Positions 1-43,451 of a stretch of DNA of 43,451 nt are shown in pieces. The translations under genes were made by a program, and so were the position numbers. The DNA is from an uncultured Planctomycetia bacterium. Its GTDB lineage: Bacteria; Omnitrophota; Gorgyraeia; 2-02-FULL-51-18. How positions within the stretch are numbered: position 1 is the first letter of the stretch; each line of letters starts with the position of its first letter. Under the pieces are notes generated by a model, which saw only the letters and a list, made by a program, of their open reading frames with translations, was not told where the DNA came from and ran no database searches. The stretch is from the NCBI GenBank assembly GCA_964543965.1, contig CAZJAX010000002.1, positions 1 through 43,451 on the forward strand. The letters are read 5' to 3'.

Positions 1-602
1 TTTATACGAAGAAATGCGTGACCGGTGTGGATCTGGCGGTCGAGGGGCCTCGCTTTCCGAATATGAAACTGGTGCGCGGGGACGCGACCGCGCTGCCGTT
101 TCCGGACTCGAGCTTCGATCTCGTTGTCGCGCTTGACGTCTTGGAACATATGCCGAAGGAGCTAAGAGCCAAGGCCGTCGCCGAAGCGGTGCGCGTCGGA
201 AAGAAAAGGATTTACGTCGGTTGTCCTTGCGGCCCGGCGGCGCGCGCCTGGGAACAGAAGCTTTACCGCCGCTACCAAGCTGTCGTCTCCGGCTGGAAGG
301 GGAAGCCGGAGGATCTGGACAAGTTCCGAAAACGGTTTTGGTACATCGTCGAACACACTGAAAATGTTCTTCCGGACCGCCGGGAGCTTGAGCTTTGCCT
401 GAAGCAAGCCGGTGCCGGGCGCTGGAAGCTTATCGAGAACGAGAGCGTTCTTGTGTGGTATTGGAGTGTCACGCGCATGATCCGCGGGAGTCATTGGCGA
501 TGGTTCTTCGTGACAGCTCTTTACATCCTGTTCTTTCCTGTGCTGGCGCGGATCCGTTGGGGCGGCCATTACCGGGATATCTTTGTCCTTGAGAAACCCT
601 GA
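1..602 (+). CDS. Class I SAM-dependent methyltransferase (Methyltransf_11-like), 5'-truncated by the window edge
   Basis: The frame is open to nt 3. The motif LVRGDATALPFPDSSFDLVVALDVLEHMP is a typical post-motif-I/II region of type 11 methyltransferases. The GxGxG motif I is missing, so the gene starts upstream of the window. Confidence 0.75.
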   Translation, partial: YTKKCVTGVDLAVEGPRFPNMKLVRGDATALPFPDSSFDLVVALDVLEHMPKELRAKAVAEAVRVGKKRIYVGCPCGPAARAWEQKLYRRYQAVVSGWKGKPEDLDKFRKRFWYIVEHTENVLPDRRELELCLKQAGAGRWKLIENESVLVWYWSVTRMIRGSHWRWFFVTALYILFFPVLARIRWGGHYRDIFVLEKP

Positions 603-801
603 TTTATGGACGTCGGCCCCTTGAAAGGAATGCGGCTGTCGCGTAAATTCATAAAATAGGCTGTACGAGAATGCTCGTCTGCTCTTTATGAATTCATTTA
701 CGATGCCTTCTTGCAAGTGTCCTCGTGCGAAAAACAGGTTTTTATAATTTATTAAATATGTTAATGTTTAATTAGAATTAGTAAGGCGGGAAGGGGCGGC
801 C

Positions 802-1629
802 ATGATAGATGTAACTATCGTTGTTGTAGGGACTAACGAAAAGGCAGATTTGGAGCGATGTCTGCCTTCGATCCGCAACAGCCGTACTTCCTTCAAGTTC
901 GAGACCATCCTCGTCGACAACGCTTCCACTGACGGCACCTACGAGATGGTCAGTCAAAAATTCCCCGAGATCAAGATCCTGCGGATGGCCCGCAAAGAGG
1001 GGTATATCGACAGCAATAATCGCGCCATGAAGGAGGGGTCGGGCCGGTATTTTCTCCTTCTGAATTCCGATATCGAGCTCAAGCCTGAAACGCTGGACTA
1101 CACGGTGCGCTTCATGGACTCTCACCCTGACGGCGCCGCCGCCTCCTGCAAGCTGCTGTTCGACGACGGCACCTTGCAGTTGACGAGCCGCCGTTTTCCG
1201 ACGCCGCTCGTCTATCTAGCGCGGCTGCCGCATTTTTTTCGATGGCTGGCTTTCATGAAGCCGTTTGCAAAGAGCGCCGTCGTCTCCCGCTACCTCATGA
1301 TGGATTATGACCACGAGACCTCGCGCGCTGTCGACTGGGTCGTTTCGGCATTCTTTCTTCTGAGGCGCAAGGCCATCGAAGAAGTGGGTCCTGTGGGGCA
1401 GGGGCTCCTGCAGCCCTTCTATCTGGAGGATGTCGATTTCTGCTTCCGCGCCCGCGTCAAGGGGTGGAAGACATACTACATCCCGGAAGTCACGGCTTTT
1501 CATTTTTATAAGCGCGGCAGCGTCTCCAGGCTCGGCAAGCTCAGCTTCGTCCACATGGGCAACATTCTGATCTTTTATGCAAAGAACGGTCTCGATATGA
1601 TGCTTGGAAAGCACAAGAGGGCGGCGTGA
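802..1629 (+). CDS. Family 2 glycosyltransferase
   Basis: N-terminus IVVVGTNEKADLERCLPSI...ILVDNASTDGT and NSDIEL (DxD-like) are typical of the GT2 fold. The start follows GGAAGGGG. The stop overlaps the next start. Confidence 0.85.
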   Translation: MIDVTIVVVGTNEKADLERCLPSIRNSRTSFKFETILVDNASTDGTYEMVSQKFPEIKILRMARKEGYIDSNNRAMKEGSGRYFLLLNSDIELKPETLDYTVRFMDSHPDGAAASCKLLFDDGTLQLTSRRFPTPLVYLARLPHFFRWLAFMKPFAKSAVVSRYLMMDYDHETSRAVDWVVSAFFLLRRKAIEEVGPVGQGLLQPFYLEDVDFCFRARVKGWKTYYIPEVTAFHFYKRGSVSRLGKLSFVHMGNILIFYAKNGLDMMLGKHKRAA

Positions 1630-3092
1630 TGAAAATCCTTCTCCTGAATTCTCCCTGGATCAATGATGAGAAGCTCTACGGCATTAAGGCCGGAACGCGC
1701 TGGCCCGAGGTCAGAAAGAAGGATAGAACGCTGCCGTATTTCCCTTTTCCTTATGAAATGGCCTGTACGGTCCCGTATCTCCGGAAGTTCGGGATCCAAG
1801 CGCATATGAAGGACGCGATCGCCGAGGAGCTGGGATCCGAGGAGTGCCTGAAATATTTGGAGGGCCTGAAGCCTGACCTGACGGTCATCGAAGCGTTTCC
1901 GACGTCGCTCAAGGCGGATCTCGCGTTCGCGCGCGACGCCAAGAAGCGGACCGGAACAAAGATCGCATTCTGCGGAGCTCATGCCGACTCGGTGCCTGAA
2001 GAGACGCTGAAAAATGATGAAGTCGACTTCGTGCTCTACGGCGAATATGAAGAGGCGCTGCGCGACATGGCGCCTATTCTCGAAAAGGGGCAGGAGGATT
2101 TTTCATCCGTCAAGGGTCTGGCGTACAAAAGAGATGGGCGGATCATCCTGGGGTCGAAACGCCCGCCGATCGCCAACGTCGACGAGATCCCTGTGCCGGA
2201 CTATTCGGAGCTCCCGTTCAGCAAATACAATGAACCTCTGAGCCGGTATTATCCGAGCGCCCGCATCATGACGACGCGCAGCTGCCCCTACGCATGTCCT
2301 TTCTGTGTCGTGCCGGTCGTGCATGGTCAGGGATACCGCCGCCGCTCGATAGACCTCGTGATGAAAGAGATCGGGGACCTTGTCCGGAACTACGGCGTCC
2401 GCGAGATCTATTTTGACGATGCGTTCGTGACGATCCCTCGCGCTAAAGAGATCGCGGAGGCTCTCCTGAAGCAGAAATTCAGGATCGCCTGGTCGTCCTG
2501 GATGGACTGGAATATCACCGCCCAGGATGTGGCTCTGCTTAAAAAGAGCGGCTGCTATGCGCTGAAGTTCGGCATCGAGTCATCCAACGCGGACATCGTG
2601 AAGTCTATCGGCAAGCCCGTCTATCTCGAAAAGCTGCGCAAGAATATTAAGATTTTCCGAAAAATGGGAATGCTGGTGCACGGTTCCTTCATCCTCGGCA
2701 TGCCCGGGGAGACGCGTCAAAGTCTGCGCGATACGCTCGACATTATTTTTTCCGTAGGACTCACGTCCTGTCAGGTCAGCGTCGCGACCCCGCTGCCTGG
2801 CACGCCATTCTACAAGGAAGCCGTCGAGAAGGGCTGGCTTACGACGACGGATTGGAGCCAATACGAGGGTACGTCCAACCCGGTCATGAACTACCCTGAG
2901 TGTTCACAGCAGGATCTCGCTGACGCGCTGGACGAGGTGGCGCGCCGTAAAGTGAAGATGTTCCTCCGCAATCCGGTCAATGTAGCCAAATATTTCTGGA
3001 AGCTTTTGAAGTTGAAGGGTGTCCGCGGCTTCTGCGCGGAGATCGTAAAAAAGGGCGGTTTTGCCGCCCGCGCCTTCTTTCATAAAAACTGA
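1626..3092 (+). CDS. B12-binding-domain radical SAM protein
   Basis: CxxxCxxC cluster motif TTRSCPYACPFCVVP. The N-terminal ~130 aa look like a cobalamin-binding Rossmann domain (KILLLNSPW...IAFCGAH). GTG at 1626 and ATG at 1629 are both possible starts, and either overlaps the GT2 stop. Confidence 0.8.
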   Translation: MMKILLLNSPWINDEKLYGIKAGTRWPEVRKKDRTLPYFPFPYEMACTVPYLRKFGIQAHMKDAIAEELGSEECLKYLEGLKPDLTVIEAFPTSLKADLAFARDAKKRTGTKIAFCGAHADSVPEETLKNDEVDFVLYGEYEEALRDMAPILEKGQEDFSSVKGLAYKRDGRIILGSKRPPIANVDEIPVPDYSELPFSKYNEPLSRYYPSARIMTTRSCPYACPFCVVPVVHGQGYRRRSIDLVMKEIGDLVRNYGVREIYFDDAFVTIPRAKEIAEALLKQKFRIAWSSWMDWNITAQDVALLKKSGCYALKFGIESSNADIVKSIGKPVYLEKLRKNIKIFRKMGMLVHGSFILGMPGETRQSLRDTLDIIFSVGLTSCQVSVATPLPGTPFYKEAVEKGWLTTTDWSQYEGTSNPVMNYPECSQQDLADALDEVARRKVKMFLRNPVNVAKYFWKLLKLKGVRGFCAEIVKKGGFAARAFFHKN

Positions 3093-4021
3093 TGAGGGTC
3101 TGGCTCGGCATCAAGCACATGCTCGATTCGCGGGGTCTGGCCAAAGGTTTTTATCGCCTCAGCCTGATCCTTAAGCGCTTCGGCTGGACTGCGGACAGGC
3201 AGGTGAAAGGGATCGGTCTTTATGCCGCGATCTTAAAAAGACAGGGCATCCGAGGAACTTTTTTCATTCCAGGCGTCGTGCTCGAGAAGTATTGGAAGGA
3301 TATCCGGCGGATCGATACCGGCAGCGTGGAATGGGGGATACACGGGGATGTCCACACAGATTTTTCGAAATTGATCAGCTCCGATCAAAGGGCGCACACG
3401 AGGAACGCGGTCAGGCTGTTCGACGATCAAGGGCTTAAGTTCTGCGGTTTTCGCGCACCGTATCTCAAGATCAACGAAGGCGCGCTGGACGCGATCGCGG
3501 CGCAGGGACGCTTCAAATACGACTCGAGTTATCCGGTCCTCTGGGACGAGGTGTACGGCAAAGACGAAAAATTTTCAGGATTCATCCGAGATTTTTACCG
3601 GCCGTCGCAGAGCTCATCGTCACGCGCGCTGCCGAGGATGGAAAAGACGCTTGTCGAGATCCCGGTGTCTCTGCCCGACGATGATATTCTGGTGGACCGC
3701 GAGCGTTTACCGCCCGGACGCGTGCTGGAGATCTGGACGAAGATTCTCATGAAGAGCCACGAGAAAGGCGAGGTCTTTGTGCTGCAGCTTCATCCCGAAA
3801 GGATCTTCGAGCTCGGAGAAACGCTGGAATCTTTGATCGAGCGCGCTAAGGCAATGGATCCTCCTGTGTGGATCGCGCCGTTGGGCGAGGTCGCCGGATG
3901 GGCCTCCCAGGGCGGCTGCGAAGGCCGGTGGCCTGCCGGCGCGCGATCGGCTTTCAGCGTCACGGGGGATATCGACTCGATCACTCTTTTTGACTTTATC
4001 GACCGTGTCCGAAAATGGTGA
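3092..4021 (+). CDS. Polysaccharide deacetylase-like (CE4-type) protein
   Basis: GTFFIPGVV and WGIHGDVHTDF (HGxxH metal motif) resemble the NodB/CE4 fold. The start overlaps the preceding stop as TGATG. Confidence 0.55.
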   Translation: MRVWLGIKHMLDSRGLAKGFYRLSLILKRFGWTADRQVKGIGLYAAILKRQGIRGTFFIPGVVLEKYWKDIRRIDTGSVEWGIHGDVHTDFSKLISSDQRAHTRNAVRLFDDQGLKFCGFRAPYLKINEGALDAIAAQGRFKYDSSYPVLWDEVYGKDEKFSGFIRDFYRPSQSSSSRALPRMEKTLVEIPVSLPDDDILVDRERLPPGRVLEIWTKILMKSHEKGEVFVLQLHPERIFELGETLESLIERAKAMDPPVWIAPLGEVAGWASQGGCEGRWPAGARSAFSVTGDIDSITLFDFIDRVRKW

Positions 4022-4653
4022 TCCGCATCTACCCTTTTTTTAAACGCGTCCTCGATGTCGCGGGAAGTTTGGCGCTGCTGCTCTTAACAGCGCCGGCCCT
4101 TCTGGTGACGGCGCTTGTGATACGGCTGGATTCCCCGGGGCCGGCGATATTCCGCCAGAAGAGGGTGGGGCGGGGGCGAAAGCTCTTTACGGCGTATAAG
4201 TTCCGCTCGATGTTTGCGGACAATGATGAAAGCGTGCACAAAAAATACATCGAGCGGCTTCTGGGTCCCGACGCGGAAAGGGCTGCACAGTCCGGCGGAG
4301 TTTTTAAACTCTCGGACGACCCAAGGGTCACCAGGACGGGACGCCTGATACGGCGCCTAAGCATCGATGAGCTGCCGCAGCTATGGAACGTGCTTTTGGG
4401 AGACATGAGTCTCGTAGGTCCGCGGCCGGCCGTGCCTTATGAGCTTGAACACTTCGAGCCGTGGATGTTCGAAAAGTTCTCAGTGAAGCCCGGGATCACG
4501 GGCCTTTGGCAGGTGGAAGGCCGCTCTTCGACCGGATACCGGCAGATGGTGCAAAAGGATATCGAGTATGCGAAGAATTTATCCTGGAGGCTGGATCTGA
4601 GCATTCTCTGCCGGACGCTTGTCGTCGTATTTCAAACAAAGAAAGCCTGTTAA
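4015..4653 (+). CDS. Priming sugar-phosphate transferase (bacterial sugar transferase, PglC/WbaP C-terminal type)
   Basis: One N-terminal re-entrant helix followed by PGPAIFRQKRVGRGRKLFTAYKFRSM and DELPQLWNVLLGDMSLVGPRP. These are hallmark motifs of the Bac_transf family. Confidence 0.9.
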   Translation: MVIRIYPFFKRVLDVAGSLALLLLTAPALLVTALVIRLDSPGPAIFRQKRVGRGRKLFTAYKFRSMFADNDESVHKKYIERLLGPDAERAAQSGGVFKLSDDPRVTRTGRLIRRLSIDELPQLWNVLLGDMSLVGPRPAVPYELEHFEPWMFEKFSVKPGITGLWQVEGRSSTGYRQMVQKDIEYAKNLSWRLDLSILCRTLVVVFQTKKAC

Positions 4654-4669
4654 TAAGGAAAGAATAAAC

Positions 4670-5677
4670 ATGCTCAACGTCGCATTGATCGGCTGCGGTT
4701 ATTGGGGTCCGAACCTGGCACGTAATTTTTTCGAGAACGATAAGTGCCGGCTCATCTGGTGCTGCGATCTGCGCCTCTCGCGCCTGAAGGTCATGCAGAA
4801 CAGGCACCCGTCGCTTAAGATCACCACGGACTTTAACGATGTGCTCAGGGATCCGTCCGTCGATGCGGTCGCGATCGCGACGCCGCTGCCCACTCATCAC
4901 CGCCTGGCAAAGCTTTTTCTCAATGCCGGAAAGCATGTGCTCGTGGAAAAGCCTCTGACGCATAGCTCAAGCTCCGCTGAAGAGCTGATGGATCTGGCTC
5001 GCCGCCGCCGCCGCGTACTCATGGCAGGGTACACCTACATTTACAGTCCTCATGTCCGCAAGATCAAAGAGATCATCGATTCCAGAAAGATCGGGGACGT
5101 GCGCTATGTCCAGTCATCCAGGGTCCACTTCGGCCACCTGAAGCCCAACGAAGGCGTGCTCTGGGATCTGGTTCCCCACGATATCGCGGTCATGCTTCAC
5201 TGGCTGGATCTATCGGAGTGCGACATCTCATGTGCGGGAAATGACTATTTCGGCCGCGGGCACCACGAGACCATATCGCTCAACATCACCTCCAAGACCG
5301 GCCAGGGCATCTATATCTTTACGAGTCTCTTAGCGCCGCTCAAGATGAGGAACATGCTCATCGCCGGCACCAAAAAAATGATCTTTTACAACGACACCCG
5401 CGCCGACGAAAAGATCAAGGTGTTCGACCAATGCGCGACCAAAGCGGAGCGGGGGATGACCGAGGGCCATTTCAACTACAAGACCGGCCACATCTTCTCG
5501 CCCCACGTCGATACGCGGGAGCCGCTGCAGCTCGAGATCGAGGATTTCGTGCGGGCGATCAGAACCGGAAGAGCGCCCTCATCGAGCCCGGCTTTCGCGC
5601 TGAGGATCATCAAGGTGCTCGAGGCCGCCGAGAAGTCGCTTAAGCTCGGCAAAACGATCAAGAAAGTTTCTTTATAA
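4670..5677 (+). CDS. Gfo/Idh/MocA family NAD(P)-dependent oxidoreductase (sugar dehydrogenase type)
   Basis: MLNVALIGCGYWGPN Rossmann start and the EKPL motif (VLVEKPLT). I prefer ATG 4670, preceded by AGGAAAG, over the track start at 4619, which overlaps the upstream gene. Confidence 0.8.
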   Translation: MLNVALIGCGYWGPNLARNFFENDKCRLIWCCDLRLSRLKVMQNRHPSLKITTDFNDVLRDPSVDAVAIATPLPTHHRLAKLFLNAGKHVLVEKPLTHSSSSAEELMDLARRRRRVLMAGYTYIYSPHVRKIKEIIDSRKIGDVRYVQSSRVHFGHLKPNEGVLWDLVPHDIAVMLHWLDLSECDISCAGNDYFGRGHHETISLNITSKTGQGIYIFTSLLAPLKMRNMLIAGTKKMIFYNDTRADEKIKVFDQCATKAERGMTEGHFNYKTGHIFSPHVDTREPLQLEIEDFVRAIRTGRAPSSSPAFALRIIKVLEAAEKSLKLGKTIKKVSL

Positions 5678-5728
5678 TTCCTGGAAAATTTGTAGAATAG
5701 ACTTAAACCTGTAGGTCGGGGGACGGGT

Positions 5729-6472
5729 ATGACGAACATGAAAACGCTGGCGGCTCTTAGCGTCCTGTGCTTTTTTTTCTCGGCGCAGGCTTCCGCAGAA
5801 ACGCGTCCGGCGCCCGCTTATACCAAGCCCAGCATTTCTGCGCCGATTCCCGCTCCTTCATTTTCCTACGTCATCGGCCCCGGCGACCAGCTGGATATCT
5901 CTGTTTGGCGCCACCCGGACCTGGCGGCGAAGGTCATCGTGAGGCCGGACGGCAACATCTCCTTTCCTTTTGTCGGGGAAGTGCGCGCCCTGGACCTGAC
6001 TATCCCGGAGCTCACGGAGAAGATCAGGATCGGTCTGGTGTCTGTCGTAAATCAGCCTGTCGTCACGGTGAACGTGCTCTCGTTCCAGAATCAGAAAGTT
6101 TTTGTGCTGGGTGAAGTCGCGCTTCCGGGCGTGTTCCCTGTCGACGGCCGTATCAGCGTCATTGAAGCGCTGAGCCGTGCTCACGGCTACAAGGCGGACA
6201 CTGCGCAGCTCAACAGCGTGATGGTCATACGCCGCGGCGGTCCGGGGGGAGCCGGCGCCCAAGGCTTCCGGCTGAATATCTGGGATGTCATCAACAAAGG
6301 CGACTTCAGCCAGGACATCACGCTGGCTCCAGGCGACATCGTGTACGTGCCCAAGACCTTCATCGCCAACGTCACGACGTTCATCCAGGAATTCTTCACG
6401 AAGACGGACCCCGCCGTCAAATTTTACCTCGACATGTATGACGCAGTCCATCCCGGGGTGCTGAACCGGTGA
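5729..6472 (+). CDS. Polysaccharide export protein (Wza-like, Poly_export plus SLBB)
   Basis: Signal peptide MKTLAALSVLCFFFSAQASA. YVIGPGDQLDISVW and the GEVALPGVFPV...ISVIEALSRAHG pattern are typical of outer-membrane polysaccharide exporters. Confidence 0.8.
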   Translation: MTNMKTLAALSVLCFFFSAQASAETRPAPAYTKPSISAPIPAPSFSYVIGPGDQLDISVWRHPDLAAKVIVRPDGNISFPFVGEVRALDLTIPELTEKIRIGLVSVVNQPVVTVNVLSFQNQKVFVLGEVALPGVFPVDGRISVIEALSRAHGYKADTAQLNSVMVIRRGGPGGAGAQGFRLNIWDVINKGDFSQDITLAPGDIVYVPKTFIANVTTFIQEFFTKTDPAVKFYLDMYDAVHPGVLNR

Positions 6473-7614
6473 TCCTTAAAGACGTGCTGGCCCGCCGTAA
6501 GCTGGCGGCCGCCGCCGTATTCCTCGTTTTGATCGCGGCGACGCTCGTGAAAGCTTTTTTCTTTTCCACTTTTCAGGCACAAAGCCTTCTTATTGTCGAG
6601 GCCAAAAAAGGCCCTACGACCGTTGAGACCAACGCGCTGGATCCGAGCCAGTTCCTGAGCCTCGTACGCGTTCACAGCCACCTGATGCAGAGCGACCTGA
6701 TCCTCAAAAAGGTCGTGACAGAGCTGGAGCTTTACCGCGAAGACGATTCTGTTTTCGGCGGGAAGCCCAGGACGGGCGCCCTCTCCGAAAGAGCCAAGGA
6801 AAAAGCCGTACAGGAAGCGATGGCGTCTCTGCGCCGATCCAAACTGGCGATCTCTTCGCCGCCGTTCACCAATCTTATCGAAGTCCGTGTGCGCCACAAG
6901 AACGCGGAAACGGCCGCCGCCATTGTCAACAGCCTCGTGAAGAATTATCTGCTCTGGAACGTCGGCTTTCAGCACGAAGAGGCCGACCGGCTGCTTGAGT
7001 ACCTCGAGAGCGAGACCGCGGCCGTGGGCGGTCACTTGGAGGAGACGGAGCTGCGCCTGCGCGATTTCAAGGACGAAAACCAGATCACCGACCTGTCCGA
7101 GGAGATCAAAGCGTATTTCCAGATACTGCCCGAGCGCTATAAGTCGCACTATGAGCTGATCCAGGCGGGTGAGGTGAAGCTCCTGGATCTCACGGTGGAG
7201 AGGAACCGGCTGCGCGAGCTTTACGCGGAGCAGAGCCCGCAGATCACGTATTTGGGCGATACGATCGATGAGGTTAAGCGGCAGCTCGACGGGAAGCTCA
7301 CCCAGAAGGAGCTCGAAGACGGATTCTTAAAGACGCTGAAGCATACGCCGGAAAAAGAGATGATGCTTGCGCGCCTCACCCGCGAGATCAAGATCCAGGA
7401 GAGCCTCTACGTGTTCCTGCTGGACGAAAAGGCGAAGGCGCGTCTTTTGAAAGCCAAGCAGAACGTGGAAGGAGTCAAGGTGGTTTCGTTCGCGGACGTG
7501 CCGCTCAAGCCTTCGGGCCGCATGAAGACCCTTCTTTTGGGCGCTATCGCGTCATTTTTGTTCACGATGCTGGCGATCGTCGTCATGGAAGCGGGCAAGG
7601 CGATCTCGCGATGA
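6469..7614 (+). CDS. Polysaccharide chain-length determinant (Wzz/GumC-like), no C-terminal tyrosine kinase domain
   Basis: N- and C-terminal TM helices flank a long coiled-coil periplasmic region, and the C-terminal PxKPSGR motif (PLKPSGRMKT) precedes the last TM. The GTG start overlaps the preceding stop as GTGA. Confidence 0.65.
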   Translation: MILKDVLARRKLAAAAVFLVLIAATLVKAFFFSTFQAQSLLIVEAKKGPTTVETNALDPSQFLSLVRVHSHLMQSDLILKKVVTELELYREDDSVFGGKPRTGALSERAKEKAVQEAMASLRRSKLAISSPPFTNLIEVRVRHKNAETAAAIVNSLVKNYLLWNVGFQHEEADRLLEYLESETAAVGGHLEETELRLRDFKDENQITDLSEEIKAYFQILPERYKSHYELIQAGEVKLLDLTVERNRLRELYAEQSPQITYLGDTIDEVKRQLDGKLTQKELEDGFLKTLKHTPEKEMMLARLTREIKIQESLYVFLLDEKAKARLLKAKQNVEGVKVVSFADVPLKPSGRMKTLLLGAIASFLFTMLAIVVMEAGKAISR

Positions 7615-7630
7615 CGGCGGCAGTCCTCGT

Positions 7631-9091
7631 TTGAAAATAAAAGAATGGCTCTGGCTGGCATCGGTCGCAGCCGCCGGATCCCTCCTTCTATTCGTCTGCC
7701 CGATGAAGTACGTCCTCGGCATCCTCGGGATCGCAACGGTCGTGCTTTTCGCCGCCAGAAAGCCGGACTACGCCGTTTTTTTTCTGATCCTGATCATTCC
7801 TTTCGCGCGCATTCCTTACCTGACCGACTATGTCGAGCTTTTACGCCTCATCCTTTTCTCGGTCGTGTCTCTGGCATGGATCATCCTGAGAAATACGGAC
7901 GACCTTAAGAAATTCTTCCGCGGAAACCCTATGAATCTCTACTTCATCGTGTTTGCCGTCATGATCGCAGCCAACCTGCTCTTGGTCGCGCAGCCGCAGG
8001 CGCTGAGGTTCAAGACGGCGGCGACGCATATCCTGGCGTTCATCTACTTCTACTTTTTTTTGGATTTTTTCCATCAGAGGCGGCGCATGAAGATCTCGCT
8101 GTATCTCGTGATCGCCGTCTCCTGCATCGTCAGCCTGATCGCCATCGCGCAGTATTTCGTGCTGCAGTACAAGATCGACCTCGGACCCTTCCAGCGCGTC
8201 ATCCTGCCTCCTATTCTGCGCCAGCAGCAGCTCACCGAGTCATCGCAGACGCTCGTGCTTCTGGGGTACCGCAGCATGGGCACGTTCTTTCATCCCAATA
8301 TGATGGGCATTTACGTCTCTTTGGTTTTTCCGGTCTGCCTGGCTCTCGGATGTACGGCGCAGAAACGCTGGGAGAGGGCATTTCTGTTCGGCGCGCTGCT
8401 TTTGCTTCTAACCGCGGCGTTTGCGGCGGATTCGCGCGGCAGCTTCTTAAGTATATTTTTCACCTCGGCCGTTCTCGTCACATTCTTCTGGGAGCGCGTG
8501 CCGAAAGCGGCGTTTGCAGCCGTGGCCGTCGCGGGGGCGGGCGCGGCGGCGCTCATCCATCTGAATAACCCCAGCTATTTTCGCTTCGATCAGATACTTT
8601 CTTACCGCGACATCATCTGGAGCAACAGTTTCAGGCTTTTTCTTGAGCATCCCGCGGCGGGATCAGGGCTGGGGACTTTTTCACAAAGCTATTTTTCAAG
8701 ATTCAGCTTCCCGTCGATGAACGATTTCTATTTCCACATGACGGAAATCAAGCTGATGGGCAGCATTGTTCCGCTCGGCGGCTTCCACGCGCACAATCTC
8801 TTCCTGCAGTACGGCGTCGAAATGGGAATTTTTGCAGTGCTTTGGGTTTTTCTATTTTTCGGCATCGTGTTCCACCATTTTTTTTCGCGAGTTTGGCGCG
8901 CAATGAAGGTGCTGCGGCCCCTGGAAACCGGCGCGGCCGTCGGCGGATCGGTCTGCTTCGCCGGAAATTTTATTTTCAGTTTTTTTGAGGGGATGACTTT
9001 ATTTTATGATTTTTCAATCGCGATGATGTGCGCTCTGATCCTGGCCGCGGTATTCGCATCGCTTCTCGATGCGCGGGGCGGATCTGCTTAG
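7631..9091 (+). CDS. O-antigen ligase / Wzy-type polymerase family membrane protein
   Basis: At least 10 predicted TM helices with a central FAADSRGSFLS loop motif, typical of the Wzy_C/O-antigen ligase family. The TTG start at 7631 is uncertain; ATG 7703 is an alternative. Confidence 0.65.
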   Translation: MKIKEWLWLASVAAAGSLLLFVCPMKYVLGILGIATVVLFAARKPDYAVFFLILIIPFARIPYLTDYVELLRLILFSVVSLAWIILRNTDDLKKFFRGNPMNLYFIVFAVMIAANLLLVAQPQALRFKTAATHILAFIYFYFFLDFFHQRRRMKISLYLVIAVSCIVSLIAIAQYFVLQYKIDLGPFQRVILPPILRQQQLTESSQTLVLLGYRSMGTFFHPNMMGIYVSLVFPVCLALGCTAQKRWERAFLFGALLLLLTAAFAADSRGSFLSIFFTSAVLVTFFWERVPKAAFAAVAVAGAGAAALIHLNNPSYFRFDQILSYRDIIWSNSFRLFLEHPAAGSGLGTFSQSYFSRFSFPSMNDFYFHMTEIKLMGSIVPLGGFHAHNLFLQYGVEMGIFAVLWVFLFFGIVFHHFFSRVWRAMKVLRPLETGAAVGGSVCFAGNFIFSFFEGMTLFYDFSIAMMCALILAAVFASLLDARGGSA

Positions 9092-9456
9092 GCGGAAGAT
9101 TTCCTTCTGAAGAGGGCGGCTAGAAGGAAGAATGCTGCGATGCCCAGACTGTCAAATAGCACGTCCCGAATGTTTCCGCTGCGGCCCTGCACGGACATCT
9201 GGTGCACCTCATCGGAAACCGCGTAAAGAAAAGCGGTTGAGGCGGGACAGATCACCGAAAAAATGAGCCCAGGTCTGAACGTATCCTCAAAAGCGCGCTT
9301 CAAAAGAAGCGTGAGGATCAGGTATTCTCCTGCGTGCGCGCATTTTCTAAGGATGAAATCATAGGATAGGCTTGTTTTTAAAGAGGGGACGCCCGAAAGA
9401 TAAAAGATCATGGCAGCCCATAGCGCGGCGGGCAGCCATGATCTTAGAAGCTTCAT
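9088..9456 (-). CDS. VanZ family membrane protein
   Basis: KCAHAGEYLILTLLL ... SDEVHQ ... GRSGNIRDVLFDSLG is the VanZ-like signature. I start at the internal MKLL (9456). The longer track ORF (to 9531) has an Arg/Ser-rich extension overlapping the desaturase gene. Confidence 0.7.
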   Translation of the reverse strand: MKLLRSWLPAALWAAMIFYLSGVPSLKTSLSYDFILRKCAHAGEYLILTLLLKRAFEDTFRPGLIFSVICPASTAFLYAVSDEVHQMSVQGRSGNIRDVLFDSLGIAAFFLLAALFRRKSSA

Positions 9457-9472
9457 GCTGCGAAGCCGGCCC

Positions 9473-10585
9473 TCAAGCCAGCTGCAGCGAAGCCTGGTGG
9501 AGGAGCTGCCATTCCGCGCGCGCTTTCTCAAAGTCTGCCCGCGCTTTATTTATTTTGTCTAGGGCGCCCTGCTTGACGCTCGCCTCCCAAACGGCCAGGT
9601 TTTGAACGAGCGCTTCGTATTGCAGATGGATCGCCTGCCTGAGGGCGGCGTTCTTAGGTAGATCTTTGACGGCCGTGAGCCGGTCGCTCAGCAGCTGTTT
9701 CTCTGAGGAGAGGACGGCGCCCAGAATGCTGAACCGGGAGACCTTCTGAAGATCCCATGCCATGCCGAGAAACGAAAGCGCGCGGATCGCCCATTTGCTC
9801 GGATCCCATTGGTACCAGCGGATGGCATTGCGATAGTCGGTGGGGAAGCGGTGGTGGAAACTGTGATATCCTTCGCCGTTGGTGAGGAGCGCCGCGAACC
9901 AGTTGTCTCTGGCGCTGGCGCGGAAATCGAAGGTGGGTTTGCCGAAAGTATGGCAGACGGAGTTGATGCAGAATGTGGCATGGTATACAAAAGTCAGTCT
10001 GAGGCAGACGGACAGGATGAATCCGCCAAGCGCGTTTCCGGCCAAGGCTCCAAGAACGACGGGAAGAACAATGCCCGCCCCCACGCCCCAAAGCACGTAC
10101 AGACGATGCTGGTTCATTAAGAGGCCGTTTTTCATAAGGTCTTTGGAATTGTTGTAGTCCGGCTGCTGCTGCCAGAGCGTCATCCACCCGATGTGCGCAT
10201 ACCAGAATCCTTTTTTGATGCTATAAGGATCTTTGTCTGTGTCCACGTAACGGTGATGGTCGCGGTGTCCTGACGACCAGGTCAGAGCCGATTGTTCGAA
10301 TGCGGCCGCACCGAAGAAAAGCACCAGAAAGTGGATGAGCGGGTTGGCTTTGAACGTGCTGTGGGAATAAAGTCTGTGGTAACCGACCGTGATGCTGAGT
10401 CCGGTCGCCCCGACGTAGAACAGAAAAAGCAGTATCTGGGGAAGCGAGAGACCGTACCGCTGTATATAAAGCGGCGTGCCTATGACCGCGACCAGCGTCG
10501 TCACGATGAAAAAGGAGAGGGTGGGCCAATTAAGCTTGCGGATCATTTTAGTGCCGGTGCTCATTCGATACCTCGTGTTGTCCAA
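9473..10585 (-). CDS. Acyl-CoA (delta-9 type) fatty acid desaturase with C-terminal coiled-coil extension
   Basis: Three histidine boxes are present: HRLYSH, HRDHHRYVDTD and HSFHHRFP. There are four TM helices. Confidence 0.9.
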   Translation of the reverse strand: MDNTRYRMSTGTKMIRKLNWPTLSFFIVTTLVAVIGTPLYIQRYGLSLPQILLFLFYVGATGLSITVGYHRLYSHSTFKANPLIHFLVLFFGAAAFEQSALTWSSGHRDHHRYVDTDKDPYSIKKGFWYAHIGWMTLWQQQPDYNNSKDLMKNGLLMNQHRLYVLWGVGAGIVLPVVLGALAGNALGGFILSVCLRLTFVYHATFCINSVCHTFGKPTFDFRASARDNWFAALLTNGEGYHSFHHRFPTDYRNAIRWYQWDPSKWAIRALSFLGMAWDLQKVSRFSILGAVLSSEKQLLSDRLTAVKDLPKNAALRQAIHLQYEALVQNLAVWEASVKQGALDKINKARADFEKARAEWQLLHQASLQLA

Positions 10586-10630
10586 TCTGTGAAATTTAAA
10601 GAGTTATTATAAAGGAAAAAAAACTCCCAG

Positions 10631-11428
10631 TCATTGAGATTCCTTTGCATATACGCGGACATAATCGATCTCGTGGTACTGAGGAAAAGGCGTCTTCTTC
10701 GTCGGGTTGCCCGGCCAGTTGCCGCCGACCGCTGTGTTGAGTATGATCCTCATCGGCACTTTGGGCACATGCTGCCGTGTGGAAAACCTGAGTTTGCCGT
10801 CGACGTACCACCGTATCTCTTCAGGCTCCCATTCCACGGCGAAAACATGAAACTTTTTTGAGAAATCGGGCCCGACAAACGATTCGCCGTGGCTTCGCGC
10901 GCCTGATTTTGTGCTGTAATGAACGTTAAAATGTACTTTGTCGGGCCGATGGCCGAGGAGTTCCATGATGTCGATCTCCGGCGGCCAGCTGTTGTCGTCC
11001 GGCATCATCCAATGCGCGGGCCAGATACCCTGCCCTTTAGGCAGTTTGGCGCGGATCTCGACACGCCCGTAAAGAAGCTTGAATTTTCCGTGTGTTTCCA
11101 CCAGTCCCGAAGTGAATTGGCGTCCGCCCATGGCTTGTCGGCGGCTCCTCAGCGTCAGAAGGCCGCTGCGGACGTATACTTCGTCGGGGCTGTAATATTG
11201 AAGCTCATTATTTTTGACCAGCGCCGCATCCTCAGCGGTCCATTTGGTCTTATCGAGAGCGATCCCGTCAAACTCGTCGTTCCAGACCTGCTTCCAGGAT
11301 GTCTTTTTTGCTTCGGCCTCGTGAGCGGGAAGAGCGATCGCCAGCGTAAAGGCTAGCGACAAAAGAACCGTTCTTCGGATGTTTGACGACGCAGGGCTCA
11401 CACTTAAATTATACCTGAAATCACCCAA
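10631..11428 (-). CDS. Secreted family 16 glycoside hydrolase (beta-glucanase/laminarinase type)
   Basis: Signal peptide, then the catalytic motif WPPEIDIMELLG (ExDxxE) and the WNDEFDG start of the GH16 jelly roll. Confidence 0.85.
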   Translation of the reverse strand: MGDFRYNLSVSPASSNIRRTVLLSLAFTLAIALPAHEAEAKKTSWKQVWNDEFDGIALDKTKWTAEDAALVKNNELQYYSPDEVYVRSGLLTLRSRRQAMGGRQFTSGLVETHGKFKLLYGRVEIRAKLPKGQGIWPAHWMMPDDNSWPPEIDIMELLGHRPDKVHFNVHYSTKSGARSHGESFVGPDFSKKFHVFAVEWEPEEIRWYVDGKLRFSTRQHVPKVPMRIILNTAVGGNWPGNPTKKTPFPQYHEIDYVRVYAKESQ

Positions 11429-11460
11429 AATGAGCCAAAAATGACCGCCTCGTGAATCAT

Positions 11461-11489
11461 TTGAAATATGGCGCCCCGTAGGGCATACT
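11461..11489 (+). promoter_or_regulatory. Sigma-70-like promoter of giant ORF 1 (TTGAAA-N17-CATACT)
   Basis: TTGAAA at 11461-11466 and CATACT at 11484-11489. The same arrangement and flanking bases (TCATTtGAAAT...CCCC.GTAgGGCATACTTTA) recur upstream of giant ORF 2. Confidence 0.55.
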
Positions 11490-11541
11490 TTATCAAACTA
11501 TTTATTGACCTAACTTCACACCCCGTTGATGAGGTAAACCG

Positions 11542-14500
11542 TTGGGAAAGTATTGCCCCTTTCTTAAAGTAATATCCATAGTCTTAGTAATAGCTTTTAT
11601 GACGCAGGATGCGGCGATAAGCGCGCCCGAGGTCATGAGGGTTGCGGAGCGCTATGCCGAGCGCCGGCCTGACATCGAGTGGGCGCGCCGTCTTCTGCCC
11701 GCTATCCCAGAATCTGTGGCCGCGATCGAAGACGCCTGGAACGGCGGCGGCCGGCGCACCGTGCTTCTTGTGCAGGATGCCCACACGAATAATTCGGCGC
11801 AGCTGAACGAAGCGGCGCTCCTGGATATTTTGTATTCACAGACCGAGGATCTCTCGCGCCGCCTTTATCTCGAGGCCGGAAGCGGCGATGAATCGATCTC
11901 CTTTTTCAGGTCTTATGCGGAGGCAGAAAAGCGGCGCCGGGTCGCCAGAAATTTTCTCCTTCAGGCTAAGCTCCAGGGAGTCGAATACCTCGATCTGACG
12001 AGCGGACACGATTTTGTCCTTTACGGCGTTGAGGACATGACGCTTTACGAGAGATCCGTCGAGCTTTACCGCGCGATCTCGGGTAAGCGGGAAAAGCTGA
12101 AAAATTATCTCGATCGCGTGGAAAATACGGCCGAAGCGCTCAAACCCCGCCTGCTCAACCCCTTTCTTTTAGCCTTCGATCGAACGCGCCTCAAATATGC
12201 AAGGCAGGAGATCTCGACCACCGAATATTTCGGGCTTTTGGCGGCGCAGGCCAAGAGAATAGGCCTGCCATTTGAATACCCACATCTTAAAACCTTAAAC
12301 AAACTGCGAGAGGCTGAGCAGCGTATTGATTTTAGAAAAGCTTCTGAGGAAGAGCATCGCGCTCTCTTGTCGCTGCGCGATGAGGACCGCTTGCAGGCGC
12401 AGGAACTTCTGAAGGCTCCGTCTAAGCACGGCCAAAGGAACGACACCGCTTTTTTCCATCTTCTGAAGGACAAGATCGCTGATCTGCCGCTATATCCGAA
12501 CCTATCGCTTTATCTGGACTACCTGAAAGAGGCCGAGTCGCTCAATTCGAAGGAGATCCTGAAGGAACAGAGATCGCTCGAAGAGGCTATCGCTAAGGCA
12601 CTCACCGTCCATGCCGATGAGACGGCGTTGATGAAAGCGGTCGAACACGTGCAGGCGCTGAAGCAGCTGCTCTATCTGAAATTCACTCCCGACGATTACG
12701 AATCCTACAAAAAAAACCGCGGCGCTTCCGGGATCCGCGGGCTTACAGGATTTCTCAACCGAAAGATCATGGACGGGAAGGAGCACTACGACAAGACGCT
12801 CTTTTTGGAAGAAGGTTATGATGAAGCGGTGCGTGAATGCGAGAGTTTCTATGAGCTGACACGCGAAAGGGACCGGGCATTTTTGGCGAACATGACCGCG
12901 GCGGATGACGGGAAGCCGCTGCGCGTACTGGTCGCAGGCGGATACCACACGTCCAATCTGAAGGAGCTTTTGAAGAAACAGGGCACATCCTACATCTCTC
13001 TGATGCCGCAGGTTTTCAGCGAGACCAACATGGAGCGGTACGAAGAGATCCTTCTGGGGCAGAAGTCGGTTTTCGGAAAAACCTCGATCCCCGCTGCGGG
13101 TTCCGCCAACATGACGCGCCGTCAGACGCTGACTCCCGCCGGCGCAGCCCGTCTGGCTGAGGCGCTGGATCTGAGCGAAGCCCAGACGCGCGAAGTTTTG
13201 GCGTCTGCCGCCGCAAAAGGTTCCGGGGAAAATCTGCCGGCTCCGGGAGCGCGTTTGGCGGCTCCCGGCGAGATACCCCAAAAGAAGGCCGAAGCGGCGG
13301 CTTCCCGGCCAGAGATCATCCGTCGCAGCGAGGATAGGCTGCGTGCCGCCCTCCTCCAGAAGGGCAGTCTTGATCTTTTCGTCGGCGAGCTCGACGCGGC
13401 GCTGCGGTCCAAACTCCATCGCTTCGCTTTTCACGCGCAGATAGACAAGCTGGTCAGCGATAATCTGAACACGCAGCCCAGCCTCGCCACCGCGCTTCAC
13501 TGGAAGATCGAAGCCCTCAAGCAGGAGATCCAAGAAAGACGCTTCGAGGCGGTCAAAGGCATCATGTACCGCGACATCATCCAGTTTTACGAAGGAGACA
13601 AGTGGGGGATAGGAGATGTTTGGAACCGTATGCGGACCCTTGATCAGGGACGCATCACTCTCGACTACAACATGCTCTCGAAGCAGCGATACGGCATGCA
13701 GCTCAGGGAACCCGGAGATCTTTCCGACGAAGACTGGGAAGGCGCGATCGAAAAAATATTATCCGACCGCTCGGATGGCTCGGTCCTGATACAAAGCCTT
13801 CGCGGTGTGACCGGCAGGGACTGGCTCGCGGCCGCCGATATCGCGGCGCCTATCCATGTGATGCGCGTTCAGGAAGGTCTTTTCCAGGGCGTGTTTCTCG
13901 TCCTCGCGCCTCTCGGCGACGGAAGCTTCGTGCCGTTCATCCTGATGCTGGCCAAAAACACCAAGGAAAAGTCGGGGATCGTCGCCGAAGAATTCCGGCG
14001 GCTCGCGCCTTTCAGCTCCAAGGAAGGCATCGTGCATGTGATGAGGAGCGGTTCGGTGCCTGTCAAGGCTGCCGCGGACTCCGGCCAGCTGGCATTTTAT
14101 ACCAGCCGATTTCTCGATCATCACGACGAGGTGATCTTGATCTTTTCAAAAGAAAAGCCTGACGATCTCAGCCGGGTCAAGGTACGCTTCAATTCCAATT
14201 TTTTCTGGCGCGGATACGATTTCGAAAAGGATGAACGCGTAAACGAGCTTGCCGGCATGATCTCGCTGTTCGTCTATTTTTCCGAGCCGCAGAACGGCAC
14301 CATGATCGACGGTTTCAGTATCGGCGCCGGCGATGCTAACCATAACGAGCTCTATGAGCCCGGCTCAGCTCTGCCTGAGCGAAAGCATCCGCACACGCTC
14401 ATCGCATACAGAGGAAGTGTCCCGACAGACATCCCCGGTTTCATTTCCGAGCTTTTCGGCCTTCGCTATCTCGATACCTATTTTGAGGACTGGTCGAGCG

Positions 14501-17500
14501 CGGATCCTGCAACCAAGCAGATTCTTTATCGAAAAAGGGAGTCGGACTGGGTGCCTAGCTTCATCATCGACGCGGTGCTCGAAGCGCTGAAGCGGGGGTT
14601 GATCCGCAAATACGGCGAAACCGACGGGCCGTTGATAGCGCGCCAATGGCTCGAACATTATCTGAACCAGATCCGGCGCCGTCCCGAGCTTGAGCCTGTC
14701 ACCGTCTCGCCTCGCACGCACGTCCTCACCTCGCCGAAAAAACCCATCTTTACTCGCGCGCGCATCGAGCGGTTCATCCGAGAGGAGCTGACGCCCGGAG
14801 CCCGTCTGGCGTCAGACGCAGAAATTTACGGCCGTATGCTGGCGTTCGACGCGCGCATCGTGCCGCTCCAACAGAAAGCAGATCTGCTCGAAAGGAGGAT
14901 CGAATCCGAGGAAGGATCCGCACACGCATTTTTACCCGACGGTCATCCGCTGATCAAGCAGCTGCGTGATGTCCGGGCGGATCTGGCGGCTGCGCATCTT
15001 GAGCTCAAGGCCGAGATCCAGGCATATATCAAAGAGCCCGCGGCTGATGCGGCGGATCCCGACGCAGCCGGAGACCGCAACGAACGAGCGGCCGTGTATG
15101 ACGTCTTCGTCGGGTTTCAAGAAAGAACCTACGAGTCTCAGAGGCGCATTTGGACGATCAACCGGCGCCTGGCCCAGTTTGCCCGAAAGATGGGAGTGAG
15201 TACGCCGCATTTTACCCGATTAGAAAAAGCGGCTGACCCGCATTGGACGATGGATCATATCCTGAGAGTCACGATGAGAGCGATCCTCGTGGCGCACGAA
15301 TACGGCCTGCGCGGAAAAGAACTCAAAGAGCTGGCGCTCGGAGCGATGATCCATGATCTCGGAAAAACGAAAACATCCAAGTATCTTCTCAACGCGGTCC
15401 CCGCGGAAATGCCCGAGGGAGGGTATGACGAGATCCGGAAACACGTCATGACGGGCGGCGTGCTCTTCAGGGAAGCCTATCTTTATTTCGAATATCTGAA
15501 AAGAAGAACAGAGATCCTTGCGGCGGTCCAGCGGCGTGTGTCCGGCTGGATCTACCGCCTTTGGGACCGGCTGGAGAGTGTCGCGGGATGGGACATTTAC
15601 ACTGGGATCAAAGGGTCTCTGCCGCTGACAGTGGGTCCTATCAACAAGGTGCTGTGGGATATCGGCGATATCTCGAGGCTTATCGAGATCCCGGAACTGG
15701 AAGATATCCTAAAGGCCCTGCGCACGGATTCGTCTCTTTACCGCAGGGTCAGCCAGATCATTTTGGAGCATCATGAGACGCTTAATGCGACCGGATATCC
15801 GGACCGCATTAAAAATGAAAATCCGATATCGCACATCGTCCAGCTGGCCGACATCCATGACGCGGCGCGTTCGCCCCGCCCTTACAAGCGCACGCGGCCC
15901 AAGTCCTGGGAAGAGATCTCCGATATCAGCGCGCAGTTCAGCCGCAGCTCCGGCGTTCTTTTCCTGCCGGCGGCCGTGGACGCGTGGAAGAGGGTCGCTT
16001 GGGATAAGTCCGTCATCGGAGCGCGTTTATCCGATGAGAGGGCGGATGAAAAGAATGATTGGTCGGGATGGAAGGGCGTGGAATTTCTGCGGCTGAAGCA
16101 GGAGCTTGCCGGAAGCCTCTCGGAGCGCGACCGCGCGCTTCTGAAGGATATCCTGACGTCGGAATACGGCATGAATGCCGATAAGCTGGCTGATCTGATC
16201 AAGCGGGAGCCGGGGAAGGTTTATATCAAATCGGATGAAATCGATCCCACTTGGGGCGAGGGAAGAAAAGTCTATCTTGAGCTGGACGCCGAGAGTCAAA
16301 GGAATCTGGGGAAGAAAGTGCTGGCGCTCAAAGGCGTACGGCCGCAATACGACGAAACGGGAGAAGCGCTGCCTTACGACGATTTTATTTCTCTCGGGTT
16401 AGACCGCCGTCCTTTGGTGATCCGTGATGGAATGCTGGCGGTGGGCACCCCCGTGATCGCGCCTAAAGGCGGCATGGCAGAAAAACGAGCCGAGCTCGAG
16501 TATGACGAGATGGAGACGGCGGCTGTAGAGGCGGGTTTCGGCACCGAGACTGCGATGGCTCTGGGATATTTCAGCGGAAAGAATTTCAGAGGCCAAAGGC
16601 TGGCGTTCGTGATTTCGGCGCTGGATGGAACGGACGAGCGTCTGGCGATCGCGCCCGGCCGCTCGCGCAACGGAGAGGATCCTGTCCGCGTGCTGCACGC
16701 GTCGAACATGAAGGACGGAAACGGCACCCGGTTCTCTCTGCCCACGAGCCTTGAGTTCATGAAGGCCATAGGAAAGGCGCTTAGAGCCTATCATTTCAGG
16801 GAAAATCAAAGCCGCGCCTCAGGATCTCCGGTGCGCCGTTTTCACCGCTACCCGCACTTCGGAAATCTTGAGATCGTGCGCGATGCGGACTTGAACGTGA
16901 TCCGAGTCAACATTCACGACCTGGATACGACGTTAAGATCCGAAGATCTCGGGGCTGCAGACGCGGATCCGGAATTCCTGGAAACGGGCCACCGGATCAT
17001 CGATCTTCTGATGATCATCTATCTTTTGAATATGGAGTCCAGCATGGTGCCCTCCTCGGAGAGCTCCGCAGAGCTGACCTCGGCGTTTCTGGAGGGATAT
17101 TTCTATGATTCAGAGATCAAAAGCGCCAGGTTCCAGACCATGCTCGCGGCGCTGCAGAACCCCCTTCTTCACCGCATGGTCGATATGCTTAAGACAAAAC
17201 ATTTCGGGATCAATACGGATCTGTTCGGACCCTTAGGCGAACATCATCCGCTTCTAGGGGGTCTGTGGAGGGAGCTGTCGGAGCTGCGCGGCAGAGAGGA
17301 TCGGTCGATCTCGGCAGCGCGCTTAGCCGTCGACCGCGATGCTTTATCGGCTCAGTTTTCCGTCCTGGATAATCAGATCGACCGGAGCAAGCGCCTGCTT
17401 GTGTCCTCGGATGACGGAGGCCTGAAATTCGTCGATACAACGCGCGGAAGACTCGATTACGCCAAAAACCTTCTGCGGGACGGCGATGTGTATGACTTAC

Positions 17501-20500
17501 TCCTGCTTTTGAAGAGAATCAAGGCCGAGGTGCCCGCAAACGCCGCGTTCAGCGAATTTCTCTCAGAGCTCGACAAAGCGATCACGATGACGAGCGGCGC
17601 GCGTCTGAGCGCCGGCACCGATGATCCTTTGAAAGGCGCCGTCATTATCCGCTATGCCGACAGTTACAACACGCCGGGCGGCGTCAGCACGTATCTGCGG
17701 GATCTCAACCAGGGTATTTTGAGCGCACACGACGTGACTATCTACCAATTTCATCCGATCACCGGTAAGGAACTTATCAAGAAAACCTATGGAGAGATCG
17801 AGACTATCGGCAAGGGACGCATTATCCACATGCCGATCGACATGGGCGCTGTATTAACCGCGCCGTCAGACGCTGAGGCTCCCGTGGCGGCTGCGGGGGG
17901 CGTCCGGTCAAAGATCGGGTATTTCGTCCGCAACTTCGTGAATAAGAATCTGAAGGATTTCCTGCGTTATCTTTTATTCCTTCCTGAAATGCTTCCGATC
18001 ACGAAGCGGCTTCCCGTCGTCGGAGAGCGCGCAAGGAAGATCCTTCGTACCCGCGAAGCCTTTTCGGCCGGCCTCGATACGCTGCGAGCGTCCATAGCCG
18101 GAAAAAAAGTCCTTTTCATCAACCATAGCCCTGAAAATCCGCTTTCGCTTTCGCTGGGCAGGGAAGTGCAGCGCCGGAGTATCCCGGCGGCCTATCAGCT
18201 CCACGGCGGACCCGAGTTTTCAGACCGTCAGATCCTGAAGGTCCTTTCGAGGACTTCAAAACCTTCGGGCGTGACGCTGAGAAACCTGCGCTCCGCGATG
18301 GGGTATCGGGCTGAGAATCTGGCAGACGGCATCGACACTGATTTTTTTGATCCGGCGGCCTCCGCTTCGGAAAAGGGATCCTTCAGGCGGTCGCGCGGTC
18401 TCGATCCGGCCGCACCCCTGATCCTGCTGCCTTCGCGAATCACGCGAAACAAAGGCCACGATGTGCTGGAAAAAGCTTTTTTCGAGATCATGCGGCAGGC
18501 AAGGGATACCGGAAGACCTCTGCCTATACTGGTTTTTGCCGGAGACTCTGACGGTGAATTCGCTCCTGAGCTTAAACGCTTTGCCGAAGATCGCGGGATC
18601 GCGGATAGGGTAGTTTTCACCGGCAACCTTGCCGCAGACGAGCTGCGGAGGGCCTATCTTGACGCGGATGTGATGGTGCTGCCGAGCAAAGGCGAGGGTC
18701 TGCCGCGCGTGATCCTCGAGGCGCAGTCCATGCAGGTTCCCGTTGTGGCGACGGACGCCGGCGGTTCGCGTGAGGGTCTCGTGAACGGCCGTACCGGCTA
18801 TCTGGTGAGGATCGGTGATGCGGACAGCATGGCCAGACGGATCGCGGAGCTTTTGAACGACCCCGCAAAACGAGGCGAATTCGGCCGCGCCGGACGCCGT
18901 TATGTCTCCGAGAATTATTCTTTGAATACGCTGGTCGATAGGCATGCCGCATTTTATTTGAGATCCATGGGCGACGGTTCGCGCCTGGCCGCCAGCGTCA
19001 GCGAACAGCGTTTGCCGGCGGATCTGCCCAAGGATGCATTTATTTTGGTTCCGGTTTTCAACGAAGAGAAACGTTTGTCCAGGATCATCCAGAAGGCCCG
19101 CGAAGGAGGTTATCTCGACCGTGTAATTTTTGTCAACGACGCTTCATCGGACCGGAGCCTGGAGTATATAAAAAGCGTTCCCGACGCATTTTATGTGAGC
19201 TTCTCATCGAATCAGCAAAAAGAAGGCGCGCTTGCGGCTTCCCTGGATCACTTGGAGGCGGAGTATGTCCGCCGGTCGGTGCCGTTCCCGGCCTATTTTG
19301 CCGCCGTCGATGGAGATACGTATCTGGAGCCTACGTCGGGAGATTCTTCTGTGATCCGTGAACTTATGCTGGCCGCGGCTCAAATGAGGACCGAAGACCT
19401 CAAGGCCATGAGCTTCCGCATACGAGCGGATCTAGACACGTCTTCGACAGCCATGCAGTGGGTGCAGGCAGTTGATTGGGCGATTTCCGGCGGCAGGAGT
19501 ATTCCGGGCGGCGGCACGATCTACGACGCCGCTGTATTTAGAGAAAGCATCAAAGCCTCCAAAAAGGGATTTTTCTCACGTCCGATCGAACTTAAACGAT
19601 GGTTTAAGGAGAACGGGTACAAGATCGGGCGCGCATTCCAGGGGTTAACGGCAAAGACCGAAGTTGAGACGACGCTGAAAAGGTTTATCCGGGAGAGAGG
19701 CAAGTGGGCCTACGGATTTCAAGAGTGGTATGGCAGAGCCGTATTCGCGGCGATCGTTCTCGCGGTCGACCTTATCTTCGGGTTCATCTTGTTTCACGAC
19801 GGGATCTTTAGCGGTTCGGCAGCAGGGACCATCCTGCTTTCTGCGGTGTTGACGGGAGCGTCTCTGAGTCTTTGGAAAATATGGCGGGGAATAAAAGCAT
19901 TATTTTATTTGACCGGATGGTTTGGCAGGCCCAGCTCGCCTAAAGCTGGGCGTATGGACATCCTGCTTCTTTTCCTTCCGCTCACCTTCGCCACTTTGCT
20001 GGTCTACACGCTTTATTCCCACAGAGCGCTCTTTCTTGATTATTACACCTCTCCGCCGAAGAGGCCGGACACGGACGAGTCTGACGCAGAAGGCGCGCGT
20101 CTTGCGGGGGGCAGCGCTGCCGAGCAGCGGCGCTATCGTGCGCTCTTCCGGCAGGTCATGAATCTCTTGGACATGACGGACCGTGCGGACGTCAAATTGA
20201 AATTCAACGCCGTGAAGCGTCTCCGGCAGCTTCAGGCTGCGGGACGGCGCCGGCGGCTGGACGGCCGCATCGCGGCGCCCATCGAGCTCATTATCGGACA
20301 TCTTAAGAACGGCCATATCTGGCCATCGCGCCAGATTTCCGTCGCCTATTTCCTCCTTCGTGTTTCCCGAGAGGATTTCGGCCGCTCTGTCCGCATGCTT
20401 TTGGGCGTCATCCGATATGACGAACAGATGCACCAAGATCCGAGCCGTGGCGCCGTCAGAGACATCGCCGCGGAACTTCTGAAGAAGATCGCTCTCGATT

Positions 20501-22794
20501 CGGCCAACCAGCGGAATCAGAATAAATATAAGACCATTCTCTCGATCCTGGATGAAGAGCTTGCTGTGTCGAGCGGAACATCCGAGCATGGACGCAGGCT
20601 GACGAATATAGCCTCGATCATCCGCTCTTACGATAAGTCCGGCGCACGTCTGGCGGCCGGCCGCAGTTATATTTCCGGGGGTAAAAACGTGGACCCCGCA
20701 TCGGCGGAAACGGACGCGCATGATGATTTTTTCAGAACAAGCGCGCTGGATCCCTCGGGCACGTTTTCAAAAAGGATACGGGTCGAGCCGCTTACGCCGG
20801 GAGGATCCGACCGGCAGGATCCGCAGATCCCCGGCGGGAACGCGGCGAAATTCGTAAGCGGGCTTCCTGCGCGCTCGCGGGACGCTCTGAGAAAGATCTT
20901 AAGCCGCGCGGCGCGGTCCTCCGGCGACCTTCCTGTTCTTCGGATCTTGCCGGACGAAAGCGGGACGCTGGCGCTGGATCTCGAGCTCTATGACCGGACG
21001 CCTTTCGAAAATTTTGAAGGTGGTTTTGAGACCGAAAAGCGGGGCATCTACTTGGGCGGCGGCTATATCCGCATCGAAAGATTCAGCAGCGCCAGACACT
21101 TGATCCGGATACGTTTTCCGAAAGCTCCGGTCATCCGGATGGCTGGCTGGACTTCCTGGAAGGATATCGAAAAGGCAAGCGACCGGTGGAAGGGCGAGGA
21201 TGCCGGCAGCGCCAGCGGCCTCACTGCGGAGCATCTGATGTATGCTTTCGATTTCGGGAATCCGGACCGCGTCATCCGGGAAACCGCCCCTGATTTTTCC
21301 CCTAAAAGCGCCGCGGTGATCGGCGCCTACAAAAATTCCGCGGATATCCTGCGCCTGCTGAAAACGTTCCCGTCGCTCGAAGAGATCCATCTTCTGGATA
21401 TCGACGGCTATTCGAAAGCGTTCTTTGAGCTTGAGGAGGACCTTGAGCGGCTCAGACGCGAGGAAGCGGCCGTATTCCCGAAGATCTACGGCTATCGCGG
21501 GACGATCGTCGAAGCGCCGTCCAAGCTTTCCGGCAAGATCGATCTGGTCTACGATAAGTATGTCTTTGCCGACTCCTATTTTTCGCGCAGCCAGCTTTTG
21601 CAGAGCGGGCGGGAGATCCAGCGGCTTCTGCGGGACGGCGGCGTCCATATTTCCGGGGGCAATGCTCACCGTTTCACGGAGGATCTTTATGCCGGATCGC
21701 GGATGAAGATGCTGGCCGATGAGGGCGATTACACGGTCTATTTCAAGCGGCAGACGAAAGAAGAAAAGGACGCGGGCGCCCGTCTTGCGGATCAAGGACG
21801 CCTTACCGAAGCGGAGAAGCAGGATCTCAAGCTCTATCTAGCCGCGATCTCAAAGGAGAACGCCGCGCCTGTGGAAGCAGGAAAACATTTCGCGGTACAG
21901 TTTGGCGCCGGCGTTTTTGAATTTCGCCCTTCGCGCGGGGCGGGCGGATCGCTGGATGTGTACCTGGCCGGCCGATCCGGCGCGGAACCTGTCGTCAGTC
22001 TGACGGCGGATGATATCAGCCGGCTGCTCGAGCTCCGCAGGACAAACCCAGGTTCATTGAAACAGGATCTCGTGCAGGGCGCGATGACGGCTATCAAGCT
22101 GCATGACCAGGCCGTGCTTGCAGCTTCCGCTGTCGAAGATCTTAACGCCGGCTATCCGGTGAACATCGCGTTTCCTATGAGCATCTTCAGCGACCTTGAG
22201 GGCGATGAGCTCGACGCGCAGATCCGCTTCCAATTTCTGAGGCTGCAGGAATTTCATAAAACGAAGTACGGCCGCAGCACGACATTTTATCTGTACGGCG
22301 CGCCGGAACACCGTGTTCTCGAGGCCGTGCAGCAAAACATCGAGCCGTTCTCGGGCTTCATCCGCCTAGGGCGCCCCGAGCACGCAGTCGTTTACGTCGA
22401 CACGGATGAGAATGCGCTGCCGGCGCTGGCCGCCTCTCAGCTTTCGCTGCCGACAGGAAAGATCCCGAAGAAGGGCGTGGGCAACCTATGGGCGCTGGCG
22501 GCGCAGGGCCTGCGCGGATGGCACGACGCTTCCGCGGGCGGCATATTCGCGGCCGATACGCTCGTCCCCGGCGACATCAAGAGCTCGTCGCTCAACAGTT
22601 ACAACACGCTGGCCATCGCCAGCGTCGATGCAGCCGGATATGCGGCGATCGCGGGCCACAAAGAAAGCGCAGGCGAAAGCGTGCTCGGGCGAATGAAAAA
22701 ACATTTACTCCGGGGCTACATCCCGATGCCGGTGGACATCGACGCATCGATGGTCATCGCAGCGCTGATACGTATGAGCGAACGCTCCGCCTGA
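11542..22794 (+). CDS. Giant multidomain protein (3750 aa): N-terminal anchor, TraB/GumN-like module, unknown module, HD-GYP, kinase-like(?) module, GT4, GT2 with TM helices, helical module, Rossmann MTase-like module, C-terminal module
   Basis: Uninterrupted 11,253-nt ORF. The TTG start lies 6 nt after GAGGT. Domain motifs are listed in the sub-features. The first ~540 aa are paralogous to ORF 25356..31457. Confidence 0.9.
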   Translation: MGKYCPFLKVISIVLVIAFMTQDAAISAPEVMRVAERYAERRPDIEWARRLLPAIPESVAAIEDAWNGGGRRTVLLVQDAHTNNSAQLNEAALLDILYSQTEDLSRRLYLEAGSGDESISFFRSYAEAEKRRRVARNFLLQAKLQGVEYLDLTSGHDFVLYGVEDMTLYERSVELYRAISGKREKLKNYLDRVENTAEALKPRLLNPFLLAFDRTRLKYARQEISTTEYFGLLAAQAKRIGLPFEYPHLKTLNKLREAEQRIDFRKASEEEHRALLSLRDEDRLQAQELLKAPSKHGQRNDTAFFHLLKDKIADLPLYPNLSLYLDYLKEAESLNSKEILKEQRSLEEAIAKALTVHADETALMKAVEHVQALKQLLYLKFTPDDYESYKKNRGASGIRGLTGFLNRKIMDGKEHYDKTLFLEEGYDEAVRECESFYELTRERDRAFLANMTAADDGKPLRVLVAGGYHTSNLKELLKKQGTSYISLMPQVFSETNMERYEEILLGQKSVFGKTSIPAAGSANMTRRQTLTPAGAARLAEALDLSEAQTREVLASAAAKGSGENLPAPGARLAAPGEIPQKKAEAAASRPEIIRRSEDRLRAALLQKGSLDLFVGELDAALRSKLHRFAFHAQIDKLVSDNLNTQPSLATALHWKIEALKQEIQERRFEAVKGIMYRDIIQFYEGDKWGIGDVWNRMRTLDQGRITLDYNMLSKQRYGMQLREPGDLSDEDWEGAIEKILSDRSDGSVLIQSLRGVTGRDWLAAADIAAPIHVMRVQEGLFQGVFLVLAPLGDGSFVPFILMLAKNTKEKSGIVAEEFRRLAPFSSKEGIVHVMRSGSVPVKAAADSGQLAFYTSRFLDHHDEVILIFSKEKPDDLSRVKVRFNSNFFWRGYDFEKDERVNELAGMISLFVYFSEPQNGTMIDGFSIGAGDANHNELYEPGSALPERKHPHTLIAYRGSVPTDIPGFISELFGLRYLDTYFEDWSSADPATKQILYRKRESDWVPSFIIDAVLEALKRGLIRKYGETDGPLIARQWLEHYLNQIRRRPELEPVTVSPRTHVLTSPKKPIFTRARIERFIREELTPGARLASDAEIYGRMLAFDARIVPLQQKADLLERRIESEEGSAHAFLPDGHPLIKQLRDVRADLAAAHLELKAEIQAYIKEPAADAADPDAAGDRNERAAVYDVFVGFQERTYESQRRIWTINRRLAQFARKMGVSTPHFTRLEKAADPHWTMDHILRVTMRAILVAHEYGLRGKELKELALGAMIHDLGKTKTSKYLLNAVPAEMPEGGYDEIRKHVMTGGVLFREAYLYFEYLKRRTEILAAVQRRVSGWIYRLWDRLESVAGWDIYTGIKGSLPLTVGPINKVLWDIGDISRLIEIPELEDILKALRTDSSLYRRVSQIILEHHETLNATGYPDRIKNENPISHIVQLADIHDAARSPRPYKRTRPKSWEEISDISAQFSRSSGVLFLPAAVDAWKRVAWDKSVIGARLSDERADEKNDWSGWKGVEFLRLKQELAGSLSERDRALLKDILTSEYGMNADKLADLIKREPGKVYIKSDEIDPTWGEGRKVYLELDAESQRNLGKKVLALKGVRPQYDETGEALPYDDFISLGLDRRPLVIRDGMLAVGTPVIAPKGGMAEKRAELEYDEMETAAVEAGFGTETAMALGYFSGKNFRGQRLAFVISALDGTDERLAIAPGRSRNGEDPVRVLHASNMKDGNGTRFSLPTSLEFMKAIGKALRAYHFRENQSRASGSPVRRFHRYPHFGNLEIVRDADLNVIRVNIHDLDTTLRSEDLGAADADPEFLETGHRIIDLLMIIYLLNMESSMVPSSESSAELTSAFLEGYFYDSEIKSARFQTMLAALQNPLLHRMVDMLKTKHFGINTDLFGPLGEHHPLLGGLWRELSELRGREDRSISAARLAVDRDALSAQFSVLDNQIDRSKRLLVSSDDGGLKFVDTTRGRLDYAKNLLRDGDVYDLLLLLKRIKAEVPANAAFSEFLSELDKAITMTSGARLSAGTDDPLKGAVIIRYADSYNTPGGVSTYLRDLNQGILSAHDVTIYQFHPITGKELIKKTYGEIETIGKGRIIHMPIDMGAVLTAPSDAEAPVAAAGGVRSKIGYFVRNFVNKNLKDFLRYLLFLPEMLPITKRLPVVGERARKILRTREAFSAGLDTLRASIAGKKVLFINHSPENPLSLSLGREVQRRSIPAAYQLHGGPEFSDRQILKVLSRTSKPSGVTLRNLRSAMGYRAENLADGIDTDFFDPAASASEKGSFRRSRGLDPAAPLILLPSRITRNKGHDVLEKAFFEIMRQARDTGRPLPILVFAGDSDGEFAPELKRFAEDRGIADRVVFTGNLAADELRRAYLDADVMVLPSKGEGLPRVILEAQSMQVPVVATDAGGSREGLVNGRTGYLVRIGDADSMARRIAELLNDPAKRGEFGRAGRRYVSENYSLNTLVDRHAAFYLRSMGDGSRLAASVSEQRLPADLPKDAFILVPVFNEEKRLSRIIQKAREGGYLDRVIFVNDASSDRSLEYIKSVPDAFYVSFSSNQQKEGALAASLDHLEAEYVRRSVPFPAYFAAVDGDTYLEPTSGDSSVIRELMLAAAQMRTEDLKAMSFRIRADLDTSSTAMQWVQAVDWAISGGRSIPGGGTIYDAAVFRESIKASKKGFFSRPIELKRWFKENGYKIGRAFQGLTAKTEVETTLKRFIRERGKWAYGFQEWYGRAVFAAIVLAVDLIFGFILFHDGIFSGSAAGTILLSAVLTGASLSLWKIWRGIKALFYLTGWFGRPSSPKAGRMDILLLFLPLTFATLLVYTLYSHRALFLDYYTSPPKRPDTDESDAEGARLAGGSAAEQRRYRALFRQVMNLLDMTDRADVKLKFNAVKRLRQLQAAGRRRRLDGRIAAPIELIIGHLKNGHIWPSRQISVAYFLLRVSREDFGRSVRMLLGVIRYDEQMHQDPSRGAVRDIAAELLKKIALDSANQRNQNKYKTILSILDEELAVSSGTSEHGRRLTNIASIIRSYDKSGARLAAGRSYISGGKNVDPASAETDAHDDFFRTSALDPSGTFSKRIRVEPLTPGGSDRQDPQIPGGNAAKFVSGLPARSRDALRKILSRAARSSGDLPVLRILPDESGTLALDLELYDRTPFENFEGGFETEKRGIYLGGGYIRIERFSSARHLIRIRFPKAPVIRMAGWTSWKDIEKASDRWKGEDAGSASGLTAEHLMYAFDFGNPDRVIRETAPDFSPKSAAVIGAYKNSADILRLLKTFPSLEEIHLLDIDGYSKAFFELEEDLERLRREEAAVFPKIYGYRGTIVEAPSKLSGKIDLVYDKYVFADSYFSRSQLLQSGREIQRLLRDGGVHISGGNAHRFTEDLYAGSRMKMLADEGDYTVYFKRQTKEEKDAGARLADQGRLTEAEKQDLKLYLAAISKENAAPVEAGKHFAVQFGAGVFEFRPSRGAGGSLDVYLAGRSGAEPVVSLTADDISRLLELRRTNPGSLKQDLVQGAMTAIKLHDQAVLAASAVEDLNAGYPVNIAFPMSIFSDLEGDELDAQIRFQFLRLQEFHKTKYGRSTTFYLYGAPEHRVLEAVQQNIEPFSGFIRLGRPEHAVVYVDTDENALPALAASQLSLPTGKIPKKGVGNLWALAAQGLRGWHDASAGGIFAADTLVPGDIKSSSLNSYNTLAIASVDAAGYAAIAGHKESAGESVLGRMKKHLLRGYIPMPVDIDASMVIAALIRMSERSA
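11749..13041 (+). other. N-terminal module of giant ORF 1, TraB/GumN/Tiki-superfamily-like with a large helical insertion
   Basis: TVLLVQDAHTN (aa 73-83), YLEAGSGDE (aa 109-117) and RERDRAFLANM...LRVLVAGGYHTSNLKELLKKQGTSY (aa 441-484). The last block resembles the ERNxxW....VAVGAGHLxG..G....L...GY block of TraB/GumN. Confidence 0.4.
15214..15951 (+). other. HD-GYP domain (c-di-GMP phosphodiesterase family) inside giant ORF 1
   Basis: MIHDLGKTKTS (H1271 D1272), IRKHVMTG, ILEHHETLNATGYPDRI (G1418 Y1419 P1420) and IVQLADIHDA. Confidence 0.8.
17632..18957 (+). other. GT4-type (GT-B fold) glycosyltransferase domain inside giant ORF 1
   Basis: LLPSRITRNKGHDVL and VLPSKGEGLPRVILEAQSMQVPVVATDAGGSREGLVNGRTGYLV carry the E-x7-E region of retaining GT4 enzymes. 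Confidence 0.8.
19036..20040 (+). other. GT2 domain of processive-synthase type followed by 3-4 TM helices, inside giant ORF 1
   Basis: FILVPVFNEEKRL, VIFVNDASSDRS, AAVDGDTY (DxD) and RERGKWAYG (resembles Q/RxxRW). These are followed by the hydrophobic helices AVFAAIVLAVDLIFGFILF, AAGTILLSAVLTGASLSLW and MDILLLFLPLTFATLLVYTLY. Confidence 0.65.
21310..21665 (+). other. Rossmann-fold, class I methyltransferase-like module inside giant ORF 1
   Basis: AAVIGAYKNS (degenerate motif I), EIHLLDIDG (motif II acidic), KIDLVYDKYVF and QRLLRDGGVHISG match the methyltransferase order, but motif I is atypical. Confidence 0.35.
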
Positions 22795-22847
22795 GCCGCG
22801 GCAGGATTTTGGTGGTGCTTTGAATCGCAGATGATAGAATCGATCAC

Positions 22848-24674
22848 ATGAAAAAGCTGCGCCCGGCTCTCCTTTTGCTGATGTGTTTTTTGTCGTGGGT
22901 TCTGCCCTCCGGCGCGGAAACCGGCAAGATCGGCCATGAAAGCGAGCCCATCGCCTGGCGCGCATGGTCAGATGACCTTTTTGAAACGGCCGCTAAAGAA
23001 AATAAGCTGGTCCTCCTCGATCTCGAAGCGGTCTGGTGCCACTGGTGCCACGTCATGGCTGATACCACGTACCGCGATCCCAGGGTCGTCGAGCTCATCA
23101 ACTCCAGATTTATCCCTGTTCGCGTCGATCAGGATGCCAACCCGGACATCTCGGTCCGCTACGAGCGGTGGGGATGGCCGGCGACGATTCTTTTTTCCGC
23201 CGACGGCACCGAGCTCGTAAAGCGCCGCGGCTACATTCCCCCCGAGGCTATGGCAGGCCTGCTTGAGGCCGTGATCAAAGACCCGACGCCGGGTCCCTCG
23301 GTGCTGCCCGAAGCGGAAGAGGCTCCGTCCGAAAACTCATCGCTTGCGCCTGAGCAGAAAAAAGCGCTGGAAGAAGAACAGGTGTCGTTTTATGACAAAG
23401 AGTTCGGAAGCTGGGGGATGAAGCTGAAGCTCATCGACCCCAACTATCTGGAATGGGCGATCATGCGGTCGCTCGACGGCGACGCGGCGCAAAGCGCGAT
23501 GGCGCGCCAGACGCTCGACCAGGCGCTCAACCTGCTCGACCCGGTGTGGGGAGGATTTTACCAGTATTCAGAAGACCGCGACTGGAAGGGTCCTCACTAT
23601 GAAAAGATCATGCCGATCCAGGCTCCGCATATCCGTCTTTACTCGCTGGGTTATCTCGTTTTTCAAGACCCGAAATATCTTGAGGCGGCGCGCAAGACGG
23701 CTGAATACGTCGAAAATTTCTGGACCGACCCCGAGGGCGGTTTTTACACGAGCCAGGACGCCGACGTCGACGTGCAGATGAAGGGTAAAGAGTTCTATTC
23801 GAAGGACGATTCGGCCCGCCGCGCGCTCGGAAAGATGCCGCGCATCGACAAGAATATTTACGCGCGCGAGAACGGCTGGATGATCTCGGCCTTGTCCGCT
23901 TTGTATGATGCGTCCGGTGAAGAAAAATATCTCGAGGCGGCCAAGAGATCGGCTGAATGGGTCCTGAAGAACCGCGCGCTCGGAGGCGGAGGGTTCCGCC
24001 ATGATGCGGAGGACCGCGCAGGTCCGTATCTCGGCGACACGCTGGCAATGGGGCAGGCGTTCATCGATCTTTACCGTTCGGACGCGGATCGGAAATGGAT
24101 CGCTCATGCGGAAGATGCGGCGCGCTTCATCGAAACAAATTTCAAGGACGCCGAAAACGCAGGCTATATCAACGCGGTGGTCCCGCCCGGCGCGAAAGGC
24201 GTTTTTGCCAAGCCTGTCAAACAGGTTGATGAAAACGCCGCGGCCGCGCGTTTCGCGAACCTGCTGTATCACAATACCGGCAAGACCGAATACCGCGCGA
24301 TCCACGAGCGCGCGATGAAATATCTCGCCTCGCCGACAGTGCTCGCGCGAGTCCATTTTCTGTGCGGTGTGCTCATCGCCGACAGCGAGATCGCCTCGGA
24401 TCCGGTGCATGCGGCCGTCATCGGCTCCAAATCCGACCGAGCGGCCAAGGCGCTTTACAGAGAAGCGCTCGCATACCCGTCCGGCTACAAGCGCGTGGAG
24501 TGGTGGGACCGGTCGGAAGGACCTCTGCCGAATCCGGACGTCGAGTATCCGGAATTCGAGAAGCCGGCCGCCTTTTTATGCGCAGACAAGGCTTGCTCGA
24601 CCCCTATTTTTTCACCGGAAAAATTCAAGCAGACGATCGCCCAAAGAATCCAGGAGGCGGCTCGATCCTCATGA
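22848..24674 (+). CDS. Secreted DUF255/YyaL-like protein: thioredoxin-fold domain plus (alpha/alpha)6-barrel (N-acylglucosamine 2-epimerase-like) domain
   Basis: Signal peptide, then KLVLLDLEAVWCHWCHVMADTTYRDPRVVELINSRFIPVRVDQDANPDI, the signature of thioredoxin_7/DUF255. The long C-terminal helical-repeat region contains GGF...D motifs. Confidence 0.75.
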   Translation: MKKLRPALLLLMCFLSWVLPSGAETGKIGHESEPIAWRAWSDDLFETAAKENKLVLLDLEAVWCHWCHVMADTTYRDPRVVELINSRFIPVRVDQDANPDISVRYERWGWPATILFSADGTELVKRRGYIPPEAMAGLLEAVIKDPTPGPSVLPEAEEAPSENSSLAPEQKKALEEEQVSFYDKEFGSWGMKLKLIDPNYLEWAIMRSLDGDAAQSAMARQTLDQALNLLDPVWGGFYQYSEDRDWKGPHYEKIMPIQAPHIRLYSLGYLVFQDPKYLEAARKTAEYVENFWTDPEGGFYTSQDADVDVQMKGKEFYSKDDSARRALGKMPRIDKNIYARENGWMISALSALYDASGEEKYLEAAKRSAEWVLKNRALGGGGFRHDAEDRAGPYLGDTLAMGQAFIDLYRSDADRKWIAHAEDAARFIETNFKDAENAGYINAVVPPGAKGVFAKPVKQVDENAAAARFANLLYHNTGKTEYRAIHERAMKYLASPTVLARVHFLCGVLIADSEIASDPVHAAVIGSKSDRAAKALYREALAYPSGYKRVEWWDRSEGPLPNPDVEYPEFEKPAAFLCADKACSTPIFSPEKFKQTIAQRIQEAARSS

Positions 24675-24787
24675 AGGAATGACCCCTGAATCGAGGTGTT
24701 AAAACAAGTTAATTTTAGAATGCTTAATTTTGCTTAATTAGACTGATTTATTATTGTATATAGTTGGCTCATGAACGTTTTTTTCTA

Positions 24788-24816
24788 TTGTTATTTATTT
24801 AACCATTAGGCATACT
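24788..24816 (+). promoter_or_regulatory. Sigma-70-like promoter of the PilZ gene (TTGTTA-N17-CATACT)
   Basis: It sits in a very AT-rich island. The -10 is embedded in the same GGCATACTTTA undecamer as the two giant-gene promoters. Confidence 0.45.
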
Positions 24817-24889
24817 TTAATTAGGTCGAATTGAGCGGATTCGTTTAAGTTCTTTATAAAGAAAAATTTTTTAAAAAGGGTACTCGGTC

Positions 24890-25231
24890 ATGGAAAATCA
24901 ACCGGTCGAAAAGAGGGCGTATCGTCGATTCAGGCGTGAGCTTGCCTGCCGGTTCAAGGATCTGGATGCGGACAGCCCGTCGCCTTACGGCGAGACGGTC
25001 ACGACCGATATTTCCGAGGGAGGAGTGCGTTTCCGCTCCGCGACCTACATACCCTCAAGCCATCGAGTCGCTGTGTCGATCGAGATCCCCAAGCACCCCA
25101 AAATCGAAGCTATCGTGAAGCCGGCCTGGAGCCACGAGCTTGAGAGCCTGGAGCAGTTCGATATGGGTTCGGCGTTTACTGTTCTTTCGCCCGCCGACCG
25201 CGCAGTTTTAAGGGATTTTATCTATTCCTGA
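24890..25231 (+). CDS. PilZ domain protein (c-di-GMP receptor type)
   Basis: RRFRR (RxxxR) at the N-terminus and DISEGGVRF (D/NxSxxG) about 30 aa later. Confidence 0.8.
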   Translation: MENQPVEKRAYRRFRRELACRFKDLDADSPSPYGETVTTDISEGGVRFRSATYIPSSHRVAVSIEIPKHPKIEAIVKPAWSHELESLEQFDMGSAFTVLSPADRAVLRDFIYS

Positions 25232-25273
25232 CATTTTTTCCTCGCGAGAGTGTCCTTTTTGGCTTCAAATTCA

Positions 25274-25302
25274 TTGAAATTCCTACCCCTGTAAGGCATA
25301 CT
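25274..25302 (+). promoter_or_regulatory. Sigma-70-like promoter of giant ORF 2 (TTGAAA-N17-CATACT)
   Basis: TTGAAA at 25274-25279 and CATACT at 25297-25302. It is paralogous to 11461-11489. Confidence 0.55.
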
Positions 25303-25355
25303 TTACGAGCCTATTTTTAATCTAACAACAAGACCTCTTCCGGTAAGGGTGATGC

Positions 25356-28300
25356 TTGGTAAAGCTGTCCCGATTTATTAAAGTCATATCCATAGTCTTA
25401 GTCATAGCCTTTTCGGCGCAGGACGCCGCTTTGGCGGCGCCGGAAATACTTGACCTTGGCGCATCATCTAAAAATGAAGTCCGCGCTCATCTCAAATGGG
25501 CTCAAAGGACGCTTCCGCCGATCCCGGCTTCCGCAGCATCCATTGATGATGCGTGGGACGCCGGCGGCGGCGAAGTGGTCCTGCTTATCCAGGACGCCCA
25601 CACCAATGAATCGGCGCAGCTTAACGAGGCTGCCCTGCTGGACGCGCTTTATGCGCGCGCAGGAGATCTATCTTCTTACGTCTATCTCGAGGCGGGAAGC
25701 GGGGACGAGTCGCTGTCGTTCCTGCGCCGTTATGCGCCGCAGGATGTGCGCCGACGCGTTGCTAAAAGCTTTCTTCTGCAGGCCAAGCTGCAGGGTACCG
25801 AATATCTGGATCTTACATCGGAATACCCGATGACGCTGTACGGCGTCGAAGACATGCAGCTTTACGCGCAGTCCGTCGCGCTCTACCGGCTCGCTGCGGC
25901 CGAAAGGCAAAAGTTTCTGCTGCATCTTGACCGGATACAGTCGACCGTCGAAGCGCTTAAACCGGACTGCCTGAACCCCATCCTTCTTTCATTCGACCGC
26001 GTTTATCAGAAACGGCAAAAAGGCGAGATCCCGCTTACGGAATATTTTCGGACGCTCGCACGTTATGCCGAGACGCTGCAGATCGCTTCTGAATACCCAC
26101 ATCTTAAACTCTTAAGAAAACTGAATGAGCTTGAAGAAAAGATCGACTTCGATAAAGCGGCGGAGGAAGAGGCGAAAGCGCTTTCATCTTTGAGCGAGGA
26201 AGAACAAGGCGAAGCGCGCCGCGCGATCAGCGAGCCGTCGCGTCTGAACGGCAAGCACCAAAGCGCATTCTTTGCGTATCTGGATGCGCGCATAAAAGAT
26301 AAAAAAGCCTACCCCATGCTGGCGCGCTATCTCGAATATTTGAGGAGCGCGGACGAGCTCAATTCCAGAGAGCTTCTCGCCGAGCAGACGCGGCTCGAAA
26401 ACGATATCTTCGGGGCGCTTACGGCCGGAGCTGACGAGGCTGCGATGCTGAAGGCCGGCCGCAGCGCAGACGCGCTTAAAAAGCTGCTGGCGCTGCAATG
26501 CTCGCCTGAGGAATATGAAGCTTACCGAAAAGACAAAGCGGACTTCGATGTGCGGGCGATCACCGGATTTTTAAACAAGAAGATCATGGACGCGGGTGAC
26601 CGCTACGACAAGGCACTTTTTCTGGAAGACGGCTATGAGGAGGCTGTGCGGCGCTGCGAGCAGTTTTACGAGCTTACGTATGCCCGCGACGAGGCGTTTC
26701 TTAAGAATATGGAGCGCGCCGGCGACGGAAAGCCGATGAAAGTCCTTGTGGCGGGCGGGTATCATGCCCCGAACCTCAAATATCTTTTAAGGAAAAAGAA
26801 TATTTCCTACATCTCCATAGCGCCTCGGGTGCTGCAGGAAACAAACCTCAGGCGTTATGAGGATATTCTGCTGGGCCGCAGCCAGCCAGGTCAGGCCGGA
26901 TTCGGGGCGCTCGCGCGTCATTCAGGAAATATGACGACAAGAACGTTTTTCAACGGAGGCCTTCCGGAGCTGGCGGCGGCTCTGGATCTGACCGAGTCTC
27001 AGACCACGGCGGCTTATGAGATCGCGGCGTCCAGGCTCGCTAATGTACGCACGGCCGGGGCGCAACCTGCAGCCGCGCGGATGGCCTCAGCGCAGAGTCC
27101 CGCTGTTTACCTTAAAAGCCGCATCCACATGAGATCCGCCTATCACATCCTGAGCGAGACGGAAATGCTGGAGAAGCTCGAGGATCTCAAAGTGTTCTTC
27201 AGGCATATCGCGCCTTCGGGGGCGCTTGAGTCAGAGCGGCACGAAATGGGCATCCTGAACTTGACGCTGCAGTCTCCCAGACTCCAAGCGGGAGCAGGGC
27301 TCGTGATCGTCGCTGAAAGCTCGACCATTCCCGAGCCGGTTCTGAATCGAATCGCCGGGTACGTCGCAGCGGTCCTCGATGCCTATGTTGACTTCAACGC
27401 TTCGGGCGCTCCCGAGGAGTCCTCGCAGATCCGTCTGGACGAGCTGCGGGTGTCATTTTTTGGGGATTTGGACGCGCTGGGTTTTGACATCGATCCGGCC
27501 GCGGGCGCGCGTCTGGCTCAAAACGATACCTCTGTTTTTCGGCGGAGAGTCTCCGGCAATATTCTGAAAGCGGGGATGCAGAACGGCGTGTTTAGCGTGA
27601 GCCTTGCGGATCTTTCTGCCTACCTGAAGGGTTCCGTCGACGGCCAGCGGTATGAAGTCCATTACGCGAACGCTTTCGCGCTTCTAAAAGATCTTGTGCC
27701 GGATCTGTCGCGCATGGGCGTGCGCCGCATCTATCTGAACGGCATGCTTTATCCGGTCAGCGAAATCTCGAAACTCATTCATACGGTTCCGCACGCCGGA
27801 GAACATTTTTTCAAGAGCGGCCGAGCGACGATTCGCGTGCACAATTATGCCACGAGCCGCACGGATATCACGCTGCCCTCGGGAGGCACGCTCGTGCTGA
27901 CGGACCGTGAAGGAAACTCCTTTTCGCCTCCGACGATGATGCGCTTCAATCCCCTCCACTCGGCAGATCCTGCTTCGGTGAGGGTCTCGGGCCTCGACCC
28001 TCAGCGCACGGAAAGTCCGGATCTCGACCGAGAGTTTGAAGAGCTCGTCAAGGCCGCGGCGGCGGCAGGGGTAGGTATCGATTTTACCGTCGATTTCATT
28101 CCCTGGTTCTCCTCAGACTCTGTGGATGAAACGAATTATAAACGGTTCTTCTACCGAGAGCTTCCCGAGCACCTGAACAGACAGTACCGCGAAACAAGCG
28201 GGGACGGCCGCAGCCTCTGGGTACAGAACCTGGTCCGCATCTCCCCGGGCTGGTTCGCTGTGGAGCTGCCGGAAGAAGGAAGCGACGACAAAGAAAAGAC

Positions 28301-31300
28301 GACGCGCGTCATTCTCGTCAAACACCTTGAGGGCACCAACGTCGATCAGGCGATCCCCAATCCGTACCACCCGGATAACAGAGCCTATTACCGCAAAGTG
28401 TTCACGCGATTTTTTAAAATGGGCGTCTACAGCTTCCGCGTTGATCTGGGGCATCTGCTTCTGAAAAAGAATACCCGAGGCTATTTCCAGGAAGTCGGCT
28501 GGCTCAACGGGCAGACGGGCGAGACGCTGGAGGCTTGGATCGGCCGGTCCGGGATGAAATATGACGCGGCGTCCAATCCTGACGGGATCAAGGACGGTGA
28601 AAGTTTCGACTCCTGGTGGAGCCGTCAAAAGGATATTTGGGACGAGACGCTGGGCATCATCCACAGGGGGACCGCGCAGACGCCGGAACTCGTTTTCGAA
28701 ACCTATTTGGACTCGGATCAAAACGAGATCCTCGCGATCACTCCGGCCGCCGTCTATTATAAAGGACTTTTTTCACGCATCACGGCCTTCCTCGCACAAA
28801 ATAAGGACGACTCCTCAGCCCAGTCGTTCCGCGAGATCATCGATTTCATGGTGGAGATGGGTCCGTTCTTATGGGGATTCCTGAGTAATTTTGACCAGAA
28901 CGCTATCGTAAATTTTCTCAAGAAGTTCGGCTGGGACGAAAAAACGCTGCACTCCTTTTTGGCTATGGCCGTCGCGGCGCAAAGCATCGGAGCCGTCATT
29001 ATGATCGACGAACCCGAGTGGTACGGTCTTTCGGGACGGCTGCTAAAGACCGCCGGCGGCAATAACCCTGCCGATTTTGAGAGCTTTCATCCCTTCATCG
29101 CGGCCGGGCGGCGCAGGGAACTGCAGGATCGCCTGGCTTTCGTGCAGGCTGATGACGGAGTGCCGCGCATCGGCGATAAACGCATGCTCACACAGAGTCC
29201 GATGGCTCAGGTGCTCGCCCAGTTCCCCAGCGGGTTCTTGGAATCCGAGATCATCGATTATAAATACCTCGACAATTCCTTCGATAAACGCTTCCTCACG
29301 TTTGCGTTCGAGACCAAAGAGCACGACTGGTACGTCGTCGCGATCGATATGAAGCCGAAGAGCAAGCGCGAATCTTCGCCGGCCAAAGAAAAAAATCTGC
29401 TTCAGGTCAAGCTGCCCGTGTCCGCTTTTCCATTGTCTGTCCCCGCGGAAGCGCTCGACTCGCAATTGAACCGCATTCCCGGAGCCGAAAATTTTGCAAC
29501 GGCTTGGGTCGGCGCAAACTCCTCCGACAGCTATCTCGTCGGCCTGAGCTACAACTGGGAGACGGGTCACTGGAGCGAAGGCGATCCAGGCCTGCCCGTA
29601 CGCGTGATAAAGATAGGCGCCGTGATCCCCAAAACGCGCGCTCCGGCCCCGGAAGAGGGCGATCTGCACGCCAGATCACTCGAAGCTTTGACAAAGTTCC
29701 GCACTCACCAGCTCTATAATTTTTTAGCGCGTGAAATAGCGGATCCCAACAGAAACGAAGAGAACCAGTCCGAAAAAAGGAAAGCGCTTCTTGCGTCCAT
29801 GCTGTATCCGGATTACTGGGTCCGCGGGTACGCCGCCAATACAGCCGCCTTCCGAGTGCGGCGCGAAGGCGCAAGACCCCAAGTCTACTTTTCTCCGGAG
29901 CTGCTGGACAGGCATTCCCGCGATCCCCTGATCTCTATCGGGCATTACGACGGATGGAATCCTGTGCAGAAATACGGCATGGCGTTCGGCGAGCTGGAGA
30001 AGCGCCATGCCCGGCGCAATAAAAGGTACGCCATCATCTGGACGATCTCGCATCTGGTCACGGAATGGTCTTCGGACGCCGAACGCATCCGTTTCCGCCG
30101 CGCTTTCCGCAACAAGCTATCCAGGCTTCTTGAGTCGCAGGCCGATGCCTGGACTCCGGAAAGGGACTTGGAGCTTCACCGCATCGCCGATGAGGGATTT
30201 GACCGCTACATGATAGGCGACCCGTCCCCGCTTAATCTGCTGGAACTCATGCGCCTAGTCCGCTTAAGAAGTTTCCGTGAAGAGAAGCTCAAAGCGGCCA
30301 ATTCCAAATACGAAGACCCCAAGGCTTGGGTCATCCGCGAGGTGAACTTTATTCTCGATGCGCAAACCGACCTGCGCCTCCGCCAGATCGTAGACAAGCC
30401 CGAGGCGTCCGCCGCGCGCCTGGCTTTTTCGTCTGAGCCGCTTGAATTCCGCAGCGCCAGGCCCCGGCGTCTCGGAATGGCGGCGTTTCTGCTCGGCGTG
30501 TATGACGGCCAAAAGAGCCGGGTCGATCGTCCCGGCAGCCGTATCGCGCTGGGCGAGGCTGTTTTTCATCTCGAGGCCCGATCCGAGCCGAAGAGGACGC
30601 GGCTGATCCTTCGTCACGGAAACAAAATTGTATACTCGATCGGAAATGTATCGAGAGCCGCCGAGATCATGAACCGGCTCTCTGCCTCCCGGATCAAGAC
30701 TTTGAAGCGCAGCGGGATGGCGTCGCTCCTCAAGGCGGCCCGGGCGAATCTGGCGGAGCTGCTGCCTCCCGCCGATCACGCCGAGGCGCTCGGCGCTGTC
30801 GAGATCGATCTTTCCCAGTTGGCGGAAAGTCTCCTGGCTGCCCGTGTTCCGCCTGAAGAGGCGCTAGAAGCCGTCAATATGCTGCTGTCCCAGGCGGCTC
30901 GACAGAGAGGCAGGTTTTTCATCAGCCATACGGACGAGGCTTATTTCAAGCAGTGGAAAGGTTTTTCGATCGATGAAGCTGTCGCGCGCGCCCGCCTCAA
31001 GAACGCTCTTATCACAACGATCCGGCCCCAGGGCCTGGCGATCGCAAAACTTCACTTCGATACGGGTGCTGAGCAGATCTCAGTCTCTCTCGGGCGGGGG
31101 GAGGTGGCGGCGCACGTGTCGGGTTTTATGAACGGCCAAGTTCCGGATTTTGCGGCGGATCTGCGTATCGCCCAGGAAGCGGCTGAGTTTTATGGAAAAC
31201 ATCTCGAAGACGGAGAGATATCCAGCGATACCGCCGCGATCGTGGCCGATCTGGAGAGATCAGCGCTTTTAAAAGCGCTCCGGTCTTTATCTGTCGACGG

Positions 31301-31457
31301 CAAGACGCTGAAAGCGGCCGCGGCTCATGAGCTGATGAGGAGCCGTCTGATGGACCGTCAGCAGCTGCGCCTCATCCTCATACGTCCGCTGCTGCAATTC
31401 TTGAGCGACCGCATGTCGGCTCTGCGTTACATGAAGCAGGCGGAGGCAGCCGCTTAA
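25356..31457 (+). CDS. Giant multidomain protein (2033 aa): N-terminal anchor, TraB/GumN-like module, small unknown module, ~965-aa module with GH13-like TIM barrel, C-terminal module
   Basis: Uninterrupted 6,102-nt ORF with a TTG start after AAGGGTGA. Its N-terminal ~540 aa align residue for residue with giant ORF 1 (KVISIVLVIAF, LL[VI]QDAHTN, YLEAGSGDES, EYPHLK, VLVAGGYH). Confidence 0.9.
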   Translation: MVKLSRFIKVISIVLVIAFSAQDAALAAPEILDLGASSKNEVRAHLKWAQRTLPPIPASAASIDDAWDAGGGEVVLLIQDAHTNESAQLNEAALLDALYARAGDLSSYVYLEAGSGDESLSFLRRYAPQDVRRRVAKSFLLQAKLQGTEYLDLTSEYPMTLYGVEDMQLYAQSVALYRLAAAERQKFLLHLDRIQSTVEALKPDCLNPILLSFDRVYQKRQKGEIPLTEYFRTLARYAETLQIASEYPHLKLLRKLNELEEKIDFDKAAEEEAKALSSLSEEEQGEARRAISEPSRLNGKHQSAFFAYLDARIKDKKAYPMLARYLEYLRSADELNSRELLAEQTRLENDIFGALTAGADEAAMLKAGRSADALKKLLALQCSPEEYEAYRKDKADFDVRAITGFLNKKIMDAGDRYDKALFLEDGYEEAVRRCEQFYELTYARDEAFLKNMERAGDGKPMKVLVAGGYHAPNLKYLLRKKNISYISIAPRVLQETNLRRYEDILLGRSQPGQAGFGALARHSGNMTTRTFFNGGLPELAAALDLTESQTTAAYEIAASRLANVRTAGAQPAAARMASAQSPAVYLKSRIHMRSAYHILSETEMLEKLEDLKVFFRHIAPSGALESERHEMGILNLTLQSPRLQAGAGLVIVAESSTIPEPVLNRIAGYVAAVLDAYVDFNASGAPEESSQIRLDELRVSFFGDLDALGFDIDPAAGARLAQNDTSVFRRRVSGNILKAGMQNGVFSVSLADLSAYLKGSVDGQRYEVHYANAFALLKDLVPDLSRMGVRRIYLNGMLYPVSEISKLIHTVPHAGEHFFKSGRATIRVHNYATSRTDITLPSGGTLVLTDREGNSFSPPTMMRFNPLHSADPASVRVSGLDPQRTESPDLDREFEELVKAAAAAGVGIDFTVDFIPWFSSDSVDETNYKRFFYRELPEHLNRQYRETSGDGRSLWVQNLVRISPGWFAVELPEEGSDDKEKTTRVILVKHLEGTNVDQAIPNPYHPDNRAYYRKVFTRFFKMGVYSFRVDLGHLLLKKNTRGYFQEVGWLNGQTGETLEAWIGRSGMKYDAASNPDGIKDGESFDSWWSRQKDIWDETLGIIHRGTAQTPELVFETYLDSDQNEILAITPAAVYYKGLFSRITAFLAQNKDDSSAQSFREIIDFMVEMGPFLWGFLSNFDQNAIVNFLKKFGWDEKTLHSFLAMAVAAQSIGAVIMIDEPEWYGLSGRLLKTAGGNNPADFESFHPFIAAGRRRELQDRLAFVQADDGVPRIGDKRMLTQSPMAQVLAQFPSGFLESEIIDYKYLDNSFDKRFLTFAFETKEHDWYVVAIDMKPKSKRESSPAKEKNLLQVKLPVSAFPLSVPAEALDSQLNRIPGAENFATAWVGANSSDSYLVGLSYNWETGHWSEGDPGLPVRVIKIGAVIPKTRAPAPEEGDLHARSLEALTKFRTHQLYNFLAREIADPNRNEENQSEKRKALLASMLYPDYWVRGYAANTAAFRVRREGARPQVYFSPELLDRHSRDPLISIGHYDGWNPVQKYGMAFGELEKRHARRNKRYAIIWTISHLVTEWSSDAERIRFRRAFRNKLSRLLESQADAWTPERDLELHRIADEGFDRYMIGDPSPLNLLELMRLVRLRSFREEKLKAANSKYEDPKAWVIREVNFILDAQTDLRLRQIVDKPEASAARLAFSSEPLEFRSARPRRLGMAAFLLGVYDGQKSRVDRPGSRIALGEAVFHLEARSEPKRTRLILRHGNKIVYSIGNVSRAAEIMNRLSASRIKTLKRSGMASLLKAARANLAELLPPADHAEALGAVEIDLSQLAESLLAARVPPEEALEAVNMLLSQAARQRGRFFISHTDEAYFKQWKGFSIDEAVARARLKNALITTIRPQGLAIAKLHFDTGAEQISVSLGRGEVAAHVSGFMNGQVPDFAADLRIAQEAAEFYGKHLEDGEISSDTAAIVADLERSALLKALRSLSVDGKTLKAAAAHELMRSRLMDRQQLRLILIRPLLQFLSDRMSALRYMKQAEAAA
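25563..26870 (+). other. N-terminal TraB/GumN/Tiki-like module of giant ORF 2
   Basis: VVLLIQDAHTNESAQLNEAALLD, YLEAGSGDESLSF and ARDEAFLKNM...MKVLVAGGYHAPNLKYLLRKKNISY. Confidence 0.4.
27700..28910 (+). other. Possible GH13-like (alpha-amylase superfamily) TIM-barrel region in giant ORF 2
   Basis: GVRRIYLNGMLYPV (beta2-like), GVYSFRVDLGHLL (resembles region II GFRxDxxxH), LVFETYLD (region III Glu) and GFLSNFDQNA (resembles region IV FxxNHD). Region I is not convincing. Confidence 0.35.
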
Positions 31458-31486
31458 GCGCCGAGCGGCCGTTTGACGCCGGGCGT

Positions 31487-31930
31487 TTGGTGTCATACAA
31501 TTATCAAATGCCCGGAAACATAAGCCCCACATCCAAGTCTGTCGTGCGCTTAGCGGTCATCGACGATGACAAGACGCTTCTCAGCGTATTTTATGAATTG
31601 CTGCGCAATTCCGGATATCACGCCCACTTTTTCTCAAAACCAGCCGTAGCGCTCAGCGAGATCACCGCGGTCAAAGGGCATTATCATTTAGTCATGACGG
31701 ATTTCAACATGCCTCTGATGAACGGGCTCGAATTTGCGCGCAAGCTGAGAGAGTCGGAGCCCGAGCTGCCGATCATTTTTATGAGCGGGGAGGTCTTTTC
31801 GGACGAGGTCGTTGACGAGCTGCACCGGCTTGGCCGCGTGACCCTTCTCAATAAGCCGTTCGGTCTCGAAGAGACGCTGAAGGAACTCATCCCTAAAGCC
31901 CTGAGGGGCGGAGATTTAAAAAAGCCTTAA
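31487..31930 (+). CDS. Stand-alone response-regulator receiver (CheY-like) protein
   Basis: LAVIDDD, VMTDFNMPLMNG (phospho-acceptor Asp), IIFMSG and NKPF. The start is uncertain: TTG 31487 or ATG 31508. Confidence 0.8.
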   Translation: MVSYNYQMPGNISPTSKSVVRLAVIDDDKTLLSVFYELLRNSGYHAHFFSKPAVALSEITAVKGHYHLVMTDFNMPLMNGLEFARKLRESEPELPIIFMSGEVFSDEVVDELHRLGRVTLLNKPFGLEETLKELIPKALRGGDLKKP

Positions 31931-32838
31931 GCGGAAGGGCCGTTGACCGGAAGGGTAACGGTGAATGTGGTTCCTTTCCCGACCTCGCTATTCACCTCGA
32001 TATTGCCGCCGTGCTTGCGCACGATGTCGCGGCTGATGCTCAGCCCCAAACCTGTGCCTTTTTCCGGACCCTTGGTCGTGAAAAACGCCTCGAAGAGCCG
32101 GGCCTTCACGTCGTCCGGAATGCCCGGACCCGTGTCGGTGATCTCAGCGCAGACGATGTCCTTATCCGCACGCGTCCGGATCGTGATGGAACCTTTTCCG
32201 TTCATGGCCTGGGAGGCGTTGACGATGAGATTCATGAAAACCTGGCTCAGCTGCTGAGCGTTGCAGCGGACGGGGGGCAGGTCGCCGAATTCCTTTTTCA
32301 GCTCGATCTTGTTTTTCACTGCGTTCCAGACGATGTTGAGGACGCTGTCGATGACGGCGTTGATATTTTCAGGGTTCGTCAGGCCTTTATCCGTGCGGGA
32401 AAACATGCGGATGTCCTTGACGATGACCGCCATGCGGTCCGCGCAATCCGCGCTTTGTCCCGCCATTTTTTCCGCTTCCCCGATGATCTCGAGAGCTTTT
32501 TCCCGGTTTCCGGCCGGCAGGCCTTCGCAGAGCACTTTGAGCGATCGGGCGCGGGATTTGAGCAGATCCATCGCCATCACGATGACGCCGAGAGGATTGT
32601 TGATCTCATGAACGATGCCGGCGGTCAGCAGGCCGATGGCGGCAAGTTTGTCGGCTTGCGCCAACTGCGTCTGAGATCTCTGGAGATCGTCGTAGAAACG
32701 GCGCATGTCGTCGAGCGCCATGCGCAGCAGTCCTTCATGCGCCTCGACTTCGCCTCGGCTGTCCTCAAGTTTTTTCAGAGCCTCGCGCAGCGCGGATTCA
32801 AGCTGCGCGGGATTCGGTTCGGGTTGGCCCGGCGTCAT
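31927..32838 (-). CDS. Cytoplasmic sensor histidine kinase (HisKA plus HATPase_c, no TM or sensor domain)
   Basis: H box GIVHEINNPLG, N box NLIVNASQAM, G1 DTGPGIP and G2 GTGLGLSISR. Confidence 0.9.
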   Translation of the reverse strand: MTPGQPEPNPAQLESALREALKKLEDSRGEVEAHEGLLRMALDDMRRFYDDLQRSQTQLAQADKLAAIGLLTAGIVHEINNPLGVIVMAMDLLKSRARSLKVLCEGLPAGNREKALEIIGEAEKMAGQSADCADRMAVIVKDIRMFSRTDKGLTNPENINAVIDSVLNIVWNAVKNKIELKKEFGDLPPVRCNAQQLSQVFMNLIVNASQAMNGKGSITIRTRADKDIVCAEITDTGPGIPDDVKARLFEAFFTTKGPEKGTGLGLSISRDIVRKHGGNIEVNSEVGKGTTFTVTLPVNGPSA

Positions 32839-32857
32839 GTTTCTCCCTTGGTATGGA

Positions 32858-33901
32858 TCATAGAGTAGTCTCGGACACCGGGCGTGTCAAGACGCTCGGG
32901 GGAAGTTTTTCGTCAGCCGCAGCGGTGAGATCGATGCGCGTGAACAAAGCCGCGGCGCCCAGAAGAAGAAGGATCGCCGCCGCCCTTTTCACTGACAACG
33001 GCTTCAAGGCCGAAAGAAGTTCCGAGACGGCGTAAGCTCCCAGGATCGAAATGACGGGAATACAGGGAAGGCGGAAGCGGTCTGTCATCGCAGCGCCCGC
33101 AGCCGCCGCAGCCCAGTAAAAAAAGGTGAAGATCACGGCGGGATAAACCTGTGTCCGCTTCTTGACGATGCCAAGGACGAGCCCCGCCAGACCGAAAGGC
33201 GCCAGGAGCGCAAAACTGAAAAAGGGCCAAAGAAATAGAGGCGCCAATTTTTTTGAAATTTCGTAGCTGATGCCGTCCGGAGGCTCCGCGCCATTCCAGA
33301 AGAGAACCGCGTTCATGACGGAACCGCCTTCATGGCGTCCGATAGCTGCCGGAGCCAGGACCGCCAGAGCTCCGAAGATGAGCAGCACGGGATTTTTTAG
33401 CCTGGGCGGCGCCGAAAGCGCGGCTGACATCAAGGCGGCGCAAAGAAAGGTCGTAAACGCCGCATCCAGAATAAGCGGCGAGTAGAAGACCGCGATTCCG
33501 TAAAAAGCATAAACCGTAGCGGCGAGCAAACCCGCGTCTCTATTCAGCCCCAGCTGTCGAGAAAGGCGCAGGATCAGCGCAGCCGTCAGGCAGTCCAGAA
33601 GGATCTGGGCGACCCTCACCGAAAAGACCCCGATCTTGAAAGCGCCGAACAGCGCAGCGGCGAAAAATTCATAAATGACATGCAAGGGCGAAGCGGCGAT
33701 CTCCGAGAAATTTCCGTCGAGAATGGACTGCATGGCGTCCAGATGCATCGGCGATTCGCCGGTGTACGCGGCGTTGTCCAAAGGCGTGCCGAAGATCTGG
33801 TATAGATAAACGGAGCGTATGAGCAGCGCAACCGCTACGATGCCTGCCGGAAATACGAAGCGTTCGAGAGCGTCTTTGTCGAGACGAAGGATCATAAGCA
33901 T
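32858..33901 (-). CDS. Polytopic membrane protein, possibly a short GT-C-like glycosyltransferase
   Basis: About 9 hydrophobic helices. Weak resemblance to ArnT/PMT-type N-terminal regions. No catalytic motif is recognised with confidence. Confidence 0.3.
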   Translation of the reverse strand: MLMILRLDKDALERFVFPAGIVAVALLIRSVYLYQIFGTPLDNAAYTGESPMHLDAMQSILDGNFSEIAASPLHVIYEFFAAALFGAFKIGVFSVRVAQILLDCLTAALILRLSRQLGLNRDAGLLAATVYAFYGIAVFYSPLILDAAFTTFLCAALMSAALSAPPRLKNPVLLIFGALAVLAPAAIGRHEGGSVMNAVLFWNGAEPPDGISYEISKKLAPLFLWPFFSFALLAPFGLAGLVLGIVKKRTQVYPAVIFTFFYWAAAAAGAAMTDRFRLPCIPVISILGAYAVSELLSALKPLSVKRAAAILLLLGAAALFTRIDLTAAADEKLPPSVLTRPVSETTL

Positions 33902-33949
33902 AAGATTAGCATATTGGCGGGGAAATGGTAGTGCTGAAGGAGGTTGGCC

Positions 33950-33992
33950 AAATAAATAAGCCTTATCGATTTTTCGATAAGGCTTATTTATT

Positions 33993-33993
<1 letters not shown>
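33950..33993 (-). terminator. Rho-independent terminator downstream of tRNA-fMet
   Basis: Perfect 20-bp inverted repeat AAATAAATAAGCCTTATCGA / TCGATAAGGCTTATTTATTT with a 4-nt loop. On the minus strand it is followed by a T-rich tail. Confidence 0.7.
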
Positions 33994-34069
<76 letters not shown>

Positions 34070-34104
34070 ATGTCTTTTTAAAAATTGTCTCGCTTGAGTG
34101 GGTA

Positions 34105-34133
34105 AGTATAGCTCACTCTCCGGGGCAAGTCAA
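34105..34133 (-). promoter_or_regulatory. Sigma-70 promoter of tRNA-fMet (TTGACT-N17-TATACT)
   Basis: The minus strand reads TTGACTtgccccggagagtgagcTATACT. The -10 ends about 35 nt upstream of the mature tRNA 5' end. Confidence 0.7.
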
Positions 34134-34248
34134 ACCATGCTTTCGAGGAGATATTGGGAGCTTCTTGGCAGACAGCTTGACGGAAAATAGCGCTTCTTAT
34201 AAGTTAAGGTGAAGCTGATTTTCATGGCTCAAAATCAAAGGAGATCCG

Positions 34249-34614
34249 GTGAAAAAGAATCTTTGCAAGCTTATGCTGATCCTGGCCGCGGGATGGGCTG
34301 GGGGTTTTACATGCCAGTGGTTTTTTCCGGCGCGCACGGCGGAAGCAGCGGGCCGTATCTTGCAGGCAGACCAGCTTTGGGTCTATGCCAAAGACGGCAA
34401 ACACCGCATTCAGATGGGAACTTACGCGGCGGGCAGCGAACAGGGGCAGCCGCTTCTGGGTCTGTCAGACAGCCAGCAGCGCATAAGGCTCTTATTGCGT
34501 CTGGCGGGACCGAACGAAACACCTGTGATGATCTTCAAGGACAAGGATGGAAATGATCGGCTGGTGCTGGGGCTCAATCATTCCGGCGGCGACGAATCTC
34601 CTTTGTCGCGCTGA
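34249..34614 (+). CDS. Small secreted or membrane-anchored hypothetical protein
   Basis: GTG start 4 nt after AGGAG and the signal-like N-terminus MKKNLCKLMLILAAGWAGG. There are three loose repeats of the pattern KDGKxR[IL]xLG. No family was recognised. Confidence 0.5.
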   Translation: MKKNLCKLMLILAAGWAGGFTCQWFFPARTAEAAGRILQADQLWVYAKDGKHRIQMGTYAAGSEQGQPLLGLSDSQQRIRLLLRLAGPNETPVMIFKDKDGNDRLVLGLNHSGGDESPLSR

Positions 34615-34619
34615 CGGAT

Positions 34620-35480
34620 CTAGAAGTCGGAGGGGATACCGGTCGTAAATGTCTTGAGCTCACCCGTGTGGGGGTGTTTGAAGGAAAGATGATAGGCGTG
34701 CAGGGCGAGCCGTCCCATCGGGTCGTCGGTGGAGCCGTATTTCTCGTCGCCGACGATGGGGTGGCCGATGTCCGACAAATGCACGCGGATCTGATTTTTG
34801 CGTCCCGTGAGCAGCGTCACGTCGAGCAGGCAGTAAGGCGGTTTTTTGTCGGCGATGCGGTAAAACGTCGAAGCGTGTTTGGCGTCGCGTGAGCGGTCGG
34901 TCGTGCTGTAGACGCGCTTAAAATCGTCTTCGACGAGGTAGCTCTCGATGGTGTCTGATGCTTTCTTCGGCACGCCCCGCACCACCGCGTAATATTTTTT
35001 GACCGCGGTCTTCCATTCTTCCTGCAGCTTGTTCTTGATCTCTTCTTTTTTCGCAAAAACGATGAGTCCTGAGGCTTGGCGGTCCAGACGATGGACGATG
35101 AATATGCGTCCGCGCTTCGAGGGACTCTGCGCCCGCACGTACTCGGTCAGGATATAATAGGCGGTGTGGATCTTGTCCTCGTCCGTTCCCATCGTGAGCA
35201 ATCCTGAAGGCTTATCGATGACGACGAGCCACTCGTCCTCGTAGACGATCTTGAAGGGCAGGCGCGCGACAAGGTTTCTTTTGGCGACGGCTTTTTTTTC
35301 TAGGATCTCGAGGCGGTCGCCGGGGCGAAGTTCGAATTTATGTGATTTGACGACGGAGCCGTTGATCGTCAGCGAGCCGAATTTTAAGACCTGCTTGAGT
35401 TTCAGCCTCTTATACGCGGGAAAATGCTTTAAAAGATATTCGAGAAGCGGAGCCTTTTCAGTTACAATATGGGGGACCAT
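34620..35480 (-). CDS. RluA-family pseudouridine synthase with N-terminal S4 domain
   Basis: HRLDRQASGLIVFAKK catalytic Asp motif, a GRKNQIRVHL motif, and an S4-like N-terminus (VLKFGSLTINGSVVK). Confidence 0.85.
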   Translation of the reverse strand: MVPHIVTEKAPLLEYLLKHFPAYKRLKLKQVLKFGSLTINGSVVKSHKFELRPGDRLEILEKKAVAKRNLVARLPFKIVYEDEWLVVIDKPSGLLTMGTDEDKIHTAYYILTEYVRAQSPSKRGRIFIVHRLDRQASGLIVFAKKEEIKNKLQEEWKTAVKKYYAVVRGVPKKASDTIESYLVEDDFKRVYSTTDRSRDAKHASTFYRIADKKPPYCLLDVTLLTGRKNQIRVHLSDIGHPIVGDEKYGSTDDPMGRLALHAYHLSFKHPHTGELKTFTTGIPSDF

Positions 35481-35521
35481 CGGTTCATCATAGAGAACAA
35501 CCGGGGACGCGTCAACGACTT

Positions 35522-36115
35522 ATGCGAAGATCAATCTTTACGGCTATCCTGGCGGCGGCGGTATTCACGGCAGCGTCCGCACAGGCGGAGGAATGCGTGA
35601 TGGAAAAAGCGGTGTTTGGAGCAGGCTGCTTCTGGGGTGTGCAGAAGGTTTTCGGCGAGCTCGAGGGCGTCGTTTCGACGCAAGTCGGATACACCGGCGG
35701 AAAGCTGAAAAATCCGACGTATGATCAGGTCTGCTACAGTGATACGGGTCATGCCGAAGCCATCGAAATCACGTTTGATCCCGCACGGATCAGCTACCGC
35801 AAGCTTCTGGAAGTGTTTTGGACCCACCACGACCCCACGACGCTAAACCGCCAGGGCAATGACGTCGGGAGCCAGTACCGTTCGGCTATTTTTTATCAGA
35901 CACCCTCACAAAAAGCAGCCGCCGAGGAAACCCTTCGGCTTTTGGACCGCTCCGGCATTTTCAAGGATCCGATCACTACGGAAATTGCGCCCGCCGAGAC
36001 GTTCTACCGAGCCGAGGAATATCATCAGAATTACCTCCGAAAGAACCCTAACGGGTATTGCCATATCCTCTATCAATCCCAGAAGATCAGCGAACTCCTT
36101 CAAGCCTCAAAATAG
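35522..36115 (+). CDS. msrA: Peptide-methionine (S)-S-oxide reductase MsrA with signal peptide
   Basis: GAGCFWGVQKVF active-site motif, GYTGG, HAEAIEITFDP and YHQNYL. Confidence 0.9.
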   Translation: MRRSIFTAILAAAVFTAASAQAEECVMEKAVFGAGCFWGVQKVFGELEGVVSTQVGYTGGKLKNPTYDQVCYSDTGHAEAIEITFDPARISYRKLLEVFWTHHDPTTLNRQGNDVGSQYRSAIFYQTPSQKAAAEETLRLLDRSGIFKDPITTEIAPAETFYRAEEYHQNYLRKNPNGYCHILYQSQKISELLQASK

Positions 36116-36184
36116 TAATTATTTAGTCGATTAATCAATTAAATAGAAACTTTTGATAAGTATTAATTAATTAAATATGCTTAT

Positions 36185-36212
36185 TTGTAATTTATAGTTA
36201 ATAATGCATACT
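36185..36212 (+). promoter_or_regulatory. Putative promoter of the pilin-like operon (TTGTAA-N16-CATACT)
   Basis: The -10 lies in TGCATACTTTTA, a variant of the GGCATACTTTA element, inside a 115-bp AT-rich island. It ends only 19 nt before the ATG, so the leader would be very short. Confidence 0.35.
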
Positions 36213-36231
36213 TTTATTAATAATTAAACCT

Positions 36232-36648
36232 ATGGGGGTTCTTGCCTTGAAGAGAAATCAGAAGGGTTACACACTTGTCGAAACCATGGCCGCGATCGCT
36301 ATCGGGTTGATTGGTATTACCGCGATCGGCTCGACGCTGGATGCGGGCATCTTTACGACGGTGGACAACCGCAGCCGCCTTTACGCCACCAACGCTCTTC
36401 GTGAAGAAATGGAAACATTGAGGCGTACACCCTACGATACGATCGCCGGTTACGGCAGCACGAGTACTTTCGCCAATACGCAGACCGCGCATCTGGTTGC
36501 AGGCGCCGGCACGCGGTCGATCGCGGTGCTCGGCGGCAATGATATAAGCCGCGTCACGCTGACAGTGAGCTGGACGGGCAGGAGGGGGAACGCGCTTTCG
36601 CAAAGCATCACGACGTATGTTTCCAGGAGGGGGCTGAACGGCACATGA
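36232..36648 (+). CDS. Prepilin-type N-terminal cleavage/methylation domain protein (minor pilin / pseudopilin)
   Basis: KGYTLVETMAAIAIGLIGITAI is a class III signal peptide with Glu at +5. Confidence 0.75.
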   Translation: MGVLALKRNQKGYTLVETMAAIAIGLIGITAIGSTLDAGIFTTVDNRSRLYATNALREEMETLRRTPYDTIAGYGSTSTFANTQTAHLVAGAGTRSIAVLGGNDISRVTLTVSWTGRRGNALSQSITTYVSRRGLNGT

Positions 36649-37262
36649 TATTTCATCTATTCAAAAAAAACTCAGGCTTCACTTCGCTGGAGCTTCTGGT
36701 CGCAACCTCGATCACGGGGATCTTCGCTGTCTCCTATTTTACGGCTTTCCATGTCATGGAATCGGAAATGTACCGCAATAAGATATATTTCGATGCAAAC
36801 ATCTCAGCTAAAAAAGTGATGGACCGCGTGTCCAAAGATGCGCAGGAAGCACTGAATGTCGCCGCTAGCTGGGGCGGCAATACGACGGGAAACACTTGCT
36901 TGGTATTGCGCTTGCCTGCCATCGACGCTTCGGGATCACCGACCAACACATCGACCCAATTTGATTACGTGACTTATAGGATCAATCCCAGCAACTCGAC
37001 TCAGCTCTTACGGTCGCTTGACGTTCTGGCGGGCGTCAGCCAGCGCGAAGGAGGCGCTGATGTTTCGAATGTCGTGGTTGCCGAACGCGTTTCCAGCATC
37101 CTTTTTTCGAGCGGCGGCACGTCGCTTGGGTCTGTTTCGTCAGGATCCATCCCTTTGCTTGAATATATCAATGTACAGATCACGACGCAGGGGACGACCG
37201 TCGGGACTACCCAGCAAACCGTGGTCGACTCGGACATCACGCTGAGAAACCGCATCACTTAG
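36645..37262 (+). CDS. Prepilin-type N-terminal domain protein (PilW/GspJ-like minor pilin)
   Basis: SGFTSLELLVATSITGIFAV N-terminus. The start overlaps the upstream gene as ATGA. Confidence 0.7.
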   Translation: MIFHLFKKNSGFTSLELLVATSITGIFAVSYFTAFHVMESEMYRNKIYFDANISAKKVMDRVSKDAQEALNVAASWGGNTTGNTCLVLRLPAIDASGSPTNTSTQFDYVTYRINPSNSTQLLRSLDVLAGVSQREGGADVSNVVVAERVSSILFSSGGTSLGSVSSGSIPLLEYINVQITTQGTTVGTTQQTVVDSDITLRNRIT

Positions 37263-37272
37263 AGGCAAAGAT

Positions 37273-38514
37273 ATGAACATCAGAAACCAGAAGGGTTTTG
37301 TCTTGATCACGGTGGTCTTGCTCTCTTCCGTGCTGTTCGCGGGAGCGCTGACCTATATGGATCTGGTGATCGTCGAACACCGCACGCTTCGAGCGTCGCA
37401 GAATATGCTGATGGCTCAGGCCGTTTCCGAGGCGGGCGTCGAAGATGTGGCGTGGGAATATAATTACAACGCTGGGACTTTTTCTTCCGCTAACGGATGG
37501 GCCACCAACGGTACGACACGGACAAAAAACGGCACCGTGACCAACGGCGCCTCGGCGGTGGGCACTTACGCCGTTACCGTAACCAATGCCACCAGCAGCA
37601 CGCCGACCATCGTATCGGTCGGCACCGCTTCCGCGACCGGCGGTTCTAACAGCATCACGACGCGTGCGATGGTGGCGCCCCAGTCCGAGTTTCTCAACGC
37701 GATCACGACCAACGGTGCCGTCACGCTGTCGGGCAACGCCTACACGGACAGCTACAATTCAAGCAACGGAGCTTACGGCGGCTCAAACCGCCTGACCAAC
37801 GGCGATGTCCAGACTAATGCCCATTCGAACGGCGCCATCGCACTTTCAGGCAATGCCAACATCCGCGGCGACGCCGGAACCGGTTCCGGCGGCACGATTA
37901 CATTGACGGGAAATGCATATTACACCGGAAGCCCTTCGAGCAGCGTCGCCAATACGATCAGTGCCAACACAGTTCCATCCTCTCTGACATCGCTGACCTC
38001 GGCCGGCGCGTATAGTTTGAGCGGAAATTCAACCGCAACGCTAAATTCGGGCTCTTACCGATACAGCTCCATGAGCACGTCTGGAAACGCTGTGCTGACG
38101 ATCTCAGGCGACGTATCTCTCTATCTTGATGCCACTAGCTCTGCTTTCAGCAACTCGGGTAACGCCCGCATCTCCATCAGCTCAGGCTCATCGCTGACGA
38201 TTTACGTCAACGGCAGCGTATCAGTCTCGGGTAACGGCCTAGTGAACAACAATGGCACTTCGAGTCCGATGACATTCCAGCTTTACGGGACATCGACAGC
38301 TACTTCACTAGCGATCACCGGCAACGGCAGCACGACCGGCATCATCGATATGCCCTCCGCGCACGTCGCTGTCAGCGGCAACGGTGATATCTACGGCTCC
38401 GTCATCGCTAATACGTTCTCCGCCAGTGGCAACGGCGGCTTCCATTATGACGAAAATCTTGCGTCGAGCGGTCCGTCAAACGGTTATAAGCTCCGGTGGG
38501 CGCGGCGCGTCTGA
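37273..38514 (+). CDS. PilX-N-like protein with Ser/Gly/Asn/Thr-rich beta-helix-type repeats
   Basis: QKGFVLITVVLLSSVLF N-terminus (PilX_N style). This is followed by at least 9 copies of an [LTV]-[ST]-G-N-[AGS] motif, for example LSGNAYTDS, LSGNANIRGD, LTGNAYYTG, TSGNAVLTISGDVSLY and VSGNGDIYGSVIAN. Confidence 0.65.
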   Translation: MNIRNQKGFVLITVVLLSSVLFAGALTYMDLVIVEHRTLRASQNMLMAQAVSEAGVEDVAWEYNYNAGTFSSANGWATNGTTRTKNGTVTNGASAVGTYAVTVTNATSSTPTIVSVGTASATGGSNSITTRAMVAPQSEFLNAITTNGAVTLSGNAYTDSYNSSNGAYGGSNRLTNGDVQTNAHSNGAIALSGNANIRGDAGTGSGGTITLTGNAYYTGSPSSSVANTISANTVPSSLTSLTSAGAYSLSGNSTATLNSGSYRYSSMSTSGNAVLTISGDVSLYLDATSSAFSNSGNARISISSGSSLTIYVNGSVSVSGNGLVNNNGTSSPMTFQLYGTSTATSLAITGNGSTTGIIDMPSAHVAVSGNGDIYGSVIANTFSASGNGGFHYDENLASSGPSNGYKLRWARRV

Positions 38515-38568
38515 CGCAGGAGGGCAGTGAGGAATTCATACATAATATAAATCAAGGAGGATACGTCG

Positions 38569-38961
38569 ATGAATAAGAAGCTATGGAGTCTGTTTGTGCT
38601 GGGCGCACTTATCAGTACGTCGGCGTTTGCAGACGCGCCGGTGTTCCCGGTGAACTTTAACGCCAGCGTTTCGGGAGAAAGCACGGTGACTCTCGTGAAA
38701 GTCGAAGGAACCAAGCTGCGCATCTCGGTCAATGGAGCCGACGGCAGCGCTGTGAAGGACTTCTCGATGGATGTCGAAGAGGGCAGCATCGCGGAGTTTC
38801 CGGGCGATGTCGTGCAGAGAGGCTCCGACGGTTACGCGGCTGTCCACGAGGAGATCATGGAGGAGCTCGAATCGCTGCGCTCGGGGCTTTCGGCGGCCGG
38901 TGACAGCGAGAATCTGGAGTCGCTCAACACGACGATCAGCTATCTCGAGAGCCTCGATTGA
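38569..38961 (+). CDS. Secreted hypothetical protein
   Basis: Strong RBS AAGGAGG and signal peptide MNKKLWSLFVLGALISTSAFA. The C-terminus is an acidic helix. No family was recognised. Confidence 0.55.
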   Translation: MNKKLWSLFVLGALISTSAFADAPVFPVNFNASVSGESTVTLVKVEGTKLRISVNGADGSAVKDFSMDVEEGSIAEFPGDVVQRGSDGYAAVHEEIMEELESLRSGLSAAGDSENLESLNTTISYLESLD

Positions 38962-38963
38962 GA

Positions 38964-38997
38964 GGCGGCTCCCCGGAGCATTTTTGCCGCCGGGGAG
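38964..38997 (+). terminator. Possible rho-independent terminator
   Basis: GC-rich stem CTCCCCGG...CCGGGGAG (alternative stem GGCGGC/GCCGCC) followed by GTTTTGG. The T-tract is short. Confidence 0.35.
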
Positions 38998-39049
38998 GTT
39001 TTGGCGGGGAGATTTGATTCCGCGGGCGATTTATGACATAATCGCCCGC

Positions 39050-39193
39050 ATGCACATCAGACTTGTTTTGACAGGATTTCTTTTGGCGATCGCGTTCACG
39101 GCTGCCGGCTGCGAGACTGTAAAAGGTGTCGGGCGTGATATCACCGGTGCCAGCAGCACGATCCAGGAGAAAATGAGTGCAAGAAAATCCTAG
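39050..39193 (+). CDS. Entericidin A/B-family small lipoprotein (47 aa)
   Basis: MHIRLVLTGFLLAIAFTAAGCETVKGVGRDITGASSTIQE has a lipobox (AAGC) followed by xxxKGxGxDIxxxG, as in EcnA/EcnB. Only the last 47 codons of track ORF 38771..39193 are retained. Confidence 0.6.
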   Translation: MHIRLVLTGFLLAIAFTAAGCETVKGVGRDITGASSTIQEKMSARKS

Positions 39194-39524
39194 CAGCTCT
39201 GAACGCCGCCGATCCGAAAGGATATCGCAGTCGTTTCCGGTCCATGCGGCCAAAGAGCAGTCCGAAAGTTTGACGCAGGAACAGATCACAGGCCTGACCC
39301 GGGACATCAGCGGTTCAGGCCTTTCGTTTTTATCCGATAAAGACTATGCCGCTGGCGATATCCTGAGCCTGCAGATCGACCTTCCCGCTTCTCAGCACCA
39401 GCTTCGCGTCAAGGTCGTACACGTCGAGACGCTCGGAGATTCCAAGAATGTCGGCGTCGCCTTCATCGACATATCTCCCGCGCACCAGAAGGCGCTGATG
39501 GAAGAGCTTTTCGAAAAGAAATAG
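39177..39524 (+). CDS. PilZ domain protein
   Basis: RRRSER (RxxxR) and DISGSGLSF (DxSxxG). The GTG start lies 8 nt after AGGAG and overlaps the entericidin-like ORF by 17 nt. Confidence 0.7.
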   Translation: MQENPSSSERRRSERISQSFPVHAAKEQSESLTQEQITGLTRDISGSGLSFLSDKDYAAGDILSLQIDLPASQHQLRVKVVHVETLGDSKNVGVAFIDISPAHQKALMEELFEKK

Positions 39525-39526
39525 TT

Positions 39527-40381
39527 TTAGACCTGCCGCCTGTACAGCACCGACCCGCATAAAATGATCACGGCGCTGCCGAGGATGCCGGGCAGTCCGG
39601 GATCTTCCTTCCAGAAAATAAATCCGATGACCAGCCCTATGACCGGAGTGATATAGCCGAAAGGAGAGGCGACCGATATCCTCGCCGATCTCAGCGAATA
39701 CGTAAGCCCCAGCTGCCCCAAAAGCGAGCTGGCGGTGATGACAAGAAGTGCTGTCCACTGGCCCGCGTCCGGCATCGGCCAGGGCCCGAGACCGCGCATC
39801 AGCGCCGATCCTGCCGTGCAGGCGATCGTGAAATAAAGGATGATGAGGAGCGGCGATTCGCGTTCGTCATGACTGCGGCGTATCAAGAGATGGACCATGC
39901 CCGCCAAAAATCCAGACGCCAGGCCTGCCATGAGCGCGTCAGGAGCCTCGCGGAGCTGAGGCGAGGCCAGCAGATACACGCCCATGAAAGCTCCGCCGAT
40001 CAGGAGCAGATCCGGCAGAGAGTTTTTTTCTTTGAAGAACAGCCGCGAGGCGGCCACGGCAAAGATCGGCGCCGTGTAGTTCAGCATGACGGCAGTCCCC
40101 AGATGGATGCGGGGGATGCACCAGAAATAGAGCGTCAGCGCGACGAAGCCGATGACGCCCCGCGAGGCGAGGATGAGCGGTTTTTTGCCGATCCCGTCTT
40201 TATTTTTGCGGATCGCCAGGATCGCGAAAAGGAGGATCGAGCTGAGCACGCTTCGGACGAAGACGACTTCAGAAGCGGGTAGTCCGCCTCCCAGCCATTT
40301 GGTGGCTGCGGCCATGACCGCGAAGGCGAGGCTTGCCCAAAGCATGAGCAGGATGCCGCGGGCGTTGTTTTGTTTTGTCAT
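39527..40381 (-). CDS. DMT-superfamily transporter (EamA family)
   Basis: Ten hydrophobic helices in two EamA-like halves. Confidence 0.75.
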   Translation of the reverse strand: MTKQNNARGILLMLWASLAFAVMAAATKWLGGGLPASEVVFVRSVLSSILLFAILAIRKNKDGIGKKPLILASRGVIGFVALTLYFWCIPRIHLGTAVMLNYTAPIFAVAASRLFFKEKNSLPDLLLIGGAFMGVYLLASPQLREAPDALMAGLASGFLAGMVHLLIRRSHDERESPLLIILYFTIACTAGSALMRGLGPWPMPDAGQWTALLVITASSLLGQLGLTYSLRSARISVASPFGYITPVIGLVIGFIFWKEDPGLPGILGSAVIILCGSVLYRRQV

Positions 40382-40415
40382 AGGGCTATGATAGTCTATT
40401 CAAAAAAGGGAAGAC

Positions 40416-40916
40416 ATGAAAAAAATAATGCGGTCTTTGGCGCTGGCCGCCTGCCTTATCCTGCCCGCCTGTGCGGTGGCGGAAGAAGGCGCTCTGCGGA
40501 CGGTGACACGCGTGTTTGACGGCGATACGATCCAGCTCGAGAACGGCGAGAAAGTCCGCCTGATCGGCGTAGACACGCCGGAAATCCATGATGACGACGG
40601 CCGCAACGCCGCTCACGCATCGCGTTTCCGTAAAAGCGAAGCGCTCATTGACGAATTTTCAGAAAAAGCCAAAGATTTTACGGAGCGGGCTGTGCTCGGC
40701 CGTAAGGTGCGCCTCGAATACGATTGGGAGCGACGCGATAAGTTCGGCCGCACGCTCGCCTATGTTTACCGTGATCCTGACGGATTTTTTTTAAACGCGG
40801 AGATATTGATGAGAGGCTGCGGTTTCGCTTATACGCGGTTTCCTTTCAAATACAGGGATGAATTCCGCAGTTACGAAGAGGGGGCACGGCGCGGACGTGA
40901 AGGACTTTGGCGATGA
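40416..40916 (+). CDS. Thermonuclease (staphylococcal nuclease-like) family protein, secreted or lipoprotein
   Basis: VTRVFDGDTIQLENGEKVRLIGVDTPE, GRTLAYVY and LNAEILMRGCGFAY. The signal is LAACLILPACA. Confidence 0.85.
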   Translation: MKKIMRSLALAACLILPACAVAEEGALRTVTRVFDGDTIQLENGEKVRLIGVDTPEIHDDDGRNAAHASRFRKSEALIDEFSEKAKDFTERAVLGRKVRLEYDWERRDKFGRTLAYVYRDPDGFFLNAEILMRGCGFAYTRFPFKYRDEFRSYEEGARRGREGLWR

Positions 40917-40984
40917 AATCGCTTTTTCACCGGGGGAAACGGTGATAAACTTGAATCGCTTGCCGGTCTAAACGGAGGATGTCC

Positions 40985-41656
40985 ATGGAAAGACATTTTG
41001 ACGAAGAGCAGAAAAATCTAAAGCAGAAGCTTTTGCAGATGGGCGATACTGCCCAGGAAATGATCGGCTTGGCCATCAAGAGCCTCGTCGAGCGCAAAGA
41101 GTCGCTGGCCACGGAAGTCTTCGCTCTCGAAGAAAAGGTCAACCACATGGAGATCGAGATCGAGGAGGAGGTGCTGAAGCTCATGGCTCTCCGCCAGCCG
41201 GCCGCGCGCGATCTGCGCCTCCTGACCGCGATCCTGAAGATCAATAACGATCTTGAGCGCGTCGCCGATCAGGCGGTGAACATCGCGGAATTGTCCATAT
41301 TTCTCCTGAAAGAACCCAATCTGAAGCCTCTGATCGACATCCCGCACATGGCAAATCTCGCCCAGCGCATGATCAAGAACAGTCTCGAGGCTTTCGTCCA
41401 GCACGACCCGAAGCTCGCCAAAGAGGTCTGCGCCGACGATGACGAGGTCGACCGCATCAACGACCAGATCTTCCGCGAGCTTTTGACCTACATGATGGAA
41501 GATCCCAAAAGCATCACTCGTGCCGTCGATCTCATCCTCGTGAGCCGCAACCTCGAGCGCATCGCCGACCACGCGACGAATATTTCCGAAGACGTGATCT
41601 TTATCGAGGTGGGAAAGAACATCAAGCATCATTTCCAGGACGAAGCTCAGGCCTAA
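40985..41656 (+). CDS. phoU: Phosphate signalling complex protein PhoU
   Basis: Two PhoU repeats with the ERVADQAVNIAE and ERIADHATNISE motifs. I prefer ATG 40985, 6 nt after GGAGG, over ATG 40979. Confidence 0.9.
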   Translation: MERHFDEEQKNLKQKLLQMGDTAQEMIGLAIKSLVERKESLATEVFALEEKVNHMEIEIEEEVLKLMALRQPAARDLRLLTAILKINNDLERVADQAVNIAELSIFLLKEPNLKPLIDIPHMANLAQRMIKNSLEAFVQHDPKLAKEVCADDDEVDRINDQIFRELLTYMMEDPKSITRAVDLILVSRNLERIADHATNISEDVIFIEVGKNIKHHFQDEAQA

Positions 41657-41659
41657 CCT

Positions 41660-42286
41660 GTGCCGGAAGGATCTCTTAGCACGGCGCTGATCCTGCTCAT
41701 CCTTCTTTATTCTATCATTCTTCACGAAGTCAGCCACGGCATCGCCGCCCTGCTGAACGGCGATGTCACGGCGCGCGAAGCCGGACGCCTGACACTCAAT
41801 CCCGCGCCTCACATCGATCTCATCGGTTCCGTGCTTTTGCCGGCGGCGCTCTTTTTTTCCGGTACGGGCCTGATGTTCGGATGGGCAAAACCCGTGCCCT
41901 TCGATGCGCGGCGCTTTCGCAGACGGCGTCTCGGGATATTCACGGTGGGTTTGGCTGGACCGCTGACCAACGTCATTCTTGCAGTAATTTTCGCCTGGGC
42001 TTACCGTAATCTGGCCGTGAGCGTCGATGCCAGCCAGATCCTTTTGTACGGCGCTGCGATAAATGTGGGGCTTGCGATCTTCAATCTGATCCCGATCCCG
42101 CCGCTCGACGGTTCGCGCGCCGTGATGGTCTTTTTGCCTCCTTCGGCCCGGCGGCTGTACTCTTCGGTAGAGCGATGGGGGTTCGTCATCATTCTTTTCC
42201 TCGCATATTCGGGCGCGCTTCGCCCGCTGATCACTCCGGTTTTCGTGAAGGCGATGACTTGGCTCACCGGAGCCGCAGTTCAATAA
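41660..42286 (+). CDS. Site-2 protease family (peptidase M50) membrane metalloprotease
   Basis: HEVSHG (HExxH) in TM1 and NLIPIPPLDGS (the LDG motif). GTG start. Confidence 0.85.
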   Translation: MPEGSLSTALILLILLYSIILHEVSHGIAALLNGDVTAREAGRLTLNPAPHIDLIGSVLLPAALFFSGTGLMFGWAKPVPFDARRFRRRRLGIFTVGLAGPLTNVILAVIFAWAYRNLAVSVDASQILLYGAAINVGLAIFNLIPIPPLDGSRAVMVFLPPSARRLYSSVERWGFVIILFLAYSGALRPLITPVFVKAMTWLTGAAVQ

Positions 42287-42481
42287 GGGGTAAGCGCTTT
42301 AAGTACCTTTTATAACCATATCAGTCATACCCTCACTCCCTTTAACAACTTTTAACTAAAACTTCACTCCTTCTATTTATTAATTGCCATTTTTTTTATA
42401 AATTGTTACTATTACTTATAATTCTTAGTAATAGTTACATTTTATTCTTTTATAAGTAGTAATAATAGAAGGATTGAAGAT

Positions 42482-43451
42482 ATCGTTACTAAATATACGC
42501 TTATACTAACCGTTGTGTCATTGTTCGCATCGGCGACTTTTCTTTTTGCTGCGGATACGACCATCAAGGGGACAGGCGCGACCAGCGCGAGCGCATCTCT
42601 TGAGATCACAAATTCTGCTGATACCAGTCTGATGCTGATACGCAATGACGGCAATGTCGGCATCGGGGATGTGACGCCGGCTTCGCTTTTCACCGTCGGC
42701 AGCGGGGATCTCTTTCAAGTCGATACCGCGGGGGATATCGTGAAGCTGAAAAATGTAACATATTCATGGCCATCTTCACAAGGCGGGAGCAGCACTTATT
42801 TGAGAAACGACGGAAGCGGCAATCTCACTTGGGCCGCTGTCGCGGGGGGCTCGGGAAATACTCTGGATCAGGCCTATGATCAAGGGGGAGCCGGCGCGGG
42901 CCGGAGCGTCACAGTCGATACGGGGGCTGTGCAGCTTAACGGTTCCAACGCCGCTGATGAAACGCTCGAGGTTTTCAATACGGCCAACGGCGGAGTGATG
43001 CTCGTCGAAAATTCGGGGTCAGGGGATTCTTTCAGGGTGAACGATTCAGCGGGCGACGGCACTCCCTTTATCATAGACAATTCCGGGAACGTCGGAGCAG
43101 GCGATGTGACTCCTGATGCAGCGCTGGAAGTGCTTTCGTCCGCAGAGCAGCTTCGTCTTTCGCAGACGGACAACACCAATGACAGCCGTTTTACGGTGGA
43201 CGCATCAGGAAATCTAATCATCGATAACACAGGCTCGAAGACGATCGCCGCTGACGATCTCCAGGTGAGCGGAAATGATATCCTGGATTCTACCGCGACA
43301 GCCCGCCTGACGCTCGGCGCTACAAATACCGTCACCGGCAATCTTTCGACGAGCGGAACGATAGCTTCGGGGACAGCTTCCGCGTCTAACGGCTCGCTGA
43401 CTTTTTCGAATTCAACGAACGCAAACACGATCACGATCCAGACCGGGGCGA
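42482..43451 (+). CDS. Secreted Gly/Ser/Asn/Thr-rich repeat protein (tail-fibre / adhesin-like), 3'-truncated by the window edge, start codon unresolved
   Basis: The frame is open from 42422 to the end of the window and is absent from the ORF track because it has no stop. The signal-like segment is KYTLILTVVSLFASATFLFAADT. The units NDGNVGIGDVTPASLFTV and NSGNVGAGDVTPDAALEV repeat. No in-frame ATG precedes the signal peptide; the candidates are ATC 42482 (8 nt after GAAGGA), ATT 42473 and GTG 42515. Confidence 0.6.
   Translation, partial: MVTKYTLILTVVSLFASATFLFAADTTIKGTGATSASASLEITNSADTSLMLIRNDGNVGIGDVTPASLFTVGSGDLFQVDTAGDIVKLKNVTYSWPSSQGGSSTYLRNDGSGNLTWAAVAGGSGNTLDQAYDQGGAGAGRSVTVDTGAVQLNGSNAADETLEVFNTANGGVMLVENSGSGDSFRVNDSAGDGTPFIIDNSGNVGAGDVTPDAALEVLSSAEQLRLSQTDNTNDSRFTVDASGNLIIDNTGSKTIAADDLQVSGNDILDSTATARLTLGATNTVTGNLSTSGTIASGTASASNGSLTFSNSTNANTITIQTGA

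Follow-up and report, generated by a model that had tools for sequence, protein, structure and literature searches.

What does a pentapeptide mark when it recurs ten times along a single bacterial polypeptide? The question is raised by a giant open reading frame (positions 11542-22794, forward strand; 3750 aa from a TTG start, for which database gene callers choose Met20 and 3731 aa, P0012) in the 43,451-nucleotide stretch of DNA analysed here, referred to as the window. The first-pass annotation had read ten copies of a G-A-R-L-[A/S] motif from the translation, and all ten are found in frame where it placed them; at the first site the AARLA begins at aa 535 (nt 13144), the residue from which it had been counted (aa 534, nt 13141) being the preceding glycine. 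In 20,000 composition-preserving shuffles of this ORF, GARLA (5 observed) occurred with a mean of 0.028 and a maximum of 2, GARL[AS] (7 observed) with a mean of 0.047, and [GA][AS]RL[AS] (10 observed) with a mean of 0.19 and a maximum of 4. None of the shuffles reached the observed counts, in agreement with the earlier estimate that exact GARLA should be expected far less than once. GARLA is the only pentapeptide present more than twice in this protein, in which L, A and R are abundant residues. The codons vary between copies, as had been noticed (Gly GGA, GGC or GGT; Ala GCG, GCC or GCA; Arg CGT or CGC; Leu CTG, TTG, TTA or CTT), and conservation thus acts on the peptide and not on the DNA. 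Since AARLA-like strings run about 2-4-fold above the composition expectation in ordinary A/R/L-rich proteins, the Ala-initiated copies AARLA-535 and AARLA-1925 are individually less certain than the Gly-initiated ones and might have arisen by chance.

The ORF, all features of which lie on the forward strand, opens with a hydrophobic segment (aa 10-28, 11569-11625, VISIVLVIAFMTQDAAISA) that is conserved among its relatives (consensus ISxxLxxxFxxQxxAxAAP) and, judged by sequence, resembles a signal of the Sec type that has an A-x-A site. A conserved N-domain follows (aa ~40-510, 11659-13071), in which a helical insertion of ~290 aa splits an alpha/beta core and which is a candidate TIKI/ChaN-like hydrolase. 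Motif 1 (AARLA, aa 535, 13144-13158) and motif 2 (GARLA, aa 569, 13246-13260) form a double site behind this domain. Beyond them come a module without a known domain (aa 574-1085, 13261-14796) that carries one hydrophobic helix (aa 784-802), motif 3 (GARLA, aa 1086, 14797-14811), an HD / HD_5 (HD-GYP-type) phosphohydrolase module (aa 1091-1492, 14812-16017; Pfam match at aa 1237-1451), motif 4 (GARLS, aa 1493, 16018-16032), a further module without a known domain (aa 1498-1924, 16033-17313), motif 5 (AARLA, aa 1925, 17314-17328) and a short module of 89 aa, likewise without a known domain (aa 1930-2018, 17329-17595). Motif 6 (GARLS, aa 2019, 17596-17610) precedes a complete GT4 (GT-B) glycosyltransferase (aa 2024-2478, 17611-18975; GT4 match at aa 2281-2453), and motif 7 (GSRLA, aa 2479, 18976-18990) separates it from a GT2 glycosyltransferase module (aa 2484-2850, 18991-20091; GT2 match at aa 2501-2576, hydrophobic helices at aa 2733-2751 and 2807-2825). 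After motif 8 (GARLA, aa 2851, 20092-20106) lies a 178-aa module without a known domain (aa 2856-3033, 20107-20640), conserved in the closest relative of the ORF (L001), and after motif 9 (GARLA, aa 3034, 20641-20655) a 373-aa module (aa 3039-3411, 20656-21774). Motif 10 (GARLA, aa 3412, 21775-21789) stands immediately ahead of a conserved C-terminal domain (aa 3417-3750, 21790-22791) that matches no known family and ends in AALIRMSERSA-COOH (22759-22791), in which a degenerate motif copy, IRMS, is followed by a terminal Ser-Ala. The HD-GYP, GT4 and GT2-plus-transmembrane assignments of the first-pass annotation hold, each of these modules sitting alone in one segment as it had described, and its 'MTase-like' label for aa 3038-3412 is not borne out by any Pfam or PDB sequence match.

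The pentapeptide marks the boundaries between whole enzymes. Residues 15-468 of a free-standing GT4 homolog (P0154, 483 aa) align to aa 2025-2473, the whole inter-motif segment, and motif 6 begins six residues ahead of this alignment. The AF2 model has a pLDDT of 96-98 in the GT4 module, which drops to 42 precisely at GSRLA-2479 and recovers to 68-81 in the GT2 module. Values below 50 at motif 2 and a low-pLDDT region around motif 6 likewise agree with the expectation that the motifs lie in linkers, from which AARLA-535 departs in occupying a confidently predicted short helix. In another family member (L015), malate synthase, isocitrate lyase, 2-hydroxyacid dehydrogenase and adenylate kinase are each found alone in one inter-motif segment, position 1 of the isocitrate lyase model falling 14 residues past the start of a motif. 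None of the ~14 Pfam domain envelopes in four family members contains a motif, and only 9 BLAST matches between paralogs cross one, compared with 32 +/- 3.7 under random placement. The linkers that carry the motif at the junctions are flexible and ~15 residues long; over the five residues on each side of it the hydrophobic fraction is 0.23, compared with a background of 0.325.

Rather than being peculiar to one ORF, as the motif had been regarded, it is shared by a large and previously undescribed family of giant proteins, mostly from Omnitrophota MAGs, that numbers at least 8,421 cluster representatives. About half of the 79 loci listed come from records labelled Candidatus Omnitrophota/Omnitrophica and most of the others from records labelled 'uncultured Planctomycetia', with a few from Auribacterota and Eisenbacteria; the genes are cellular and chromosomal, many paralogs occur per genome, and no relatives were found in IMG/VR viral contigs. 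Members share a frame of a short hydrophobic N-terminal segment, the conserved ~510-aa N-domain, a series of unrelated cargo enzymes split by [GA]-[AS]-R-[LM]-[AST], and a conserved C-terminal domain of ~335 aa whose last two residues are Ala-Ala or Ser-Ala. An iterative HMM search found the C-terminal domain in 100 of 131 complete members. An AA or SA ending is present in 39 of 47 complete members (2.7% of controls), with a degenerate motif copy 4, 8 or 12 residues upstream of the C-terminus, and every motif-rich protein has both the N-domain and the C-terminal domain together with the Ala terminus. Across 125 representatives the first motif lies at a median of residue 575, just past the N-domain, and the motifs are spaced by a median of 252 aa (IQR 133-475); in many members the site after the N-domain is double, with 15-40 aa between its copies. 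The longest of the top 150 representatives has 7011 aa. No published description of the pentapeptide was found.

A second paralog lies in the window itself, 2.5 kb downstream (25356-31457, forward strand, 2033 aa, ending ...KQAEAAA). Its N-terminal hydrophobic segment is partly identical to that of the 3750-aa ORF, its N-domain (25362-26888) is recovered by hmmsearch at 1e-192, and its motifs, ASRLA at 27027, AARMA at 27072, GARLA at 27504 and AARLA at 30411, lead to a C-terminal domain at 30426-31454; one stretch of 964 aa carries no motif. The other neighbours of the giant ORF are polysaccharide-synthesis and housekeeping genes, among which the ABC/MFP/TolC set of type I secretion is absent, and the sole peptidase nearby is an ordinary M50 enzyme (41660-42286). 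A comparison of the 79 loci found no conserved neighbour gene, and a dedicated adjacent protease or transporter therefore does not account for the motif.

Enrichment of the motif is specific to the family and confined to five positions. GARLA occurs 166 times in 83 family ORFs (181,000 aa) where 0.71 are expected, a ~230-fold excess, and once in the 394 ordinary ORFs that neighbour them (133,000 aa; 0.5 expected); in the independent set of 125 representatives, GARL[AS] occurs 445 times with 3 expected, and 7 of these 125 long proteins lack the loose motif. The flanks carry no information. A scan of the positions gave G far above A at the first, A far above S, G and T at the second, an invariant Arg, never Lys, at the third, L or M equally, ahead of A and F, at the fourth, and A above S above T, G and V at the fifth. 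Spelling varies with the genome. One genome uses the dialect x-[AS]-R-M-[AST] (19 observed, 0.62 expected), common to paralogs whose N-domains are ~40% identical, and in another the dialect is split, L028 using AARLA throughout and L063 mostly GARLA. Such genome-specific spelling is the pattern expected of co-evolution between a protease and its substrates. The position of the motif is kept as its letters change: motif 2 aligns with the conserved first junction of homologs, P-A-R-L-A, and all five junctions that can be aligned with L001 retain the motif, four of them respelled (GSRLS at motif 3, GSRLA at motif 4, AARLA at motif 8, GARLA at motif 9 and GSRLS at motif 10). That orthologous junctions retain the motif while its spelling changes and its codons vary indicates ongoing selection. 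Between motifs 4 and 8, which form its left and right edges, an entire cassette of the 3750-aa ORF is replaced by unrelated sequence in L001.

A short motif without conserved flanks, placed in linkers at enzyme boundaries, conserved in position and restricted to one family, favours processing sites. We therefore favour, with a probability of about 0.6, the reading that [GA]-[AS]-R-[LM]-[AST] is where a bacterial polyprotein is recognised and cut. The first-pass annotation had offered the same idea among others; the linker position, enzyme boundaries, ortholog conservation and family restriction found here support it, and the cleavage itself is inferred. The chain would be synthesised as a single polypeptide, and a sequence-specific endopeptidase would cut it at the motifs to give free enzymes. 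With an invariant Arg, L or M and in rare cases F or A at position 4, and a small residue at position 5, the scissile bond would be L/M | A/S (hydrophobic P1, small P1') or, alternatively, R | L. The cargo enzymes look functional, as suggested by the isocitrate lyase of L015, which retains its catalytic Cys.

The motif might instead be an uncleaved linker, a short linear motif that binds a chaperone, a secretion or translocation component, a scaffold or the protein's own N- or C-terminal domain and leaves the chain intact as beads on a string. Placement at exposed, flexible junctions and restriction to one family fit this equally well, genome-specific spelling would also be expected from co-evolution with any binding partner, and the published giant proteins of Omnitrophota are described as membrane-anchored multi-enzyme clusters with no evidence of cutting. 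We nevertheless consider it unlikely. Context-free motifs of five residues that recur wherever unrelated enzymes adjoin are typically cleavage sites, as in viral polyproteins, MARTX toxins and multi-core peptide precursors, and a hydrophobic residue followed by a small one is reminiscent of a P1/P1' pair. Docking offers no obvious role for the double site behind the N-domain. Isocitrate lyase, moreover, is normally a homo-oligomer, whose assembly would be impeded by tethering in a chain of 3,800 aa.

If the chain is cleaved, the leading candidate for the protease would be the family's own N-domain. Only this domain and the C-terminal domain are universally conserved candidates within the chain, and Pfam searches of the whole 3750-aa protein and of every segment returned no significant protease domain. 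Invariant residues of the N-domain are D79, H81, N83, E111, E164, R443, D444, G466, G467 and H469, and D79, H81, E111 and H469, invariant in 65 sequences, follow predicted strands: a strand leads to D-x-H, another to a Glu ~30 residues further on, and a third to G-G-x-H. The TIKI-fold endopeptidase RRSP, a MARTX effector, has a 2His/2Glu set of E3900-x-H3902...E3930...H4030 (PMC6254334). The D-x-H...E...H order and spacing of the N-domain resemble this set and that of Bcr135, but its first acid is Asp where the TIKI set has Glu, and its core is split by the helical insertion. Sub-threshold matches to the TIKI-superfamily Pfam family ChaN (PF04187) were obtained for 15 of 65 members, the best at E 0.0015, below the curated cut-off; chance families in the same scan recur in at most 3-4 members, and the one ChaN match whose coordinates were inspected covers the GGYH segment. 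An hhalign comparison with E. coli YbaP gave E = 0.23 in the expected register. PDB profile and NCBIfam searches with the N-domain gave no match, nor did Pfam after removal of the helical insertion. Foldseek comparison of the N-domain model (m75d809e84e0f) with the PDB returned 112 matches, none with E <= 0.001, and the 50 of them listed are long-helix proteins and include no TIKI structure (2G5G, 3B55, 5T09 and RRSP being solved ones); the helical insertion may mask the core in this comparison. The TIKI superfamily, which takes in TraB and PrgY and the endopeptidases Tiki1/2 and RRSP, also holds many non-proteases, such as haem-binding ChaN and the erythromycin esterases. On this evidence we propose only tentatively that the N-domain is a protease cutting at the motifs, possibly a hydrolase of the TIKI/ChaN/TraB type whose invariant residues form a D-x-H...E...H set.

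The motifs could also be cut by a protease whose gene lies elsewhere in the genome, for example a PDZ-containing S41 enzyme of the Prc/CtpA type docking on the AA/SA C-terminus; anchoring, transport or an esterase activity would then be left to the N-domain, whose TIKI assignment is below significance. C-termini made of small non-polar residues are favoured by Prc/Tsp, and the site of CtpA in pre-D1 is L-D-L-A|A, 8-16 residues short of the end of that protein; the family's AA/SA tail with its degenerate motif shortly upstream would suit such an enzyme, and a single dialect across paralogs with divergent N-domains would fit one trans-acting enzyme per genome. We regard such an arrangement as rather improbable: no such enzyme is linked to the loci, the only peptidase nearby being the ordinary M50, the split between L028 and L063 within one genome is better explained by specificity in cis, and the strict co-occurrence of motif and N-domain would be left unexplained. 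The further suggestion that the motifs are relic terminal tags or fusion scars of once-separate genes, or a compositional accident in an R/L/A-rich protein in which loose AARLA-like strings are anyway over-represented, is effectively refuted by the shuffles, by the family enrichment with neighbouring ORFs at expectation, by respelling at conserved orthologous junctions (GARLA to GSRLS or AARLA), by the varied codons, and by the closest free-standing GT4 homologs, P0154 and P0155, which have neither the loose motif nor an AA/SA end.

The cleaved-polyprotein reading has its nearest parallels in toxins and viruses. MARTX effectors are set free when the short linkers between domains are cut after Leu and before a small residue, and MARTX toxins are likewise giant and modular, with conserved N- and C-terminal regions around a variable train of effectors whose cassettes are exchanged. 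The giant ORF differs in its full-pentapeptide site with an invariant Arg, its N-terminal Sec-like segment, the core metabolic cargo of its family, its uncultured Omnitrophota hosts and the lack of type I secretion genes nearby; Pfam searches of the whole protein and its segments found no Peptidase C80 and no RTX or A/B/C repeats. Viral polyproteins carry their own protease within the chain (examples are picornavirus 3C, potyvirus NIa, alphavirus nsP2 and coronavirus Mpro). They share with the Omnitrophota family a short context-free consensus at every boundary, exposed linkers, a small P1' and covariation with lineage, and the conserved motif at unit boundaries in exposed linkers by which a viral-type polyprotein is recognised is found in the family. 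Here, in contrast, the genes are cellular, chromosomal and present as many paralogs, the cargo consists of metabolic, signalling and glycosyltransferase enzymes, and the protease is a candidate only. Among bacterial precursors cut at motifs are gingipain/HagA of Porphyromonas and the P97/P102 adhesins of Mycoplasma hyopneumoniae with S/T-X-F|X-D/E sites; these are adhesin or protease precursors with few sites, other motifs and other secretion routes, and no domains shared with the giant ORF were detected.

Closest in phylum are the Omnitrophota giants of at least 10,000 aa catalogued as 'Archaeovorins' or a 'multi-enzyme metabolic cluster', for which C39/S8 peptidase domains have been invoked (West-Roberts et al. 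2023 preprint; 10.64898/2026.06.07.730766). They have a signal peptide and a few transmembrane helices, a point of likeness to the present family, their authors ask whether they are cleaved (West-Roberts et al. 2023; 10.64898/2026.06.07.730766), and the cleavage points were called unknown (West-Roberts et al. 2023). The giant ORF, smaller at 3750 aa, and its family are alike in being tiled by many enzyme domains that are unrelated to one another, with GT4 and enzymes of central metabolism among them; neither report mentions the motif, the N-domain, depletion of cysteine or the Ala tail at the C-terminus. For a family of this size the motif supplies concrete candidate cleavage points, so that the question of a single or a cut chain becomes testable, and allows giant ORFs to be split in silico into modules for prediction of structure and function. 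Cysteine depletion, the Ala-Ala/Ser-Ala C-terminus and genome-specific spelling are each testable features. Cleavage, if real, would make this the first large-scale polyprotein system of cellular organisms with core metabolic enzymes, and would add a new pair of sequence-specific protease and site.

Cysteine is depleted 7- to 10-fold in family proteins, with a catalytic Cys being spared: the 3750-aa ORF has only 2, at aa 5 and 433, and L015 has 2 in 3858 aa, one of them the catalytic Cys of isocitrate lyase. Together with the Sec-like signal this suggests export. The chain would probably be exported or handled unfolded, which would account for the near-total purge of non-essential cysteines. 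Omnitrophota are of ultra-small size, and a host-dependent or predatory life has been proposed for them. One could imagine a virus-like strategy in which dozens of paralogous 'enzyme trains' per genome are exported or delivered unfolded and then cleaved at GARLA-type sites by the TIKI-like peptidase at their own N-terminus, the enzyme sets being released outside the producer cytoplasm, possibly in prey or host; the Sec-like signal, the loss of cysteines and the Ala-terminated C-domain would then all be accounted for by export. We hold this picture to be speculative and, as a whole, doubtful. The sets so released would be stoichiometric, for example malate synthase with isocitrate lyase, or kinases, phosphatases and glycosyltransferases. 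Part of the cargo sits at odds with export: enzymes that depend on nucleotide sugars or ATP require substrates from the cytoplasm, and one GT2 module has membrane helices.

All ten pentapeptides that the first-pass annotation had listed in the giant ORF (11542..22794, + strand) are present where it placed them, in the frame of a sequence that reads uninterrupted for 3750 codons; for the first of them the AARLA stands but begins at residue 535 (nt 13144), the leading G that had been counted with it being residue 534. Shuffling the window protein 20,000 times bore out the excess of the motif: GARLA occurs five times against a shuffle mean of 0.028, GARL[AS] seven times against 0.047 and [GA][AS]RL[AS] ten times against 0.19, and the observed counts were reached in none of the shuffles (0/20,000). 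GARLA is also the only pentamer present more than twice in the protein. Codon usage varies from copy to copy, in line with the earlier claim that the peptide and not the DNA is conserved, and a DNA-level repeat or recombination signal was rejected on this ground.

Homologs were sought segment by segment in a 5.8-billion-entry database. With the first 1103 residues as query, they align over the first ~500 residues only, and past residue ~500 they diverge into kinase, HEAT, LMW phosphatase and HATPase domains, with G-A-R-L-A strings found in these homologs as well. The exact full 3750-aa window sequence has no entry in the cluster collection. Scanning a single genome for each species confirmed 229 loci carrying the conserved N-terminal domain (N-domain, ~510 aa), with several paralogs per genome in many genomes; among the record titles of 79 listed loci, about half are Omnitrophota and most of the remainder 'uncultured Planctomycetia'. 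A profile built from five N-domain sequences matched 8,421 cluster representatives (E <= 1e-3) among 1.84 billion, and the best 150 of these reach lengths of up to 7,011 aa with the domain at the N-terminus. No viral relatives were found in IMG/VR, and a viral origin of the family was rejected on this ground. The window itself encodes a second paralog of 2033 aa (25356..31457, + strand) 2.5 kb downstream of the first ORF, whose N-domain (score 1e-192) is 56% identical to that of the first. It contains four motif copies (ASRLA, AARMA, GARLA and AARLA), a 964-aa stretch without any motif (aa 722-1685), and the C-terminal domain described below, and ends in AAA.

GARLA-type punctuation is a feature of the whole family. 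In 83 N-domain ORFs from the loci (181,000 aa) GARLA was counted 166 times against 0.71 expected and the relaxed motif 341 times against 6.4, compared to 1 against 0.5 and 9 against 3.9, respectively, in 394 ordinary ORFs of the same contigs (133,000 aa). In a second, independent collection of 125 representatives (407,000 aa), GARL[AS] was counted 445 times against 3 expected. Sequence logo information is confined to the five positions. A position scan showed G far ahead of A at the first, A far ahead of S, G and T at the second, only R and never K at the third, L and M equally enriched ahead of A and F at the fourth, and A>S>T,G,V at the last. Among 58 free-standing glycosyltransferases used as a control, the broad pattern reaches ~4x the level expected from composition, mainly as helix-borne AARLA, and the strict form occurs twice; individual Ala-initiated copies are therefore less secure.

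The proposal that each recognisable module sits alone between two motifs held for the window ORF in Pfam searches, with HD/HD_5 at aa 1237-1451, GT4 at aa 2281-2453 and GT2 at aa 2501-2576 each falling within a single inter-motif segment, and hydrophobic helices at 2733-2751 and 2807-2825 inside the GT2 segment, as had been described. The label 'MTase-like' for the module at aa 3038-3412 found no support in Pfam or PDB sequence searches. In four members no motif lies inside a Pfam envelope. The locus L015 (9968-21541) encodes malate synthase, isocitrate lyase, 2-hydroxyacid dehydrogenase and adenylate kinase, one per inter-motif segment, and the isocitrate lyase model starts 14 residues past a motif start. 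Malate synthase and isocitrate lyase, the two enzymes of the glyoxylate shunt, are here carried on one chain. Residues 15-468 of a free-standing GT4 protein (P0154, 483 aa) align to window aa 2025-2473, filling the entire segment between the motifs at 2019 and 2479. An AF2 model of window aa 2000-2870 likewise places the motifs in linkers: pLDDT drops to 42 at model residues 481-490 (GSRLA being 480-484), between 96-98 across the C-terminal half of GT4 and 68-81 at the start of GT2, and the remaining two motifs in the model also fall in regions with pLDDT <50. Across 810 sites, the five flanking residues per side contain fewer hydrophobics (0.23 vs 0.325) and are enriched in flexible or polar residues. 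The first motif lies directly past the N-domain (median residue 575) and the median spacing is 252 aa in the 125 representatives. Many members feature a double site after the N-domain, 15-40 aa apart, as at 535/569 in the first window ORF and 558/573 in paralog 2; a small peptide would be set free if both were cut. The stretch between the two sites of the first window ORF is predicted to form short helices (pLDDT 55-87).

Motifs also mark the points at which family members differ. Outside the N-domain, paralog BLAST HSPs cross a motif in 9 cases, compared to 32 +/- 3.7 under random placement, and 54% of their ends fall no more than 30 residues away from one. In the closest relative, L001 (CAZCVC010000006.1, 6071-12499), with an N-domain 66% identical to that of the window ORF, the motif is kept at all five alignable junctions with changed spelling (GARLA to GSRLS, GARLS to GSRLA, GARLA to AARLA). 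In place of the window cassette (16018-20106), which consists of a 427-aa module of unknown kind, one of 89 aa, GT4 and GT2, the counterparts of motifs 1493 and 2851 enclose 636 unrelated residues there. A further difference in L001 is an insertion of ~87 aa immediately past the motif matching window aa 1086. Individual genomes use their own dialects: GARLA in CAZSGP and CAYODQ, an AARLA-rich set in CAMDWQ, GAR[ML][AT] in CAYJVC and x-[AS]-R-M-[AST] in JBLINS (19 vs 0.62 expected). The dialect is common to paralogs of the same genome even at ~40% N-domain identity, with the exception of one genome in which spelling is paralog-specific.

At the N-terminus, a short conserved hydrophobic segment is followed by A-x-A-A-P. 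The segment KVISIVLVIAF is identical in both window paralogs and conserved in homologs, and the database gene calls for both lack it; the TTG starts of both window ORFs are more likely the real ones. The call for the first ORF (P0012; window 11542-11600) begins at the internal Met20, and that for the second (P0013; window 25356-25430) is ~25 residues shorter, at 2008 aa. The C-terminal domain retrieved no homologs as a single-sequence query and was defined by an iterative HMM built on collected family tails; spanning ~335-390 aa, it is present in 100 of 131 complete members (1e-35 for the window protein), has no Pfam match and follows a motif in almost all aligned members. The final residue is Ala in 42 of 47 complete members, and 39 of the 47 end in AA or SA, compared to 2.7% of control ORFs. 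Most often a degenerate copy of the motif precedes the C-terminus by 4, 8 or 12 residues, a spacing with helical periodicity, and together with the Ala terminus (22759-22791 in the window) it may serve as a C-terminal recognition signal. Cysteine is 7- to 10-fold depleted in the family, at 0.10-0.15% (0.15% in the 83 N-domain ORFs) vs 1.09% in neighbouring ORFs, and at 0.097% in the 125 representatives. The window ORF has Cys at aa 5 and 433 only, and L015 has two in 3858 residues, one being the isocitrate lyase catalytic Cys (KVCGH motif). Such depletion sparing a catalytic Cys suggests that the proteins are handled unfolded or under oxidising conditions.

We consider sequence-specific processing sites of a polyprotein the best explanation of the motifs, with a probability of about 0.6, because a short, context-free consensus is exposed in a linker at every boundary between complete, unrelated enzymes, and because of its invariant Arg, hydrophobic-then-small pair, lineage-specific spelling and shared frame. 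The scissile bond would be L/M | A/S or R | L, and the protease might be the N-domain of the same chain. A serious rival is cleavage of the motifs in trans by a C-terminal processing peptidase recognising the Ala-Ala terminus. That the motif is instead a docking element in a chain that stays uncleaved is a further reading, which we consider less likely than processing. Signal-peptidase I and double-glycine C39 sites were dismissed, as the logo has neither upstream hydrophobic nor leader conservation. The signal-like segment and the Cys purge suggest export of the family proteins, but export is at odds with cargo enzymes needing cytoplasmic substrates, a paradox that has also been pointed out in the literature for other Omnitrophota giants.

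As the putative motif-cutting protease, the N-domain is the leading candidate because of its constant co-occurrence with the motif, its D-x-H...E...H set and its recurrent ChaN matches. Invariant in 65 N-domains are D79, H81, N83, E111, E164, R443, D444, G466, G467 and H469; among them is the D-x-H...E...H set, with a layout resembling the TIKI 2His/2Glu set known in RRSP and Bcr135 (PMC6254334). Sub-threshold matches to Pfam ChaN ('Tiki superfamily') occur in 15 of the 65, whereas no chance family is hit in more than 3-4 members, and the one ChaN match with known coordinates falls on the GGYH segment. An hhalign comparison with the E. coli TraB-family protein YbaP was not significant (E = 0.23) but in the correct register. 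In the AF2 model (mean pLDDT 77.5) an alpha/beta core is split by a helical insertion of ~290 aa; Foldseek against the PDB gave long-helix proteins only among the matches listed, PDB sequence and profile searches low-complexity helical matches only, Pfam on the core minus the insertion no TIKI match, an NCBIfam scan nothing informative, and a literature search on DUF5682 and DUF5694 nothing. Some N-domains (P0006, P0007, P0008 and loci such as L013, L023 and L047) carry short in-frame low-complexity inserts at differing sites, for example ...RIEDRGLRIEE...SSILNP... and ...QIASSPSAPRND..., which resemble copies of a small genomic repeat, translated and tolerated in coding sequence.

The closest analogues of the family are MARTX toxins and viral polyproteins, and the strong sequence statistics point to an architecture of the polyprotein or modular-effector kind. 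Of the MARTX hallmarks, Pfam detected no C80 protease or RTX repeats, and no linked T1SS genes were seen among the window neighbours. Two preprints on Omnitrophota giant proteins (West-Roberts et al. 2023; a 2026 preprint, 10.64898/2026.06.07.730766) raise the question of cleavage, the former stating that the cleavage points are unknown; the motif, N-domain, Ala terminus and Cys depletion are mentioned in neither. A full-text literature search for the motif returned nothing relevant.

No gene adjoining the family loci is conserved; the top neighbour cluster, histidine kinases, occurs at only 6 of 79 loci, and a conserved adjacent protease or transporter was rejected accordingly. Upstream of the giant ORF lies a polysaccharide synthesis and export cluster (802-9091, + strand), which fits the GT4/GT2 cargo. 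It encodes a GT2, a B12-radical SAM protein, a polysaccharide deacetylase, an initiating sugar transferase, an oxidoreductase, a Wza-like exporter, a Wzz-like protein and an O-antigen ligase/Wzy-like protein. Other window neighbours are housekeeping genes. Between the two paralogs lies a gene (22848-24674, + strand) for a DUF255 thioredoxin-like protein whose C-terminal part is glycoside-hydrolase-like; in L001, too, this gene comes after the ortholog, so that the arrangement is syntenic.

Follow-up and report, generated by a model that had tools for sequence, protein, structure and literature searches.

A five-residue motif marks the module seams of long modular proteins from Omnitrophota

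Two giant genes with a shared head

The window (the whole stretch of DNA that we analysed, 43,451 nucleotides) contains two giant open reading frames, ORF1 and ORF2, which share an N-terminal head and a short junction motif. ORF2 is database protein P0011, whose gene call begins 25 codons downstream of the ORF2 start. The features of ORF2 are:

25356..31457 (+): giant ORF2, 2033 aa, TTG start; signal-like N-terminus, head, three cargo/tail modules, four junction motifs
25440..26945 (+): head domain, aa ~29-530, common to ORF1
25356..25439 (+): signal-peptide-like segment, aa 1-28; basic n-region, ~12-aa h-region, 'QDAALAAPE'; predicted helix 2-27
27027..27041 (+): junction ASRLA, aa 558, in frame; first of the post-head pair
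27072..27086 (+): junction AARMA, aa 573, in frame; second of the post-head pair
27087..27503 (+): module N1, 139 aa
27504..27518 (+): junction GARLA, aa 717, in frame; the counterpart boundary in P0148 is GARLA, aa 546
27519..30410 (+): module N2, 964 aa; first ~620 aa are a putative divergent GH13-like (beta/alpha)8 domain ('VDFIPW', 'FRVDLGH')
30411..30425 (+): junction AARLA, aa 1686, in frame; the counterpart boundary in P0148 is AARLA, aa 1428
30426..31454 (+): module N3, 343 aa; family tail module, ending in the conserved C-terminal peptide '...SDRMSALRYMKQAEAAA'

The features of ORF1 are:

11542..22794 (+): giant ORF1, 3750 aa; ORF2-type head; nine cargo/tail modules including HD, GT4 and membrane GT2; ten junction motifs
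13144..13158 (+): junction AARLA, aa 535; kept as ASRMA in related locus L001
13246..13260 (+): junction GARLA, aa 569; a possible counterpart is GSRLA at aa 558 of the head ORF of L001
14797..14811 (+): junction GARLA, aa 1086; precedes the HD module
16018..16032 (+): junction GARLS, aa 1493; follows the HD module
17314..17328 (+): junction AARLA, aa 1925
17596..17610 (+): junction GARLS, aa 2019; precedes the GT4 module
18976..18990 (+): junction GSRLA, aa 2479; separates the GT4 and GT2 modules
20092..20106 (+): junction GARLA, aa 2851
20641..20655 (+): junction GARLA, aa 3034
21775..21789 (+): junction GARLA, aa 3412; precedes the tail module

The four ORF2 pentapeptides had been reported in an earlier note on this DNA, and we found them at exactly those positions. 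Composition-preserving shuffles of ORF2 give 0.15 matches to [GA][AS]R[LM][AS] on average, instead of the 4 observed (the maximum was 2 in 2000 shuffles), and shuffles of ORF1 give 0.24 instead of 10. Within the window, the motif is enriched about 25-40-fold, and chance is no explanation for these counts. In a six-frame scan of the 43-kb window with the stricter pattern [GA][AS]R[LM]A, a single off-frame match (at 28490) was the only one outside the giant ORFs' reading frames.

When the two proteins are aligned pairwise, as the earlier note suggested, their heads are 52% identical over about 600 aa. The note also placed the first motif of ORF2 at the equivalent of aa 569 in ORF1. Both proteins do have a post-head site, but GARLA at aa 569 is nearest to AARMA (aa 573), not ASRLA (aa 558). 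In the structure model, AARMA is in a segment with pLDDT below 50. Many relatives have such a post-head pair, with the copies 15-40 aa apart.

The head is about 500-540 aa long. At least 8,700 protein clusters make up the family that it defines; nearly all come from Candidatus Omnitrophota MAGs, and there are several paralogs per genome. It has invariant residues (D80, H82, N84, E112, E165, R444, D445 and H470) and no match in Pfam, NCBIfam or PDB; more broadly, NCBIfam has no match in either head or in the ORF2 modules. The N-terminus looks like a signal peptide across the family (in 105 members, the net charge is +2.9 before the h-region and -1.1 after it). At the other end, N3 of ORF2 has homologs at the extreme C-termini of P0059, P0010, P0030, P0028, P0052 and P0088. 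In this shared tail, the motif lies 7-11 residues before the C-terminal end, within a conserved peptide that looks amphipathic; the final residues of the tail are -[AS]A. Members of the family begin with a signal-peptide-like N-terminus and a constant head, continue with a variable string of modules and close with a constant tail. The earlier note did not mention the conserved tail, the signal-peptide-like N-terminus or the modules' resemblance to complete proteins with native termini.

For module N1, we found no detectable homologs in Pfam, NCBIfam or the family comparison. N2 had been described as holding a GH13-like barrel. ORF2 itself has no Pfam match at E up to 1, but 53 of the 54 PDB matches to a profile of N2 and its homologs are GH13 enzymes (best E = 1.2e-4), and the free-standing homolog P0156 passes the PF00128 threshold. 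The profile matches regions I and II of the alpha-amylase family, including the 'RVD' nucleophile context. Unlike GH13 enzymes, N2 has the region I His replaced ('DFIPW'), and the matches cover short stretches only. Support for the GH13-like assignment comes from remote homology only.

Motif sites and module boundaries

In 124 family representatives of at least 1,000 aa, G[AS]R[LM][AS] occurs 590 times, versus 5.9 expected (about 100-fold), and 109 of the 124 have at least one junction motif. Together with the unrelated cargo described below, these counts bear out the earlier note's proposal of a constant head, variable cargo and a common junction motif that recurs in other family members. One protein can have as many as about 18 seams. 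GARLA is the most frequent pentapeptide of the cargo regions: it occurs 129 times, versus 0.5 expected, and is present in 44 of 59 proteins. The canonical motif is missing from about 12% of large members, some of which carry variants such as GTRLS or GARFA.

Homology blocks between members begin and end at motif sites. Of 570 cargo homology blocks across the family, just 15% have a motif inside them, versus 44% under random placement, and 51% start within 60 aa after a motif (18% if random). None of the Pfam best-stretch envelopes reported is interrupted by a motif site. In ORF1, the HD, GT4 and GT2 envelopes each fall between two consecutive sites, and the membrane GT2 has its own TM helices. 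In relatives, a DnaJ domain (1586-1649) lies between sites 1579 and 1655, a full phosphoglucose isomerase (PGI; 2456-2945, 736 bits) between sites 2397 and 2954, and a sigma-70 domain between sites 1576 and 2018. The N2 homolog P0156 starts within a few residues of the start of N2, with its Met1 aligned inside GARLA (aa 717), and in P0148 an N2-type module is flanked by GARLA and AARLA. The ORF1 envelopes, P0156, P0148 and the 570 blocks all agree with a motif that sits at domain boundaries, as the earlier note had supposed.

The cargo, which the note called entirely different downstream of the two heads, is indeed wholly different among members: it includes kinase, DnaJ, HAD, PGI, sigma-70, HTH, aldose epimerase and histidine phosphatase modules. 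Homologous modules reappear at other positions in other members, where they are also flanked by the motif. In the ORF1 ortholog at L001, whole modules have been gained, lost or replaced, with breakpoints at motif sites.

Each module looks like a complete protein. In one relative, 'GAR-MAERTHYQVLGL' matches what we take to be the native N-terminus of DnaJ (from E. coli), and the [LM]-A of the motif aligns with its presumed Met-Ala start. Similarly, the presumed native N- and C-termini of PGI (E. coli again) adjoin motifs. At the residue level, the sequence of one relative suggests a native upstream C-terminus, then G-A-R, with L/M-A replacing the Met-Ala start of the downstream protein.

The Arg of the motif is essentially invariant, and the other positions vary conservatively (G/A, A/S, L/M and A/S/G). 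Motif sites use all Leu codons and all six Arg codons, including AGA and AGG, so selection acts at the protein level. The motif is kept in proteins whose heads are only 30-50% identical, and its flanks show no nucleotide conservation. Overall, G/A-A/S-R-L/M-A/S is present at every module boundary, is selected as protein sequence and marks the exact seams.

Codon choice at the junction Arg is also biased. In the window it is CGT at 9 of 14 sites (12% background), and in several relatives it is CGG at 50-85% of sites (11-22% background). Because this synonymous bias is genome-specific, some DNA-level process also shapes the junctions. The flavour of the motif (GARMA, AARLA or GARLA) is genome-specific as well (0 of 2000 permutations reach the observed value); it is common to the paralogs of a genome and independent of head phylogeny. 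A DNA-level process could alone account for these flavours.

A polyprotein reading and its rivals

We give roughly even chances to the idea that proteins like ORF1 and ORF2 are polyproteins, with the motif as the site read by a trans-acting endopeptidase; the argument for cleavage is from sequence. A site-specific endopeptidase would recognise the motif and release the component proteins from the precursor, with the cut on the C-terminal side of either the invariant Arg or the Leu/Met. Thanks to the motif in the tail, the last module would be left with the terminus that other modules have. There is probably one trans-acting factor per genome that reads the motif, rather than the head in cis. 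Sigma factors, HTH regulators, J-domain proteins and PGI should work better once freed from a chain of several thousand residues. The motif's enrichment, its nearly invariant Arg, its place at the module seams and in the tail, and its genome-specific flavours all speak for this reading. The products may act in the producer's cytoplasm, in the envelope, or inside a host or prey.

Viral polyproteins (of picorna-, poty- and flaviviruses) are one comparison: one ORF encodes many proteins, and a short, uniform, protease-specific motif co-evolves with the protease. The head family likewise has many complete proteins in one ORF, separated by a short uniform motif. Unlike the viral proteins, the giant ORFs are on a cellular chromosome, among EPS-cluster, Pst/PhoU and two-component genes; there are several paralogous candidate polyproteins per genome; and Pfam finds no peptidase domain in ORF1 or ORF2.

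Other observations count against cleavage too. There is no conserved protease gene adjoining the family loci. The flanks are linker-like over just about 8 residues on each side of the motif, which may leave the sites hard to reach once the domains around them have folded. In the structure model, ASRLA at aa 558 of ORF2 is near the end of a predicted helix (pLDDT in the 80s). Cutting after Arg would put Leu, a destabilising residue under the bacterial N-end rule, at the N-terminus of most products. The signal-peptide-like N-terminus clashes with cytoplasm-type cargo. The large members without a canonical motif and the codon bias at the junction Arg also weigh against cleavage.

A possible but doubtful alternative is that the enzymes remain joined in one uncut array and the motif is an uncleaved connector or hinge, or else a docking motif for a common partner (the head, a chaperone or a scaffold). 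The missing protease, the very short linkers and the helical site at aa 558 fit this account, and the apparently amphipathic peptide around the tail motif could be a binding element. Also, a 2026 preprint (10.64898/2026.06.07.730766) views such proteins as membrane-associated multi-enzyme clusters. But a hinge does not need an invariant Arg or five-residue specificity; the tail motif, about 10 aa before the end of the chain, has no module beyond it to join and cannot serve there as a linker; sigma factors, HTH regulators and dimeric PGI would be awkward as fixed parts of chains of 3,000-7,000 aa; and the mimicry of native termini suggests independent proteins.

MARTX toxins of Vibrio have conserved N- and C-terminal regions around variable, recombining enzymatic modules, and their cysteine protease domain autoprocesses the chain by cutting after Leu with a small P1' residue, at short sites between modules. 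It is conceivable, but unlikely, that the head family is a similar array of secreted effectors, with an N-terminal signal for export, a head and tail that deliver it to a host or prey cell, and modules that are set free in that cell when the junctions are cut. The family-wide N-terminus resembles a classical signal peptide, shuffled enzymatic modules are flanked by constant ends, R-L followed by A/S/G would suit a cut after Leu, and the kinase, J-domain, phosphatase and glycosyltransferase cargo resembles effector repertoires. Omnitrophota are considered host-dependent or predatory (PMC10066038). On the other hand, Pfam detects no RTX/glycine-rich repeats or Peptidase_C80 domain in ORF1 or ORF2, the junction follows a strict five-residue pattern in which Arg is invariant, no genes for secretion or translocation are conserved near the loci, and some of the cargo is of a housekeeping type (full PGI, a sigma-70 factor, the membrane GT2 with TM helices of its own).

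We consider it improbable that the motif is mainly a DNA-level cassette junction, the translated footprint of recombination that shuffles modules, with little function in the protein. Module changes do break at the motif, and the Arg codon bias and the motif flavours are genome-specific. But AGA and AGG differ from CGN at two positions, substitutions track amino acid similarity (A/S, L/M) rather than nucleotide similarity, the range of codons, unconserved flanks and divergent heads fit poorly, and 15 nt is too short for RecA-type recombination. Least probable, and disfavoured, is the idea that translation starts internally at the motif or that the motif acts at the RNA level, where the NTG of position 4 would be the start codon after a GGAG-like Gly-Ala sequence. 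In favour of this idea, the fourth residue is Leu or Met, [LM]-A lines up with the presumed native Met-Ala starts, and CTG and TTG make up 60% of the Leu codons at these sites (39% background). However, the other 40% (CTT, CTC, CTA or TTA) are not start codons, Val (GTG) is nearly absent (1 versus 129 Leu), Arg is conserved through codon families that look non-synonymous, and GGA is depleted at the Gly position (13% vs. 23%), so no Shine-Dalgarno sequence is present.

Relation to other modular proteins of bacteria

CdiA/Rhs polymorphic toxins also have a conserved short motif (VENN or PxxxxDPxGL) at the seam of a constant region and a swappable module. Each of them carries just one seam and is part of a toxin-immunity pair, unlike the head family, with its many seams and enzymatic, non-toxin cargo; we found no immunity-like gene at the head-family loci.

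Giant proteins have been described from Omnitrophota (10.1101/2023.11.21.568195; 10.64898/2026.06.07.730766; Seymour et al. 2023, PMC10066038). They resemble the head family in their phylum (judged from related loci), in the great length of their ORFs, which start with a signal or TM segment, and in having many unrelated enzyme domains per chain, including GT1, kinases and sugar-metabolism enzymes. The published emphasis is on proteins of at least 10 kaa, while the window's proteins are 2-4 kaa. Keyword searches of these papers brought up no junction motif, no processing of polyproteins at fixed points and no N-terminal head common to the proteins, and we found no description of the motif, the head or the tail in the literature that we searched. 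Whether the giant proteins are cleaved is, for West-Roberts et al. 2023 (10.1101/2023.11.21.568195), an open question, and the cleavage points are stated to be unknown. If the polyprotein reading is correct, then the motif would provide the first concrete candidates for the cut points of Omnitrophota-type long proteins.

A recurrent pentapeptide in two giant proteins and their relatives

The second giant ORF (ORF2; 25356-31457, + strand; 2,033 aa) contains four copies of a pentapeptide of the form G/A-A/S-R-L/M-A/S, exactly where the earlier note had placed them:

27027 (+), aa 558: ASRLA
27072 (+), aa 573: AARMA
27504 (+), aa 717: GARLA
30411 (+), aa 1686: AARLA

The first giant ORF (ORF1; 11542-22794, + strand; 3,750 aa) has ten matches. 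In composition-preserving shuffles, just 0.15 matches are expected in ORF2 (2,000 shuffles, maximum 2) and 0.24 in ORF1 (maximum 3). When we searched all six frames of the 43-kb window with the stricter pattern [GA][AS]R[LM]A, only one match, at 28490, was outside the reading frames of the giant ORFs.

The two proteins were said to share an N-terminal module (the head) and to differ downstream, and both statements hold: the first ~600 residues are 52% identical, and beyond them pairwise comparison found no significant similarity. That the first motif is equally placed after the head is right only in part. Both ORFs carry a motif there, but GARLA 569 of ORF1 aligns nearest to AARMA 573, which is the second site of ORF2. 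Paired copies 15-40 aa apart directly after the head are seen in many relatives.

The first search, which was word-indexed, turned up just 8 relatives, one of which combines the head, AARLA and GARLA with a Ser/Thr kinase. Searching 1.8 billion representative proteins with a profile of the head, much as the earlier note had proposed, gave 8,705 members of the family, 4,759 of them at E < 1e-30. The head is N-terminal in every one of the best 150 members, the longest of which has 7,011 aa. Scanning one genome per species gave 69 related loci, nearly all in metagenome-assembled genomes of Candidatus Omnitrophota, some of which are coarsely labelled as Planctomycetia. A genome can have up to five paralogs, often in tandem.

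For statistics on the motif, we considered the 124 proteins of at least 1,000 aa among the 150 best of the 8,705 members. The strict pattern G[AS]R[LM][AS] occurs 590 times in these listed large members (5.9 expected), and 109 of the 124 have at least one copy, so the proposed architecture of constant head, variable cargo and common junction motif extends across the family. Members without the canonical motif often carry a variant (GTRLS, GARFA or SRMT). Among the 124, the first copy is at a median of aa 606, just after the head, and consecutive copies are a median of 287 aa apart. If no pattern is specified beforehand, the most frequent pentapeptide in the cargo is GARLA itself (129 occurrences vs. 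0.5 expected, in 44 of 59 locus-derived proteins), followed by overlaps of GARLA and by the variants GARLS, AARLA, GARMA and GSRLA. The arginine is essentially invariant, and there is little information outside the five residues.

The pentapeptide marks seams between complete proteins

The pentapeptide marks seams between complete, shuffleable proteins in this head-cargo-tail family, and it is constrained at the protein level. Junctions coincide with module boundaries, as the modular scheme of the earlier note implies. In ORF1, the Pfam envelopes of an HD domain (1237-1451), a GT4 domain (about 2045-2453) and a GT2 domain (from 2501) each lie between consecutive sites. Similarly, in the related locus L057 and the related protein P0029:

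L057, 1586-1649: J-domain of 63 aa, with sites 1579 and 1655 on either side
L057, from 1659: HAD domain, starting after site 1655
L057, 2456-2945: full-length phosphoglucose isomerase (736 bits, covering positions 1-486 of the 486 in the profile), flanked by sites 2397 and 2954
P0029, between sites 1576 and 2018: sigma-70 factor
P0029, between sites 2244 and 2415: XRE-type HTH

In L057, 'GAR-MAERTHYQVLGL' reproduces what we take to be the native start of E. coli DnaJ, 'MAKQDYYEILGV', and the ends of the phosphoglucose isomerase module align, within about two residues of the motifs, with what are presumably the native termini of the E. coli enzyme. The seam in that relative thus runs from a native C-terminus through G-A-R to [LM]-A, which stands where Met-Ala would be.

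Across the family, we compared 570 cargo homology blocks of at least 150 aa with random placement. Just 15% of the blocks contain a motif (44 ± 2% for random placement), while 51% start at most 60 aa after a motif (vs. 18%) and 30% end at most 60 aa before one (vs. 17%). Modules M1 and M3 of ORF1 recur elsewhere along the chain in two relatives (P0034 and P0052), where motifs flank them too. L001, an orthologous locus with about 63% identity to ORF1, lacks modules M3-M6 and M8 or has replaced them, and its alignment breaks at ORF1 residues 1086-1092, about 1500, 2853, 3039 and about 3386-3412. The motif persists in L001, with A/S and L/M substitutions. Linker-like composition around the sites extends for only about 8 residues on each side.

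Module N2 of ORF2 (aa 722-1685) is 35% identical to residues 554-1392 of P0148, which are themselves flanked by GARLA 546 and AARLA 1428. P0156 is a free-standing homolog of N2, and its start falls within the motif position. The earlier note saw a GH13-like barrel here. This is a fair label for a remote homology, but ORF2 has no direct match and its region I is divergent: N2 alone had no Pfam match at E up to 1 (PF00128 included) and no PDB sequence match, and P0156 passes the cut-off for PF00128 marginally (24.2 bits vs. 22). With a profile of N2, P0148, P0155 and P0156, 53 of the 54 PDB matches were GH13 enzymes (best E = 1.2e-4), and 'GIEVVVDFIPW' and 'GVDEFRVDLGH' in the profile align to regions I and II of CGTase, including the nucleophile Asp.

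Housekeeping-type modules in L057 (494-9493), P0029 and P0001, another relative, comprise complete phosphoglucose isomerase, a DnaJ J-domain, HAD, sigma-70 regions 2 and 3, XRE HTH and a Ser/Thr kinase. The gene next to P0001 encodes 6,417 aa with PGM/PMM, ROK, FHA and GT5 domains. The window also holds these other genes:

802-9091 (+) and 10631-11428 (-): polysaccharide biosynthesis/export cluster (GT2, B12-binding radical SAM, polysaccharide deacetylase, Bac_transf, Wza-like exporter, Wzz, Wzy; then a GH16 glucanase), directly upstream of ORF1, which has GT4 and GT2 modules itself
22848-24674 (+): 608-aa protein between the giant ORFs, with DUF255 thioredoxin-like and (alpha/alpha)6 GH88/GH127-like domains; the order giant, 608-aa-type gene, giant is kept in L001
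37273-38514 (+): 413-aa protein matching DUF7305 and a putative ice-binding-like adhesive domain (pAdhesive_15), apparently unrelated to the junction motif

Constant ends of the family

Both ends of the giant proteins are conserved:

25356-25439 (+) in ORF2 and 11542-11625 (+) in ORF1: signal-peptide-like N-termini, with a basic n-region, an h-region and an A-x-A-like c-region
31365-31454 (+) in ORF2 and 22702-22791 (+) in ORF1: C-terminal peptides of about 30 aa, with a copy of R[LM][AS] or GAR[LM]A 7-11 residues from the end and a final -[AS]A

In 105 members compared, the residues ahead of an h-region of about 12 aa carry a net charge of +2.9, and those behind it -1.1. Next comes a 'Q(Q/D/E)..A.A(A)P' stretch, and conservation of the N-terminal segment is unusually high. 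To judge from these features, the N-terminus of the family looks like a Sec signal peptide. The public gene calls for ORF2 and ORF1 (P0011 and P0009) begin 25 and 19 codons after the TTG start codons at 25356 and 11542, so they leave out the conserved hydrophobic segment. We rejected the idea that signal peptidase I reads the junction motif as A-x-A: this would leave the Gly and the invariant Arg unexplained, and the internal sites have no h-region.

At the other end, 95 of the 124 listed large members terminate in AA or SA. The last ~30 residues are conserved, as '..LPP....hhQGAR[LM]A.(R/K)..(G/E)(Q/R)[AS]A', and the arginine embedded in this tail is mostly 11 or 7 residues from the C-terminus. 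ORF2 ('...SDRMSALRYMKQAEAAA', ending in '...RYMKQAEAAA') and ORF1 ('...ALIRMSERSA') both fit the pattern, and module N3 of ORF2 has homologs at the very C-terminal ends of six further members.

The head, present in ORF2, is an N-terminal domain of ~500 aa with QDAHTN, EAGxGD, GVE and GGxH motifs. Sequence searches of Pfam, NCBIfam and PDB found no relatives of it. In an AlphaFold2 model (mean pLDDT 77.7), a helical insert of about 290 aa interrupts an alpha/beta core (61-165 and 461-490); the N-lobe modelled alone had a pLDDT of 54. In 105 heads, 15 polar residues are invariant (D80, H82, N84, E112, E165, Y170, E260, Y328, N407, Y438, R444, D445, H470, T496 and Y501), which suggests that the head is an enzyme. 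Neither Foldseek (against PDB and BFVD) nor hhalign gave a significant fold or profile match; for Foldseek, this is because the long helical insert dominated the matches. EreC and HopBA1 (from PDB) and Marseillevirus TraB (from BFVD) are three independent structural matches in the direction of the EreA/ChaN/TraB superfamily, all non-significant (E above 1). 'QDAH' and 'GGYH' led us to suspect a TIKI/TraB/EreA-like protease, but we dropped this claim, as comparison with E. coli YbaP by hhalign, both as a single sequence and as a shallow profile of its family, put the probability below 1%. The resemblance of these motifs to the GxxH motifs of the TIKI/TraB/EreA/ChaN superfamily is only a lead. 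The heads of P0001, P0003, P0004, P0006 and P0008 have in-frame loop insertions (such as 'VIARSEATKQS...IASSPSAPRND' or 'LRGARQ..AGDVAI') that look as if copies of a GC-rich repeat element were being translated and tolerated within the domain.

Candidate roles for the pentapeptide

Protease-processed polyproteins are expected to carry one short, uniform motif wherever two complete proteins join, and this family does. We would give about an even chance that the motif is the recognition site of an endopeptidase and that these ORFs encode polyproteins. The pattern resembles a protease's specificity (small-small-Arg-hydrophobic-small, with one invariant residue), and the termini of the modules look native. 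Also, the copy in the tail cannot link anything, yet it would let the last module end in the same way as the rest. Finally, some cargo should need release (sigma factor, HTH regulators, J-domain, phosphoglucose isomerase). A cut after the arginine would fit its invariance, while a cut after Leu/Met would leave a new N-terminal Ala, Ser or Gly, as in a protein after removal of Met. Against cleavage, domain searches found no peptidase family in ORF1 or ORF2, and the related loci have no conserved protease neighbor (the flanks are Pst, PhoU, PhoBR and other housekeeping genes). The case is weakened further because the linkers are short, because one site falls in a helix of the model, and because the secretory-looking N-terminus clashes with the cytoplasm-type cargo of the relatives (phosphoglucose isomerase, sigma-70, DnaJ, kinases). 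A connector or docking motif that is never cleaved is perhaps half as probable as an endopeptidase site. An exported effector array like MARTX, which would itself involve cleavage, is improbable; a Pfam scan of ORF1 and ORF2 found neither RTX/glycine-rich repeats nor Peptidase_C80 (CPD).

The codons indicate the level at which the motif is constrained. Junctions use every one of the six Arg codons and every Leu codon; 40% of the Leu codons there are other than NTG, and position 4 almost never holds Val. GGA is depleted, so the sites lack a Shine-Dalgarno-like GGAG. It is thus the peptide that is constrained, rather than a start site or RNA element. On codon usage we reject an internal start codon, a Shine-Dalgarno sequence or an RNA site, and we consider internal initiation extremely improbable. 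The variant in use differs between genomes: GARMA dominates in CAZBAY, CAYJVC and JACPWF, and AARLA dominates in CAMDWQ, JACQQX and CAZCDB and accounts for half of the sites in CAYSFB. Permuted data (2,000 permutations) never reached the variance between genomes seen at positions 1 and 4, and the paralogs of a genome agree. This fits one trans-acting reader per genome. (As for the head reading the motif in cis, no column of the head tracks the L/M or G/A preference, which is polyphyletic on head similarity.) Homogenisation of the DNA at the junctions could also account for the preferences, since a minor codon encodes the junction Arg far more often than in the background. In the window, the minor codon CGT is used at 9 of the 14 junction sites (13246, 14797, 17596, 20092, 20641, 21775 and 27504 are examples of these sites) vs. 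12-18% in matched contexts and 12% elsewhere in both ORFs. In relatives, the codon is CGG (26 of 52 sites in CAYODQ, against a background of 11%; 14 of 20 in CAZBAY; 7 of 9 in CAMDWQ), alongside a bias to GGC for the junction Gly. Pausing and junction-to-junction copying are possible sources of this bias. That the motif is just the scar of a DNA-level cassette seems quite unlikely, somewhat more so than a MARTX-like array.

The literature on giant proteins of Omnitrophota (10.1101/2023.11.21.568195; 10.64898/2026.06.07.730766; PMC10066038) reports multi-enzyme content, suspects proteolysis via C39 or S8 domains, and asks if these long proteins act as single chains or are cut; one of the three papers calls the cleavage points unknown. 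A keyword search of the three papers found neither the junction motif nor a shared N-terminal head, and text searches of the literature for a GARLA motif or GARLA cleavage returned nothing relevant. The published giants are ORFs of over 20 kb (PMC10066038), and the 2026 preprint puts its emphasis on proteins of 10 kaa and above, as compared to 2,033 aa for ORF2 and 3,750 aa for ORF1. Also, domain searches found none of the Dockerin, C39 or SecA-type domains of the published giants (Archaeovorin, Dockerin-type or multi-enzyme classes) in ORF1 or ORF2. We view the family as long multi-enzyme proteins of Omnitrophota with a polyprotein-like organisation, and its head and tail define an uncharacterised family with thousands of members.

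The motif gives a rule by which long ORFs can be divided into units fit for structure prediction and annotation. It also predicts exact neo-termini for metaproteomes, which turns the question of cut or whole into an experimental one. More tentatively, and with slightly less than even confidence, we propose that much of the proteome-like cargo of Omnitrophota is expressed as cellular polyproteins: complete proteins joined by G-A-R-[LM]-A cleavage cassettes, a dedicated putative site-specific protease, and shuffling between paralogs at the cassette. The cargo would include glycolytic enzymes, sigma factors, co-chaperones, kinases and glycosyltransferases, and the long ORFs would be standardised and operon-like. 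If so, cells would have an equivalent of viral polyprotein expression, a strategy so far known from viruses and not from cells, and modules would be shuffled at a standard seam. Confirmed cleavage would make this a categorically new kind of polyprotein system in cells, and it would supply the missing cleavage map for the giant proteins of this phylum.
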